Shown: one piece after another, positions 1 through 64,000 of the stretch | Layout: every line of letters starts with the position of its first letter | How positions within the stretch are numbered: position 1 is the first letter of the stretch | Assembly (NCBI GenBank): GCA_003971905.1 | Contig: RSEE01000036.1 | Location: 186,001-250,000 of the forward strand | From: Moniliella sp. 'wahieum' | Taxonomy: Eukaryota | Length of the DNA: 64,000 nucleotides | Direction of reading: 5' to 3' | Program-made: the position numbers and the translations under genes | Notes under the pieces: model-generated | What the model was told of the DNA's origin: nothing | Seen by the model: only the letters and a program-made list of their open reading frames with translations | Databases searched by the model: none

Positions 1-17
1 AGTACACACCGTCCATC

Positions 18-2121
18 ATGTCCAAGTCCATCTGGCGTGCGCCCAAAGCGCAACACTTTGAACTCGTACACCGCTCCCAGCGCGACCCCCTCGCCAACGA
101 CCCTGATGCAGACCAGCGTGTTCTCGCTCCGCGCCAGCGTCCTAACGAGTTGCGCCGTAATAAGGGTACGGGGTTGACGCGCAGCCAACTTGAGCAAGCG
201 GGCGCTGGGTCGGGTCAGCGTGCCAATGTGGGTGAGGCGGCGCGCTATGGTGTCTACTATGACGATACCGACTATGACTACATGCAGCATCTCAAAACTG
301 TTGGCCAAGGGGGTGATCCCACCGAGGATGACGCCCCGGCGGGGCCGACCTTCTTACTCGAGGCCCCCAACAAGAACAAAGTCCCCAAACAGGCCCCGCT
401 GGCAACGGGCATCGCTTTCAAGGATGCCACCCCTCCATCATCTGTGGGAGAGCCTTCCTCGTCTAAGGGGCTTCAGCTTCCGCCTGAAGCCTTGCCGTCA
501 GCTCTAGAGTTGAACCAACCCTACCGTCATGCCCCCGGGACGAAGGAGGGGGAAGTGCATGGGTTGCAGCCTGGGATGAACGCTCACTTGCGCCAGACGC
601 TCGAAGCGCTCGAAGATGAGGCATTTGTGGAGGACGACCTGGAAGATGACTTTTTTGACGGGATTGTTCATGATGGCGCGCAGGATGGTGCTCAACCCGA
701 GTGGATGGAACACGCACCCGAAGGAGACGAGCGTCTCTGGATGGACACGGCCGATTTGATCAAGGCCAAAGCTGACCAGGGGGAGGAGATTGACGAGGAG
801 CAACTTTCCCTGACCGAGAGGGTCGCGCTCTTTAAGGCTGGAAGCCTACCAGGGGTGCAGCGGTCTACCTCCTCAGACGACGAGAACGATGACGAAGCGG
901 CAGACGATGTGGGGTCCCTGCCAGGACTCCCAACTGGCCGGAGGAGGGCACCACGAGCGGCTTCCTCAGCGGGAGGCTCCTCCTCTATATTCGGGGACGA
1001 AAAGAAGAAAAAGAAGCCTGGTGTGAAAGCTCGGTATGCGGCATCGCAGGCAGGCAAGTCCGCATTTAGCATGTCGAGCAGCGCGATGAGCCGAAACAAG
1101 GGTCTCTCTGAGGTCGACACTCGCTTCGATGCCATCCTACGGCAATATGGTCGTCTCAATACCGATGACGATGATGTGGCAGCGTTTGGTACTGGGGTGG
1201 ATGACGAAGATGATCAAGAAATTGCCATGGAAGCCGAAGCACGAGCGGAAGCGGAGGAAGCGGAGGAGGAAGAGGCTGCCGAAACGGAGATGTCTGAGGC
1301 CCAAAAGCAAGCCTTGGATCGGGCTATGAACGACTTTATGGAGCATTATGACGTCTATGGTGGGAAGCTGGCGCCAAAACTCGGTGTTCGTGGTACATCG
1401 GCGGCAGACAAGGTGGGATTGATCCGCGAGAGCCTGGGAGTGGCTCGCATGCCCGATGCGGCTGCTTGGGCTGCCGAGCAAGAAGCGTATGAGCAGAATC
1501 CCGACGCTGGCATGCCTGAAGTACGCATCATTGGCTCCAACCGTGAGAAGTGGGATGTGGAGACCATTCTTTCTACTCGAACCAACCTGGAGAACCACCC
1601 CCGAACGATCAGCGCGGCGAGCGTCACCATTGCGCCCACGAGCTCGTATGCTCCCACGACGTTGGCAAGCCAGCGCATTTCGTCCCGGGGTTTGCTTGCG
1701 CCAGATGTGGAGCCTAAAGTTAAAGTGGATCTTCGGACGGGGTTGTCCAAGGTGGTGGGGTACCAAAAACGGCGGGCGGGACCTTCGAGCTGTTCATCAG
1801 ACCAAATAAGTGTCCCTTCGGAGGCTAACGAAGATGGAGGGCCTGAAGAGGATGAAGGGGACGAAAGTGGAGCGGAGTCGGACGACACCATTGGCCCCAT
1901 TACCGGAGGGACCATCACGAGACCCAAAGGGGAGAGTGCCGAAGACAAGAAGGCACGCAAGCAAGCGGCCAAACAGGACAAGCAGCTACGCCGTCAACAA
2001 AAGGCAGCAACCAAACAGGCATTCAAATCGGAAGCCAAACGACAGGCGAACCTGCGGAGTGCTTCTGCTGCCAAGGCTGGAGATGTCTCTCGGCAGAGCG
2101 TGCGGGGCTTTGCGGCTCTAA
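18..2121 (+). CDS. LTV1: Low-temperature viability protein Ltv1 (40S biogenesis factor)
   Basis: N-terminal HFELVHRSQRDPL motif, GEAARYGVYYDDTDYDYMQHLK, WDVETILSTRTNLENHPRTI and a C-terminal Lys-rich coil. The ORF track runs to 2261; a likelier end is ...ALRL* at 2121 after a 1-bp frameshift (inference). Confidence 0.9.
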
Positions 2122-3239
2122 GTGACATATTATTCCATCTCGGTCACTCGATTCCCGGGAGACGTCCCGTTTTTGTCCCCTTTTCATCGTTCCACTCTGT
2201 CCGCCGTGATGAAGGAAAATATAGGGGCCAACCTTCTTCCAATTTGGCGAAGCTTTCGTAGCTGTCGCCCATCTGTCACGGCACCTGCAATTGTTCGGAC
2301 TGCAATGATGCGTGTTGATGGCTGCAACCAGCCACGATGCACCCCAAAATGTCGCACCTTCGCATTGGACGGAGAGGTGGCTGCAGAGGAGCTCAGCCTG
2401 GCCTAGATTCAGTTTTCCTGGCCTCTGGCGATCCTGACATTAAGGCCCTTGACGTTGATGCCATTATCATTTCCTTTTACCCTACGATATCAATCAATTT
2501 CCCCCTCCTGCTGTCAAAATGGAGGGTAGGTGTGGAGCATGCCCTTTTGTGGGGATGGGGCATATATGAATTGCCGTGGAAATGGTTACGAAGATGCTGG
2601 ACTACTGAGGAGTGCGGGATGATGATGCATTTTGTGGAAGAGAGACGTTGGAAGACGGCGACTGATGTTTCTTGTTCCAGCAGAGGGATGGTTATGAGAG
2701 TAGGTGCCCCCCAAACGTATAAAACGTCACAATAGAGCAAGCGACGGGTGTCTCCAACATAGAGTGTTTTGGCTCTTGTGGGATCGAGAAACAAAAAATG
2801 AGGCAGCAGCGAATGGTTGATGAAGAAGGTGCTATAGATATGTATAAAGAGTAGTAGGAGGATACGGACCCCTTGCTACAACATGACACAATCCTTCTGC
2901 CTTTCTTTATGCTGCCTTCTTCGGGGTCAATTGAGCCGGGACAACCGGGCCACCACAGACATCAAGAGAGTACAAACTCAATCTCGCGAACGCTCTGGCT
3001 CAGTGACAAAACTTGATCCAGACAAGTGTGGCCCGTGATTGGTCAGGACCAGCACTCGCGTTGTTATCATAAGGGCCGGAAAGACTAGATAACGACTCTC
3101 CAAATGTCCCCGATTTGCGTCAGCTACTGGGAGCGAGAGCAGCGCAGGGTATCTCAACGTGGATGAGGTTGGTCGAGCGAAGCGTCCCCATATGAGCCGT
3201 ATACTGGCTGATACCCTCTACCACTTTCATATGCCACAG

Positions 3240-4481
3240 TTACGCTGCCCATACCTGCAGACGAGCATCCCACGAGCCCGTACAAAGCGCCTGTCCGTCG
3301 GGACTGACACCCAAACATGATACGCGGGTCTCATGACCTGAAAGCGTCCCTGCCCGCTCCACCTGTAGCGCATCCCATAGTTGCACCCGCGAGTCGTCAT
3401 GAGCCACTGCTAGCATGCGGCCCGAATGGGTAAACTCGAGCGATGTGACGGGTGTGGTGATGTTTGGGTGGCTATACTGGGCCAGCTCTCGGTCCGCGCG
3501 TAGATCAAAAAGCTTGCACGACGTATCTTCCGACCCCGTCGCAAACGCATTTCCATCTGGGAACATACAGACGGCGTTAATGTCCATCTCGTGGGCATGG
3601 AAGCTCCGCACTGCCCCCTTGAAACTATCGACTCGGGTGTCCCACAGCTTAGCATAGCCATCACATGCACCCGAGAGGAAGATGGAACGGTTGGTAGGAC
3701 TGAGAGCAAGGCCCATCACATCGGCTGAATGTTCCAAATATTCGGCTTTTGGTCGACCTGTTTCCACATCCCAGAGTATGCAGCTCTGGTCGCCAGACGA
3801 CGTGACCATTTCCCGATCCGAAATGAAGCGGCAGTGGGACATGAACGCTGAATGGCCAACCAGCTCCTGGGCTGGTTGGGCTGCGTACGCCATGGACCCT
3901 GCTAATTCCGATACGGGGTCGTCGACACTAGGCAAACGGAAGATGTAACACACGTTCTCTAGGCCCCCCGTGGCCACGAGCCGTCCTGAAGGGGAATAAG
4001 CACAGTCCATAACCCATTGGAAATGAAGAGGCAACGCATGGACTTTATTGCCGGTATATGCGTCCCAGACCAGCAGTTTCCCGTCCTGCCCGACGGACAC
4101 GAGGTGTTGCGAGTCGGCCGCCCATTGGAGAGCGTATACTTTGGCAAGATGCCCCTTGAGGGTACGACGGACGCGCAGCTGGGCGGTGCGCGGAAGAGGT
4201 GGAACAGTGCCTTGGCTGACGGAACGAAGCGTGGTATCAGCAAGTGCGTCTCTTTGCTGGACGACCTGAGCTTTGAGGCCCTCCGCAGTGCGACGAGCAT
4301 CGGCAATGAGGCGTTGGAGCTGTTCAGCCTGTTGAGCCTGTTGAGCAAGTGCAGCTGGGGCGAGCGGAACAGTGCCTGCGCTGCGGCCCTGGACAGGGAG
4401 TGCCTTGTGAGGCGGAAGGAGACGATTGGAGGAAGAGGAGCTGTCGGTGCGGTGGACGATGGGGGTGAGAGGGTAGCTCAT
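3240..4481 (-). CDS. GPB1: Heterotrimeric G-protein beta subunit (WD40)
   Basis: RRTLKGHLAKVYALQWAADSQHLVSVGQDGKLLVWD, LSGACDGYAKLWD, GNAFATGSEDTSCKLFDLRADRE and ALCTGSWDARLQVWA are G-beta hallmarks. First ATG at 4481 (MSYPLTP). Confidence 0.95.
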   Translation of the reverse strand: MSYPLTPIVHRTDSSSSSNRLLPPHKALPVQGRSAGTVPLAPAALAQQAQQAEQLQRLIADARRTAEGLKAQVVQQRDALADTTLRSVSQGTVPPLPRTAQLRVRRTLKGHLAKVYALQWAADSQHLVSVGQDGKLLVWDAYTGNKVHALPLHFQWVMDCAYSPSGRLVATGGLENVCYIFRLPSVDDPVSELAGSMAYAAQPAQELVGHSAFMSHCRFISDREMVTSSGDQSCILWDVETGRPKAEYLEHSADVMGLALSPTNRSIFLSGACDGYAKLWDTRVDSFKGAVRSFHAHEMDINAVCMFPDGNAFATGSEDTSCKLFDLRADRELAQYSHPNITTPVTSLEFTHSGRMLAVAHDDSRVQLWDALQVERAGTLSGHETRVSCLGVSPDGQALCTGSWDARLQVWAA

Positions 4482-5498
4482 GGCCAAAGGAAGGAGGAGG
4501 GGGGGCGGACTGTGCCTCACAGTGGGGGCGATAGATGGCGGCAATGGAAGAGAAGAGGAGAATCGAGACGATGGACTCGCCGCGGTCGGCAGAAGCCGTC
4601 GCACTGTGGTACTACTAAGGAGGCGCGCGTGAGCGCTCTAAGGATCTGGACACTGGCGGCCTGCGAACGGGGCTCCATCGGAAGATGAAGCAGCGATTGT
4701 TCAGAGTTCCCAATAGTAGGCCCAATAAAGCAGAGGCGAAAGGCTGGCAAGCGGCTGGCAAGGCACAATGGGTGATACGTGATGTACATGGTACACGTTA
4801 TAGATACGAGCAGCCTGCGCATGGCTTCTTCACCGACAGCTGGCATGGCGCCAGTGTACAAGAGAGGGTCTGCACCCTGGTCGTGTCCTGACACCTTTGC
4901 GTCGCGCAGAGAGGCTGTGGCGTCGTCCAGGAGACCTGGCGTATACGGCCGCTTCTTTTCACCAGCCATGGTCAAAACAAGGGACGGGCTTCTGTTGCCG
5001 CCAACTGGTATAATATCCTAATCGCCTCTCCCCCCACTGGCAGCACTAGTTGCATGCCACTAGTCACTGTGACTGTAATGCTCCCTTCGATCTTAGATCT
5101 ACGCCTCTTGTCCATCTGTGCTCGACGCACCACACCATCAACTCACGCAGCTGAAGAAACCCCGGGCGCCCGGATTCCTTGGCTGTGGGGGCACTTGGGT
5201 GTGGGAAGTGTGGCCCTGCGTCGCTTGCAGGCCGCCCTGGGCCAGGCGTCACCGGTCACCGGTCATACATCATGCAATTGAATCACGTGCAGACCGGCCC
5301 CTCCCCTGGGAGGCGGAATGGGGCCCAGAATATTTGACCATTCCGCCCTGCTTTGTGGCAAAGCAAGGCTCAGGCTGAGCCGCCTGGGACGGAGATGGAC
5401 TAGTGCGTGACTCGGCGAAGTGAAGAATCAAGCCCGGGCTCAGCCTTGCGTCCACCCACGCCCTGCTCCCACCCACCACCCGTCCCCAGCCTGCTCCC

Positions 5499-8012
5499 AT
5501 GAAGGGGCCATTCGCGTCCGAGTACATTCCCCCCATCATCCCCAGGGGCCGCCCCCGCGGAAGCGCGCGACGATGCGTCCTTGGCTGCGTTCCAGGGCAA
5601 GACGGTGTTGATCGACAACTACGACAGCTTCACCTACAACATTGTCGAGTACCTCACCGATCTCGGTGCCGACGTCATTGTCTTTCGCAACGACAAGGTC
5701 ACTGTCGCGCAGATCCAGCAGCTGGCGCCCCGCAACCTCGTCATCAGTCCCGGCCCAGGCCACCCGCTGAAAGACAGTGGGGTGTCGATGCCTGCCATCC
5801 TCCACTTTGCCGGCCAGATTCCCATCTTTGGGGTGTGCATGGGCCTGCAGACCATGTATGCCGCCTATGCGGGCGTGGTTGAGTTTGCCGGGAAATCGTG
5901 CATGGCAAGACATCGTTGGTGGAGCACGATGGCAAGGGCCTTTATGCCGGCCTGGACCCGCAGGGTGTGATTGGTACCCGGTACCATTCGCTCGCAGCCA
6001 ACATCCATACCCTGCCCCCCAGCTTGCTGTCACATCCAAGACAGCATCGGGGGTGGTGATGGGCATCCGTCACACCCCTGCCATGGAAGCCATCCAGTTC
6101 CACCCCGAGGGCATCCTCTCTCGCTTGGGCAAGGACATGATTGCCAACTTTCTTACGTGGCCTCCGGCACGTGGAAGGCTGCCCCCAGGCCCTCATCCTC
6201 CCTCAGGATGTGAACAAGAGCGAGCAGACGAGCACGGCAGAGATGACGATGAAGTCGCCCCAAGCATCGGAGCGGAGAGTGCTCGAACGAAGAGGGCGTT
6301 AGCGGCTGCCGTCACTTCTGCCTTGGCCACTGAGGATGCCGCCTTGGCCGCAGCCCAGGCCGCCAAGGAAGCTATCGTTCTCCCTCCCACCAAGGGCCCA
6401 GATGGCAAAACCATTCTGGAGCGCATCCATGTTCAACGAAAATTGGACATTGCTGCGGCCCAAGCTGTGCCGGGGCAAACGCTTGCTGAGCTCGAAGCGT
6501 CCATTGCGATGCACCTGGCACCTCCACTGGTGAGTGTGCTAGACCGTTGCGCACCCTCGTGCCCAAGGGCAGATCGCCGTCATGGCGGAGATGAAGCGGG
6601 CGAGCCCATCAAAGGGATTGATCGATCCCGAGGCGCATGCGGGCAAGCAGGCGTTTGCCTACGCCCAGGCGGAGCCAGCGTTGTGTCGGTGCTAACCGAG
6701 ACGCATTGGTTCAAAGGCACGCTGCAGGACCTTCGATTGGCCCGCGCCGCGGTGGAGGGGATGCGAGACCGCCCCGCTTTGCTGCGAAAAGCTTTGTGGT
6801 GGACAAGTACCAGATTGCCGAGGCGCGTTTGGCGGGGGCCGACACGGTGCTGTTGATTGTCGCCATGTTCCCCAACGCCAGCCCCGCTGGGGAAGGGGAC
6901 GCGGCGCTGAAATCGCTTTACGACTACAGTCTGTCACTGGGGATGGAACCGTTGGTGGAGGTCAACAATGCAGCTGAGATGGCCCGCGCGGTCCGGCTGG
7001 GGTCCAAACTGATTGGCGTCAACAACCGCAACCTGCACGACTTTAACGTTGACATGGGCACCACCAGTCGTCTTATCTCGGCGGCCCAAGCGGGACAGAA
7101 GGAAGCGCCGTTCATTGCCGCCTTGAGTGGCATCTCTTCGCGTGCCGACGTGCAAAAGTATGTGGAGGAAGGAGTGGAGGCGGTGCTAGTAGGCGAAGCA
7201 TGATGCGGGCCGACGACAAGAAGGCGTTTATGAACCACTTGATGGGCTTGCCCGCCAAACCTTCCGTTCCATCCAAGTCCCCCTTGGTCAAAGTCTGTGG
7301 ACTACGGGATGCCGCCTCGGCCCTGGTTGCCGCCCGAGGGGCTGACCTGCTCGGCTTGATCCTCGTTCCAGGGACGAAGCGGTCGATCAGCACGGAGCAA
7401 GCCAAAGAGATTATCCAGGCCGTTCGAGGAGAGCAGCGCACGGCACACACCGAAGGAGGCGATGCCCCCAACCCCTTTCGAATCGGTGGCCTGGTTTGAG
7501 GATACAGCGCACCACCTTCGTTCTGCACCGGCGCCGTGATAGTGGGTGTGTTCCGAAACCAGTCGTTGGAGGAGGTACGACGGGTGGCCGAGGAGCTGGA
7601 GTTGGATGTGGTGCAGCTGCATGGGTCTGTGGAGCAGGAGCCGCTGGAGTGGGCCCGCTCTTTGCCGGGCAAGCGGGTGATTCAAATGTTCTCGGTCCCG
7701 GCCGGAGCGACCGAGTTGGACCCGGCTCTGCAAGCCGCGTTCCATCCGACCTATCACCACCTTGCTGGTCTCGATGCCGGAGCAGGCGGGACGGGGCATT
7801 CGTTTGATTGGGCCGTGGCCCGGCGCTTGGCTGGGACCACCCCTTTCCTGCTTGCTGGTGGGCTGACGGCGGACAATGTGCAGGAGGCGGTCCAGGCCGC
7901 TGGGTCGGGCACGCTCATCGTCGACACTTCCTCTGGGGTAGAGACCGACGGGATCAAAGACCACAAGAAGATCGAAGCCTTTGTCGCTGCCGCTAGGGCT
8001 GCACGGGCTTGA
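5499..8012 (+). CDS. TRP1: Trifunctional tryptophan biosynthesis protein (anthranilate synthase GATase + IGPS + PRAI), several apparent frameshifts
   Basis: GATase: [93 protein letters not shown]. Motifs are colinear across successive ORF fragments; the start is uncertain. Confidence 0.95.
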
Positions 8013-8649
8013 TTCCTACACAAGATTGCTGTCGGGAACGATACACGCCTTCCGAGTACTCGATTCATTTGTGGTATCACTTGAATCTTGTCCGACGCTG
8101 GAAAATGGATTCCTGATACATCAGTAACAAATGATTGGGGGAACAGCGTAGGATGAAGGGAACGAAGAGATTTCTAGACAACGTAGCGAGATGAACCGCG
8201 GACTATATATGCTGTGGGAGGCACGCTCATGCACACAGCTCTCATGGTGACTTTGGCATGAGGGCTCAACGAGAAACTGGAATGGTGACCAGCACTGAAG
8301 ACGAGACGAAATCGACTGAGGAAAACGTGTAAGGAAACTCATGGACCCGGACTACACCGGGGCAGGAATACAAGAGACTGATTCGTTGAGAACAATGAGA
8401 ACAATGAGCACCTACCGATGCACTAGGGAGATGAGCACGCATAGGAAGGAACAAAGCCACAGAAAAGAAGACTGGGGAGGAAGAGCGGGGGCACACATCG
8501 TACAGGGCAGGGTATAGGATAGAGACACAACCAACACAAAACACTCAACAAAAAAAGTAGGAAAAGAGGAGGGCGGTCTATTTTTCCGGATCCCGACAAA
8601 GCGCGAGCAGCGCGACCGAGCATGCCCGTCATCGTTTTTCGGTCCTGGC

Positions 8650-11600
8650 TCAAGGCATGCGACACTTCCTGTGACGGGGAAGGTGCTGAGTCTTGGCCTG
8701 GGGGACCAAGATTGGGGGCGGGAAGAAGTGGGAGGGGGAAGAAGGCGAACGCCCACCTTGTGGGGCTGACGAATGAACAGAGGATGTCATGCTCGTTCTT
8801 GATTCTACGGCATGCGTACTGGACGGAGCAGGGACGGGGTGGAAGTGGTGCCAGCACTGGGGTACTGGTAGCCGATCCAAACAGTGAGGCCAATACGCGG
8901 TTCTGCACCGCCTGTCCCGCTCAATCTGGGCTCGGAGTGCCGCTTGTGGTACGCGCACTGTCGGCCCCACAGGTTGGGGAGGCGACGGGGGTTCCTCGGC
9001 CGATTCCAGCTGGGTCCAGGTGATGGGAGGCTCGGGCGGCGCAAGCGCTGGCCCATCCTCCGTAAGAGATGACAAGGAGGGAGAAGTACGGCCTGAGCCA
9101 GTCGTGCCCACGCGGGCATGAAATCGCATCCGGGTGGGATACTGTCGTGAGGTCCGTTGCGACGGGGAGGGAACCGCAGCTCGGAATCCGCTGGCCGATC
9201 CAGGACGTGAAGCGAAGCGACGCGGGTCGCTTAGTCCCCCCGTGCCGATCAAATCGGGAGAAGTGGTGATGGACCTCAAGTTCGCCAATTCAGTGGGCGA
9301 AACGGGGCTGGCACCCTTTTCGAACGGGGTGCGACCGGGAGCAAGCGCCACATCGGGGGAACAGGGTGTATTGGGGCCAGACCCAGGAGAGGCGTACGCT
9401 CGTTCGCCTGAGGCAACCGTCGAGTCGGACCAGCCAAACTCAGGCCACGGATGGAGCGCAAAGGGGAAGAGCGTGGAGTCGGGATAGTCTGGAAGAGGTT
9501 GGAGCGATGATGGCAGGAAGGGATCGTCGGTGGGGTGGAGCGGAGGGATCTGTCTGGATGAATGAAAGACCGGAGAAGAGGCCAATGAGCGCCTGAGTTC
9601 GTCCACTTTATCTTCGATGAGTGCTTAGCATCTGCCCATTGGAGGCGCGGGCAAGAAGATCTTCCAATACGGAGATCGTGTGTTGCATCGAGTGAAGGAA
9701 ACGTGGATCGCGTTCACGGCTGCTCACGTGGGACGGGTTGACTCTCCTAAGGGTACGACTCCATCTTCCTCTTCTTGAGAGGACGGAGAAACCAGGGTGT
9801 GAGTGAGGGCAGAAATACCGGCTGATGAGGGTGGGAGGGAAGCATGCTGCTGCAGTGGAGGGGCGATTGGGCTGGGTACGATTGTGCAAATCGTCAATCA
9901 TAGCGCGCTTCTTCACCATACGACTGTCTCCCTGAAGCTCACGCAAGGCCAAGTCGTTAAGGGAATATCGCCTCGGACGTCCACGAGGGGCAGCACGATA
10001 TCCCCAAGGATGGTTCGAGAGGGGAGGCTAGTCCCGGGATCTGCGGAAGCAGCAGAAGTTCCATCATGCCCTCTCTGCGCTCCTGCAGGTACAGCCTTAG
10101 AATCATCCTCCCAATCCGACGTTGCCACTCAGGCTCGTCTTGCTCCTCGACTCGCTGGGTAGAAAGGTCTGTAGACGAGGGAGCATCGCTGCGTCCCGAA
10201 GCACGGGAGCGGACACGGCGAGCTTCGTCGGGAGCTACCTCGTCCTCTGTACGGAATTGATACGAACTAGGTGGAGGGTGGGACGCGTGGGAGCGCGGTT
10301 TTCGGACCGTGGCTGACAACGACGCCGACGCTTGCGGTGGGAAAGCTGACTTCAAGGAGGCCGGGGTGAGGCTCATGTGTACTGTAGGGGTCCCGAGTAA
10401 TGCAGTGTCGAACGCGCCATCCTTCTCAGTGGTGGGGGAGGTTACGTTTCTGGGAGGTAGAAGGTTGGAAGAATGCAGAAGTGAGCTGGTCGAGCGAGGC
10501 GGAATGGGGCCAGGAACAAACTCGGCCAGCGAGGCCTGGGCATCCACGAAGGGTAGGTTGACTGAATCTGAGCAGGATCGTTGACGGGAATGGGCGCGCA
10601 TCTCTTGGAAGTTCCCCCTCAAGACAGAAAATGGTCGTTCTAAGGCCGATTCGGACCCCGCATTCGAGGTATGATGGGAAAGTGGGTGGGCAACGTCGAT
10701 AGGAGAGATTGTGGGGCACGTTTGAGTAGCAGTCGAGTTGCTTTGCGAGCCCTTGAGAGAGTGCGGTTCATCCCCAGCCCCCATGGAAGAATGATGCGAA
10801 GGGGGAAGAGATACGGGCGATATGCTGGGTAAGCCTGCACTTGCAGGCGCCGACCTAGTAACAGCCATGGGAACAGAGACGGACAAGTGCGTGCCCAGGG
10901 CAGTAGGATCTGTACCGGCAGTAGACGGAGGTAACACGGCAAGACTGGTCGGAAGTGACAAGGGTTCCAGTCCTAGAAGACTCCGTGACGAATCCAGAGC
11001 AAGAAAAATGGGCGCACACGCTTCCATGTTGGCCAATGCAGCGGCAAGATCTTGGACGCCTGCCGACTCGGCTCCGGCCAAATCGTTCTCAAACTCGTCT
11101 GATCCTTCGGAATCAGAGAGATGATCTGGGGTGGGCGGAGAGGCAAGCTCGGATCGCAAGAGGGCATGCTCTGTCATGGTCTGTCCCACCGCCTGGAGAA
11201 CAGCCTGGGCGAGAGCTTGGAGCACAGCCGATACGTACACACTTGTTTGCGGGGTAAGCTGCACAAAGGAATTGGGCGATGAGCCAATGGGGATGCGTGT
11301 GTCAGCAGGCGGGGCAGGCGGGTCCGAGGCGTTGGGCCGGTGGCGCTTGTGGGAACGAGCGGGAAGGGTGCAGTAATAGTATGCATGTTGACGGAGCTAA
11401 GGCGGTGGATATTGGTTAACGGAGGGAAACAATCAGATGATGGCGCAACGTACTTCGATGTAGGCAGCCACAGTGGGAAACGCGTCAGCACCATCCCAAC
11501 GGCTATAGGCGGCAAGGCCGAGGGGGGCGACACCGCGGGTGGTACGCAGGTGAGCCTCGTGAGCCTTGATTGCCATTTCGGCATCCGTCAGAATCTCGCG

Positions 11601-12031
11601 CGCAAAGGCCGCAACGGACGCCGAGGGCATTCCGGGAGTGTCAGAGGGGGATTGCGTAGAAGAGGAAGCAGGGCATGGGCGCGGATGCGGTCGTGGTGGA
11701 GAGAGCGTGCGCCAAGGACAATGCGCAGGATAACCTCGTCGAGCAGCTGATGGAGAGCGGCAAGGGCGTCGGGCTGGACGCGCACACGTCGGTTGGCTGC
11801 CTCTGATGCAATGCGGGCAGCATGGGCGGGGGAAATGAAGGCGGGGGCGGGCGGAAGGGTGGCGGGGAGGGGGGGCAGCGCGAGCCAAGGCGAGGCAGAC
11901 GAGACGGAAGCCGCGGCAGCGGCCGAGGAGACGCCGGCGGCGGACAGGCGGCGGCTGAGGCGGCGTGCCCTGAGCGGCGGGGGAGGGGCCACGGGGCTAC
12001 CGCCAGGAGCACGGGGGGCGCCAGGCGGCAT
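8650..12031 (-). CDS. Large conserved-fungal-type hypothetical protein: helical (possibly histone-fold-like) N-terminus, long Ser/Pro-rich tail; frameshifted
   Basis: Chained minus-strand ORFs 11588-12541, 11433-11888, 9957-11264, 9608-9952 and 8650-9606. Segments PAPAFISPAHAARI..ALAALHQLLDEVILRIV..REILTDAEMAI..SVYVSAVLQALAQAVL look like ordered helices. Boundaries approximate. Confidence 0.55.
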
Positions 12032-12329
12032 GGAGGGGGGATGGGCTGCGGGGGGGCAATGGGGAGCCGAGAGCGGGGGTGGTGGGGATGGGGATGGCGG
12101 TGGGAAGGAGGCGCGGCCGAGGGCCCAGGCCGAGGCTGCTACCCGGGGGAGGTGGCGCGGTGATCTGGGGTGCGGTGGGAGGCTGGGGCAGTGCGAGGCG
12201 GGCGAGGCGCATGTGGCATGTGACAGCGACCAGAGGCAGCGACCAGTGGCAGAGCCGACTGAGTACTGGTGACTACTGCTGCATGTGGCTGGGACACTGC
12301 TGCGTAAGCGGCGGAGCGCAGCGACAGCC

Positions 12330-13095
12330 CAGGAAGCGCTAAGCTTAGCGCTACCAAGTACGCTGCCAGGGGCGCCGCAGCGCTGCACTGCCGGGCTGCC
12401 GACAGCGCTCAGCTGATATTTTCCGATGCCCGGGTCCCGCCCCACTGCCGCCCCGTGCCTGCCTGCTCCTCCTGCGCCACCTGCGCCGCCTCCCCCGCGC
12501 CCAGGCAAGCCCAGCAGATCCCACAGCGCAGCACGGCGCAAGCCTTGGCGTGTGTGCTTACCTCAGGCCTCATGCATCAGGCTCACGTATACATACCAGA
12601 CATCACCCATGCTGCCACATCATGCATCATTCATCATGGCGCACCCACCCCTTCTCAGACTCATCCATCTATCTCATCAATCTCACCAACCATCGGCCAA
12701 TCTCCTGTATGAGTGCGCGTACTCAATATTCAACCTCACCACTCCGTCTGAGTACTCAACCATCCCTGGCCCAATAAAATGGGACTGCCTCGCCCTCTCT
12801 CATGGTCATCACCTCACCGATCATGAATATCATGAACCGTCAAGTCATTCAGCACCACCAGTGTAACAAAGGAATACTGGCAGTGGACAAGTAGCATGTA
12901 GGTAAGGCCCACAACCTAAGGCCTACAGCCTAAGGCCTACAGCCTAAGGCCCAAGGCTCCATACACGCGAGCTGCAAGGCCTTTTGTCTCAAGCTCTACG
13001 AACAAGGTAGCCAACAAGCCACGCCAGGGCCACGCCCTGCGGCCTGCCGCGCCTTACGGCCTTACGACTTTTTCAGCGCTTCAATTCGGCCCTAG
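12330..13095. repeat. Cluster of TNA/4-bp-palindrome heptamer micro-arrays
   Basis: AGCGCTAAGCTTAGCGCT, TCA-GGCC-TCA-TGCA-TCA, (CCTAAGGCCTACAG)n. Confidence 0.8.
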
Positions 13096-13224
13096 TGCAC
13101 TGCTACAAGCGGCAACGCGCCACGCATCATTCACCATACGTGGCCACCACGCGTCACGACCAGAAGAAATGGAGTGGACAAAGGAATAAGAAGGAGATAG
13201 GCAAGGGAACAAAGGACCAAAGTG

Positions 13225-15646
13225 CTAGTGGTTGTTGTGCGCATGCAGCGCTTGATTCGCCTGATCGAGCTCGGCCGAGGAAGGACCGGCACCATCGCGC
13301 GCGTTGGCCGCTTGCGCCGCCGCCGCCCGCGCAACCCGGGTAGCCGAAGGCGTCGACGCACCCGACCGGGAGGAAAGGGTGCCGCGGCGCGACCGCGGCT
13401 TGACGGCCAACGGGAACCGGAACCGTTCCTCGTCCGGGTCGTCCTCGGGCGGGCGGGCGATCGAGCGCCAAAAGTCGGTGTGCGTCGAGGCGTTGGAGCC
13501 AGCATCGCTGACCCCCGACATGTGGGTACGAGCAAGGGAGTCGGTCAGCGTACCAAAGTCACCCGGCGTCCGCAGACCCGACAGGCGAGGCGAGGCGGGC
13601 ACACTCAGCGGAATCCGCATGCGTCCATCGGCCAAGTCTTGCGAGGGATCAATCTGATACCCTTCGCCCTCATCCTCTCCCAGAGCAAAGAGACCATCAT
13701 CGTCGTCGTCAAAGCTGTCCGGGTAAGCACGACGGAGAGCGAGTTGCCGTGCTTTGGCATACTCCAGCCCCAACTTGTTCCAGTCGAGTAGCTCCGACAG
13801 ACGTTCGGTGCGGTTGCGCTGGTTGATCCGCTGCCGCCGCGTCTTCGAGACAAAGGACTCCATCTGGTCAGTCAGCATATTAACCGAGTCCTCCACCCCC
13901 TTGGACCGACGATCGACAATGTAGATCCCATAGTCTTCAGCATCCTCAATCATGTCTTCCATGAAACATCCAAAGCCCGACAAGTTGGTCGAGATGCTGG
14001 GAATACCCATGACAGTGCACTCGGCCGGAGTGTAGCCCCATGGCTCATAATACGACGGGAAGACGCCCAAGTGACAGCCGCGGACAAAGTCTTCATAGTC
14101 CATGCCGAGAATGGGGTTGTTGGCATTAAGGAACTCGGGGTGGAAGATAATCTTGACACGGTCCTCAGGCCGGTTAAAGAGTTGTACGCGGCGAATTTGG
14201 CTGAGGATCGGGTCCTTGGAATCGTCCGCCATGTTGTGAGTCACCACAGGAGGGAAAGTCTGGCGACGCATCGCAAACAGCCTTCTCTTCAGGGCGATCT
14301 TGTCCTTCTCGTCCAGCAACGCTTCTGGATCAATCTGCTCCAAGTTGGCCGACTCAGACCCAGCCGAGCGAGCGGTACGCTCAAGTAGGCGTTGGCCCAC
14401 CCGCGCGCTGATCTGGTCCACCGTTTCCTTAAGTGCCTTGGTGACCGCCTGGCCCTTAAGAGCTTCCATCGTATAGCTGGTGGTGGCCGCCGGCATAATG
14501 ATGAACGCCACGACTGTCATCTTGGAACCGGAGGCCTTCAGCCGCCCATTGAGCCGTGCAAGCGATTCGATAAACATGTCGACACCTTTATTGCGGAACT
14601 CGTACCGCCCCTGTGAACATGAAGATGGTGTTTTCAAGATCAAAGTCGTAGTGGCCATAGAAATGTCCTCGGACAAACTCGTTGATCTTGGCCTTAGAAA
14701 CGGCATGGAGATTCTGGAACTCGTGCACGGCGGAAAACTTGACGACATTGAGGCCGTTGGGCAAAACTCCATCAGGGCGGCGCTTCAGTAGGTACTCCGA
14801 CTCGTAAGCAGTAATGTGAGAAACTGTAGTGAACACATCAGCGGAATGGGCGGCGGAGCGTTCAATGCAGTAACGATGGTAGATGCCGCGCTTGCCTGCC
14901 TCAACATCAACGTCAAAGTATTGGAGATTGTTGTAAAAGTCCACATCACCTGCGCACAAGTACCTGCCGAGAAGGGTCGCGTGGGTGGTAAAGATGGTGG
15001 TCACGTCCAAACGTCGCTTGCGAATTAGGGGAATAGCCAGACCAGCCTGCCACTCGTGGAAGTGGGCAATGATGGCATGCTCGCGCTGGTGAAAGGCATA
15101 CTCGCCCAAGAACCAGGCGGTAAGGTAACCCAACAGCAACGTGTCATTGGTCTCCGTGTCAGTCGGGGGCGTCGGGATCTGGGCCTTCTCCCAAAGATCC
15201 TTCTTCCATTCGTCGAGCCGATGCGAGACAGAGCCAAGGTCGAAGAGCAACACTTGGGGGTGCGATCAATCAGCCAACGGCCATAGAGAAGGCGCACACC
15301 CTGTGCCCGCATCGCCTCAAGGGTCGCCTTCATCGCCGCGTCAGGCGGTTCGGCCTCCTCTACTTCCATGCGAGCATTCTTGTAGGACAGGGGCCGAGAA
15401 GAGTGTAGCGGTTACCATACTCTTGCTCGGTGATGGGAGCCTTGGTCTTGATGACAGTGTAGATTCCGCCAACTGGGGGCAGGCAGGGGTCAGTCCGCCG
15501 CGGTCAGGGAGAGCGAGGGAGGGGGAGGGGGGGGTACATGAGCACAACATGCGCTAGCACACAAACTCACCTTTGTTGGCGACTTCCCAAGCACATTCGA
15601 AGAGGATGGGGGAGCGCACATTGCGCACGGCGAGAGACTGTTCCAT
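13225..15646 (-). CDS. GSY1: Glycogen synthase (GT3), one intron, frameshifts
   Basis: [15 protein letters not shown] across a GT..AG intron at 15570-15473; [65 protein letters not shown]. Confidence 0.97.
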
Positions 15647-15849
15647 GGGAAGAACAGTGGGCAATCCAGCGGAGGCGGGGTGTGGTGGGGCTGAACTTGG
15701 CTGGACTGCCTGTTGGGGGGATGGGTGGGGCTGCTGAGCCGGAGAGCCCGCTGAGGGTTGGTTCAAGTGCGACTTGAACGTTCACTATCTCGCCCAACTC
15801 GGGCGACACTGGCGCCGTGCGTTCCCCACAAAACCGGCGAGCCAGGCCG

Positions 15850-17280
15850 CAGCGTGACGCGTGACGCATGAGGGCGAGTGTGACGCATGGCAGCGCACAG
15901 GTGCAGTGTGCTGCGTTGCACATGGCAGGGCGCTGCACAGGGTGGGCCGGCTGGGCCTTAGCACTTAGCCGACGAGCGCAGGAGCACTGTCGCTGTGCTG
16001 CATGGCCTTGGGCCGGTCTGGCTCCGGGACCCAGTGCCCAGCACTAATCTGTGATCGGAGTGGGTCGGCCCCAACCAGCACAGCAGTGCACCACTACACA
16101 AATCCCAGAAACCAAGCCCAAAGGCAGGTCGTGCAAGTAACTGGCTTGCAGTACATAGCTTGTTGGCGCATTTGCCACCCCAGGCGTGGGGAGAACCCAA
16201 TCAATCCAGACTGGGTACTGGGATGCGTCACGCGTCACGCCTCAATCACGGCTATCAAGTTACAGATCATTCGATCATTTTGCCGGTTACCTGTTACCGT
16301 ACCGGTTACCCGCTCACCCGAATTTGCCCACATCGATAGGATCAGGGGGAAAGCTGATCGAGCTGATCGTTGCACCGTTCGAACGAACTTGAAGCCTCAA
16401 GCTTCAAGAACGATGTCGATTGACGTTCAACGTTCAACGTTCAGCACGTTCAGGCCGGCCTCAGGAACGTTCACACGTTCACAGGCCTCAGGACGTTCAG
16501 GCTGAACTTCAAGCGCTTCAAGCTTCTGCTGGCTGTACGACGGGGTTGTCGTGAGCGTTTTTACTAGTTACTAGCTAGTTACTAGTTACGCTAGTTACGC
16601 GTTACGAGGTTACGGTTACCGCAACAGCGAGCGAAGAGAGCGCGCAATACGTACCGGGGCCTGTGTACCATGTACCCGCAAATTGCGCACGGGCCATCTA
16701 AGGCGTGGCAGATCATCGATCTTCGATCATCGACCAGTATGTTAATTGCGTGTTACATGTTAATAGCGAGTAGCGCTTTGGACCGGTCCCTGGTCCCCGG
16801 TCACGCGGGCACGGTCCCGCGTCCTGAGGCAGTGCTGAGCCTCAGCGCTGAGGCGCTGAGGCCGAGGGTTGAACGTTGAAGTTTAGCGGTTCAACATTCA
16901 ACTGAACGTTCAGTCCCAGTGCATGACGAGATCCCACCTTCCGCCATCCGTCCTCGAAGTTCACTTGAACTTGAAGCTTGACTTCAAGCTTCAGCGTTTT
17001 CAACACGTTCAACCAGTATTATGCTGCCCTGCGCCGCCTCGCGCTGCCCTCTGCTGCTCCTATGGCGCTGAACACCAGCGGCCCCGCTTGGTGGGAATTG
17101 TGGGTGTCTCAGCAGGGCCGCATCGCAGTTTGTTAGTAACTTGTAGGTAGTAACTAACTAATCCCTATAGACAGACGAGCGGAGATATCGATGGGCGTGA
17201 TGCATGATGCATGTCGCATGTGGCACGCATGTTGCACTAGCATCGATCGATCATGCATCATGTGCATGCATCATGCAAGG
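15850..17280. repeat. Dense cluster of TNA/4-bp-palindrome heptamer micro-arrays
   Basis: Runs of ACGCGTC, ACCGGTT, AAGCTTC, AACGTTC, ACTAGTT, ATCGATC, AGCGCTG and ATGCATG. Confidence 0.9.
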
Positions 17281-17624
17281 AGGCGACAACCCTTTTTTTC
17301 GGAAGGTGATGGTATACACGAGAGGGACTCAGTACTCACGACGCCTTTGAAACGAGGGAGAGAGGAGCTGTTTCGACTGTTGGGACAAGGCGCGAGGCGA
17401 CAAAGGACCAGGGTGGCACTCAAGAGCATTTCTGTCCCTCGATTATGATGACACGAAGATACTCTGCCGCCAAGACGACGGCGGGCAAGGTGTTTGAGAA
17501 CCCTGTGGAAACAATCAACTGATGAAGAGTTATTCACTGGCTTACATGTCCACACCACACGCCCATTGGTAGTATCTACCCGCGCTACTTTCCGGTTTGA
17601 AAACGACGGGGGGGGGGAGGGTAA

Positions 17625-17692
17625 AGGGGCGACGGTGGACGGTGGCAAGGTGGCGAGACGCAATCCGGGCCGTAGGCCCGGTGGTCTCCTAG
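17625..17692 (+). mobile_element. Helitron-like 3' terminus
   Basis: GGTGG-rich tract, then perfect hairpin CCGGGCC-GTA-GGCCCGG (17665-17681), 7 nt, CTAG (17689-17692) followed by T. Related termini recur at 33126-33147, 51589-51607, 54856 (-) and 58130 (-). Confidence 0.7.
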
Positions 17693-18318
17693 TAGTATCT
17701 TGCGATTAAGATAGGCGCCTACATGAGAAGAGCAAAAGAGATCATCACATGTGATAAGATGGGTCTTCCAAAAACCGACGTCAAAATGATAGTGGAGATG
17801 TCCCTAGTACCATGTTGGCCCTAGTACAGGGACATCGACGGTAAAAGAGAAAGTATGCGGAACTGTGAAAGGGTACTACCGCTTGTGGAAGGGCAACAAT
17901 AGAGAGTGTGTGCGGGCCCCCTCCGACAGTCACAAAAAGGTGAGAAAAAGGAAGTCGGGGACAGCTAGGAACGGTAGGATGAAGTTAAGAGAGCACTTGG
18001 CACTTGTCGATGAAAACTAAGAGCTCTGATAGAAGGTACTACCGGGCCGTCTCTTGTGTAACAAAATGTCAATGAGTGGATTGGGGAAAGTGTTGATGGT
18101 CAGCATCATCGCAAACTCTGACCTCTTGGCGAGAAGATTACTCCTCCTTATCCACTTTCTGGGGCAGGGCCAACACCGGACGGCACACTTCCGACCCTGT
18201 CAAACACGTGTGGCTTCACAACTGTATTTGTAGTGGCATCCGGTAAAATGTAGGTATGCTCAGTGGTATCCTTGAGAAGGGTAGAATCTGAGAGAGCAAC
18301 GTTAATAGACGCGTGACC

Positions 18319-21300
18319 TTACCCACTACTAGAGGAACCAGGCGAGAAGAGGGTGGTCTTCCCCGCTCCATCCGGACTTGCCATAGTAGGAGCTGTAGTG
18401 TCGCTCGAAAAGGAAGTTTGGTCGACCAGCTCGACCGGGAGGGGTGCAGTTTTCTCTTTTGGTGCGGAGGACGTGGGCGTGGCAGGACTTAAAGCGAAAG
18501 CAGCAGTCGCTACACCAACGACCTCTTTAGTCTCGGTATCTGTGGCCGTGTGGTGATGCGCGTTCTTACTCATCGGTACCGGAGGCTCTGATTCTCTTAC
18601 TGTCGCGGCGGCACCAAGAAGGGAAGATATAGTGGCTGGGGTGAGAACGGTAGGAGGGACCATCTCTGCCTTAGCCTGCTCCTTCACCCATTCGGGGCTG
18701 GCGCTGTCCATTGCACAGGAAACAGACTCTGGAACGACAGGAGCAGCCGAAACCGTCCTTCCTTCAGTCCTGAGGCTCGGACTCGGAGACGCTTCCTCCT
18801 CCTCAGGTTCTTCACCGGTGGCATTGACACGCTCCAATGAGCCCATTGGCCCCTTCACCTGCGGTGTGGATGGCATCTCTTCGACCATGGAACTGGGAGG
18901 GATCTTGGCCACTTCCTCCTTCGCCTTTAGGGGGGAAGCACTGGTCTCATTGTCCATCGCAGCCTCTACCTTCACGGCCTGGGGGACGATTGGCGCCCCC
19001 CCCCGCAATAGGCTTGGCATCATCGGTGCTCTCCTTGGGATTGAACCGCACCTCAAGACAGTTTTCCCCAGTAAACAGAGTCTGCTCTAATTCAGTGGTC
19101 AGAAGCGAATCGCCTTTATCCTCTTTTGACGGGATGACAGTGCCATCTTGAGCCTCAACGGCATTTTTCGCGTCAGGAACATCCTCTTTGGTCTTCTGGG
19201 CTTGATCGAGCACACTGGATTCCTGGAGAATATGGGTCAGGGATTCGACACTCTCCTTGGCTGGCTGAGTGGAAAGGTTCGCGGGCATCTCATCCTTCGC
19301 CAAGGGCACTGGAACACTAACATTCTCCGCGGGAATATTGACCTTTGCCTGCTCTGCCTCTTCTCCTGCCGCAACCTCACCCTTGTTTGACACCATTAGG
19401 GTCTCGGGTTGGTAAACAGTGTTGGGATGACCAACACGCTCCGACTGAACGGTAGGCTTGGGTGGATCAATGTGCACAGGGGAAGGAACAGAATCGGGCT
19501 CCTCCACATGTCTAGGTTGAGCTGGCTCAAGTTGTTGAACTGGCTCAGGCGCTCAACGTGCTTGGGTTGCTCACCAGTCTCTGCCTTATCTGTAGGCTTG
19601 GGCTGGTGCATGGGCTTGGTGGCGGAAAGCGATACTTTCTTGGTTGCAACGGGAAGACCCTGAGGCTTCTTGTGTGACTGGACTCCAGGTTGCCCTGGGA
19701 CGAAAGTGACTGAAATCGGGAAGCAGCAGCGGCTACTCGTGAGCCAATAAAAGCAGGCGGACGTGTACGCGGCAGGGGGTTGGGCTGCTGATGTGTTAGA
19801 TCTGCGTCCCGAATCGCCGCAGGGGCCCGGGCTAAAACAGATGGAAGAGTGCGTAGTTTGGTTACAGACTTCGGCTCTTTCTTGGGTTCAAGCTCGTTAT
19901 GGTCCTTTGACTGGGCCACAAGGGTGGCTTCAGGCACGGGGAGGTCATGCTCATCCGTGTGCTGTGGTGGGTGTTGCATCCAGAGGTTCGGACAGGACCG
20001 CGGCCCCAGGAAGGGGATGCACCTGAAATGGATCTTGAGAAATGGTGACCGCCTTGGGCTTCTCTATCAGGGTGGAATTGTTGGTTACTCCCACGGTGTC
20101 GGGCTGAGAAAGTACAGCGATTGCTTGCGCTGATTCGGTAGAAGGTTCCACTGTTTGAGGAGCCATTTGAACTGGGCCGGGAGCAGCGGCAGGTTCAGTT
20201 GGTGCCGATTTATCTTCTTGCTTGGCCTCCAACAAGGAAGAAGAAGGCACGCCAGTGTTTTCCTTCGTGGCCACCACAGCCGGCGCAAGACCTTCAGGCA
20301 TCGTCTCTTCGACGCTCGGGACCTCTTTGTTCTTTAGATTAATGGGTTCCTCCGCAGTAGAACGCCTGAGGTGAGCTTGCTCCTCCACAATTGGTTCCGT
20401 GGCAATAGATGTTATGTTCTTTGTAAAGGGAGAAGCTTTCTGCTGAAGAGAATTCTCCTTGACGGATTCTTCCACAACAACATCATCCTTGACCCGACCC
20501 TTCTTAACCAAATCTTCATTGGCCGGATCCACCTCAACTTCGTTTTCCTGTACGGGCCCCTCCTGGGCGGGTTCTTCGTTGACAGTCCCCTCATTTGTAG
20601 ACTCATCCTGAACAGGCTCCTCCTTGACAGGATCTTCCTCCTTCATTGGCACCTGAATGGCAGACACTCCTTCTTTCAGTGTCCCTTCCTTGATGAAGCG
20701 TTTCGCAGCGGGCGCTTTGACGGCTGCATCATCGTCCTTGAGATGCACGACCGCTGCTTCTTGGCCACCCTCTGGAGAGAGAGACCCAGATGTGGTCGGG
20801 ACAAGTGGAACGGAGTAAGGGATGGACTTCTGTCCCAACGGAACCGGAGGGATAGGGGCAGATGAACCAGGTTTCAATGGATCAGAGGAATGCTCGTTGA
20901 GTAAGGTCTGCAAGGGCACAGTAGGGATATAGGCGCTATTCTCATGGGCAGGAGCCTGACTGGGCTCCGGCAGAGCATAGATAAAGTCACGTATACTTCC
21001 CGAAAGGGAGACGTGTGGGATACGGCCCAACCCCGGAACAAGCTCTTCCTCTTCGTGCGGGATTGCTTCAGGAGACTTGCTTCTCTTCTCCTGTGCTTTC
21101 TTGGTTGAGTGGTGAGAACCGGCCTGGGGTAATGCCTCCACGGAACTTGGCTCGTCGACACCCGTCCACACTCCAATACGAGAGCGGGACTGCTCTGGAA
21201 GTTTTTCTGTGGCATTTTGACGTTGCTCTTGTCCTTGTCCAGGACCATGTCTTCAGCTTTGACTGGATCTTCCGCTGGACCGAGGGCAGGATCCAGCGTC

Positions 21301-22207
21301 AGCGGCCTCTGGTCCGTGTCAAAGTTGAACAGCTTGTTTAGTGACTCGTCGCTTGGGAGCCCCGATTCGGTGGGGACTGGACCAGAAGTGGCAGGGGAGA
21401 TAGAAGACAAGTTACCTGGACCAGATGGCCCGGACGGGGAGGTTGGCTGAGAGAAAATAGGTTGCCAATGACGGCGTCTGGAATCAAGTCAGAACATGAG
21501 CACAATGGCATGGGGGAAGAAAATACATACTGCTTTAAAAACGATTGGAGGTCAGACTGGGTTTGGGCCGTTTCAGCGCGGATGGTCTCGAACCTTGGCT
21601 CGGCAAGGTTAAGATCCGACAAAGTGCGTTGTGCGAAGAGGCTTACCCCTGTTGGTTGGTCGAGGAGGGGCAACGAAGCGGTCTCCTTCACTTCGGAAAA
21701 TGGATCGGGCCCGTTGCCATCAACAAGCGACGAATCGTGTTCCCTGCTTGTGCTTACTCCAATGTCAAGCGAGGGAAGCTTAGGAGGCACATCCGAAACA
21801 TGTGGAAGGTAGAGTTCCTCTTCATTAGGTTCCTCTTCGGCAGCGGGGTCCAAGGTAGATTCAGGGACTTTGGTCGACGGCTCGGTGGCCCTCTCTTTTT
21901 GCTGAGCAGACTTATTTGCACGGCGGGTGGAGAAGAGCCGCTGAAGGCCTCCAGTTCCCGCCAAACTGTTGCGCTTACTCTTGGAGACCTCTCTCGGAGC
22001 ATCGACCGCGCTGTCTGGGTCCTTGATGGAGGAGGCGATGAGTTTACGGGCACTGCGTGGGCTTACAGAGACAGCACGACGCAACGTTTGGAGCCCCTGT
22101 ATGTTGGGCGTGAGTGCCGGCGAGTCCTGCTCCACACGTGGGGGTGCAACGGAAGGAGGCGCTGCGGATGCAGATGGGCGCCCTAAGAGGCGGCTGAAGA
22201 AACCCAT
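18319..22207 (-). CDS. Large low-complexity Glu/Pro/Ser/Lys-rich hypothetical protein; frameshifted, 3' end uncertain (may extend left of 18319)
   Basis: Chained minus ORFs starting MGFFSRLLGRP at 22207. Canonical intron 21530-21478 (GTATGT..CTGAC..CAG). No recognisable domain. Confidence 0.6.
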
Positions 22208-22875
22208 TGTGTTCGACGTGGCGTCCGGACAATGTCAAGCACCCGGGGGTGTGCTCGCTGGCCATGCAACGGGCGCGGACGGAGACGCTGAGGGATACCG
22301 GAGGGGGGGGCTGTTGGAAGGGGTCGAGATGGTGAGGCGACGGCTGGGGCTGAGGTGTTCGCTATAGCCCCCTCAGACGTCAGATCGTCAGATGTCACAT
22401 GTCACAAGTCATCTCAAACGCTGAGCGCTCAGGCTGAGCTCGCACTCAGGCCCAGACTTCCGGCCTGCCCAGCCTGCATTATATCCGCGGCCCGGAGCGC
22501 GCACGGGGGAAGTGTGCTGGGCACGCGCGCACACCAGGACACTGGCGCAGGGCTGCGCACCCCAGCCGCCTTGCGCTTGCCGGCGCCGCCTCCGCCCGGC
22601 ATTGCCAACACAAAGAACACATCGTTCCCACGTCCCACCGCCTAGCAGACTATCGTGTCTATCGCATACCTCCATGGTGCGTAACGCATCATGCTTGCAG
22701 CTTTGCCGCCTTGTCCCTCGTTTACATGGGCCCATCGCAGGTTGGCTGAGGCCTCCTTAGACTAGCCTGAGGTGGAACAGCCAGCGCAACAAAAGAAGAA
22801 GGGTTTCAACATAGCATCGCCAACACAAATCAAGACACAAATGAGCAGAGCACCCAAGCCGAAATAGAGAGGACA

Positions 22876-25800
22876 TTAAAGCAGGCTGTCGAAGTCGTCT
22901 TCGTCATCCGACGGAGCCTGGGGAGGAGCGTGACGCGAAGATACAGATCTGGATGGCTTGCGGCGAGGGGGAGTCTGTTCCTCGAGGTCCTCTTCTTCCT
23001 CGTCATCAACCCTTTCCTCCTCCTCCTCTTCCTCCTCCTCCTCCACTTCTGTTCGCCGTGAAGGCGAGGCACTTGAGACTGTCCTCGCCGTCGAACTGGC
23101 TGATACGGTTCTCCCACTGGCAGCACTTCGACTAGAAGGCACCCGTGGTGCTAACGCACTGGATGCAGTCTTCTTCGCCCGTGTGGTACCCGCTGGGGCT
23201 GAAACCTCCTTCTCCTTCTCCAAGGCCGCAATGACGTCTTCAGCGTCCGCACCTGTCTGGACAAGCAAGTCCCGGAGAGCGGAATAGGCCGGGGGAACCT
23301 CCTCCTCTTCCTCATTCCCGATAAATACTCGGCGATAGTCGAGCGTCTCAACCAGGTCCTCGTACTTTTTACGCAATGTGGTGTGGATCCGGGCGAACGA
23401 GTTCTTCTGTGCGGTTGCTTCGAAAATCGAGGCAGAACGGGGGCGATCATGGTGCAGAACCAGCTGCCAAGCAGTGAACGAATCGACCAAGTCAGCCCAG
23501 GTGAGGGCAGCATACACACTCTCCTCATCAGGTTGATTCGGAAGATGAACCTTGGAGAGGAGGGATAGGTAAAGCTTGCGTTCACCGAGGTTATCCACCA
23601 GCACTTCACGCAGAATGTCACTCAAGATATCAAGGTTGAGAGCCTCGTCTTTGATACCTGGATAGGCAGCCTTGGAAGCATCCATCCAATCGATCAGCTG
23701 CAGTGCAATTTGCTGCGGAGTCAACATTGGTGGGGCATCAGGATCTGGCTCGTCTTCACGATAGACCTCGGTCAGGTTGCTCAGAATCTCCACCCAGGCC
23801 GTATGGAGAGCCCGCTGATTCGACCGCGATGAGTAGCAGTAGGCCGGCAAAAAGTAGCTCAGGCACTGGCGCATGTCAATGTTGTCCGCTGTATCAGGAG
23901 ACATGTACACGAGTACCATAGCCTTGAGTGCCTCTTGCACCAGTGCCGGGTCCACGTCCAACACCCCTGCCAGCATGAGCTTGCCAATTCCTAGCGCGGC
24001 CGCGGCTTGCACACGCAACGAGTCGTCCTCAAGAAGTACCTTGAGGAAGTCAAACATCTGCCGGTAAGCTTCCTTTAGTGTCGCTGTTGCTGTGTTGGGA
24101 TCTGATGCGGCATCAACAGACTTGCTCGCTAAGTAGCTAAGCCCATGTACCAGAATCACGTCAAACACCACCGAAACGGCACACTCGCGGATCGCATCGC
24201 CAGCATCGCGCTTGACTTGGTCCAAAAAGAGAGGGAACGTCTCCAGGGCCATGGTGCGATTGAGAAGACAGCACAGGCCTAGAGCGCGTAGGCCATGCCA
24301 CCGAAGAAGGGGTTCCTTCGAACGCACAGCTGGGGCAATGAGTCCACTTAATAGGCCTTGCAGTGGCCCACTCAGTGCATTGTTCATCGACTGTCCCCCA
24401 TCAACACGCTCCAGCATGAGCCGCACCATCACCAGGCGGCAAATAGTGCGAGTACGCAGTGCCAGAGGATCAGCCGCTTTGGGTGCACGGGACTTGGGCC
24501 GTTGAATTTGGGAGGCGGATTGGTCAAGTGTTGGATCTTGTGCAGGGGCAAGGCTCAAGTCATTATCCACCTCCGCCTCCTCCTCTTCGTCCTCCTCTTC
24601 CTCGAGTTGCTGTGTAATCTCGACCACAAGACGAAGCAAATCGGTTTGGCTATCCGCCAGCTTGGCCATAAGGTCCAGACAATCAGCCAAGAGCGTCTCG
24701 GAAAGGGTTAGAGCGTTTTCCCCGCTCATCATCTCCCGCACCAGACCAAAGACCTTGCGGCGGCCAATCTCGTCTCCATAGTCGGCGGTAAGCAGAATCT
24801 GCATGAGGACGTGCACAATCATCTCCTGTGCCGCTTGGACCTTGCGCTTCTGACTTAGGGTCGCGTCGGACGCCCCCCCCTCTTCGGCCAGCACGACTTG
24901 TTCAGCCGCCGCATCCAACATATCGTTGAAGTGTTTTTGAATGCGGAACGCAAGGGCCGTCATGGCAGGCATGCCATTCTCGAACTGGGAAAGCAGGTCG
25001 TGGGTGCGCCAGAAATCCAGTGCTGTCTTGGCCATCAGAGCTTTGGCTGGGGTGAGTTGTGCCCAAACCGTGTCACTCTGATCCGCCTCCTGGCCAACAA
25101 GGGCAACATGCTCAGTCAGGCTTGGCTGTGCCTCAAACATTGCAAGTAACGCTTGCTCGGCAATCACTATCCCGCTCTTGGTGGGGTCGGGCTGCATCAT
25201 TTCGTCCTCTTCCGCTTCCTCTTCATTTGTCTCGACGGCGAGCAAGTCAAAGTGATCCAGAAACTTGACCAGGTCATTACTACTCTCGGAGAGCCAAGTG
25301 GTCAAGAGGCGCTTCGTGGCGAGCTGAACGGATGGCTCCCGATCTTTGAGCCCATCCATTATGACCTTGTTGGTTAGGCTCCCCTGAAAGAGGAGGTGAC
25401 CTTTGGGAGGGGGGTGGGACGACACACCCTCCCATGCTTCCGGGGGGAGGCCGGAGAGTTGCGGTGTAAAGATGCTGCGGCGAGTGAGGGTGTCGACATC
25501 ACGCATACGCTCCAAGATGAAGGGGAGGTTCTCCTGAGTCTTGGCCAGGTTGAAAAGGACAGTGCGGCGTACATCGCTAGAAGAAAGGGATGTCAGTAAA
25601 CAGCAGGTGCCTTTCAATGATCAACGTACGCGCTGGGATCATGACGAAGGAGCCAAAGAAGGGTAGAGCGGATCTCATCGGCCTCCTCGTCAGCTTCCGA
25701 GTCATCGGGGGGGCCCTGAAGCGTAGAGAGGGCAATGACGGCGTGGACACGGACAGGTGCTTCCTTGTCGAAGATTCGCTCCTTCAGAAGCGATTTGAGC

Positions 25801-26328
25801 AGAACAAACATATCGTCGTCGATCGTGCCCAAACCCATAACGAGAAGAGCAACGAGTTCAACGCAGCGGAAGCGTACGTTCTTATCCTTGGCGCCGAATC
25901 CACGGAGCAGGTGTTTGAGAAGCTTCTCTGAAAAGCGCTCGGCGGGTCTCGTCGTAGTCGTCGCCAACTTGGGAAGAGGGGCGAAAGGCCTCCTGTGCAT
26001 AAACAGTGTAGGACGCAGCAAAGCGGATGCATCTCTCTGCCACCGCCTCTCCGCGCTTGATTCCCAGCACGCGATTGATGCTAGCGAGAAAGGCCTCAAT
26101 GAACGCCTTCTCGCCCACCAAACGTGGGGAGCCATCGGCGCGTTTGCCAAGAATTTCGGCGCAGCGCTGGTGGATGGCGCTAAGGGCGACTTGGTGTTTG
26201 CGGTGGACAGCGACAGAATGCTGGACCTGGGCAAAGACGGAGGCGACGGTACGAGGCAAGGCGTGGAGCACCTCAGAGTCCGACTGGGCACCACTGGTCC
26301 GCCCATTGCGGGTACGAGCTGGCGGCAT
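22876..26328 (-). CDS. YCG1: Condensin non-SMC HEAT subunit Ycg1/Cnd3/CAP-G
   Basis: VFAQVQHSVAVHRKH, LLRGFGAKDKNVRFRC, ERIFDKEAPVR, HDPSA|DVRR (intron 25629-25577), LERMRDVD, DYGDEIGRRK, LRALGLCCLL, MRQCLSYFLPAY. Confidence 0.93.
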
Positions 26329-26747
26329 GGTGCAGATGGTTGAGATGGTTGGGGCAAACAACGAGTGGTTGCTACCGGGGCCCGTGTTTGTTTAACCGCT
26401 TGGCCAGCGGCGACGCGGACGGTCACGTGATGGCCCGCGCTTCCGCGGCGGGCCGCGCCTGGACGCAGCCCATCTCGATTTGCGCGCCGGGTTGGATGTG
26501 ACAGACTTTCAAATTGCAGTGCTTGTACGTGCGCCCACTCAGTGTCGCTCCCGTGCCTGTCACACACCCAGTTTCCACCGTCCCGTTCCGGTGGAAACCC
26601 AGCTCCTTCCGAGGCTCGACAGGCTATTTAACTCCACCCCCCCCCCCCGAAGCCAACCGCCGCACTGCCTTGCTGCCTTGCTGCCCACACCCCTCCTGCT
26701 CCTGCAGGCATCGCCCCTTCTTCACTGCACGTCCACGAGCGACAAAC

Positions 26748-28462
26748 ATGACCGTTGCTACCCCGGATGACCTCGACACACTCAATCCCGCCCCTTCCTT
26801 AGGCGCTGAGGCCCCCCACGATGCGGTGCCGCCCGATACCAAGCTCCATCGTCACCGTTCGGATACCTCTCTCTTCATTCCTGACCATGCCTTGGGGCAA
26901 AAGACACTACGGATACACCCATGACTGCCGATCAGCTTGCAACCAACTCTCCCAGGAACAGGACGATATGGCCAGCTCCATGTCACCCCTGCACGAGGCC
27001 GTGTGTTTGTCATGGTCGTTGTCATGACCCAGTCACCACCCAGATTGGCCTCACCATGTCCCTGTTCCCCCTCCATGCCATCGCGACGAGTTTTGGATTG
27101 ACCAACCCTGGGGTGCAGAGGAGCTGGTTGATTGCTGGCTACTCGCTTACTTCCGGCACCTTCATCCTTATCTTTGGCCGCTGGGGGGACCTGTTTGGGT
27201 ATCGCACCATGATCATAAGTGGCTATGCCTGGTTTGCCTTGTGGAGCATGGTTGCCGGTGTAGCGGTTTACTCCAACTACATCCTTTATGTCTTTGCCCG
27301 AGTTCTAGCCGGGTTCGGCCCAGCAATGTACTTCCAAACGGTGTGGCCATTTTGGGTGCCACATACGGCGCTCCTCAACACATTAAGAAATTGCGACTAT
27401 TCTTATCCCTCTTTGGGGCGGTTGCCCCATGGGCGGGTTGCTTCGGGGCCTATTTCTGGTGTCATTGCCCAGCGGCGTCGTGGCCTTGGGCCTTTTACGT
27501 GATGGCAATGTATCTCACTGGTCTCACCCTCCTTGCTCTCGGGTCATTCCTTCGATCCATTCGCCTTCGGAGACGATGAGCTGGAGGTCGATCATTGACG
27601 CGCTCGATCTTCCTGGCTCTGGTGGTGTGTAACGGGAATGGTGCTGGTCAACTTTGGGTTTAACCAGGCGCCTTGGTGGGGCAGATGGCCTATGTTTATG
27701 TTTTGCTCATCATTGGCATCATCTTTCTCGCCGTGTTTGGCTTGTGGGAGATGCGGTGGGCGAGTCACCCGCTGATCCCGTTTCATGCGCTCAACGCCGA
27801 AACGGGATTTGTGCTGGGCTGTATTGTTGCTGGCTGGTCCGCATTCGGGATCTGGATCTACTACTTGATTCAGTTCCTTCAAACAATGAGAGGGTGTCAA
27901 TGATCATGAGTGGGGTAATGTTTCTCCCCGCTCCCATCAGTGGTTTGTGTGCCGCTATTCTCACACCACTGGGGCTGCACTACCTCGGGCCCCATCGGGT
28001 CATGCTCATCTCCATGGGTGCCTTCAGCCTGGGAACGCTGCTCCTATCCATCGCTGGCACTCATCAATCTTACTGGGGCTTACCTTTGTCTCGGTACTCA
28101 TCCAGCCGATCGGGATGGATTGCTCTTTCCCTGCTGCGACAATCATTTTGTCCCAAGCAGTAGCAAGGGAGCACCAAGGTGTGGCAGCAAGTCTCGTCAC
28201 CACCCTGGTAAATTATTCCATCTCCATCGCACTTGGCCTGGCGGGCACGGTGGAGTCCCATGTCAACCACGGAGGGGTGACTAAGGCCGATCGCCTGCTG
28301 GGCATTCGAGGAGCTCTCTACTTTGGCTTAGGCATGGCCGTGCTGGGGCTCATACTGGCCTTGTTGTTCAACGTTGACCAGTACCGCCGCGGCGGCAGAG
28401 AAAAAGAGAACGAACTCAGCGCAACCATGTCAGAATCAAAGTCGTCTTCAGCTGACGCGTAA
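26748..28462 (+). CDS. MFS drug:H+ antiporter (DHA2, Atr1-like), frameshifted
   Basis: SWLIAGYSLTSGTFILIFGRWGDLFGYR, ARVLAGFGPA..PNGVAILG, GMDCSFPAATIILSQAVAREHQGVAASLVTTLVNYSISIALG. Confidence 0.9.
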
Positions 28463-29269
28463 TAACTCCTGTCGCTCCACCAAGGGATGGGAACGCCACA
28501 GAGAGACTACTACGCACTCTCTCACACTCCTGCATCATCCCCTGGGCTTGCCGCCGCGTGCGATATCCAGTTCACCTTCCCTATTACAATTTTTGTGCGC
28601 CCACAGCGTGCACAATGTATTCCTATAGTTACGGTTATTTGGATTTTTCTACTGTTGATTCACTTCGTGTCATTAATACTGAGGCGTTTAGCGTTCACGG
28701 CTCAGGCGCTCAGTAATACTCAACCTGCATGCCATCTCCATTATTCGGCTGTGTGCCTTCCATTTCCCTTTGATTGCGTTCCTGAAGGTCTCGGACGCAA
28801 AAAAACCGTTATGTATGCTGCTTCTCTCGCAGATCAACAGCTTGGCCTGCCACCCGTGTTTGAATCCATGATGATATAGCATTTGCAAAACTTCAATGCA
28901 CTGCCACTGTGGGGGGTGGACATTTTGGGAGAAGCACCTCACTCCGACGCCAGTAAGATACTAGGGAAGACAGTCACTGACTCCAGTTTCTCATGAACCG
29001 TCAACGCCCATCGAGTCCTTGGGATTGATGAGTACATGCAACAGTTATAAACGTTCACTGCAGCTCTTTCAGGTTAGATGGTCGCCTCGATGATGAATTA
29101 AGGATATATATATTCCTTGTTACGCTTCCTGGCATGATAGAATAACGTGAGACAGAGCCGTGACAGCGACAAAGAAAAAGGGTGGTGATGCAGATACAGA
29201 GGGATATCAACAGAAAAACGTATAGCGCATCACCTGCCCGCAGAACCAGGCGTAGAGCTTCGATGACTA

Positions 29270-31051
29270 CTAGCCCTCACTTTTCCAGCTGGGATCCTTG
29301 TTGACTCCCTGACTCAACCGAGGCCTCATTTTCGCGGTCCACAATCCCACTTGTCCAGTTGACTCTTGTGGAGGGACGAAATGGGTCCATGGTAGGTGCG
29401 CCAGGCATAGGCAACGTACCAAATCATGGCCAGCAATAATATACCTAGGGCAACAACCCAAGAGTAATTAAAGGTGGAAGCGTCGTAGTCCCTAATCACA
29501 GGGAAACAAAGAACCGTCACTTCAAACGTGGTCCATACAATCGCAATGCCGTTCACCACGCGGGAAAGAATGCCTTGGCCAAGGTAAAAGGGCCCGGGCT
29601 TGAATTGGACGTCAGGATGGTTTTGGAAAATTTGGCGACAGACGATAGGGATAAGGTAGGAAGTGTCCATCCCCACCGCCGAGAGGGAAAAGATCGCCGA
29701 CACGGCTACGCGTGATGCAAAGGAAAGGAAAATAAGAGCAATACAGAGGATGACAACGAGCCAGACGGCATTGACTGTCTGCTTGGTCTTCTTGCTCACC
29801 TTGGCAAAGAACTTGCGGTCGGGCAGGCCACCGTCACGAGAGAATGCGTAGAAGGAGCGAGCATTCGCTTGGAGGGCCGTCTGGATGACAAACCAAGCTG
29901 TAGCCATAATGAAAGGCCAGATGATAAGGAAGCCCACCTTGGTAGCCCGGACCCGCAGAATCTGAGCAAAGATAAGTTCGCCCGGCATAGTGGACACATC
30001 ACTCAAGTCCATTCCACCCGAAGAGTAGACGAGGGCAATGTTGAGGAAGAGGCCAAACAAGCCGGTGCCAATTCACAACAAAGATGGCTACCGGTGCAGC
30101 AAAAGAGGCACGGGCAATGTCCTCTGACATGTGGGCACTTGCGTCGTAGTCAGTCATGACAAACTGAACCGACTGCAGGCCAACAAAGAGTCCCATTGCT
30201 TTTGATCCCCAGCCTGTCAGGTCTTGTAGGTTGCCCACATCATGCGAGCTCAACATCTCGTGCGAGGGTGTACGAGCGAGGCATACATGGCCGTGACGAC
30301 AGTTGCACCCAGGTTGATAAACACATAGCTTGATGTGAAGCGAGCAAGCCACTTGTTTGGGAAGCAGCAGATCGCACCGTGAATAACCATGATGGCAATG
30401 TAGAGGCCCACGTAGGCACCTGTGTTGGAGCCATAGCTGTTGGGGGCTGGGATGTATCCATTGGCCACATAAGCGTAGGCCCACAGCATGGACGACAGAC
30501 CCCAGGCCGTTCCGGCAATACCAGCAATCTGGCCGGTAAAGTTAAGCCAGCCCGTAACCCAGGCCACAAAGAGGCCCAGCGATGGGGCACGACAAGACCA
30601 GCAGCCGAATAGAGCCCCCCGGCCGAAGGGTATGCCGATACAAGCTCACCGATGGCAGATCCAAGGGCCAGGTTGAAGCAGGAGCCCATGAACCAAGCCC
30701 AGACCACAGCCGTTGGCCCGCCAGACTGATATGGCGAGTTGAAGGTTGTCGCAACGGACGATACGAGGCCCCTGAAGATAGATGCAATAGTCGTCAGTCA
30801 TGGGCGTGCTTAAACAAGAAAGAATGAACGAACATGATTGAGAAGGCAAAGGAAATGGTGCTCATGCTCTTGAACTCGCGAGAAAATTCGCTGTGGTGCC
30901 CCATGCGTGCGGCTAACTCATCGTCGTCGGATGTTTGAATGACATCCTCGTTGGCAGCAACAACATGGGTAGTGGGCAGGTCGTCATTGCTTGGAAACTT
31001 CTTGCGGTCGTCGTACACAGGGTCGCCTGCGGATGAGGACTGGAGAGCCAT
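29270..31051 (-). CDS. APC-family amino-acid/GABA/polyamine permease, frameshifted
   Basis: REFKSMSTISFAFSIM|GL (intron 30833-30772), GELVSAYPSAGGLY, WVTGWLN, YDASAHMSED, ARSFYAFSRDGGLP, FKPGPFYLG, STFNYS. Confidence 0.92.
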
Positions 31052-32627
31052 GGCAGAAAAGCGCCTGGAAGGAAGGTGGGTGGATGCAGCCGGAATGTTG
31101 ATCCGCGAGTGGGCCGCCCTATTATAGTCGGAGATATGGGTATCCAAGAGTGCCCGGGCTTGCGCTTACTGTAAAGAATGCCTCAGGGCCGAACACTGGT
31201 GGTTTTGCAGCAAAAATAACATGACGTACGCCGGGGGTCAGTGTAAGTGCGCTTAAGCTTGCACAAATACTATACGGATGGTGAATGGCGCAGTAGCACT
31301 GGAGGGGCCGTCGCAACAGCGTGGGGGCAGTGTTCCCTGGTGTGCGCGGTCTGCTCAAACAGACCCGGGTTCAACATACTCTTCAACGATCATCGCTCAT
31401 GAACCATGATGCATGATGCATGGTGCAAGAGCGTTGAACGTTGAACTGCTTGGCCTGTGCCTGGGCGTGACGCGCGTGTGGTCTGGGGCTTGGAGAAGCC
31501 CTGAGGCTGAGGCCGAGATGAGGCCAGGGGACAGGACTGCGGACAACAGCAGTGTGCCGAAGCACGGGTTTTGCGTTCGAAGAGTATGCGAAGGTAACTG
31601 CGCCTGGCCGCAGTACCCAATGTCCAGTTTCCTGCATCAGCACAGCGCCACTATGGCAGTTACCCCCGCCCTGTTTCCGTTTGGCCGATGGCCAGGGTCC
31701 ACGAACCAGATATCTTTTATCTCCCCGGGCTCACTCACCGGCTCGCCCTCTCTCTGTATTATCACGTCCACACGTCTTAAGCGCTTTAGGCCTTGGGCCT
31801 TATCGAGCCTTGTATCTCGCGGCTAACGGCTGGAGTCAAAACACTACACCAGCAGATCCCACAACTCCGCCTTCCACTCTTCTGTCCCCTCCCCCCCCGC
31901 CCCCGTTTCACCCATCACCAACAAACCCCTTCTGCCCCTGTCAAGCCTCCGCCACCTCATCGTTAATCAAACCTTTTTATCCCCTAGTACCCACGATACT
32001 ATCACCGGTCCCTCAGGACTCCACCGTCAGGAACGAACGGCATGAATTGCTCGTTCTCCCACCTCATTTACCTTTTCAGGCCTTAGGCCTAACCTTAGGC
32101 CCCCTCAGGCCTCCCGACCTTGTCGCAGGCCTAAGGCCTTCTCATCATCCAACGGGCTCAACTGGCGCCTCAATACTGCGTCCAGCAAGAAGAGCCGCGG
32201 CAACAATAAGGTTCTTGAGCGTGGCGGGTAGCATATTTGTAACGCGCAGTGATCTGTATTGTTATCTCCATGTTATCGATTAATCGGGTTATCGATTAGA
32301 TTATCGTCGCCGCAGTCATTAGTCACTATCAGTCACTTGTGACATCTCAATGTTGTGTGCATTCCATTGACAGAGCTTAAGGCTGGGACAGGGGGAACGC
32401 TACGTACATAAGATCGGCTGGGAAATCCTGTACACTTTTACGTCATAGGCACGTGCCGACCGGTGCCACGTTCCCAGCCACCCGCAGCCAGAGAATCGGT
32501 GATATTATTTGCCCTCTCCAGCGTGGAAGGGTTCCAGCGTGGAACGGTGGACCGGGGGAACGGTGGCTACGGTGGCGAAGGGGAACGGTGGCTAAGGTGG
32601 CGACGCAGCAGCTGACCGGGCCGTAGG

Positions 32628-33125
32628 TGAAAGATTGGGGGCTAGGGCGAAGCACTAGACTAGGCGATCAATGGGTGAGCGCGATGAATCGGTCACACCA
32701 ATGAGAGCCCAGAACCGCGGTTGTCCGTTAACTGAGAAGTAGCTACGCTACCAAGCTAAGGACGATTGCACTGTGCAGGGTGGGAACAGTCAGAGATAGC
32801 TTCTTGTAAGCTCCTGACGCTAGTCCAACCTTCAATGCAACCGATGGACAAGGACAAGCGCCAGAAGCAGGAAGAGAACAGGAAGAGAGAGAACAGGAAG
32901 CTCACCTGTGCAGGTGGGAACAGTCAGAGATAGCTTCTTGTAAGCTCCTGACGCTAGTCCAACCTTCAATGCAACAGGGAGAAGAGGAAGGAGGGGAACG
33001 AGGGCGCGACGGTAACCAATCCGGAGCGCGCGAGTTGCGGAGCTCTATAGCCAGTTCCGCTTGCCAGCGACATGGCCGATCCAGCCATCACACCAAGTGG
33101 TGCCACATGCCACCACACTCCAACA
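32628..33125. mobile_element. Solo LTR (498 bp) with 5-bp target-site duplication
   Basis: Starts TG (TGAAAG) and ends CA (CCAACA), flanked by GTAGG at 32623-32627 and 33126-33130. Removing it restores the hairpin seen at 17665. Confidence 0.85.
32772..32975 (+). repeat. ~70-bp direct duplication inside the solo LTR
   Basis: TGTGCAGG(G)TGGGAACAGTCAGAGATAGCTTCTTGTAAGCTCCTGACGCTAGTCCAACCTTCAATGCAAC at ~32772 and ~32908. Confidence 0.95.
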
Positions 33126-33479
33126 GTAGGCCCGGTGGTCCTCCTTGTGTGACATATGACTGGAGTGACGCCTGAAGCATGATGCATGATGCATGACGTG
33201 CATGACAAGTGGGGTGCGATGCATGATGCATGATGCATGATGCATGCCCGCCAACGCCAGACAGGGGATATGCCTTAGGCGTTAGGGTTGATGTGCCGCA
33301 CGTCACGCGTCATGCACCATGCATCACATGTTGTTCACGTGACATCACATGTGACATGCAGCATGCGGACAGCAGTGTTTACACAGTTGAACGTTCAAGC
33401 GCGCTCAAGCTTCAAGAGCTTCAAGGTGCGTTCAAGGTGAACGTTCAGTTGAACACGGTGATGCGGTGATATATGATGG

Positions 33480-34126
33480 CCATCCCCGACGAACCTCCTG
33501 TGGAGAAGAGGATGGGTCGAGGCGCGGGAGGAGGGCACTGCGCACCGACTACCGCGTAATGGGGCCTGGAACAATCGGAGGATCAGGAACGGAGGTGGAC
33601 CACACGCTGCGCACCACACGGGATCGCAGGAGGCGCAGAGCGCGTACCGAAAGATGGTGCATGATGCATGCATGATGCATGATGAGAGCACCGCGACGCC
33701 GTTATAGTTGGAACGCCGGGAGAAGGACCTGCTTCAGCTGCTGGAGCAATCAGAATGCGACGAAACGCCAAATACCAGGGACGCACTCAAGAGCCGTTTC
33801 CCCCCCTGGTTTTGACGACGCGAGGATACTAGGGCACCAAGACAGAGGGCAAGATGCTCGGGCACTGGAAGGATTTGACTACTGACTGTCAATGGAAATG
33901 GTTCCTCCCTCGGATGTCTACCACGTTCATCCATGTTCACACGCGCTTCCTCGGGTATGGGAACGGATGGCGGGCATCAGAGGGTCCTGACCTCCTGGCG
34001 ATTCCGTTCCTTAAGCGGGGTTGGCGCTACCAAGCAGCACACGCAAGATGAACGGGTCGGCTTAGGCGTAGCGTTTCCCTGTCCCAGCCTTATATAAGCT
34101 CTGTCAATGATATGGATGCAATATAG
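33480..34126 (-). mobile_element. Helitron-like family copy (5' end plus ~600-bp ORF-like body)
   Basis: Its reverse complement aligns by eye to 44520-45150 and 51615-52231; 5' motif TATATTGCATCCATATCATTGACAGAGC. Confidence 0.7.
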
Positions 34127-37100
34127 CTAATACATTCCGAAGAGCAGATGATAGATGACAGAGGGGGAGACTCAGGAGCCCGCCGGGTGTGTCTACGGGA
34201 TCAGTTGCTTCAGACAAGACGTGAAGGCGACGTGGTGCGCTTTTCTGAACCTCAAAAAGTCATAAGCGTTAGCACAGCCGATGAAAAGGGGAAGTCAAGA
34301 GAGCAAAATAAAATGAAAGTGTTGTAAGAGGGAAGAACCACTAAAAGAACGCCGAACATCTGAATCTCCTTTGAAGCCGGAACAAATACTATAGAAAACG
34401 CTTCTTGCACCAAGTCCGCGTTCGTCCAGGGTTTCCCTCAGCTCGCCCTCGCCCAATGAGGATGCAAATGGCGTCACCATGCAACTGTAGGGCAGTCAGT
34501 ATATAACTTTTCCGGCTCTCCTTCTATTCTTCTTCGTTCCTATTTTGGGATGTCGCACGAATGATGTGATATACGGACGAGCATTATAAGTAGTGTACAC
34601 CGCGGAACCATAAAGCAGTCAAAGAGAGAGAGAGTTTTTTTGAGCCACAGTTATTTCCAGGTGTCAAACTTCTATATTCTTATAGCAGGCTCTTGGTGAC
34701 GAAGACTTTTCTCCCGTTTTCAAGACGGCCACACCAGGGAAGGGGGAAGACGTATTCAATATAGTTTTCCAGAAAACGTTAGGAAATTTCTCATGTGATT
34801 CTCGTCTACTTATAAACAAGCAATTTAGTGCCATCTTCTCTCACCGTTCCGGATGAATATGGGCGCTGCGTTGAGTCATGACCAGATTCTCCGTGATCAA
34901 ATGGCCGTACAATCACAGATAGCCCTTACTGACTCAAGGAGCTAAGGGGATGGATCACGAAAACACGGATGAGAGCGAGTGAAGTATCGAGTATGAAATC
35001 GGTGTCGTTCGTCCAGAGAGGACGACAGGAGATGTGACCGCAACACAGGAGCACAAAAAAGGCGCGCAGAGAGGGTGGAGGGGGGGGGGTAGTACAGTGG
35101 CGTATCCGTCCGGGCATCGTAACACAAAAGCGACTGTCTAGGGAAGCCATCATCTACACGTCCGACAGCTGTCACATATCATAGCACCTTGGTAGACTTT
35201 ACTCCCATCGTCACAATTTCCTTCTGTTGAGCGTCTCTCGTCCTTCCCCTGTTTTCGTGTTTTGATCCATGTCCTCTTTTTTTGTGTCTCAAGAACAATT
35301 CCTCCATTCTGCGGCCCTTCGTCTCGACTGAGGTCTTTGTTCTCTCGTCTTTGAGGCGTGTCTCTCCTGGGCGTATATTTCCATCCGTAGGCATCACCAG
35401 CCTCATCCCGTCTCTGTTCTCTCTGTTCTCGTCTATACGTATGTATGTAATAGTCTATCTCCACATCCCTCTGTGACATTAATCAAATGTCCCTGCCTCC
35501 ATTATCACCGGCGGTCATATGTTGGTGCCATTAGGGTATATATGTCCCGCCATGTTTACTTCCCCTTCTTTATTGTTGCAACAAGTTATGTTCGTTAGGA
35601 ATATATGGGAGCACTAATATGGATTACATCTGTATTTACAAAAGTACTTGGAGTACCTGTGTGAGGCTTATATCTTGAAAACGGGTGCAGGCGAGGATTC
35701 TCATTGCTTACATGGGGCCATCCCTCAGATGTGCACTTGCGCTTTGGGAACTAACGACCCTGACACGCACACAATGACGAGGGGACTTTAGGGAAAGTCT
35801 GAATCTGGTTGTCGGTAAGCTCAAGAGGCATACTACGTTCATTAATCGCAAATACAAATGGCAGCAAAAGTGTACTAAAGCCAGTTAACTCGCATAGCCT
35901 CTGTGTAGGAGGGAGATTGCTTCGGATGCCGACAGGTATTCATTCAGGCTGCATGGAATGGTGCCTTATATACCAGAGAAGGAGAAGCTATCACACACGG
36001 TAGATCACGCGTGAGAGGGAAAAAGACACAAAAGGGGGCGAGGAAGATCTAGAACAAGGATCATACCCACATCCTGTGGGAATGTGTGTCTGATCCGTCA
36101 CTCTGAATGGATCAACCACACGTATACACATCGCGTCCCTCGTTCTCTGAGTCTTTTGAGTATCATGCATCATGCCGAAGCTGTCGTCACATCTCTTTTC
36201 AATGCTTGCAGTGAGTTTTTGAACTATTTTATTTCTAGGTATCGGGTGGACTTGAGGAGTTCAACAGACCCACTATATATAACGGTATACTTGATGCTCG
36301 TTGACCTCTGTCATATATAGAGTATCTCACGGATCTCGCGCATATCGCTCCCATTAGCAATCTTTCATCCCGAGACACTTTCCCTGCTCTTCCGCTTCGC
36401 ACCATGTCCTTTGCTCTTACGACCGAAGCCTCCACGTGTTACTCCGGCTTGTTCGAAACCCTGTCTCTTCCGGGTATATGGAGCTAGGAAAAGGTGTCAC
36501 GGGACGACGATCGCGCTCGCTTCTCGACTTCTCTCCCTATCACTTCTCGAATCCTCTATCTTTCGCCATCGCTCGCTATCGTGACTCGGATTCTCGGCCT
36601 AACTACAAAACCCACAACAATCATCTCTTCTGCGCTCGGGCTCGTCTAAAATCCAAATACTACACATGGTTTCGACTCGGTTTATCGCCTCTCGTTTCTC
36701 GTCTCGGGTCCGCTTTACATCTTGAACCTCGCCCGTCTCTGACTTAGTGCCTCTCGTGATTGATCAACACTCCTCCCTCCTGAATCGTTTCCCCTTTTCG
36801 CTGTATAGGCCTGTTGGTCTTTCCTTTTCCCCGTCTCTTCTATAAAACCTGCCTGTTCTTAGATCCAGTTGTCATGGCCTATTAAGCTGCCCGCCATTGT
36901 TTCCCCCTCACCCTTATTCTGTAGTCACTCTCCACTCTAGAAGAACCACCTTTTAATCAGTTCGCTTGCCCTCCCTCGCCCATCATCGGAGCTCCTCGTT
37001 TTCTCGCCCAGCTCCTAACGTGCAACCTCTTTTGCAGGGGCTAGGCTCTTCCGGACGAACAGCAAAGCACTATTCGCGACCCTCCTACGTTTACGCCAGT

Positions 37101-39729
37101 GTTCTTTGGACTTTGGATATAAACAGCGTTCAGTTCTCCGTGAGTCTTATCTCCGGTAGGGAGGAAGGTCTCCGCCTGGGAGGCCAGCAACTCCCGTTAC
37201 AGAAGGTTTAGACCTTAACCACTACCATCGCTATTGCATTGCTCAATGTACATTTCAAGAGGTTCAACATCCAAATAGTGCCTCCAAATAGCAGAGAGCG
37301 CAACGTATGTTTTGGGACGGGCCCAATGCTTCATGCTTCATGGACCACTTGTAGTGTCATAGCCCTCTCTTCTATAAGGTTTGTTGCCTTCCGAGAGAAG
37401 CCTGTTACCACTGTGGTTTTTTTAATTGTTCAAACCCCGGCCTCTTCCATCAGATGTGTAGCCTTCTAAGCTTGTTAGATCTTAGACCTCAACGTAACAT
37501 CAGATTCATCATGCATCATCGATCATCGCCATTGCATTACCGGTTACCGGTTCCCGGTTACCCCGCTCAAATTTCAACCCCGTGGGTTCCCCCAGTCTTG
37601 CACAATGCTCTTGTTGGGTGGGGTACTGGTGCATTATATGAGGAAGTGCTATCGGATGTTATTCTTAGTGCCTTCGCAGCCTCGCTTGCTTCTGTTGGGG
37701 GGGGTGCTGGGGTTCCCCTACACGGCCCTCGGTGGATCGGTGACGCTCACTCACTTAACCGGGCGGAAGAGTTCCGCTCGCAGGGCGCGCACGCCCTGCT
37801 CGCTTCATCTCCCTTCTCTCTCTCCTGTCTCCTTCCCTTCACGTTACCTGAAGACTTATGGCCCACCACTTTGCCTTCACGCCTTGTCTGAAGGCTGCTT
37901 TGCAGCTGAACCATTCTATGTTGACCAGGGTCCTATGGGCCAGCCACCTCCGCGGCACTCCTGACCATCTTACTCATCCGGGCACCACACCAGTATCCCT
38001 ATCCCCTGGCCTAGTGCCGCCCTCCTTTCTTCTTCTTCTTCTTCTGATCCTCAGTCTGGGTTCAACCCAGCTCCTGTCTTCTCTCTGCCATTGCATACTG
38101 CACTTAGGACGTCGCTGGGTAACCAGGATCATTATTCTAGTAGCTTCGTCTCTGCTTCGCTCTGTCAACATCTATATGCCAGTGCGGTGGGGCTTAGACA
38201 GGAGGGGTTACCAAAACAGGGTCAGCCAACAGTCAGCATCCTCGATCAGTGGGATCCTTTATCCCACCTTCCATTCTCGTCCCTTCCCGCCTGGTTTCCG
38301 GCCAGCTGATTGAGTAATGCAGGCAACCTCTCGTCTCCACTTAGCTGCCTCATCCTCATCATCCAACCTCGTCCTCCAGCTTTCATCCGCCCGGTCACGC
38401 GAGCCTTCCTTCAGCGGCGTCGATTCGCCCTACCACAGCGTATCGCGTGGGTTCCTTTCACAGCTACGTCCACAGCCGCCCCCGCCCAGCTTCAGTCCTG
38501 GCAGTCTTTGTCTTCCACAATCTACCCGTCCCTAAGCTCCGGAGGCTTCAGACACGTTACTACCCCCCCAAGCCGGCGCATACACAGCCTTTCCGCGCGT
38601 GCGGCCGCCTCGGCTTCACGCCCAAAGGCTTCTCCTCGGCTCGGATCCATCAAATAGCAGCCAGTCACGTGCAGGTCGGCGGGCAGTAGGGTTCACATTT
38701 TCTTTGCCTGCTCGCATATAGAACTAAGAGATGGCGGGAAACGGGGTTGCTTTGCGTGGTCCCATATCTCATCATCGACTTGCGTAACATCCATCAAACA
38801 TAGTAATCATACCTATGGAACCGCGATCATCAATGAATGTCACATGTCATCTCAATTAGCCTGTAATAAAAAGTGCGTTGTCGGTCGGCCGCACAGCAAT
38901 CTCAGTTGCTGGGCCCTTTTCCCATCCCCTCCGCATGCACTACCCATGAGACAGAGTACTCACATGTCACACTTGAAGCTCTTGAAGCTTGAAGCTTACC
39001 GTATTGCCTGTGATGTATATTTTCGCAACACCCCCCCGTCAAACACATAGGCACGCCTACCTTCCCTCCTTCCATGTGGAGATATTACCACCCGATGAAG
39101 AGAATCTGACACGTTGAAGCTGTACCCGGGACTTGTTCCTTTTTCAGGACTTAAGGCCATCAGAGTTGTGGGACAAAAAACGTTGCACTTAAAAAACCTT
39201 GCTGATGCGGCGTGCATTGCATGCTCGTTTTGGCGCCAAAATCATTTAAGAACCAAGGGGCCCCGCTAGTATAAGTCGGACCCTTGGGTGCCCGCCATTG
39301 GCTTCCACAAAATGTATGTCGTCCGTGACGGGTGAATACGAATGATGCGAATGAATAACGTGTTGTTGGTATACACATGTGAGCGCGGTGCCCGGTGACG
39401 TGAACCATCTTCAATCATATGAGGGGCTTTTCTCGGTTTATTAATTATTCTCCTTCCGGTGCCCAGCAAAACATCTTGTTGGGGGTCTTGCGGTAGCATG
39501 GTATCCGCACTCGTCATGACCAAAGGGGAAGAAAGGCTGTGGAGTGTTGCGGCATCCACTTCTGTTGCTTCTAAAAATGCGCCACATCCCTTGATGGGAG
39601 CATAGTGTATACCCCTGCATGGCCGTGTGGCTCTCTCTGTGCCCTGCAAACTGAGAGGTGCAGGGCCCCGGCCGAATATAAGCTTTCGTGCCACTGGCAA
39701 CAGTAGCCAAAGCCGTAGGGATGATTTAG

Positions 39730-41045
39730 AGCCACGTCACGCGTCAGGGTACCCTCCGGTTTTTTAGTCTATCTCGTTACAAAATCGTGCTTTTTGTCAC
39801 CATCCGATGATAATACGAACAGGTGTGGCTTAGCGCTTTTAATAGGCTAAGTGCTTAGCTTGGGGTGGCGGGTTAATTAATGGACTTCCCGTACCCCGCC
39901 TTTCGAGCGAGTTTGTGGCTTAAGATTTAGTATCGATGATCGAGATGATCGTGAAATCATGCGTTACAACTAACATGCAGCACCGGGCACCGGGCACCTG
40001 AGAAATAGTTGTGGAACAGAGGCATAGAGGCTGTAACATGTAACATGTGACATGTGACATGCGATCGGTGACCTGTTGTGAACGCGTGTGTGCATGTGAA
40101 CGTTGAACATAGGAAGCAGTGCTCTCAGATCTCAAGCTGAGCCCAGCTATGATGTGGGGTTGTGGTGCTACCGGGGCAGAATACCAATGTTGCGGGACAA
40201 GAGAGCGGTGGCGCCAACGCACGTTACATTCCACCATGCTCTCGCCTTCTGTCGGTCGTGTTGAGGAAGTGCATGGCTGCTCAGCGCTCAGCAGGCATCA
40301 GCTTGTTGGACTTCAAGCTTCACTTCAGCTTCAAGTGAAGCTTGAGAACCCCAATCTCAATCTCAATGTGCCGCCACATTATCCCACCTAGAGTGTGCCC
40401 ACAGGAGATGACATCCTAAAGCGCCTCAGCCTCAGTGCTGGAAGCTTTAGATCTGAGATCTGAGATTGAGATCTGAGAGCTTGTGAATTTTGGAAGGAGC
40501 GCCGAGCAAAGGCACCCTGAATGTATGTGATCATGTGACGTCAGCATGAGAGAGAAGCCTGCTGCCTGCGGCGAGCCTGCGGGGAGACTGTGGGGAACTG
40601 TCGGAGGCTCGGAGGCAGGCACTGCATCAGTGCGGAGAAAACGGTGCGGGCGGGCGGGCGAATGTCTTGTACCCTCCTGTGCCTTGCATCAGTCCTTGTA
40701 CTGAACGTACTTGTTCCAGAGACTGCAGACGCACGTCTCCGAGAGCTCGGGCAGAGCGAGCAGGGCAGTGGAACACTTACCTTTGCAGTCACTCTCACTA
40801 GCTCCACTAGCTACTAGTTCTAGTTACTAGTCACTCATGTCATGCATCATGCATCATGCACCACGGATCATCGACCATCGACCATCGATCATCGATCATC
40901 TCCCGATGGGCCCCGAGAGCCGCAGGCGCTGGCCATCCTGAGCGTTAGCGCTCCTGCCTCAGGCCAGGCTCCGAAGCCCGCCTCACCTGGGCTTGAGGAG
41001 CTTGAAGCTTGAGGCCTGATGCATGATGCATGACGCATGAGCGAC
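39730..41045. repeat. Dense cluster of TNA/4-bp-palindrome heptamer micro-arrays
   Basis: Runs of ACATGTN, AGATCTG, ACTAGTN, ATGCATC, ATCGATC and AAGCTTG. Confidence 0.9.
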
Positions 41046-41535
41046 GACCAGGCTGGTCCATGCCAGCGTGGGGCCGCCAGGCTGCTCACCTGAGCGCGAT
41101 GGCGGCATAAAACCTACCGCAGCTCCCTTGTGCTGAGCTGCGAGTCGCTTTTCCCTCTGTTTCCTTCCCAACCCCCCTAGCTTGCCACCACCACCATTAG
41201 CATCGTCGCATAATTATGGCACCGCCACCTTCTTCATTCCCAGGCATCGACCGCAGCGTTTTCGCCCGGTCCGTCGTCGTCTTCGCGCCTCTCTGCTCCA
41301 CGCACGTGGTTTCGTCGTCGCGGCTCAGTCCCTGTCCCACCAGCATCCGACCTGCGTGCCACTGCTGCCAATGCCGCAGCCCCACACGCCATGGCTGGCA
41401 GTGACACTTCATCCCAGCCTCCCCGCCCTGCGAGCGTCTCCACCACCATTTACTGCTGAGGGCATCGCCACGACTCGGACCCCGTATGGCGAAGTATACG
41501 CCCTCTAAAACCCCTTCCGTCGCGCATCCGGTCCC

Positions 41536-43436
41536 ATGAATAGCGCTGTCGCATCGTCACAGCCAGCGGCGGCACCGGAGCCTGCACCGGAAGCGGCACC
41601 GGAGCCAACCCCTTCCTCGAAACAACAAAGCGGCACTAACTAATGGCGGTTATACCAGCGCGGCCTCTGCTGGTGGCTCCGTCTCGCCCTTGACAGCCCC
41701 CACCCCCGCAGCTCATTTGGCTTGGTTGTCATTTTACCGCTGCTGCTGCTCGGTTACTCGGCAGTGATGGCCACCACGTGTCTGCTAATGCTGCTCCCCA
41801 GCTTTCCCCTGAAATTGCCCCCGAGGTGACTTCCCCATCTTGGGATTGTCCTGGCATGAAAGGTTCCTCCCCCTGCTCCACCGGGCTCGGATCGTGGTCA
41901 AAATCCACTTCATACGTTTCGTCGCCTTGTTCCGATGTTGGACTGGAGCACGAGGAATGCAGGTCTGGTTTGATCCCATCGAGCGCCAGATCGAGCAAGA
42001 TGGAGAGGCACTGTTCCTTGGTCGCTTTACTGATCGCTCGCCCTTTAATCCGGATCTCTCCGCTGACACGGGAGGGGTGCACCCAACTGGGCAGGCGAGC
42101 ACCCATGCGTCTCCCTCACACCAAGAAGCACGCGCCTTGGGCAATGCCGATGGGAGTGATGGCGGCAATCATTCTACCGGCCCTACTCTATCTCCTCATC
42201 GAATGCGTGGTGGCGCAATCCCCAATACCAATGGCAACCCACCACGCCTGGAACAATATCGTGCTGCGTTGTCGGCCAAGGTCGTTTCGCGAAAACACGT
42301 TGAGATTTGGTGCACCTCTGACCCTCCCCCCTCCAAGGCTGGGAAACCTCTTTCCGAAGACGTGGGCCCCCTAGATATCAATCGTCCCATATCACCTCTG
42401 GTTTTAGGGATGAACGATGAGCATGCGTCTTCGGGGAAGAAGCTCTGGATTCGTCTGTTCAGGCGCCTGCACAAACGCCAGAAACCCCTGCTGTCAAGTG
42501 GTGGATCCGTGACCTGGGTAGCAGTGCTGGAACGTTTGTCAACAACACACTCTCTCCAAGCCTTTGGTGGCCAGTGGGCCAACGGAGCTGCACGAGGGAG
42601 ACGTTGTGAAGCTTGGCGTTAACTATTCCAGGGGACGCAACGCCTACCAGGCAGTTCAGATGAAGGTCGAGCTGCACGACGTTGATGTGCAGACAGAGTA
42701 TGCGGCCCATGCTCGGCGCTACCTTGCCCAGCAGTTGCACAAAAACGACAGTGCCACGCCTGCAGTGGTGCCGGCGAAAGATGGCACCGCAGCCGTGCCA
42801 GCCAAAGATGGTACCCCAGCCGTGCCGATAGCTGAATGCTGTATCTGCCTCTTTGGCATGACGGTTTCTCAGAGCTTGTTTATTGCTCCCTGCAGCCATT
42901 CCTTTCACTACAAGTGCATCCGCCCTCTGTTGATGCGCCTTCACCCAGGCTTCTGCTGTCCCTTGTGCCGCAGCTTTGCCGACCTGGACGAGGAGGTGGA
43001 CGCGGTCGATATGGATGCCAAGCCAGACTCTACCCAGGCAACCTCGAACGCCCAGACAACCTCGAACGATCAGGCAACCTCGAACGATCAGGCAACCTCG
43101 AACGCTCAAGCAACCTCGAACGCTCAAGCAACCTCGAACGCTCAAGCAACCTCGAACGCTCAAGCAACCAGCCCCACCGCAGCTACTACCTCATTCGCGC
43201 CCTCTACAGAAGCAACAAGGCCGGCGAATTATAATAAGGGCAAGGCTCCCGAAGCCATCGGGGAAAGTGTGGCGGCGATGGTGGCGGCAGGAATGCTGGA
43301 CGTGTCTACACAGGGACGGAGCGCTCCTTCTGGCGAACACGTGCGCGAAGCTTCCGGGACGGATTCCTCGGCGCATTCAGGCTCGAGATCGGAGGGGATC
43401 ATGGGTCGCACGAGTCCGTCTCGTCAGCATCAATGA
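41536..43436 (+). CDS. DMA1: FHA + RING-H2 E3 ubiquitin ligase (Dma1/Dma2 family), frameshifted
   Basis: FDPIERQ..LGRFTDR, SAKVVSRKHVEIW, GSSAGTFVN, ELHEGDVVKLGVNY; RING ECCICL..FIAPCSHSFHYKCIRPLL..CPLCRSFADL. Start uncertain (ATG at 41216 or 41536). Confidence 0.9.
43035..43169 (+). repeat. Coding 18-bp tandem repeat (QATSNA/D x7.5)
   Basis: Units of consensus CARGCAACCTCGAACG(A/C)T directly after the RING domain. Confidence 0.97.
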
Positions 43437-44375
43437 GCAGCACGCCACCTCTGGTTAACAAGCATGCTTCTTCGGGGGCTCCAGGCTCATTCTTGCCCAC
43501 ACCGCGGGCAGGAACACTTCCTCATTCCTAACATTCCCACTCATATGCCGCCTCATTTGTACAAGCCCAGATTTGGGATGGATCTCATGTCCAGGAGCGT
43601 TGGTGCTCGTTGCTTTCATTCTTTGCCATCGGCCAATGGCGCGTTTCTGGCATACGCATGTTTCTCGCATCCTTCACAAGACTCACCTACTCTCTTCATT
43701 CGCCCGCCCGATGTATGTCTATGATTGCATAGGGTTTAGCGCCCACATTAAATCAAAAAAGGGCACCCTGACAAAGAAGCACGTATAATAAGAGTACTAG
43801 GGGGTGCGGCAAAAGGAAGTCAGGTCCACCCAGACATTAGAAATGAGGGGGCGGAGATATGATTTCTCGGGACATCAAACAGTCTTTTGCCCATTAATAA
43901 AAAACGTCACAACGTCATTAGTCATAGTCACACCGCTTATTCTTGAACCCCTCTCCAGTATCACAGTGATCTGACACTAGTGACATTGCACAGTGCGAAG
44001 GTGAGTAGGGCATAGTGTATAGATAAATGTAACCGGGTCTGGGGTGGCTGAGGTTTGATGGCGGGAAACCGGTAACCGGTAATACCAGGGAAAGGAATCA
44101 GTGTAGGTGTTGGTATAGGAGAGGGTTGGATGATGAGCAACAGAGGTTTTTTATAGGCAGAGAGGCGGACCGGGCATGTGGAAGAAACCCCATGTTGTGG
44201 GGATATATGCTTCGATGGATCCGCCGGCGCAAGTTTCTACGCCTTCTGTGCTTTTTCGTTTTGGCTCCTCTCTCATATTGAACGGGACGGTTCGGGTGCC
44301 CATTTTTTTTTCAGCTCGTGCGCTCCAGCCCACATCCAACGAGTCGACTGTGAAGGAGGAGGATAGAACGGGCAT

Positions 44376-44481
44376 TAAGCTCTGTCAATGATATGGTTAT
44401 AGCATATAGGAGTCGGTTTCGGCGCAGCGTTTCTTTGTCCCAGCCTTCAGCTCTGTCAACGATATGGTTGCAGTATAGGGA
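44376..44481 (-). mobile_element. Two tandem 5'-end fragments of the Helitron-like family
   Basis: AGCTCTGTCAAYGATATGGTT occurs at ~44378 and ~44449, the reverse complement of the family 5' motif. Confidence 0.65.
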
Positions 44482-44519
44482 AAATGACCAGATAATTATG
44501 CACCAGTATCCTTTACTAG

Positions 44520-45150
44520 TATATATTGCATCCATATCATGACAGAGCTTAAGGCTGGGACAGGGGAATCGCTACGTCTAAACCGAACCAATCATCTCGC
44601 GGGGATTACTTTTAGAGGCGCCACCAAAGTTAAGGAACCAGGGGGATCGCCAGGATATCAGGATGACCCCCTGGTTCCGCCATCCGGTCCCGTACCCTAG
44701 GTAGCGCGTGTGGACACGGATGAATGTGGTTGACATCCGAGCGAGGGACCATTTCCATTGAGACTCAGTAACCAAATCCTTCCAATGCGAATATCTTGCC
44801 CGCTATCTTGGTACCACCGTAGTATCCTCGCGTCGTCAAAACCAGGGGGGGGAAACGGCTCTTGAGTGCGTCCCTGGTACTTGGCGTTCTTGTCGCATTC
44901 TGCTTGTTCCAGCAGCCGAAGCAGCTTCTTCTCCCGGCGTTCCAAAGGCGAGACGCAGCGCTCTCGTGCACCACCCTCCGGTAGCGCTCTGCGCCTCCTG
45001 CGTTCCCGTGTCGCGCAGCATATGGTCCACCTCCATTCCAGATCCTCCGATTGCTCCGGGCCCTATCACGCGGTAGTCAGAGCGCTGTGCCCTCCTACCG
45101 TCCCGCCTCGTCCCATCCTCTTCCTCCACTGGCATAGGTTCGTTGTGGAT
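44520..45150 (+). mobile_element. Helitron-like family copy (5' end plus body)
   Basis: Begins TATATATTGCATCCATATCATGACAGAGCTTAAGGCTGGGACAGGGG and is colinear with 51615-52231. Confidence 0.7.
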
Positions 45151-45449
45151 GTGGGTGTCGGGGATGGAGCGCACGAACTGGGCTCCCGCACTGCCTCATG
45201 CAACGCATTAAACTTGGCATATATGGGAGCGGGTGCACACCATGATGTGCTCCAGCGAGGACATGACGCCGCACTTGCACATGCTGCGCTTGGAGCGGCA
45301 CAGCGTGCGGAGCTGGAGACCAACCTGAACCTGCTGGTCAGAGAGCTTGAGGCACGGGACAGATGGAATGGCGGAGAGCCAATTGCAGTGGCTCAGCGGG
45401 CTGCTGTGCTCAACCATATGGCGACCATCGGCAGCGTCCAGCTTCTGGA

Positions 45450-45820
45450 GCAGCTCCTGTTGACTCTAGAACGCCACAAATACCATGGACGTGCCCAAGA
45501 ACCGTTTTCTCCCTGGTTAGACAGCGGACAAGATGCCTGGTACCTGGAAGGAATGGACTCCTGAGTCTCGATGCAGATGTTTCACCGTTCGGATGTCTAC
45601 TACCACGTTCTTCATCCGTATCCACGCGCGCTTCCCCGTGTATGGGAACGGATGGCGGGTACCAGAGGGTCCTGATCTCATGGCGATTACCCTGGTTCCC
45701 TAGACGAGGATGGCGCTAACAAGCAACATATACGCCGGATGAACGAGTTGGTTCAAGCGCAACGTTTATTTGTCCCACAGCCTTAAAGCTCTGCCAATGG
45801 TATGGTTGCGCGAAGTAGAG
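45450..45820 (-). mobile_element. Diverged family copy, inverted relative to 44520-45150
   Basis: 45470-45810 matches 33765-34120 in the same orientation (KYHGRAQEPF vs YQGRTQEPF; GTATGGGAACGGATGGCGGG; AGCTCTGYCAATG). Confidence 0.65.
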
Positions 45821-46931
45821 ACTCAATACTCAATTTCTCAGCCGGCTTTCGGCGCTGAGGCGCTGAAGAAGCTTGAAAAGGCATTGATCATTTCGATCAT
45901 TTCGATCATCGATAATCGATAATCGACTATCGTTAACAACGTTGGTAAGGCTGGCCAACGCCAGAAAGAGCTTGAAGGCTGACGCTGATGCTCGAAGGCT
46001 GGCTTGAAGGCTCCAAGCTTCAAACTTGAAATATTATGCCGGCTTGCATTGCGAGATCTGTGCTGTGGTCAGAGAAATTTTGGCCATATGAAAGCCGACT
46101 GCAGTGGCTACATCCCAGGAGACGATGGTCCAAATAGGCCACAAGGGAGAGTTTGCGCAGCAGGTGGTCGAGAAGAGCGGGAAAGCGGTGGTGCACAAGA
46201 AGTAGCCGTCAATTCGGTCACTGTGCTGGACGGTCGACATGATCGACAAAAGCGAAAAAGCATATTGTTGTTGGCCATACATCACAGTAGTCATTTACAT
46301 GGCCTGAGGGCCAGACTACTAGTCAACTAGCCGAGCTTCAATAGTCACCTAGTCACACGCCGGACGGTCAAAGTCCGGTCAACAAAATGTAGGCGGTGCT
46401 ATAACATCTTCAAGGGTGGGGGGTGATGTACGTTCACATAGCACGTTCACATGTCACATGTCACAATGGTCCTGTGTCCAGCCACTAGCCCTCGGCACAT
46501 AGGCAGCGTTCAGCCGGCCCAGGGACACTGGATTCGTGCTGGGGGCGAAGCGGGTGGAGTGACTACAGTGCTGAAACTCAATGTTCCATGTTCGCCACTC
46601 GGAAGGCGGGGCGGGACGTGGCGGGACTGGTGCACAAAGAAATAGTCGTGCAGCACAGGGCCTGTGTCTGGGTCGCGCAGATCTGCGGATCCCATTTTTA
46701 TTACGCTTTCCGGCGCGCAGCGTGACGCTTGGCTGGGGAGAAATGGCCTGACCACCTTAGTCGCCCACCCAACTGTTGCCATCACGGTGGCTCCGATGGC
46801 GGAGGTGTCGATCCGGTGGTCATAAAGTCGCTGGATAGCTACCTTCCACTCCTAGGGAACCCACCACTACACTACCCCCTCTTCAACGACTCTTCCACCC
46901 CCCCCCACACATTCTTTTGCTTGTTCACACC

Positions 46932-49152
46932 ATGCGCTGGACTGTGGCCGCCGCCGCAACCGCCGCATACGCACTCGGTGTCAATGCGGGTCGTCATCCC
47001 TCCGTTCACCATCGCACTTCCACCACCTCTCTGTCTGCCCGCGCTCCGGGTGCAGAGCCGGCCTCGTTCAAGCCAAAGGTGCGCGAGTACACTCTCGAGC
47101 TCGGAAATCAATGGCTCGCGCCCGACGGGTATTGGCGCCAGACATATGCCATCAACGGACAAACCCCTGGCCCCCCCATTGAAGGCAATGAGGGTGACAC
47201 ATTCCGTATCACCATCGTCAATAACCTCGGAATTCAAACGTCGATGCACTGGCACGGGCTCGATGTTCCCATGCATCAGGATGGTACGTTTCCTCTTCAT
47301 CATATTTCCACACTTTTTCCTGACCTCCAGACTTTTCAGGTGTTCCCGGCGTGACTCAGTACAACATCATGCCCTACTCTAACTATACATACGAGTGGAC
47401 GGCCAAGAACTATGGGATTCATTACTATCACTCCCATGCCTCGGCCACCTACGCTGACGGGCTGCGTGGCCCCATCATTCTCCACCCCAAGCCGTCCCGT
47501 TCTCGTCCGTGGGAAGCCATTTCCCAGAACAAGGATGATCAACGTGCCATGGAGGAAGCGTACCACAAGGCTGGGCCTCTCATACTGCACGACTGGCGTC
47601 ATGAGTCGATGGACAATGCCCTGACTCGTTACCGCTTCACCGGGCAGGACCCCTACTGCATCGACTCCCTTTTGATCAACTCACAGGGTCGCAATTACTG
47701 TTACGATGTGGAGTACCTGAAGTCCATCGCGGGCTTGCAAGCACCTTTTATTGATGGCCTCGACTCCAACGGATGCGTCGGTCCAGTTTTTGGATTCAAG
47801 AACGCTTTCGCTAAGGTGAATCCCTCCACGTGCCAGAACTCCACCTCGGCCTTGGGAGAGTATAAGTCCTCGGTGCATGGCTCCGCGGACGGAAAGTTTG
47901 CCGCTTTCCACATCCTCAATGGCGGGACTGAGTACGAGACGTGTTTCTCCATTGATGGTCACGACATGTGGGTTGTTGCTACGGACGGTACGTTCGTCCA
48001 CCCACAGAAGGTTAAAATTCTTGATACCCAATTGGGACAACGCTACACGGTAATGGTTCCGCTACAAGAGAAGGGACGATACACAATGCGCGCTTCCCTG
48101 TGCAACAACATGCCTCAGATTAAGTCTGGGTATGCCGTGCTGGATGTGGAGAACAAGTCGACTTCGAAAAGGTCTGAGGCTACGGTGGACGTGACGGTTA
48201 AGGATGATGATCTGGACAACAAACCCGACACCGACGGTGACTATGATGATGACGATTTGGTCTACGGGAAGCGCGCTGGAAACACCGTTATGTACAATGA
48301 GGGTGATGGTCTCCCCGAGATTGCAGTGGGGCTCTCAAGCCTTCTGTCCAGCCTTACATTGCAGGCCATGGCCAAGAGCATCTTCCTCTCCAGAAGCCAA
48401 AGTTTAGCAACGGTATGAAGCCCAGTGATGGCATGCACGTGACCAATGACCTGGGTACGGAGGGAAAGCAATGGATGCTCTACAATGGTTCTGGCATTGC
48501 TGGCGTCACGGTGTCCAACTACTCCACCATGCACCCATGGACAAAAAACCCTCCGCCCGCCCAGTCAACCCACACGTTCAAGTTCAACCTCAACATTACC
48601 AATGGAGTGTCGTGGGCTCTCAACACTCAACCTCTATCGGGCCTTACATCCCAGCTCGATCCTCTTCTCTGGTCGAAGAACCGCCCTCATGGACCGGACT
48701 TCCACCATAGTATCATTGGCGTTCCCGTCGGCGCAGTGGTGGACGTGATTCACCAGGCGGCCAGCTCGAACCTGGGTAACCCTCCTCATCCTATCCACAA
48801 GCACCAAAACAATGTTTGGGTTCTTGGTATGGGCGAAGGCGAGTTCCCCTACACATCCGTGGAAGAAGCTCAGGCCAAGCAGCCCGGACTGCTCAACTTG
48901 GTTAACCCACCAGTCCGCGACTCGTGGCACATCCCCGCCGGCGGCTGGGTTATCACACGCCACCGGGTGCTGGAAGACGGCGTCGTTCCCTGGCATTGCC
49001 ATATTGCTGTTCACTTGGGAAGTGGCATGAGCGTTCTCTGGGCCCAGGGCGACGCTCTCCCCATGTCGGAAATCCCTGACAACGTCCTCCATTCCCCTCA
49101 CGCGCCCCCACAGTACGTTCCGCAGAACGGACAAATTGGTCTTGACGTGTAA
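46932..49152 (+). CDS. Secreted multicopper oxidase / laccase (AA1), one intron, one apparent frameshift near 48400
   Basis: Signal-like N-terminus; Cu motifs MHWHG, YYHSH, PPHPIHKH, WHCHIAVHLGSGM; QDG|VPGVTQ across intron 47284-47339. Confidence 0.95.
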
Positions 49153-50427
49153 AGTTACCCTTCTGGTTATATACGTTTCTATTTCGCCATGGTCATTGGT
49201 CTTTTTCTTCTTGTCCCAAGACCCTATTAGTTTTTGTCCCTTTTTGCCTCCCTCTCATGCCCTTGTATTTGCCATGATGCATGGGTCTGTAAACGGTCAC
49301 GGTTTCGACTCCTGCGATTATTCGCTTCCCCCTCTATCCGGTCGTCATGATTTGCTATACGTCTTCATACAAAAACGCTGCCACGAACGATGTTTTTTTA
49401 TACTTTTCGTTGATATATAGGTTGTACTGATTATAACCACACCATAGATGTGAGCTTTAGAAGTTGACCGCTCTCGACGTCGTGTCTCCACAGACGTCCG
49501 ACGATGTGTGACCGCCCGGATTTGTATGGCGAATGAAGCTACGAATTCGTCTCCCGTAGTATATCTCAAGTATACGCGGTGTTTCGATGATCGACAGTTG
49601 CATCTCTCGTGGGAGACGATGGTCTTTTGAAACAGCTCGACGATGCTGTCGTAACCAGGTGGACCACCCCAAACGAAGTACAGAGTCTGTTCTGCTCCAA
49701 TCCCAAGCTTCTTTACTCCCACTCCCTGAAAAGCTGAATCAGTGGTGACCAAGTGCGGAGAGGGATATGCTCCTCTCTCCAAAACAATCACACCACCCAT
49801 CTCGTCATCCCGCGGTCTGTTCGTCTTGATGCAACACGTAGGGGAATAAGGCGCATGTATGGATATAGAGAAAATGGCTTAGCCCCTACTACTCTCCCTG
49901 TTGATTTCACGGTATGCGTAGCCCCCGAGAGGACTCCTGTTTCGCCCCCCCGCCTCGACATATCCCTGACCACGGCCGTGATGACCTTGCACCAGTGCGT
50001 AGGCCACACTGATCTGCCCCAGGTCCTGCGCCTGCCAGTTTGCGCTCCTGTGTCGCTTCTCTCCTGTCTTCTCTCATGCCCAACACCACTTCCACTCGAA
50101 CTTCGTTCACTCTCCGTACCCGTGATCAGCTCCGTATATAGATCTTTCAGTCAGTAAGGACCTTCTGATTGCGACCAGTTGATGATACACCGGCGCTAGA
50201 AGAAGTACCTCGACACGCTGACGGCCGATGGATGGCTGATGTTTATGGAAAATACAAACCCTAACGTTGTCTTACTGTATTACAGCTTTATCCCTGCTTT
50301 CACAAATTAAGAACCTACTTACTGCGGTACATTTTCTAACCCTAACTTCTTGCCTTCGTAACCAGTGGGACGCATCGTTGTGCCCACCTATCCGACCCCA
50401 CCGTTTTGGACACGACTGTTTAGCGCA

Positions 50428-50997
50428 ATGGCTTCCTCCGACCTTCAGTGGCTGCTCACCAAGAAGAGCAACGCTTACATTGTTAAGCAGCAGCAGGTGC
50501 CCCTCTTCTTCTCGCGCGAGGCGGGCAACATCGCTGCCGTCAACCAGGCCAAGGTATGTGTGCCCTATACCCCTCTTGGACCCGGACGATGCGATTCTGC
50601 CTGGGTGCCTGTGACGTTTCAAAGAGCCAACCGCCCGGACGCGATGGAGAGTATTTCTAACGCTTTTGGGCTCCACAGTACTCCTCGGTTTCCCTGCTGC
50701 AGTTGGCGTTGCTCCCGCCAAGAACGGTAAGGGCGTTGTCATTTCCCAAAAGAACCCCAAGGCCACGTCGCAGGATGTCGCCCGCCAATTCAACCGCAAC
50801 ACGGTCACTGGCGGCGCCCGTCGTGCGGCTGGTATTGTTTCTCGCCAGGTCTCCGCCACCCGCCCAGACCTGCACAGGGCTGCCGTCTCCAAGGCCCAGG
50901 GCATCATCCGCGCCAACAGGGTGGTGTCGCCCCCCGCCCTCCCGGCAAGGTCCGTGGAGCCAAGAAGCCCGTCGTGGCCGTTGAGGAGTCTGCTTAA
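50428..50997 (+). CDS. RPL28: 60S ribosomal protein eL28
   Basis: MASSDLQWLLTKKSNAYIVK..FSREAGN; intron 50554-50678; RPDLHRAAVSKA. Two apparent frameshifts; stop TAA at 50995-50997. Confidence 0.88.
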
Positions 50998-51499
50998 GTC
51001 TGTCATGTCCCTCAGTGCACCTATGTTACGTCGTTGGCTTGCGTGCCGACCGTACCTGGAATCTGGGTCACATCGAAAATGATCCATACATGTATAGGCA
51101 CTGCCAGTGTCTAGGACTTCACCTTAAGCCTGACTCACATTTGTGGGGATCTTTGGCGTTGCGGGCACGTCATTTCCGCTTCTTCACTGGCAGATGATCC
51201 TTGTGACACCGTCATACCTATACAGTTGCTTTGAATGGGAACAAAGGAAGTTGGAGGTATGAAGCTGTGAAGTCGGGCAAGAGGATGTAACACTTTCTAG
51301 TGACCCTCTTCGTCTCCAATTCCTAGTCTCATGTCTACAGCACTGAATATTGACCTCGCAGAGTTCAATCGGCGCCCCCGCTTATGTCCATGAAGTGTCC
51401 AAATATACCACAAATACACACGGGTCTTCGCGTGCGCCCTGCGCCTACATCAACTCTAAACCATCTTCATCATGACGGCGGCCGTAAGGAGTGTACTAG

Positions 51500-51607
51500 T
51501 ATATTGCATCCATATCATTGACAGAGCTTCAATTAAGGCTGCGACAGGGAAACGCTACGCCTAAACCGACCCGCTCATCCGGCGTGTGAGGCCCGGTGGT
51601 CTCCTAG
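51500..51607 (+). mobile_element. Minimal (~108 bp) Helitron-like element: family 5' end joined to family 3' end
   Basis: TATATTGCATCCATATCATTGACAGAGC ... AGGCCCGGTGGTCTCCTAG followed by T. Confidence 0.7.
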
Positions 51608-51614
51608 TTCACGT

Positions 51615-52231
51615 CCATTTCATTGACAGAGCTTAAGGGGGACAGGGGGAACGCTACGTCTAAACCTACTAACCGTTCATCTTGCGGGGGTTACTTGGAA
51701 GCGCTACCAAGGTTAAGGAACCGGCGGGATCGCCAGGATATCAGGACCCTCCGGTTCTCGCCATCCGGTCCCGTACCCTAGGAAGCGCGTGTGGACACGG
51801 AGGAACGTGGTTGACATCCGAGCGAGAACCATTTCCACTGAGACTTCGTAGCCAACTCCTTCCAATGCGCAAACAACTTGCCCGCTGTCTTTTGGTGCCG
51901 TAGTATCCTCGCGTCGTCAAAACCAGGGGGAGTTCCCCTAACCTGCTCTTCCCAGAGTGCGTCCCTGGTACTTGGCGTTCTTGTCGCATTCTGCTTGTTC
52001 AAGCAGCAGAAGCAGCTCTTCCTCTCCGGCGTTCCAAGGGGGTTGCGGCCCGGGTGCTCTCATGCACCACCCTCCGGAACGCGCTCTGCGCCCCCAGCGA
52101 TCCCGTGTCGCGCAGCGTGTTGTCTACCTCCATTCCTGAGAGCCTCCGAGTGCTCCGGGCCCCATCACGCGGTAGTCGGTGCGCTGTGTCCTCTGTCTCC
52201 TGCCATCTCTTCCCCACCATAGGTTCGTTGC
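51615..52231 (+). mobile_element. Helitron-like family copy (5' end plus body)
   Basis: Colinear with 44530-45150, including shared GTAGTATCCTCGCGTCGTCAAAACCAGGGGG and GAGTGCGTCCCTGGTACTTGGCGTTCTTGTCGCATTCTGCTTGTTC. Confidence 0.72.
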
Positions 52232-53167
52232 GGACTACTTCTCGTCCAATAGGGCTTTCTTCGTCCTGAGTTACTGTGACATGTGGCTGTGGGCGCCCAC
52301 CGAGGACAGCGATCAATATTTTCATTCGCTTTAAGCTTCTCTCTGTAAGACCGGAGAAACCCAAGGGGTTGGGTGATGAACCTCTGGAAATGTAGAGCAA
52401 TGCAATCGCGGTGGTGGTGGTTAGGTCCTTATGCCACACCTAGAGGAGACAGGGGTTCAAACAAGCCTGCAGTGAGTTAACGTGCAGCTTCGGAGGTCAA
52501 ATCAAACAGGGGCGAAGGGTGATGATCGAGGAGGTGATGCCTTGGCCTAAGTACGGGACCGCGGGTCCCAACAGTTCAAGTTTTGCTTCAAGCTTCGCGA
52601 GGTTCATCACCTCGCTTCTGCACGGAGTATGTGGTGGGCTCAAGCTTCAAGTCTATAAAAAAGAGAAGATGAATTACTATTCCGAGAGAGGAGAGAGCCC
52701 GTGTAGATGAGTGGATAACAACAGCGTTGAAAGTGACCTAGTACTTAGTAGTGACAAGTGCGACGCCCTGCGAGGCCCCACAAGAGGCATCTCATGCATC
52801 ATGCATGATGCAGGTGTGGGGGATATATATTATCTGGTGTGCCTAATACTTCTGTGCCATGTGCATGAGGCCGGCCTGAGGGGCATGAACGTGAACCGTC
52901 AACGTGTGAACGTTGAGTACGTTGAACGTGAAGAACTTCCCACAGTCAACCACATGGGAATCGGGCCTCTCCCACTACAAGATAAGACGAACCAATTCTG
53001 TTCTTTGTTCTACATTCTTGAAAGTGTGCTACCAGTGGCACTTATATGTATGACACGCGAGTAGAGTATTCGAGGTAGCCGTCAGTATAGTAGCCTGTTA
53101 CACTTTAAGTGGCAAGATGTGGTGGTGGACGCAGTGGCTACCTGACATGTGACACACTCTGTTTCAC

Positions 53168-53220
53168 AACCATGTGCGCATATGGTTACTGTGTGCGCGT
53201 AACCATATGCGCACATGGTT
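53168..53220. repeat. Perfect 22-bp inverted repeat with 9-bp spacer
   Basis: AACCATGTGCGCATATGGTTAC (53168-53189) and GTAACCATATGCGCACATGGTT (53199-53220). Confidence 0.97.
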
Positions 53221-53272
53221 ATACTACTACTAGTAGCCAACAGAATGACGTAACGACTGCTAAAGGGAAAAA

Positions 53273-53281
53273 ATATATAAA
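53273..53281 (+). promoter_or_regulatory. Putative TATA box of the small secreted peptide gene
   Basis: ATATATAAA about 100 bp upstream of the ATG at 53382. Confidence 0.5.
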
Positions 53282-53381
53282 CGGCGCCCGTATGCAGCCG
53301 TCCCTCCTTTCCGGACCTTCATCCCCAAATCGGCACACGTTCGGTTTGGCTCTCCTCCTCAGGATTTCTCCGTATCCCATC

Positions 53382-53544
53382 ATGAAGGTTTTACCGTCTT
53401 TGCTCTCGCCGCTGTTCTAGCCACCGTGGTCGGTGCAGCCCGGTCCCAGCCCCCAGCCCGGCCCCGCCAGTCCCGGCCCCAGTCCCAGCTCCTAACGAGG
53501 ACGCGATTGCCACGCACTGCATCATTCTTAAATGTGGATTGTAA
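53382..53544 (+). CDS. Small secreted peptide precursor (~54 aa: signal peptide, Pro-rich propeptide, CxxxxC tail); needs two homopolymer corrections
   Basis: Adding one T (GGTTTTACC) and one C (GCCCGG) gives MKVFTVFALAAVLATVVGAAPVPAPSPAPPVPAPVPAPNEDAIATHCIILKCGL*. Confidence 0.65.
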
Positions 53545-54855
53545 TGACGTTCTTCCACAATGGAAGATATCATCATCTACTGTGCCAAGTTCCCACACAG
53601 CAATTGTGTGGGTCTCATTTTTACTACGTTTTGGCCACACACATCTCATCAAGCTGAACTTTTTTGGGTCAAATCCGCGGTGACAATTCCACATTCCAGT
53701 GTATTATGGGTGGGCAGTATACGAGCTCCATCTAGTCCACAACACGGATGGCATGAACAACGCGCTATGACATTTTGATGCCAAGTACACACACTTTCCC
53801 ACCCATTTTGTAGTCCTTTTTGACTTAGGGTTCCGCATATGACCACGTATAGGGGGCGTGCGAAGGAGCCGAGAGTAATATAGGTTGTTGCAGTGCGATA
53901 CATGCTACAATACCGTCGTGGCCACACTCAGAAGGTTGTCTTTGCCGTTTCGAAGGACGCCAATCACGGTATCCATTTTTGTGCTATCAACGGCATCCAG
54001 CATTCAACAGTCTGGGGTCTCTGATGAATACTCAGCATTCATATATGTCACATGCATATCGTAGGACGTGACCCTATAGCGGACGGAACGGACTATCTCA
54101 TCATGATGGCAGGCGCATATGACCAAAAGGGTTCACGACGGGTCGGCAGGATGTTTTGATGCTGGTGTAAACCACTGATCCCACAAAATGAGAGGCTATG
54201 TGCAAGACAAAACCCACAGACATGATATCTCCACAACCACATTATACACTGTGCCACGCCTGCGCATCACATGGGTGGGTGAGAGACTAGAAACAAGGAA
54301 TGCGCTATATCAGGCTTCATCATGGCGATGTGTGGTCTCCCCCACAACCAAAGGATCGCATCATCATATGCAATAGCATTTTGTATGTACTAACCCCGGC
54401 CTAGAGTAATTAGTATAGAACCAAACTTGGTATCTTCTGGCCTCAACAATGAATCATGAAGAGAACAGGAGGGTTTGCATGAGAGACCCCATGATGATGG
54501 GCGTTCTAGGCACTACAGGTGACGTACAACACAGCCAATAGGATGATACGCGATGATTCATCGCGTACAGTCAAAGCGGCCATCACAATGACTACTGGTC
54601 GGTTTGAGCGCTATAGTCCGTGCCAGGAGCACGGAAACAAGGCTGGAATAACCCCAGATCACAGTTGGCTCCCTTTAACGGCTGGGGTTCCGAAAGCAAA
54701 AGTTGTGTCCACTGGATAATAATGCTGATATGTGCAAACAAAAGATCCATTTTCCCTTGGCCGATTTAGTAGAAAAGACATGCAGTAAGACGGTGACGTG
54801 CCCCAGGTTGCATTCGAGTGGATGCACCCACATCCACACGCCCTGATAGTAATCA

Positions 54856-55081
54856 CGAGGAGGACCACCGGCCTACGGCCCGGTCGGCTGGGCTTCGCCC
54901 CAGCTGGTGCTGCGTCGCCACTTAGCCACCGTAGCCACCGTTCCCCCATCGCCACCGTTCACCGGCCACGTTCACGCTGGAAGAGACGAAATAATCACCG
55001 ATTGTTGCTGGTGGCTGGGACGGGTGGCTGCGCCACCCGGGCTGACGTGAGGCTTATGTAAAAGTGCACAGGCGTTTCCCA
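54856..55081 (-). mobile_element. Helitron-like 3' portion
   Basis: Reverse complement is homologous to 32420-32627 and ends ACCGGGCCGTAGGCCGGTGGTCCTCCTCG-T. Confidence 0.7.
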
Positions 55082-55499
55082 TCGCTATATTCTCTAGGTG
55101 TACAGAACGCATCATGGATACGCCATCGCTCACTTAACAGAGCGGCACACACCAGGTGAAAAGGGCCATCATGCAATGACTGGTCATCCCGGTCATTGGG
55201 CCTCATAAGCATATTGCTAAAAACTGTGATCAGGCACGTAACCCGTAATGAGAATTGACTCCAAGGAGCACAAAAAGACATAGAAAACGAGAAAGATATA
55301 AAAAGCAACACAATACTTTGTGGACAAACAAGGCGCGGCGAGACATGACGAGCAGGGTGGGTGTGAGGTCAAGATGATGGGACGAACGAATATAAGCACA
55401 GGAGAGTCTATAGTGGACACAGAGGTGGTAAGCGTTGGGCAAACAGGATCTTGGGGCACCCTAGACAACGAGATGCAGCAAGAAAATCGTAGGTGCAGC

Positions 55500-57144
55500 C
55501 TAGGAAAAAAACGGGAGCCGAGCGAGCTGTGATGGATAGACGACTGCCTGCGAATAGGGCGGTAGCACGGCACGGATCGTCCTTGGCCAGACACATGAGC
55601 GCTCCTGCTGCTGAACGGTCCATTCCCGGATCGGTTCCCACATCGACCAGGGTAGCTTGGGAGGACCAGCGAGTGGGCGGGGCAAAGCGGCATCCCGAGT
55701 CAGATACGTCCGAGGCCGGCCCTGAGAATGAACCGAACCCGAACCTGGGCCTGTACCAGCGGAAACGAGTCCGACTGACTTAGAGCTCCCGCTGTAACTG
55801 GTCCGCATCGCATTGCCACAGTCGTCAAATGGCTCAATGCGAGCACGCTTGCGCCTTTCTTGGTCGTTCCACTCACCATCCACAGGCATTACCACGTTGG
55901 AGTCAGACGAACGCTTGCGATCCATCAGAGGCTCCAAGTGCACTTCGGGGTCAGGATATTCAGCCAGATCGATGTTGATAGGCCATCCCGAACCGTCGGT
56001 AGACGTGAAACGAGGGTCGTCATCCACCCGACGGAAGAGACGGTTACGCAGGTCTCGCTTATGGTAGTAGGAAATAATGTGCAGTTTACGACCGGAAGTG
56101 GTCGTCACCGTGAAAGACTGTTTCAGTAGACCGTCGACTTTGTACTCGTTGTGTGTGGGGCAACCAGGCGCTCCCGTGCGGCTAGTAGCAATGCAGGTCA
56201 GAGTGTCTGTCCTGAAAAGGGTAGACCAAAAAATAGGGACTTACTGCTTTCGGACCAAGAGCTCGCGGTATGTGAGAAAGCAGCCATTCACTCGACTGGC
56301 GGACCACACGCGTCCATCAGTCCAGCGACGGATACCAGACTCAGCCTCGTCCCACACAAAGACGTTGCCCGAGCGAACAAGGGTAGAGCGCTCAGAGTCT
56401 AGGAGACGACGGCGAAGGCGACGAGGGGGATTGTTGGGCATACTTTCGGGCAAATCGCAGGCAGCCAATAGCTTCAGCGCCTCCTTGGTAGTACGGATGA
56501 GACCGACATATGTGGGTTGTTGCCGCGCTTGCGTGATTTGCACTTGCATTTGCGTCTGAGCCGGCGTAAGGGCTTGTTGGGGGGACGACAAATAAGAGGG
56601 GGGCGGCTGGATAGGCGTCAGGACGGAAGTGGAAACTATTGCTTAGGGACTCAATGATGTGTGTGTGTTTCGCGCTCAAAGCGCTGGGATGCGTAATACG
56701 ACGCATTCACGTAGTCGTCTGCGTGACTGTGAGGATGCTCATGGGCATGAAGGTGAGGATAATAATGGGAAGTGTCATCGTGCAGGCGCGAGTCACGCGG
56801 GAAGGCATACTGCGACTGATGATAAGAGGAGGGTGTGGCGGGAATGGGCAGGAAGGGCCGATGCTGGATGTGATAGTCGCAGGAGGGGCCGACATCGGAG
56901 ACAGGGACGTCGGTGCGTAGCGGGAACGGTATGACTCGGATGGGTCGAGTAGCGCCTGTTGCTGTGTCTGTGGATCGTATGGCAGTGGCAACCATATGGG
57001 TAGGGAAGCGAGACGAATAGGCGGTCTGGGACCGGGATCGCCGAGGGCGGAAGCCCATGGTACTTATGGGTGAGCCATGGGCTGCGCGTGAGCAACAAAC
57101 GATGAGAGTTGGGCGCGGCGGGAAACCCCTGGCGGTTGGGACAT
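55500..57144 (-). CDS. PAC2: Gti1/Pac2 (WOPR-domain) transcription factor, Pac2-like; frameshifted N-terminus
   Basis: PTYVGLIRTTKEALKLLAAC..RRLLDSER..VRSGNVFVWDEAESGIRRWTDGRVWSASRVNGCFLTYRE, intron 56244-56182, YKVDGLLKQSFTVTTTSGRKLHIISYY. Both ends approximate. Confidence 0.9.
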
Positions 57145-57624
57145 GGGATGAATGTGTTCAGGAGGGGAACTGAGGCCTCAGCCTGGGGCACCTGGGCTAG
57201 GCACGGAGGATGTGGCGACTAGAGTGGTGTGTACCGGAGTAGCAACAGTATAGCGCTACGGAAACGGTCGTGGCCAGGTGAATGGAAGCGAGCAGAGCTG
57301 GCTGTGGCGGCGGCAGTGGTGGAGGGTCGGAGCACAGATGGTCGTGTGTTAAGCTTGAAGGCAAAGGCAGCCGTGCGAGGACCAAGAAAAGGCAGATATG
57401 CAGGACCGAGTATCTTCCAAAGCAAGAAAGCAGCCGAGAGTGCTCAGGCTCTGGAGCGCTGAGACTCAGCTCTGGATCCGAGACGGAAGCCCTAGCTTGG
57501 AGGACTGTGCCAGGGCTGTGCCCTGTTTTGCACTATGTACCTGCAGGCTCTTGCGGCGCTTTGGCCATCGCCTCTGCCTGGCACCCGTGTGCAGGTACAA
57601 TTGTCCGCCATATGTACCCCAGGT

Positions 57625-58129
57625 CACATCCATCATCGATCGATCGGGACCTAAGCCTAAGCGCTAAGCTCTCTAAGATCTAAGGGTCTAGCGCCTAAGC
57701 CTAAGGCCCAAGGGCTATCGATCATCGATTATCGGCTATCTTATATCACTTGTTCGATGATCATCGGTCACTAGTCACTAGCTAGTCGCTTGAAGCTTGA
57801 CGCTTAATGCTTGATGCATGATGGATGCATGATGGCCGATCGCTGATCTCGGATCTCAGCCGTGAGCCGATGCACCAGGGTGCGCCCTGGTGCCCCGTTG
57901 TCGCAGTTCCCGTTGTCCCGCAGTTCCCGGAGCTCGTCGACGACGCGTTCGCCACCAGGGACGCACTTCGCTGCCACACATGCATGCATGATTGATACTT
58001 GATCAAATTTCAAATCGATGAACCGATGAACCGTACGCGTACAGATCGATGATCTCGATGATCGAAGGTCATTCAGATGAGCGTTGAAATTTGAAACGTT
58101 GAACTCGTACGCTTGCGATTAATGATTAA
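57625..58129. repeat. Cluster of TNA/4-bp-palindrome heptamer micro-arrays
   Basis: TAAGCGCTAAG, ATCGATCATCGAT, TCACTAGTCACTAG, TGAAGCTTGA, TGATGCATGA, TCAAATTTCA, ATTAATGATTAA. Confidence 0.85.
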
Positions 58130-58865
58130 CTAGAGGACCCCAGGGCTTAAGGCCCGACTTGTGGGTGCTACGTTCCATAGTTCCCTCGTCCACCGTTCCA
58201 TCGTCGCCACCGTAGCCACCGTTCCCCCATCCACCTAGCCACCGGTCCACTTTCGTTATTTCACCTACTATAAATAGCGTCCTGGCGGGTTTGGTTTAGC
58301 GCTGCACAAAACGTGTGATAAGACCACTCTGGTTTTGGCACAGTCGGGGCTAAGGCGAGGGGGAGACCAGGGTCGAGACTTTTCGTGGGGAAGGAGCAAG
58401 AGTAGAGGACATAGTGCGAAGTAGAAGGGACAGGGAAAGTGCGAGACGCTCGGGACGAAGAAATTGGAAATGGGAGCGAGATCAGGAAAACTATATGACA
58501 GTAGTCGGTTTTTGGCATAATAGTTTTTTGGTTATATATGACGACGCCAGGATACTGTGCCATGCACCTAGACGGCGAGCAAAAATGTTTGGGCACTTGA
58601 ATGAATGAAACAATGAGAATTACTGAGTCTCCATGGAGATGCCTCACAGCTGTGGTGCCTACCACGCTCATTCGTGTCCACACACCGGCTATCTCCGGTT
58701 TGGAAACGGATGGCGGAGCCCAGAGGGTCCTCATCTGCTGGCGGTTCTTCTGGTTTCCTAACCAGATTTAGCGCCAACAAGAAACACACGCCAGATGAGA
58801 TGGGTTTAGGCCCAGCGTTTCTTTGTCCCACCCTGAACCTCTCTGTCAATGATATGGTTACAATT
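58130..58865 (-). mobile_element. Putative complete non-autonomous Helitron-like element (~735 bp) with unique interior
   Basis: Family 5' motif (reverse complement of CTCTGTCAATGATATGGTTACAAT) at ~58840-58864, GGTGG-rich tract at 58185-58250, and GGGCCTTAAGCCC hairpin then CTAG-T at 58133-58130 on the minus strand. Confidence 0.6.
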
Positions 58866-59758
58866 TCGGGAAGATTGCTGTCCACATGTCCATCGCAACG
58901 CACCGACAGTGTATCATAGCGAGACGCAAAACAGCAGAACTACACGGGATCATGTTTCAGTAACATGCAAGGCCCCGTCGCCCGATGATTGCAATACTCA
59001 GCAGTATTGGATCTCCACTGGACCGCAGTCCACATAATCTGCCAAAAGCTGTCGTCTGACATGCCAGTGGCATGCCACACGAGGAAATGCTATCGGAGGA
59101 TTACTTCTATAGCGCCGAGAGCCTTCGCAGCCTTCGCCTGATTCGCTTTTTCAACATTTATGCCGGTGAGATGGAGCTTAGATGGGAGGGGGAAATTACT
59201 TCAAAGGAGTCAGCTGGTCAGCATCCTCACCGCGCCCTTGTTAGGAGCTTTTTGAATGGGGGGACGTCTTGATGTTGTTGCTCATCGTAGGCGATGTTCT
59301 TCTTCTTCCACAGGGAGATGATGAAGTTCTCGCCTTCCTTTCCTGCACAGCGTATATAACTAAGGAAGCACGGAAGAGGCGGTCCCGCTCAACACAGCAG
59401 TATATGAGACAAACGGTCCCAGATAGCGCCTGGGGGCTACAGCCTGCCATGGCAGCAGCGTGGCCAGGTATCCCATCACATATCACCGCCATAGCACACA
59501 TCACACGTCGTCGCATGTCACATGTCCCTCACGTGCCACTACCGTCGAAGGAAGGACGTAGTCCATTTTGGCAGCCAGAGCTAGTCCAAATTTTAAATTG
59601 CAGTGGTAGGTTATCTCGACCCAATGTGTCAGGCGCAATATTCGCCGCAGCTAGTGTTCCTGTGCTCCAACCCTAGCAGAAGTTCTCCTCCAGAGATGAT
59701 GCCGGACGCTCGTTGTACCTTTCCGGCCAGCTGCTCTTTGACCACCAAGCTATCAAAA

Positions 59759-60137
59759 ATGTCGCGCCTGTACGCCAAGGGCCGCATCCAGGGCCACCAG
59801 CGCTCCAAGCATGTCAGCCACCCGCACCACGTCGCTCATCCAGATCGACGGTGTGAACAACCAGGCGGATGCCAAGTTCTACCTCGGCAAGCGTGTGGCC
59901 TACGTGTACAAGGGTACCAAGGAGATCCGTGGCACCAAGGTCCGTGTTATCTGGGGCCGCGTCACTCGCTCTCACGGCAACTCGGGTATTGTGCGCGCCA
60001 AGTTTGCCACCAACATCCCTCCTGCGGCTTTGGCAAAAGCGTTCGCATCATGCTTTACCCCTCGAACAGTGCGTAGTTCATTCGGTTTTTGCCGCGTCGC
60101 ACAAGGACTAACCCACTGAACCCCTTGTGCAGTCTAA
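59759..60137 (+). CDS. RPL33: 60S ribosomal protein eL33 (L35a)
   Basis: [52 protein letters not shown]; terminal intron 60069-60132; two apparent frameshifts. Confidence 0.96.
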
Positions 60138-61715
60138 CATGCATTGTACACTCTGTGACTGGATGTTATTGCACTCCCAAAATCCAAGTCCATGTACGAG
60201 TCGAGCGATGCCGAACCTCCGGTAATTATCCAGTGCACGCGACCTGTGCTCCTGCATCTTGTCATGGCATACTTTTGGCCTTGTTTTACGGCCAGGTTAC
60301 AGCCGACTTTGCATTTGTGCCAAAACGATCAGGACTATGGAATGGACCATAGCGCATGGGGAAACAAATACCTGCGATATATGTGGGAGGGCATGATTAC
60401 TATGGATCCTGCCGCTCAGAAAAGCTGGTTGGCACCCGTCTTCCGTATGAAGGGGCGGACTAGGGCGGATTAGACCAGCATACTGGGGATGCGAATAAGT
60501 ATTGGTGCTAGCAGGCAGGTTGACTTGCCAAGGGCCTTGTTGGCAAAGAGGTTGGTGCGGCGAGGCGACATACTCTCGACAGCAGCGTTAGTTGATGAGA
60601 CTATTTTCCTGGATATGGCATAGCACCAGTGTGCCTCTCCTCCAATTGAAAGTCCACCACATGGACCCTCCTGGCCGATTCGACCGTGTCTCTCGTTTTG
60701 TTACAGGCGGGGGTTGGCGTGTGCAGATAGTTAAGGTCAGTTTTGCAGAAGAGGGGGAAGTGGGGGACTAATTCACGATTTGAGTCGAAGACCTGAAAAG
60801 GGGCACAGGGAGATATTACCAGTGTCCACGGCGTAACACCACCGCACTTATACATATGAGGACTGTGTATAGTACACGCGCATATATATTGAGCTGGCCT
60901 ACTGCATTCTAACAACTGGAAGGGTCCATACTCACGCACGATCCATAACAAGTGACAGCTGTTGGAAGGTAGGGGTGGTCATGGTGACGGAGAGTGGTAT
61001 GGAGAGGCGGCTGATTTGCGGCGGTGCTGGTATTACAGACGACGCCATCTAGCATTGAAACAAATGCGACATCTGTCGTGATGTGCGACCCACAAGTACG
61101 TCCATGATTGTGGCAAGATCATTGGCTCGCCATGCAGCGTCGGGGACGACCCTCACCTCACTTCGTGCGCTGAGGCACCCCCTAACATGGCATCTCATGC
61201 ACGTTTTCGCGACAAAGATCCTAACCACCCGGAGCATTGATCACCTCAATGACGAAATTCAGGATAGCTACGAAGACGCTCTCATAGGCAGTGGACAAGT
61301 TATTTTCAAGCTCGGCCAGTCGATTGGAGCTTCCCACCGGGCTCTAAAAACATCGACCACATCCTGCGGACATCCGCACGTTCCCCTGTCCATCGTACCA
61401 AGCACTCCACTCATCATCGCGTGTCGGTACTATATATCACAACCATTGGAAGGTGCCATGCTTGAGTGGGTGCATGGCATAGGATGAAACATGCGGTTGG
61501 TCTCAACCTTCATAGAGGCTGCTGGGAGGTAAGGATCTACGCCATCAGAAGGATCACAGGGATAGGTGGAAGGTAAGGAGGGAAAACAGGTAGCCCGTGA
61601 GTAGACCCGCCCGTTCGCCTTCCTCTTTTACCGCTGGTTCGTCAAACAAACGCCGGAGTATGGCACGAAACAAGCCAGGGTTGCTCTTCCCAAAGGAGAA
61701 TCGTCAAGGTGCCAT

Positions 61716-62311
61716 TTAGAACTTCATGGCGTGAGGCTTGTCCGAGTTGCTCAGCGAGAAGGTGGTGGCCAGGTACTTGAGGTGGGTTGGGCCAGCCTTC
61801 TTGACAGCCGCGATGACGGCTTTGTCGATGGCCTTCTGGTCGGCAACCTTAGCAGCGGGGTGGGCCGCCTTGTTGGCCGGGTCAAGGAAGAAGGCCTGCT
61901 CGGGCTTGGGGCCACGGGTCTTCTCCTGAGCGAAGTAGGCATCGGTCACGTTCTCGGGCACCTTAACAGAGCTCACATCGATGTGCGTCGACGTGGCGAT
62001 AACGTAGGCCTGGTTCACACGGCGGAGAGGCACCCGTTCACCTTGAATGGACCCGTGACGAGGAGGAGACCCGACTCGAGCTGCTTGAGGAAGACGACAC
62101 GCTTGCCCGCGAAGCGGCCGGCAAGGAGGATGAGCACAGTGCCGGGCGTAATGCTGGCACGCAGCTTAGAGGGCTTGTTGACCTTGCGCGACACCTTGGG
62201 CTTAGGGGCGTCCACAGCAGGGTAGTACTTGTGGGCCCGCTGGGCGGGCAAAGTACGGGTGCCCTTGCCGAATGGCTTGCTCTGAGTAGCAGCGGCGTTG
62301 ACAGCGGCCAT
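61716..62311 (-). CDS. RPL6: 60S ribosomal protein eL6
   Basis: [78 protein letters not shown]; one apparent frameshift near 62033. Confidence 0.97.
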
Positions 62312-62827
62312 TTTTTTATCTGTGGTGGAGATATGGAAGTCAGATCGGAAGGGCGGTCCAGCGAGCAAGGCAGGGGAACGAGCAAAGGTGGAGCAACGTA
62401 CGAGTTAAGCCTTGATGGTCTTGCGGGTGAGGTGAACGACGATGAGCTGGCCAACGAGGCCAGCGGTAAGCAGAAGCCTGACTGGATGGTGCTAGGGTTA
62501 AGAAGTGGATAATGCACTTTGGAGAGGACGGGACACTGATGATACGCTTGCCCACCAGAATTGCGCCGTAGCTAAACAACGTAGGGTTGGCATCACGTGC
62601 TGGAACTGCATTGCTTTGAACAATACTGAAATCTTTGGAATTTCAAAGATGAAATATCTGTGTCGGTGCATTTGAGCTGCGCGTCAGGGATGATAGGATG
62701 ATCGATGATCGATGGACACCATTCCGCCTGCCCGGATTCCGTGACATTTTTTTCTTTTCCCCCCCACAAGCAGTAGCACTGCCAGGGCTGCCCCACCCCT
62801 CCCCCCACCACCTCTGAGCTCTTCACC

Positions 62828-63790
62828 ATGCCGCGCGCACGCCGCAACAAAGTTGTCTCGCTGACGCAGACCAGTAAGAAGACTAGGGCCGACAAGGAGT
62901 CTTTCGCGCGACACGGTCCGTGATACCGCCAACAAGTTTACCTATGCATGGCTCTTCTCTATTGGCAACATGCGAAATGCCTACATCAAGGATGTCCGGC
63001 AACTCTGGGAGGGCAGCCGTATTTTCTTTGGAAAAGCGGTGTCATTCGCTTTGCTCTTGGCACGGAGGAACAGAATGAACTCCGACCCGGTATCTCTGCT
63101 CTGTCCAACGTACGTTTCATAATCATGCCGGTTTTTCGGGAACGAAACTAACATGGTTTTTATGCCCTACAGCGCCTGACTGGTCAAGTAGGCATCCTCT
63201 TCACGATTCTCCCCGGAAGAAGTGCAGGACTGGTTCGAGAGCTACTCTCGCCCGCGACTTTGCACGCGCGGGCAACATTGCGACGGAAACGGTCGTCCTC
63301 CGAAGGGGCCCGTACAGATGCGCACCACACCGCCCGAGAATCTGCCTCATCCATCGAGCCCCAACTGAGGCAGTTGGGCATGCCCACCGAACTGCAGCGT
63401 GGTGTGCCTACCCTGCTTCGGGACTTCACCCGTCTGCAAAAGGGCGAGAAATTGAGCAAGGAGGCTGCACATTCTGAAACTCCTGCTTGTCCAGCAAGCT
63501 GAGTTCCGCATTATCCCGCTGGCCTACTGGAGTGCTGTGGCTCGCGGCGATAAGGCAGAGGGTGCATTTACCGAGCTTGAGCTCACTCTGAACAGAGAGC
63601 TGTGATTGAGCAAAGCGGAGCGGACCTGGCGGTAGTGGGTCAATCCGGAACAAGGCAGATGGCACTAAGGTTGCCACGGCCCAGAATGCAAGCGACGACG
63701 ACGAGGACGTTGAAATTGACGATGGCGACCAGGTCACCGACGGGATGCTCCCTGCCCACCTCCGCTGACGCCTTGTTCACCTTTGCCTAG
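62828..63790 (+). CDS. MRT4: Ribosome assembly factor Mrt4 (uL10 paralog), frameshifted
   Basis: MPRARRNKVVSLTQTSKK, WLFSIGNMRNAYIKDVRQLWEGSRIFFGK, LTGQVGILFT, DFARAG, SIEPQLRQLGMPT; intron 63110-63172. Confidence 0.92.
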
Positions 63791-64000
63791 TTTGCCTGCA
63801 TTTCGTCTCGACCCCACACTCCTCGAATGTACTATTACCTCATGGCGCCTAGCTTGGGACCATGGGGGTGGACTGTGACAGAAACCAAACTCAAAAGGTG
63901 CCGAGTGGGCTCCTGAGAGGTTAAAATGGGGAAGATGCTGGATATTCGGTATACAGCAAGCCGTGAACACAGGCACAAACATGCATGACTTGATGCATGA

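Follow-up and report, generated by a model that had tools for sequence, protein, structure and literature searches.

T-N-A-framed 7-bp tandem arrays with palindromic cores in nuclear DNA of a Ustilaginomycotina fungus

The region 15850-17280 of the window (the whole 64-kb stretch of DNA that was analysed) is largely made of very short tandem repeats. The original prediction for this region was that the repeats, although different in sequence, follow a single rule, (A-pal4-T-N)n, in which T-N-A triplets are spaced by almost any 4-bp palindrome (pal4). The locus raises the questions of whether such a rule exists, how far it extends, and what could have generated it. The arrays of the region are the following.

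15852-15871, ACGCGT-G array of 2.9 copies, the exact inverted twin of 16223-16240
16223-16244, ACGCGT-C array of 2.9 copies
16397-16520, TCA-framed run of AAGCTT-C and three AACGTT-C units, then AGGCCT-C and AACGTT-C interleaved in one frame
16561-16606, ACTAGT-T arrays (with a doubled CTAG core as an 11-bp unit, and a 9-bp variant), then an ACGCGT-T unit
16711-16733, imperfect array of GATCATC type (ATCGAT/GATC cores)
16839-16862, palindrome GCCTCAGCGCTGAGGC, then the 8-bp variant unit GCGCTGAG in 2.2 copies
16870-16993, scattered AACGTT and AAGCTT units in both N orientations
17198-17277, ATGCAT-G array opposite an ATGCAT-C array (imperfect inverted pair)

Within 15850-17280, 16 of the 24 sites of the form T-N-A/N4/T-N-A carry a palindromic N4, compared with 0.2 and 1.1 in order 1 and order 3 simulations, respectively. 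The outer base of the 6-bp palindromes in the region is A in 30 cases, C in 2, G in 6 and T in 4. The two inverted ACGCGT arrays, 353 bp apart, were considered as possible ends of a mobile element, but they have no flanking duplication, and their match follows from the sharing of the same unit.

The pattern of palindromic N4 framed by T-N-A is confirmed as real in the 64-kb window. Across the whole window, N4 is palindromic in 104 of 248 T-N-A/N4/T-N-A sites (42%; binomial p = 5e-58 against 1/16), whereas the remaining 15 X-N-Y frames have 3.1-7.6% palindromic N4. Against the 104 palindromic T-N-A sites observed, dinucleotide shuffles (n = 30) gave a mean of 9.9, and Markov simulations gave 10 (order-3) and 19 (order-5). 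Non-palindromic TNA-N4-TNA sites occur at background level. When spacers of 0 to 12 were scanned over the whole window, enrichment was found at spacer 4 only, with the signals at spacer 11 (13/174) and spacer 8 (4/114) being echoes of the spacer-4 signal. The original prediction, which had set palindromic N4 against the 1/16 expectation and shuffled DNA, and the T-N-A frame and its spacing against other triplets and periods, thus holds on each of these comparisons. The ten tandem examples cited with it are all present at the positions given, and the one at 58118 consists only of ATTAATGATTAAC, about 1.5 units.

The repetition itself is tied to the same frame. Where a 6-bp palindrome is followed by one base and then by the identical palindrome, the outer base is A in 25 cases, G in one, and C or T in none; in a scan of other gaps across the window, the total of identical 6-bp palindrome pairs never exceeded 3 per gap. 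There are 41 exact 7-bp tandem repeats (at least two copies) in the window, and 31 of these are rotations of A-pal4-T-N, for which the expectation is ~1 (~2.7%), with the other 10 being close to the chance number (~5). Repeats of a 6-bp palindrome plus N with outer C, G or T are absent from the exact 7-bp repeats (31/31 are A....T). Tandem Repeats Finder returned 126 rows for the window, with many period-7 rows concentrated in few blocks.

Ten distinct cores are found in the exact arrays, and all 16 are present inside TNA frames. The earlier estimate of about 15 of the 16 possible cores is therefore reached in terms of presence, but four of the cores (TTAA, ATAT, GTAC and TATA, with 1-2 occurrences each in TNA frames) are individually not above chance. 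At 103 sites, N is C in 44, G in 37, T in 15 and A in 7 (C or G in 81/103). The N of the two flanking frames is the same in 79 of 104 sites and complementary in 14. Thus, the arrays are direct repeats with two pseudo-dyads and not true long palindromes. Even palindromes in general are barely enriched (64 versus 45 with 5-base arms, 18 versus 13 with 6-base arms), and the excess of odd palindromes consists of the arrays themselves. Same-N TNATNA duplications are not enriched in the window either (62, among the lowest of the 16 classes). Further array sites in the window are listed below.

5248-5265, ACCGGT-C in 2.6 copies, between the G-beta and trp genes
12563-12638, chain TCA-GGCC-TCA-TGCA-TCA and a CATCATG array
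22373-22431, ACATGT-C array and TGAGCGCTCA
31405-31446, ATGCAT-G in 2.6 copies and AACGTT-G in 2.1 copies, upstream of the amino-acid permease gene
33173-33447, the largest ATGCAT-G arrays (~10 degenerate copies), with ACGCGT, ACATGT, AACGTT and AAGCTT units
33658-33685, 21-bp TGCA/TGA array inserted in one copy of a ~650-bp repeat (the before/after case)
37504-37562, adjoining ATGCAT-C, ATCGAT-C and ACCGGT-T arrays
38956-38997, ACATGT-C unit and an AAGCTT-G array with a 9-bp variant
40032-40061, ACATGT-A passing into ACATGT-G, a switch of N within one array
40279-40478, AGCGCT-C, AAGCTT-C/G and AGATCT-G arrays
40806-41040, ACTAGT, ATGCAT-C and ATCGAT-C arrays, and the four-core chain TGA-AGCT-TGA-GGCC-TGA-TGCA-TGA-TGCA-TGA
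45886-45936, ATCGAT-A array and the 9-bp variant GATCATTTC, upstream of the multicopper oxidase gene
46447-46465, ACATGT-C in 2.7 copies
52792-52812, ATGCAT-C array passing into an 18-bp perfect palindrome
57650-58130, block with CTAG, AGCT, TGCA, TCGA and AATT cores, upstream of the Gti1/Pac2 (WOPR) gene
62697-62714, ATCGAT-G in 2.6 copies, upstream of the ribosomal P0-like gene

The 104 elements fall into 87 chains, most of which (73) have one core, with 12 having two cores, one having three and one having four. Decay is slight, with an excess of ~96 perfect cores compared with ~28 that have one broken pair; the small number of units with one broken core pair suggests either a young age or maintenance of the arrays. 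Tandem duplication is also seen for variant units (8, 9 and 11 bp), which comprise the unit plus one or two bases or a doubled 4-bp core, and slippage-like growth is therefore part of the history of the arrays. T-N-A junctions between two different palindromes are enriched (38, versus 7-21 in other frames), and in three chains (12563, 37509 and 41003) the core changes while N stays constant. Mismatches in 41 flanking near-units are distributed as A 9, x 14, y 4, y' 4, x' 9, T 9 and N 11. Thus, N is not more variable than the framed positions in these decaying units, and the two central positions are the least variable. Clustering of the same core within 500 bp is absent (16 of 185 neighbouring pairs, versus 15.7 expected from shuffles), and core usage tracks the background frequency of TNAxy (rho 0.68-0.69). 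Both orientations of N are mixed inside one block, and the composite GGCC-TSA-TGCA is recurrent (12566, 41013 and 52862, plus the metagenome contig L064). Relative to the T-N-A frame, the start points of the five minimal 14-bp arrays are in four different phases.

The DNA of the window is nuclear and comes from a Ustilaginomycotina fungus. It encodes a condensin subunit that shares 44% identity with its counterpart in Tilletiaria anomala and 34-37% with those in Ustilago and relatives. The smut affiliation put forward originally stands at the level of Ustilaginomycotina, but, judged from one protein, the best named relative is Tilletiaria anomala, with an identity of only 44%. Recognisable genes encode LTV1, G-beta, a trp gene product, glycogen synthase, condensin Cnd3, an MFS transporter, an amino-acid permease, a RING protein, a multicopper oxidase, a Gti1/Pac2 factor and two ribosomal proteins; gene calling from GC3 gave a signal too weak to use. 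Array blocks are found upstream of the glycogen synthase, amino-acid permease, RING protein, multicopper oxidase, Gti1/Pac2 and P0 genes, and the three convergent 3' gaps hold 0, 0 and 1 elements. Taken together, gene matches and array positions suggest that the arrays are grouped in separate blocks located ~0.2-1.8 kb upstream of gene starts, and that the block at 15850-17280 is probably the upstream region of glycogen synthase. Lone seeds, that is, 4-bp palindromes adjoining TNA, number 399 and occur throughout the window; the bin 34001-36000, for example, has 14 seeds and no array. As seeds are everywhere and arrays only in some regions, expansion is regional. The glycogen synthase frame itself is split inside a conserved motif by an extra G in the G-run at 14599-14617, a likely homopolymer error. 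Contigs from two sequencing runs match the window only in conserved coding parts, with less than 90% likeness, and none of them covers 15668-24338 or the arrays at 33.1-33.5 kb.

For one array, the state before expansion can be compared with the state after it. A repeat of ~650 bp is present in three copies that are ~80% alike (33481-34125, 44522-45151 and 51614-52193). Two of the copies have no array and read GTGCA(T/C)GAGAGC at the corresponding place, while the third, which adjoins an array block, has 21 additional bases that give TGCA-TGA-TGCA-TGCA-TGA-TGCA-TGA-TGA, ending with a TGATGA junction. The presence of GTGCA(T/C)GAGAGC in the unexpanded copies indicates that the TGCA core and TGA are older than the array, which is a duplication of existing sequence. 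The 21-bp array combines duplications of 7, 11 (or 4) and 3 bp. This sole before/after case argues that the dyad symmetry at 33658-33685 was inherited and not newly written and, as the core and TGA were already there, it speaks, as a single case, against synthesis of the core de novo and against an origin from transposon ends. A model of a 5-bp duplication plus two P-nucleotides fits the geometry, but is contradicted by this case. The ~650-bp repeat family was also considered as a causal agent, and was set aside as it has no protein family match and no link to T-N-A sites. Elsewhere, a 4-bp insertion, CATT, at 37245 turns AATGTA into the perfect 10-bp palindrome AATGTACATT, as judged against the copy at 52369-52427.

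Metagenome contigs were scanned for three ATGCAT-G units, which gave 118 loci, and the TGCA core was left out of the subsequent counts as it had served as search bait. Six independently assembled contigs (36 kb, one accession series) were compared with the other 112 loci (504 kb). In the six contigs, 18 of 99 TNA-frame sites are palindromic, versus 2-9% in other frames, whereas in the other 112 loci the rule is absent, with 5.7% of TNA-frame sites palindromic. The non-ascertained 7-bp repeats give a similar picture: 3 of 6 are palindromic in the six contigs, all with outer A, compared with 23 of 201 in the other 112 contigs, which is the chance level (10.3%). At least one of the six contigs is from an Agaricomycete, as the intron-split MCM3 gene on it shares 63-75% identity with those of many Agaricomycetes. 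The rule thus seems to be a basidiomycete trait that is weaker in the mushroom-type contigs. Its recurrence in independently assembled contigs means that it is not an artefact of the present assembly, and the lack of palindrome bias in the 112 other contigs means that it does not reflect the general biophysics of heptamer repeats. The original prediction had also held that neither one sequence-specific factor nor ordinary microsatellite slippage suffices as an explanation. The former view is borne out by the at least 10 cores in exact arrays and the lack of same-core clustering, and the latter by the single symmetry class of 31/41 units in the window against the chance-level 23/201 in the 112 contigs.

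We tentatively favour, at somewhat less than even confidence, a reading in which the arrays are young products of a lineage-restricted and regionally confined duplication process acting on chance seeds of a palindrome plus T-N-A. Repeated tandem duplication of such a seed, mostly by 7 bp but also by 3, 4 and 11 bp, would give (A-pal4-T-N)n, and the dyad symmetry would be multiplied from the seed rather than newly written. Growth would be slippage-like: once two units exist, neighbouring cores could pair across the T-N-A apex, and this core-to-core pairing would favour misaligned re-annealing during replication or repair, with a slippage or hairpin structure as the putative intermediate. The process, or the survival of its products, would be restricted to the blocks 0.2-1.8 kb upstream, where the DNA is presumably open or underwound, and the arrays may in this way be linked to open chromatin. 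Duplication of seeds is suggested by the one seed-to-array transition (+21 bp from TGCA + TGA), by the re-duplicated 8-, 9- and 11-bp variant units, and by the shortness (73/87 chains with one core) and slight decay (~96 versus ~28) of the arrays. It is also suggested by mismatches that fall over all seven positions with N not the most variable, by the lack of same-core clustering with core usage following the TNAxy background, by the 399 lone seeds, which make expansion regional, and by the weaker rule in six metagenome contigs, at least one of them from an Agaricomycete.

Several points stand against seed duplication. Hairpin-aided slippage alone predicts G....C, C....G and T....A units at least as often, and these are absent; the exclusive A....T frame is not accounted for. 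As 7-bp repeats elsewhere have no palindrome bias, a further lineage-specific factor would be needed. Slippage also requires a direct repeat, which a single seed lacks, and so the first 7-bp duplication is not accounted for either. The constancy of N across changing cores, together with the 38 hetero-core junctions, is more like a fixed frame receiving new cores than the drift of one unit. Additionally, there is only one before/after case, and selection fits the upstream-only location equally well. A wider version, which we hold a little more loosely, is that an undescribed basidiomycete process, extending from a Tilletiaria-like smut relative to mushrooms, may multiply palindrome plus T-N-A seeds into 7-bp arrays in gene-upstream DNA by way of a lineage-specific enzyme or DNA-binding factor that recognises T-N-A. 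Stop codons are found in no X-N-X' class other than TNA; this was also considered, and was rejected since it leaves the palindromic core without explanation.

If the arrays were instead selected promoter elements, a candidate protein or chromatin machinery would read the T-N-A frame with its symmetric spacer; in a variant of this explanation, unstable promoter repeats would tune nucleosomes or expression, and duplication would provide the raw material only. Selection is consistent with the blocks upstream of the six gene starts named above, with the near-empty convergent 3' gaps (0, 0 and 1 elements) and with the seeds that stay unexpanded in other non-coding DNA, as well as with the GGCC-TSA-TGCA composite at three places in the window and in contig L064, the sharing of the rule with an Agaricomycete contig, and the mixed orientation of N within one block, as for a symmetric site. 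However, we consider it rather unlikely: the at least 10 different cores in exact arrays leave no fixed recognition sequence, same-core arrays are unclustered, and N, the sole free position, is not more variable than the framed positions in decaying units. We also know of no factor family that reads T-N-A at 4-bp spacing. Footprints of a TNA-targeting transposase or domesticated nuclease (PIF/Harbinger- or IS5-like) would arise if T-N-A sites in open promoter DNA were repeatedly cut with a stagger and the ends were then filled in and joined. Members of the PIF/Harbinger superfamily duplicate T-N-A at their targets, and such footprints would agree with the copying of N unchanged from unit to unit (79/104), also across different cores, with the promoter-proximal, clustered distribution and its restriction to certain lineages, and with the TGATGA junction that ends the before/after array. 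This origin is nonetheless improbable, as TNATNA is not enriched, N is C or G in 81/103 and not the A/T of TWA, and the five minimal 14-bp arrays lie in four phases relative to T-N-A. On geometric reasoning, symmetric nicking at TNA should give staggers of 3, 4, 10 and 11 bases and not 7. The restriction to palindromic cores is also left unexplained, with non-palindromic TNA-N4-TNA at background, and no transposase family was found among the 104 ORF translations of the window. Simple TNA footprints, one of the three mechanisms proposed originally, are weakened by the same observations (62 TNATNA, the C/G bias of N and 0/104 translations matching a transposase family).

Hairpin opening classically leaves a core that is free in sequence and yet palindromic in every case. 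Palindromes might accordingly be written de novo, with xy + y'x' added beside T-N-A by off-centre opening of hairpin-capped breaks (P-nucleotides) or by fold-back synthesis, and the hetero-core chains in one frame and the perfect 10-bp palindrome made by the CATT insertion at 37245 are both in keeping with this. In the only array with a known ancestor, however, the core pre-existed, a coincidence with odds of ~1 in 256 if palindromes are written de novo. General palindromes are hardly enriched (64 versus 45; 18 versus 13), and the spacer and period scans show a strict period of 7 with no 5- or 8-bp target duplication. Writing of palindromes de novo is thus quite improbable, and general fold-back synthesis, another of the mechanisms offered originally, is weakened by the very slight enrichment of palindromes in general and by a core that is older than its array. 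An artefact of assembly or sequencing can hardly be credited: there is at least one likely homopolymer error in the assembly (14599-14617), but such errors do not make perfect multi-base dyad-symmetric repeats in 86 upstream-confined arrays, and the rule is seen in independently assembled metagenome contigs as well.

If the T-N-A/pal4 rule reflects a directed mutational process, the arrays would represent a new mutational signature that shapes fungal promoters, and would give a handle on the enzyme responsible. Regulatory DNA would then be generated non-randomly, in effect by a built-in writer of promoter sequence variation. If selection is at work, the arrays would point to an unknown reader of the T-N-A frame with a symmetric spacer. 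In either case, microsatellite surveys usually cover units of 1-6 bp and pass over those of 7 bp, a possible reason why the pattern has been missed. In smut-related fungi, the arrays probably represent hypervariable markers.

In the available excerpts of the literature on fungal heptamer repeats, smut promoters and palindrome duplication, no description of the T-N-A/pal4 rule was found, and as far as those excerpts go the arrays are short tandem repeats with an unexplained symmetry rule that is apparently undescribed. The nearest tandem-repeat comparators are heptanucleotide SSRs and yeast promoter repeats, although the usual SSR surveys end at 6-bp units. As in microsatellites and unstable promoter repeats, the arrays are head-to-tail, have short units in low copy number and lie upstream of genes, and the re-duplication of array variants indicates growth from pre-existing sequence. 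However, any unit can expand in slippage microsatellites, whereas 31 of the 41 array units here belong to one symmetry class with a fixed T-N-A. The TNA/TWA duplications of PIF/Harbinger and IS5-group elements share with the arrays a recurring T-N-A, an unchanged N and a preference for gene-proximal DNA. The arrays differ from PIF/Harbinger footprints in having no TNATNA excess, an N that is mostly C or G, a period of 7 and not 3, and a palindromic core, and no element or transposase was found in the window.

Hairpin opening of the hAT, Transib and RAG type leaves short perfect palindromes of arbitrary sequence at repair junctions. The array cores are likewise short perfect palindromes of arbitrary sequence, but in the one case that can be traced the core was there beforehand, and the arrays are periodic and lack a 5- or 8-bp duplication. 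Quasipalindrome template-switch mutagenesis, according to the available excerpt of PMC8604942, perfects and homogenises short inverted repeats. Template switching of this kind could keep the array cores symmetric, but it changes bases without adding 7-bp units, and the enrichment of palindromes in general is slight here. Site arrays of dimeric factors (heat-shock elements, bZIP) resemble the present arrays in dyad symmetry and upstream location, and TGAACGTTCA and TGAAGCTTCA contain GAAnnTTC. They differ in that the present arrays have at least 10 cores, direct (same-N) and not inverted repetition, and no same-core clustering. Finally, bacterial STRR and REP-like repeats also combine 7-base units, dyad symmetry and an intergenic location. 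These prokaryotic repeats have long hairpin arms, one unit per family, and mobility as whole elements, whereas the fungal nuclear arrays share one frame, each with a core of its own.

A family of dispersed repeats of about 650 bp, with copies 74-90% alike, is found in the window. Its end recurs, with a 20-mer matched 8 times where chance predicts no match, and two of the copies flank the multicopper oxidase gene. The repeat family, for which no protein family match was found, may represent an old non-autonomous mobile element. Its segments are as follows.

32350-32405, repeat segment
33481-34138, repeat segment
44375-45151, repeat segment
45519-45809, repeat segment
51488-52193, repeat segment
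58623-58864, repeat segment

At 34089, inside a copy of the repeat, CTTAAG has become CTTATATAAG relative to the other copies. Comparison of 37245-37254 with 52369-52427 shows an insertion of four bases (CATT) that turns AATGTA into AATGTACATT, a perfect palindrome of 10 bp.

Three further features were recorded.

43035-43169, 18-bp unit repeated 7.5 times with 94% matches, within the RING-finger protein reading frame
53168-53220, perfect inverted repeat with 22-base arms and a 9-base spacer, in non-coding DNA
55220-56642, minus strand, Gti1/Pac2 (WOPR) regulator gene

The 18-bp unit codes for a hexapeptide repeat. One of the richest array blocks (57650-58250) lies about 1-1.6 kb upstream of the Gti1/Pac2 gene. 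The glycogen synthase reading frame carries a frameshift at 14599-14617, in a run of four G within a conserved motif, where an intron would not fit. The likeliest cause is a homopolymer error in the assembly; the alternative is a broken gene.

GGCGCTGAGGCC is found twice in the window (16853 and 26803). A GGCC unit adjoins TGCA units in a single T-S-A frame (S being C or G) three times (12566, 41013 and 52862), against about 0.7 expected, and the same neighbour pair is seen once in a metagenome fungal contig (L064, 8713-8729). Tandem TTGCAA-N heptamers, with T....A as the outer bases, are present in metagenome contigs from other organisms, among whose 7-bp repeats palindromic units are not enriched overall; the GC content of these contigs is 0.46 (L017) and 0.62-0.63 (L014 and L061).

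Follow-up and report, generated by a model that had tools for sequence, protein, structure and literature searches.

A TGCATGA-type mini-array private to one copy of a dispersed repeat family in Moniliella sp. 'wahieum': a candidate microsatellite birth by stepwise local duplication

A short tandem array in one copy of a dispersed fungal repeat appears to have arisen there from a single heptamer. The analysis covers a stretch of 64,000 nucleotides of Moniliella sp. 'wahieum' (contig RSEE01000036.1, positions 186,001 to 250,000), to which we refer as the window and in whose numbering all coordinates are given. One full-length copy of a non-coding repeat family, copy A, carries a compound TGCATGA-type mini-array of 28 nt (33658-33685, + strand; identified from the sequence and with TRF), and alignment shows that 21 bases of it (33665-33685) are missing from copies B, C and F. 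It is likely that the array was gained in copy A, all mechanisms taken together. As to the mechanism, we lean towards local duplications, step by step, that began from a one-unit seed within copy A: the comparison of the copies suggests the birth of a microsatellite in a decaying repeat copy.

The letters and coordinates that the original prediction had given for copies A, B and C matched the window exactly on re-reading. Copy A reads GATGGTGCATGA at 33653-33664, followed by the 21 extra bases on the + strand and by GAGCACC at 33686-33692; the corresponding sites are GGTGGTGCATGAGAGCACC in copy C (reverse complement of 52053-52071) and GGTGGTGCACGAGAGCGC in copy B (reverse complement of 44958-44975). 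Both MAFFT and hmmalign open a single clean gap of 21 columns in copies B and C, which they set at 33661-33681; owing to repetition in the flanking letters, this gap and the interval 33665-33685 represent one event in two registers. The three-way MAFFT alignment of copies A, B and C has a mean column identity of 80%. The extra bases are indeed private to one copy, as had been claimed: the long state is present in one of the four copies that span the site, and the most diverged of them, copy F, is short, as are B and C.

The pre-insertion site had been described as a single TGCA-TGA seed. This holds for copy C, which has a single TGCATGA at 52060-52066, but not for copies B and F, in which the word is TGCACGA-like and hence no seed; in other words, B and F carry CACGA where A and C carry CATGA. 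Copy F has its own insert of 5 nt (17312-17316) at exactly the insertion point of copy A, and this insert makes the palindrome GTATAC. A GTATAC insert of 6 nt is also found in copy G (39142-39546, - strand), at a different position from the site. The GTATAC inserts of F and G may point to a local hot spot for indels, or to insertions that create palindromes.

The three stretches had been taken for paralogous copies, and self-BLAST, MAFFT and an nhmmer profile built from copies A, B and C agree in assigning them to one dispersed family of about 660 nt, which was defined by self-BLAST and this profile. The window contains three full and four partial copies as well as isolated 3'-end pieces. Copy A extends from 33471 to 34138 on the + strand (nhmmer score 708; BLAST identity 79% to B and 77% to C). 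The other full-length copies are B (44498-45160, - strand; alignment and nhmmer) and C (51603-52240, - strand), the latter with a duplicated 3' end next to it at 51488-51589. Copy F (17297-17591, + strand, profile positions 180-470) is a diverged partial copy that includes the site at 17305-17324. The site lies outside the three 5'-truncated copies found with nhmmer, i.e. copy D (45439-45818, + strand, profile positions 249-644), which stands head to head with B, copy E (58537-58868, + strand, profile positions 327-644) and the diverged copy G (profile positions 299-624). Isolated 3'-end pieces were detected with nhmmer at 51488-51589, 44410-44483 and 32345-32405. This 3'-end segment of about 75-110 nt is solitary at 32345-32405 and part of a tandem at 51488-51589. 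Beyond the 3' end of copy B it is present once more in inverted orientation, so that a 170-nt palindrome is formed at 44413-44586. Close to copies A, E and F (32517-32605, 58171-58250, 17631-17660), and also at 54872-55094, there are repeated occurrences of arrays and words of the GGTGGCGA / GGAACGGTGG type, possibly fragments of a larger ancestral unit.

Most copies have a common 3' end and a variable 5' truncation, with fuzzy ends, and in this respect the family resembles non-LTR retroelements. The label of transposon that had been given to it is compatible with the dispersed copies and their common ends, but target-site duplications, coding capacity and protein relatives are lacking. None of the five copies tested had a target-site duplication (the longest words shared by the flanks were 5-6 nt, with none at B), no conserved reading frame runs through the family, and neither Pfam nor Rfam gave a match to it, Rfam having matched nothing in the entire window. 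The longest open reading frame, one of 232 aa that runs antisense over copy B, has no protein relatives. The stops in all frames and the lack of a Pfam match led us to reject the view that the family derives from coding sequence or from a transposase, and the inverted repeats 34208-34240 / 37861-37893 near copy A were discarded as candidate element ends since no clear ends could be recognized. We therefore regard the family as an unclassified non-coding dispersed repeat, for which 'transposon' is a reasonable but unproven label. A search of metagenomes for further copies with a conserved 24-nt family word gave no loci; with an 18-nt family word, 29 metagenome loci were found, none of which fits the family profile at E <= 0.001, so that we consider them chance matches.

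The extra bases had been read as three heptamers (3x7). They are not clean heptamers: the 28 nt are made up of four TGCA and four TGA blocks that are out of register, in the order TGCA, TGA, TGCA, TGCA, TGA, TGCA, TGA, TGA, and each block is exact. TRF accordingly describes 33658-33685 both as period 11 in 2.6 copies, with the best score, and as period 7 in 2.4 copies. With three exact TGCATGA words and partial units arranged head to tail, the mini-array is a short tandem repeat. Even if 3 mismatches are allowed, the window has no second copy of these 28 nt, and none of 100 shuffles produced them. According to a breadth-first search, tandem duplications alone are sufficient to lead from the short to the long state, and the shortest route has three of them (3, 7 and 11 nt). 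Hairpins do not stand out at the site, where single-strand folds were no better than those of shuffles (z = -1.8, -0.25 and 0.0).

Several observations bear on the direction of the change. The p-distances are 0.179 between A and B, 0.185 between A and C, 0.154 between B and C, and 0.33-0.36 between F and the others. Since copy F is both the most distant copy and short, a gain in copy A is favoured; copies B and C may count as a single observation because they are mutually closest relatives. The difference between CACGA and CATGA points the same way. From a short ancestor that contained the CpG, the TGCATGA seed would result from an ordinary CpG-to-TpG change, whereas a long TGCATGA ancestor would require that B and F each acquired a T-to-C change that created a CpG.

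The opposite direction would mean that the long allele is ancestral, i.e. that the source copy had a TGCATGA array and that B plus C and, separately, F contracted it to one unit or deleted 21 nt. We judge this to be rather unlikely, and yet it has points in its favour. A 21-nt deletion between ATGA at 33661-33664 and ATGA at 33682-33685 converts the long state into the short one in one step, and with this 4-nt microhomology the product is exactly the short allele. Event counts cannot settle the direction because of this single-step reversal, and the claim that the array was born de novo in copy A therefore stands as the likelier direction and no further. Moreover, two losses (one for the sisters B and C, one for F) compare with three or more gains, and a one-unit remnant would be the natural end point of the contraction of a short array. 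Against an ancestral long allele speak the short state of the most distant copy and the sequence CACGA in B and F, which is not a clean leftover unit and adds two CpG-creating changes. In addition, substitutions would be expected in an array of the age of the family.

The blocks of the array are exact despite 59 private substitutions of copy A over about 610 aligned sites (about 10%), and we take this as mild evidence that the array may be younger than copy A. A RIP-like bias was not seen among the private changes: transitions make up 33 of 59 in copy A, 27 of 39 in B and 18 of 41 in C. The array had also been called recent. This goes too far: according to our own arithmetic, a 21-nt tract that is as old as copy A would stay clean with a chance of about 0.1, and the family copies, which differ by 15-36%, are old.

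We infer the following order of events for the stepwise birth of the array. Copy A would first have separated from its sister copies, and growth of the array would have occurred only afterwards. A C-to-T change at the CpG would have converted a TGCACGA-like word to TGCATGA, which has internal TG..TG and TGA..GA micro-repeats and is the unit of the commonest heptamer array. Local duplication would have followed at least three times, by 3, 7 and 11 nt or in smaller and more numerous steps, probably by replication slippage or 'indel slippage'. Small local duplications are common in the family: 11 of the 39 private inserts of at least 2 nt are exact tandem copies. The word TGCATGA is present 41 times in the window as compared to 11.5 expected occurrences, and most of its about 16 isolated occurrences are unexpanded, so that expansion would be occasional rather than obligatory. 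Two points weigh against a birth by slippage. Slippage usually sets in above a threshold of more than one unit, and the starting state here, with one unit, is below it; furthermore, generic slippage does not explain why a period of 7 is favoured. The comparison extends to the four copies that cover the site, all within one species. The general route is documented: in a review, microsatellites are described to arise within copies of transposable elements via substitution, indel slippage and replication slippage (PMC3812793).

A different source for the inserted bases would be the array-rich zone just 5' of copy A (33173-33455), which contains TGCATGA arrays at 33177-33196 and 33218-33246. In this scenario, template switching or short-patch gene conversion from a distance of 410-480 nt, with TGCATGA as the microhomology, would have delivered a templated insert as an effect of proximity. 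The longest word that the insert shares with another array is in agreement with such an event: 17 nt (33668-33684) are identical to the array about 440 nt upstream, at 33219 and 33226. However, arrays of one unit are expected to be identical anyway, and the irregular TGCA-TGCA join is absent from the upstream array. This join recurs once, in the array 17251-17277 on the other strand, directly next to where copy F is truncated at its 5' end, and it lies within an exact word of 15 nt that is common to the insert and to 17263-17277. This can be read in favour of copying, and it may equally be a coincidence, a shared mutational tendency or the result of copying between arrays. A single donor for the whole 28 nt was not found in the window. 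A further candidate, 40840-40870, has a 16-nt word in common with the expanded site and was considered as a fifth copy; there is no further homology, and we rejected it as a coincidence. Finally, copy C has an intact seed and, about 730 nt away, a TGCATGA array (52792-52808), and it is unexpanded. Thus, a seed close to an array is not sufficient, and the proposed dependence on position comes down to one case with copy C as a counter-example. Altogether, we find a templated insert improbable.

The mini-array of copy A is one of many heptamer arrays in the window. Perfect tandem arrays of at least two units plus 3 nt were counted and compared to the expectation from a third-order Markov model: there are 19 arrays with a period of 7, as compared to 0.07 expected, and nine, four and one with periods of 3, 6 and 8, respectively. 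At a minimum length of 15 nt, the window has 31 perfect period-7 arrays, 29 of which contain a 4-nt palindrome. The rule that the heptamers consist of a palindrome plus TNA, or equivalently of A-palindrome-T and one further base, was confirmed for 26 of the 31 arrays (25 of 30 without the array of copy A itself). The arrays are very short, at two to four units, and diverse, with at least 13 unit classes and nine palindromes, and TGCATGA is the commonest unit (8 of 31). A 4-nt palindrome plus TNA is followed in phase by the same palindrome 48 times (0.8 expected) and by a different palindrome 38 times (9.8 expected; the largest number in 50 simulations was 19). Among all 16 spacer types, TNA is prominent, and hexamer palindromes of the A..T class are 1.5-fold enriched as compared to 0.9-1.0 for the other three classes.

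By eye, the arrays are located in intergenic zones that include the 5' end of a gene (for example 4637-5771, 15265-18319, 31165-31522, 39900-41694, 45850-46839, 56642-59597 and 62640-63079), and they are absent from both clean 3'-3' zones, 28876-29329 and 60116-61719. Examples of array-dense segments are 16200-17300, 33170-33460, 39980-41040, 45850-46470 and 57760-58260. Arrays of the same unit often form mirror-image pairs at a distance of 30-350 nt, as at 15852-15869/16223-16240, 40840-40870/41010-41040 and 17198-17213/17250-17277, and the segment 33169-33367 is a quasi-palindrome (E = 1.2e-10 in the comparison with its own reverse complement). A period of 7 in combination with one formula is not what generic slippage predicts, and unrelated transcription factor sites would not share a formula. 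Hairpin-aided slippage of the quasi-palindromic units found no support in local single-strand folds, which were not above those of shuffles. Word searches of the literature returned no description of such heptamer arrays in fungi.

The genes of the window include, according to Pfam, those for a eukaryotic glycogen synthase, G-beta, condensin Cnd3, a Gti1/Pac2 regulator, a multicopper oxidase and ribosomal proteins. The best named matches of the glycogen synthase are from Ustilaginomycotina, with 63-65% identity; one other protein is 75% identical. These genes mark the window as basidiomycete DNA. Three further features were noted. An 18-nt unit is repeated 7.5 times (94% matches) at 43035-43169 in the frame of a RING-finger protein gene (42522-43436), where it would encode a protein repeat of six residues. 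A perfect inverted repeat of 22 nt with a 9-nt spacer lies in intergenic DNA at 53168-53220. The 9.4 kb from 32283 to 41694, in which copies A and G stand tail to tail, have no open frame of at least 200 aa, no Pfam match and a GC content down to 47-52%; several + strand frames of 100-180 aa are present at 36015-39050, and the region may represent a gene or element that has decayed or evolves fast.

It is tempting to attribute the formula of the arrays to a dedicated process that writes A-palindrome4-T-N heptamers at single-unit seeds on the promoter side, with the insert of copy A as its product in formerly non-array DNA. Such a process might be a form of break repair, or it might stack the footprints that a cut-and-paste element, one with a TNA target duplication and 2+2 end bases left behind, produces upon excision. 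The excision footprint of Tc1/mariner-type elements consists of the target duplication, end bases and the target duplication again; with a TNA duplication and 2+2 residual end bases, such a footprint would amount to exactly one palindrome plus TNA, a gain of 7 nt. In favour of such a process are the reality of the formula, the excess of period 7, the in-phase palindrome successions and the prominence of TNA among the spacers. Moreover, both private inserts of copy A that are at least 4 nt long are located at palindrome plus TNA seeds. The second of these inserts is TATA (4 nt, about 34089-34093), at AGCT+TAA on the other strand, and it could equally be the result of simple TA slippage.

We nevertheless give a directed process little credence as the origin of the insert. 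Nine palindromes would demand many different element ends, the array ends have no fixed phase as judged by eye, a transposase was not found in the window with Pfam, nor was such an element, and the insert does not consist of whole units in order. Together, the nine palindromes, the missing phase and transposase, and the out-of-register insert weaken the idea of stacked footprints. The inserts of the family tell the same story. The profile alignment of the seven copies has 52 insert runs, 24 of them at least 3 nt in length, and only three of these 24 have a length that is a multiple of 7 (21, 7 and 14 nt), as compared to 3.4 by chance; the 7-nt and 14-nt inserts are not palindrome plus TNA arrays. 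Nor are palindrome plus TNA words expanded in general: the copies contain 31 such words, those of the array included, and expansion is seen only at the TGCATGA of copy A; most of the isolated TGCATGA words of the window are likewise unexpanded. The original prediction that arrays are written into DNA at seeds, in a recent and position-dependent manner, thus receives no support from this single locus. An assembly or sequencing artefact is very improbable, given that a compound insert of 21 nt in otherwise unique flanks would be an atypical error and that comparable arrays are frequent across the window.

If we return to stepwise local duplication, the process itself is known, and it is the heptamer unit that is unusual. 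Models of 'indel slippage' and substitution, attributed to Messier et al. in 1996 and to Zhu, Strassmann and Queller in 2000, reportedly have repeats begin as adjacent duplications, sometimes after a point mutation that creates the word; they do not predict that period 7 and A-palindrome-T-N units are so strongly preferred, as is the case in the window. Unstable tandem repeats in yeast promoters, said to have been described by Vinces et al. in 2009, are reportedly mostly AT-rich and of varied periods. In the window, too, short tandem repeats cluster in intergenic DNA on the promoter side, but they are heptamers with palindromes of 4-6 nt that fall into at least 13 unit classes and follow one formula. 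The closest parallel to copy A may be the proto-microsatellites in Alu and L1 elements, as described in that review: a short word in a dispersed repeat grows after integration, in one copy, by substitution and slippage (PMC3812793). The units given there are mono- to tetranucleotides, whereas copy A has a 7-nt unit that contains a palindrome, a start from one unit, and an unclassified host family.

Taken alone, the locus in copy A would be a textbook-style birth of a microsatellite and of minor importance. It is, at the same time, the only place in the window where a heptamer array can be paired with array-free paralogues, and it indicates that such arrays are able to arise in non-array DNA, from a one-unit seed, by irregular steps rather than by additions of 7 nt. 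The pattern at the level of the genome comprises the excess of period 7, one formula for at least 13 unit classes and the mirror-image pairs. Should a specific mechanism, or DNA-binding proteins of one family, underlie this pattern, that would be new for fungi.

Follow-up and report, generated by a model that had tools for sequence, protein, structure and literature searches.

In the 64,000-nt stretch of DNA analysed here (the window), from the smut-related fungus Moniliella sp. 'wahieum', the motif T-N-A, a 4-bp palindrome and the same T-N-A occurs 78 times, compared to 3.1 expected under third-order Markov resampling, and in 68 of these 78 units the palindromic core consists of a dinucleotide flanking the TNA plus its reverse complement. 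Such a rule means that the symmetry was written from the flank in one step. On balance, we favour the reading that these heptamers are scars piled up by the repeated excision of a cut-and-paste DNA transposon, or by a transposon-derived nuclease, and that their symmetry was written like P nucleotides at an opened DNA hairpin, rather than by selection or compensatory substitution. All statistics given below are drawn from this single window.

TNA-spaced palindromes and their location

The enrichment is confined to one type of spacer and essentially to one core length. The 15 other outer base pairs yielded at most 14 units against 4.8 expected, leaving T..A spacers as the only enriched class, and core length 4 alone was strongly enriched (78 against 2.6), with a small excess at lengths 8 and 11. 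All 16 possible 4-bp palindromic cores are represented, and the N of the flanking TNA pair was the same in 78 cases and complementary in 14. A 6-bp palindrome is present in 31 of 41 exact 7-bp arrays, in every case (31/31) of the form A-NNNN-T, and identical 6-bp palindromes recur 26 times at a spacing of 7, compared to 0–5 times at each other spacing from 6 to 15. The general excess of perfect palindromes across the window was mild (even lengths of at least 10 bp, 87 vs. 63 expected), and neither isolated A-N4-T hexamers (254 vs. 208) nor isolated symmetric TNA heptamers (157 vs. 169) were notably enriched in it.

The units are concentrated in intergenic clusters, several of which lie upstream of ORF starts:

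15775..17338, unstranded: the largest cluster, with 18 TNA-palindrome-TNA units, upstream of the glycogen synthase gene
33180..33682, unstranded: cluster of 11 units
39438..40476, unstranded: cluster of 13 units
52640..53152, unstranded: cluster of 5 units; a perfect palindrome of 18 bp, TGCATCATGCATGATGCA, lies within it at 52795
57171..58094, unstranded: cluster of 10 units in two groups, 57171-57358 and 57658-58094

None of the 78 units falls inside the Pfam-supported ORFs (11,670 bases), where 14.2 would be expected (p = 1.5e-7), and the 64-kb window contained no Rfam families or tRNAs. Within the largest cluster, the cores at 16423-16500 are all composed of ACGT and GGCC, which mirror the two flanks, GT and GG, of a single site, GT-TCA-GG. 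Around 100 units stand above background in the 64 kb, and the putative scars occur at ~1.5 per kb. With 119 metagenome loci carrying (TGATGCA)3 as a comparison (278.5 kb in total), we noted 0.115 other-core units per kb compared to 0.94 in the window; we take the abundance of such units to be lineage-specific, and count this in favour of the scar reading. The two closest relatives show 77% and 73% identity in LTV1.

Flank-matched cores and a proposed model of stacked scars

Sorted by the origin of the core, with L and R denoting the left and right flanking dinucleotides and rc the reverse complement, the 78 palindromic units comprise 26 of type R+rcR, 22 of type rcL+L and 20 that fit both, where the Markov expectations are 0.27, 0.13, and 0.00, respectively. 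A fit to either flank would arise by chance in 12% of units, against which the observed 68 of 78 gives p = 1.6e-51; the remaining 10 units match neither flank and include GGCC at 41010 and TGCA at 12570. Isolated units (n = 47) matched both, one, or no flank in 5, 32, and 10 cases, compared to 9.4, 23.2, and 14.4 for independent sides (p = 0.01). The opposite flank has 0 of 2 bases in common with the core in 22 of the 48 units that match on one side, and these units are therefore not decayed symmetric duplications. We also considered a symmetric heptamer doubled to 14 bp as the primary product; one-mismatch extension did not support it, and the one-sided flank pattern replaced this idea.

Units spaced 8, 9, and 11 bp apart keep both nn-TNA-nn copies, with 1, 2, and 4 mirror-image bases between them. 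The +1 nt inserts are the complement of the adjacent base in 6/6 cases (13/27 at 15 other centre types, Fisher p = 0.024), and 7/9 of the +2 nt inserts correspond to L or R in reverse complement (10/95 at 15 other centre types, Fisher p = 2.7e-5), the fitting examples including three asymmetric sites (GC-TGA-TC, AG-TTA-CG, and GA-TCA-TT); there are two cases of +4 nt mirror-image inserts. The full L-TNA-R duplications thus consist of 20 symmetric, 2 plain R+L, 6 with +1 nt, 9 with +2 nt, and 2 with +4 nt, and a further 48 duplications have one site copy trimmed by 2 nt. Both copies of the duplicated target are kept at the putative donor site, as in a transposon footprint, and the bases at the junction extend the flank palindromically, as P nucleotides do, and are not element sequence. 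A plain 7-bp duplication of any TNA site was rejected as an explanation, given just 2 plain R+L cases and a duplication rate of 0.8% at asymmetric sites. Outside the rule, and weighing against the scar reading like the 10 misfits above, ~24 non-palindromic same-N units above background obey no pattern, and units with non-TNA spacers are also found in tandem (CCA-TCGA x2.9 at 40869-40888; GCA-CCGG x2.7 at 39980-39998), indicating that slippage acts too and blurs the record.

In the model that we propose, an element would insert at nn-TNA-nn, with N mainly G or C, and duplicate the 7 bp centred on T-N-A. On excision, both flanks would be capped as DNA hairpins, which host enzymes would open ~2 nt from the tip, each opened hairpin giving a 4-nt overhang that is complementary to itself, since it consists of the two TNA-adjacent flank bases and their reverse complement; the usual outcome would be that one overhang is retained and the other is trimmed away. 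One round trip would then convert L-TNA-R to L-TNA-[R+rcR]-TNA-R or L-TNA-[rcL+L]-TNA-R, a net gain of +7 bp with N unchanged and a palindromic core. As the scar holds new T-N-A sites, later visits would stack more units without a change of register, a site with unlike flanks would produce two different palindromes adjoining one another, and slippage could also alter the copy number afterwards. By analogy, a 7-bp duplication combined with hairpin-capped flanks would amount to hAT/Mutator/RAG-type chemistry. What the sequence shows directly is the scar anatomy with its statistics and the one filled and two empty paralogous sites listed below; from these we infer a transposon, its hairpin chemistry, and the succession of events.

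The density of units would demand very heavy transposon traffic, which we count against the scar reading. A search of the 64-kb window for a donor element returned only two chance-like matches to inverted termini with a TNA 3-bp repeat and four matches, all within arrays, to inverted termini with a 7-bp nnTNAnn repeat; the window contained no occupied site (an element with terminal inverted repeats and the same duplication), and 0/65 ORF translations matched a transposase family. A filled site and two empty counterparts were seen among paralogous copies:

33658..33685, + strand: paralog copy A with the site filled, CA-TGA-TGCATGCA-TGA-TGCA-TGA-TGA-GA (alignment A1; class '8 PP' at 33662)
~44960..44972, − strand: paralog copy B with the site empty, GGTGC-ACGA-GAGC (approximate coordinates from the paralog alignment)
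~52056..52068, − strand: paralog copy D with the site empty, GGTGC-ATGA-GAGC, with a single CA-TGA-GA (alignment-counted coordinates; pair I11)

The filled site is 21 nt longer than its counterparts and carries three additional TGA, whose cores, TGCA and TGCATGCA, come from the flank CA, whereas copies B and D hold a single site. An empty site thus exists at the homologous position, in paralogs and not orthologs, and on this alignment the putative empty sites support the scar reading.

A speculative and rather doubtful extension is that the scars feed themselves: each excision would write a symmetric TNA heptamer that would be a better landing site than the one before it, building up 'footprint satellites' that would account for a visible part of the intergenic DNA of this lineage, and the writer may be an element-free, transposase-derived nuclease. 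If true, such an activity would write palindromic heptamers into regulatory DNA in a programmed or semi-programmed manner.

Chains of mixed cores

The first-pass annotation drew attention to a chain at 40992-41040 in which different palindromes follow one another in a 7-bp register, and direct reading of the sequence confirmed it. This chain, its neighbouring arrays, and four further in-register loci (12563, 37509, 46443, and 57791), all four matching their earlier description, are as follows:

40992..41040, + strand: focal chain, ~7 stacked copies of a TGA-centred site (sequence read and chain listing)
40806..40900, + strand: companion arrays 100 bp upstream of the focal chain, with the opposite spacer strand, TTA-CTAG, TCA-TGCA x3, TCA/CCA-TCGA x5
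12561..12581, + strand: mixed chain CC-TCA-GGCC-TCA-TGCA-TCA-GG, core part 12563-12579 (chain listing, flank-rule rows)
37507..37527, + strand: mixed chain CA-TCA-TGCA-TCA-TCGA-TCA-TC (chain listing, flank-rule rows 37509 and 37516)
46443..46465, + strand: ACGT-TCA-CATG-TCA-CATG-TCA-CA, a TCA chain (46447-46463) preceded by ACGT (flank-rule row 46447)
57789..57823, + strand: chain CT-TGA-AGCT-TGA-CGCT-TAA-TGCT-TGA-TGCA-TGA-TG, with five TNA in register at 57791-57821

The focal chain reads CTTGAGG-AG-CTTGA-AG-CTTGAGG-CC-TGA-TGCA-TGA-TGCA-TGA-CGCA-TGA or, in the register first given to it, ..AGCT-TGA-AGCT-TGA-GGCC-TGA-TGCA-TGA-TGCA-TGA-CGCA-TGA. The 7-mer CTTGAGG occurs in it twice (40992-40998 and 41008-41014), and the additions are reverse complements, AG of CT, CC of GG, and CA of TG. 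Its cores AGCT, GGCC, and TGCA are the mirror-doubled dinucleotides CT, GG, and TG, and not mutational derivatives of each other; as the duplicated 7-bp target is centred on TGA, the latter would keep its phase. The chain mostly fits the scar model: AGCT at 41003 agrees with the left flank CT, while GGCC at 41010 breaks the strict flank rule, its right flank being TG and not GG. In the companion arrays, the last core (TCGA) is the right flank TC plus GA, and 40839-40870 forms an inverted repeat with 41003-41034 (pair I24, 81% complementary).

Two of the other chains agree exactly with the model. At 37507-37527, each core mirrors the flank on its own side, CA on the left and TC on the right. 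For the chain at 57789-57823, which shares 85% identity over 40 nt with 41000-41039 (family D2), a site CT-TGA-TG would be predicted to give AGCT (the mirror of CT), TGCT (both copies kept), and TGCA (the mirror of TG), and all three are found in this left-to-right order, including the asymmetric TGCT as R+L. The CATG cores at 46443-46465 are the right flank CA plus TG. At 12561-12581, GGCC agrees with both flanks and TGCA is left unexplained (the flank-rule table lists 12563 as one-sided and 12570 as none).

Mixed cores are real but few. The count called for in the annotation gave 4 adjacent pairs with different palindromic cores in strict chains, alongside 13 identical pairs and 11 in which a palindrome adjoins a one-mismatch core. 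Point mutation of homogeneous arrays would yield ~0.2 different-core pairs (estimated from the strict-chain counts) against the 4 seen, and where adjacent cores differ at two positions, both are palindromic in 4/6 pairs compared to 11% expected (p = 0.002). Among close pairs of different A-N4-T hexamers, 39/130 lie at multiples of 7 compared to 20.5 expected (p = 3.5e-5, with pairs that are not mutually independent), an in-register excess which chance adjacency fails to yield. The annotation's argument that slippage alone is insufficient, and that mixed but symmetric cores need a symmetry-enforcing process, therefore stands; the process it had proposed, paired compensatory substitution or selection for symmetry, is unsupported given that the core follows the flank dinucleotide.

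Competing explanations and implications

The main rival, possible though less likely, is hairpin-assisted slippage, in which mini-hairpins form where symmetric heptamers xy-TNA-y'x' loop out in the course of replication or flap processing, and these heptamers duplicate in tandem. The palindromic core would then be the mere junction of two symmetric units, and mixed chains would arise via mutation or the fusion of arrays at a common spacer. Consistent with this, a copy of at least 6/7 at ±7 was found for 84/326 fully symmetric TNA heptamers (25.8%), compared to 20/570 and 24/513 half-symmetric and 12/1540 asymmetric ones, the two bases past the terminal TNA agree with the core at 63–69% (31–42% beyond that), run phases fit in 42/73 cases against 20.9 expected, and variant units and 14-bp higher-order periods attest to slippage. 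However, symmetric heptamers centred on ANT, CNG, and GNC are nearly never duplicated (1/226, 0/250, and 2/268), P6+3 and P8+1 arrays are absent from the window, and slippage of this kind predicts neither one-sided matches, with 0/2 bases shared by the opposite flank in 22/48, nor mirror inserts between asymmetric 7-bp sites. Nearest-neighbour energies also place the A-N4-T/TNA units as the least stable (mean -2.96 vs. -5.3 and -5.4 kcal/mol) and prefer spacers of 3–4 nt to 1 nt. With these energies against it, generic hairpin thermodynamics was dropped as a cause.

The same scar anatomy could be produced by hairpin-and-rejoin chemistry in which a domesticated transposase or other site-specific nuclease repeatedly cuts T-N-A in open intergenic chromatin, and a window that holds neither element nor transposase would suit this. 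We consider it improbable, as a break alone makes no 7-bp duplication, whereas direct duplication of L-TNA-R marks insertion with staggered cuts, and a candidate gene was not seen in the window.

Still less probable are cis-regulatory arrays in which binding sites (bZIP-like TGA/TCA half-sites, MluI-box-like ACGCGT) are held symmetric by selection. The units are intergenic, with several clusters upstream of ORF starts, and some hexamers resemble motifs known from fungi. Against this, all 16 cores occur and the core follows the local flank and not a motif, exact tandem identity suits recent duplication rather than conservation, and one paralog has no array at the corresponding position.

It is highly improbable that the cores are remnants of element ends, left either by a transposon with a 3-bp T-N-A duplication and 2 nt per inverted end (TNA+WX.X'W'+TNA), or by one that duplicates a 4-bp palindrome and leaves T-N-A behind. 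The sum 3+4=7 agrees, and T-N-A duplications are described for fungal PHIS elements (PMC4482050). Such remnants, however, would not track the flanks as 68/78 cores do, which largely refutes this reading; they would call for no fewer than 11 different end dinucleotides, run phases and lengths show no core-TNA-core elementary form, N is uniform within chains (78 same vs. 14 complementary), and mPing (PIF/Harbinger) is reported to excise precisely (PMC4561436). The version with a 4-bp palindromic duplication was rejected, as phase and N homogeneity both count against it. Finally, chance adjacency with point mutation of ordinary microsatellites is refuted by the TNA, in-register hexamer, symmetric-heptamer, and flank-rule enrichments, even though different palindromic 4-mers are not enriched overall at a spacing of 7 (224 vs. 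178–221 elsewhere).

If the excision-scar reading is true, much of the intergenic repeat content of Moniliella sp. 'wahieum' is a fossil record of transposon traffic and not slippage noise or regulatory code, legible per base, with every unit naming its source flank. Past cycles of insertion and excision would be countable from sequence alone, and the target preference (nn-TNA-nn) and the position at which the host opens hairpins (2 nt from the tip) could be deduced with no element in view. The case also cautions that intergenically enriched palindromic 'motifs' can be repair products, and surveys restricted to motifs of 1–6 nt would overlook this 7-nt class.

Comparison with known systems

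No description of such heptamer arrays was found in the literature searched; footprint-like sequences in the Ustilago maydis genome are reportedly mentioned in a 2003 study of heterologous transposition in that species. The arrays share tandem head-to-tail units, one-unit copy steps, and 14-bp higher-order periods with microsatellite and minisatellite slippage arrays. Those consist of identical unit copies with no need for T-N-A, dyad symmetry, or mirror-image junctions, whereas the present arrays depend on TNA and symmetry, show a phase bias (42/73 vs. 20.9), and have mirror-image junctions, such that slippage appears secondary. As in the Tc1/mariner footprint (TA + C(A/T)G + TA), a scar of fixed length lies between duplicated target bases; the inserted bases of Tc1/mariner come from the element ends and are constant, while those of the arrays are copied from the local flank, variable, and palindromic. 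The hAT superfamily has an 8-bp target duplication (consensus nTnnnnAn) and a transposase with BED and hAT-dimerisation domains. A 7-bp nnTNAnn duplication, with no transposase match among the 65 ORF translations, does not conform to that definition, and the difference in target weighs against the scar reading.

The palindromic microsatellites of Fusarium mitochondria are a different phenomenon (PMC7218506). The T-N-A-centred target is shared with PIF/Harbinger and NuwaII (PHIS), the latter occurring in fungi with the target C|TNA|G and a duplication of 3 or 5 bp (PMC4482050). Unlike the arrays, PIF/Harbinger mPing is reported to excise precisely via overhangs derived from the duplication (PMC4561436), which also counts against the scar reading, and the accounts of PHIS consulted report neither a 7-bp duplication nor flank-derived palindromes (PMC4482050, PMC4561436). 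The arrays thus have the T-N-A centre of PHIS footprints (3-bp T-W-A/T-N-A, precise excision), but their duplication adds 2 nt on each side and their scars are imprecise. In Basidiomycota, 7-bp target duplications are described for hAT7 and Kyakuja elements, which have phylum and duplication length in common with the arrays and were described from Pucciniales and Laccaria rather than from Ustilaginomycotina (PMC12730594).

The closest parallels to the proposed scars lie in flank hairpins, which hAT, Transib, RAG, and one MULE form, which host enzymes, Artemis for instance, may open, and after which end joining leaves footprints (PMC5499845). The arrays differ from hAT footprints in that their duplication is 7 bp and T-N-A-centred, not 8 bp nTnnnnAn, one outcome dominates (one 4-nt overhang kept, the other dropped), and many scars are stacked per site in register, with no element in the window. 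As in the arrays, the vacated donor site in hAT footprints (Ac/Ds, Tam3, and Hermes) retains the target duplication in two copies, and these footprints and V(D)J coding joints carry short, flank-templated palindromic additions (the P nucleotides of V(D)J joining), as from hairpins opened off-centre (PMC4561436, PMC5499845).

Specificity and distribution of the heptamer class

The first-pass annotation described a chain of 4-bp palindromic cores in 7-bp register between TGA spacers, and its sequence was confirmed as written on re-reading, as were the four further chains it named:

40992-41040, principal chain
12563-12579, further chain
37509-37525, further chain
46443-46463, further chain
57791-57821, further chain

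This pattern exemplifies a very strong and very specific class. A 6-bp palindrome is present in 31 of 41 exact 7-bp arrays and, given all 31 are of the form A-NNNN-T, the repeat unit is T-N-A plus a 4-bp palindrome. Units of T-N-A, a palindromic 4-mer, and the same T-N-A occur 78 times in the window versus 3.1 expected, with no enrichment for the other 15 outer base pairs (the best being 14 versus 4.8 expected), and the enrichment stands out only at core length 4 and spacing 7. The units are grouped in ~12 intergenic patches, and none of the 78 falls within the 11.7 kb of Pfam-supported ORFs (14.2 expected). Units with other cores reach 0.94/kb in the window versus 0.115/kb in 119 metagenome loci carrying (TGATGCA)3; by these densities, the phenomenon is lineage-specific.

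The window is eukaryotic and fungal (G+C ~55%), with long ORFs matching:

LTV1
G-protein beta
GATase/IGPS fusion
eukaryotic glycogen synthase
condensin Cnd3
MFS and amino-acid permeases
multicopper oxidase
RING finger

The LTV1 ORF shares 77% and 73% identity with the two nearest assemblies, its closest named match being Tilletiaria anomala (44%), ahead of Malassezia, Ustilago, and further Ustilaginomycotina. The G+C minimum (0.47, at 34001-36000), where ORFs of at least 105 aa are almost absent, lies within a ~9 kb gene-poor stretch (32.3-41 kb) containing several heptamer clusters. An 18-bp tandem repeat (43035-43169; 7.5 copies, 94% matches) in the last ORF of the RING-finger gene (42564-43436, +) encodes a repeated ATSNAQ-like hexapeptide. 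A degenerate 8-9 and 25-bp repeat (ACGGTGG/CCACCGT) common to 32472-32627, 54872-55020 (inverted), and 58171-58250 bears no relation to the T-N-A heptamers.

Cores and their flanks

Each unit can be written L-TNA-core-TNA-R, with 2-nt L and R. In this notation, 26 cores consist of R followed by its reverse complement (Markov expectation 0.27), 22 of L preceded by its reverse complement (0.13), and 20 fit both flanks (0.00). Matches in isolated units are typically one-sided, with both, one, or no flanks matching in 5/32/10 versus 9.4/23.2/14.4 under independence (p=0.01). In 22/48 one-sided units the opposite flank has no base in common with the core; these are therefore not decayed symmetric duplications.

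At less common spacings, the full 7-mer L-TNA-R is repeated with extra bases between copies. A single extra base (6 cases) is the complement of the adjacent base in 6/6, and where two bases are added (9 cases) they reverse-complement L or R in 7/9, three of these seven at sites with unlike flanks; four extra bases occur in 2 cases. Around the 15 other centre types, mirror inserts are at chance (13/27 for +1 nt and 10/95 for +2 nt). The one-base class also forms 8-bp arrays of GCGCTGAG x2 (16845-16862 and 45851-45866; GC-TGA-GG with C between), and at 16839 these make up a 16-bp perfect palindrome, GCCTCAGCGCTGAGGC. Ten palindromic units, and ~24 non-palindromic units above background, fall outside every rule.

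By counts in the window, chains mixing different palindromes in register are real, few, and above both nulls. Adjacent core pairs in the chains comprise 4 different-palindrome, 13 identical, and 11 one-mismatch pairs; two-mismatch pairs are palindromic in 4/6 versus 11% expected, and of 130 close pairs of different A-N4-T hexamers, 39 are spaced at multiples of 7 versus 20.5 expected. The earlier call for a symmetry-enforcing process was justified, but that process is most likely neither compensatory substitution nor selection: on the excision reading given below, the apparent paired substitutions would be a one-base flank difference, mirrored at the next event.

A dispersed repeat with filled and empty sites

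A ~650-bp repeat whose copies are 74-84% identical to one another, three of them long, adjoins heptamer clusters:

33481-34125 (+), long copy
44522-45151 (-), long copy
51614-52193 (-), long copy
45519-45809 (+), partial copy
58623-58864 (+), partial copy

It has no Pfam match or long ORF, and may derive from a mobile element that has since decayed, or else be a gene-family promoter. Its conserved terminal module (..CTCTGTCAATGATATGG..) also stands alone (32350-32405, 44380-44474, 51500-51660), and occurs twice as an inverted pair ~175 bp across (44413-44586). Two copies (B and D; B with ACGA) carry a single CA-TGA-GA where copy A (site at 33658-33685) has 21 more bases, CA-TGA-TGCATGCA-TGA-TGCA-TGA-TGA-GA, comprising three extra TGA whose cores stem from CA, the left flank.

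Origin of the units

A short target duplicated directly, with a flank-templated mirror junction, is the classical donor site after excision of a hairpin-flank element, and Artemis preferentially nicks 2 nt from the hairpin tip. Such a nick would leave a self-complementary 4-nt overhang at each end (R followed by its reverse complement on the left, L preceded by its own on the right), the duplex stopping exactly at T-N-A. Retention of one overhang with loss of the other would give the dominant +7 unit; if the templated half of the second were retained too, the result would be +9, and with both intact +11. A nick 1 nt from the tip would give +8, and opening at the tip a plain duplication. Where the two flanks of a site differ, two palindromes should result that share one T-N-A, each lying on the side (left or right) of the flank it mirrors. 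On balance, we favor hairpin opening at transposon excision sites as the most likely symmetry-enforcing process.

The chain at 37507-37527 (CA-TCA-TGCA-TCA-TCGA-TCA-TC) fits the unlike-flank prediction exactly. So does 57789-57823, where the site CT-TGA-TG gives AGCT, TGCT with a one-base variant (CGCT), then TGCA, TGCT being both copies kept. All cores at 16423-16500 come from ACGT and GGCC, which mirror GT and GG at a single site, GT-TCA-GG. The principal chain (40992-41040) reads CTTGAGG + AG + CTTGA + AG + CTTGAGG + CC + TGA-TG/CA-TGA-TG/CA-TGA-CG/CA-TGA, with AG mirroring CT, CC mirroring GG, and CA mirroring TG. It can be accommodated by a right flank that changed from GG to TG, or by fusion of two neighboring sites; the strict local rule leaves GGCC at 41010 without explanation.

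Long hairpin tracts or template switching may account for the mirror junctions (TGA-core-TCA; 14 versus 2.8 expected) and for perfect palindromes of up to 18 bp in the window. Odd palindromes of 13-15 bp also recur, ..TCAGGCTGA.. and ..TGAGCCTCA.. (TCA + GGC + TGA; 5367, 16495, 16834, 22427, 41046); they may represent either another class of scar, whose junction is 3 nt long, or long hairpin tracts. Odd-palindromic 3-nt cores between T-N-A pairs show mild enrichment (18 versus 8.8, 19 versus 10.1).

Against excision count the very high scar density and the units that fall outside every rule; a scan of the 64-kb window revealed neither an inverted-end element with a matching duplication nor, among its 65 ORFs, a transposase. 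Hairpin-assisted slippage is a possible but rather doubtful alternative. Slippage is also active here, as CCA- or GCA-spacer variant units are themselves repeated and 14-bp periods are present. Its generic, hairpin-driven form was rejected: by nearest-neighbour DNA energies, units spaced by T-N-A are less stable than the other three outer-pair classes and longer spacers are favored, dyad-symmetric ANT/CNG/GNC heptamers are duplicated in 3/744 versus 84/326 for TNA, and no palindrome+1 units of other lengths occur. Binding-site selection is unlikely given that all 16 cores occur and the array is missing from a paralog; the remaining probability is shared by an element-free nuclease, regulatory selection, and others. 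Transposon-end remnants were dismissed, the cores being not constant but following local sequence.

Single footprints of hairpin-flank excision are textbook. In the literature covered, we found no description of footprints stacked as in-register heptamer arrays filling intergenic DNA with a 7-bp T-N-A-centred target, and, as a further point against excision, nn-TNA-nn matched no family whose preference could be checked. Flank hairpins are made by hAT, Transib, RAG, and a MULE, may be opened by Artemis-like host enzymes, and leave footprints upon end joining (PMC5499845), and 7-bp duplications in Basidiomycota are described for hAT7 and Kyakuja elements (PMC12730594). PHIS elements target T-N-A, as here (PMC4482050); however, precise excision is reported for one of them, mPing (PMC4561436), unlike the scars seen here.
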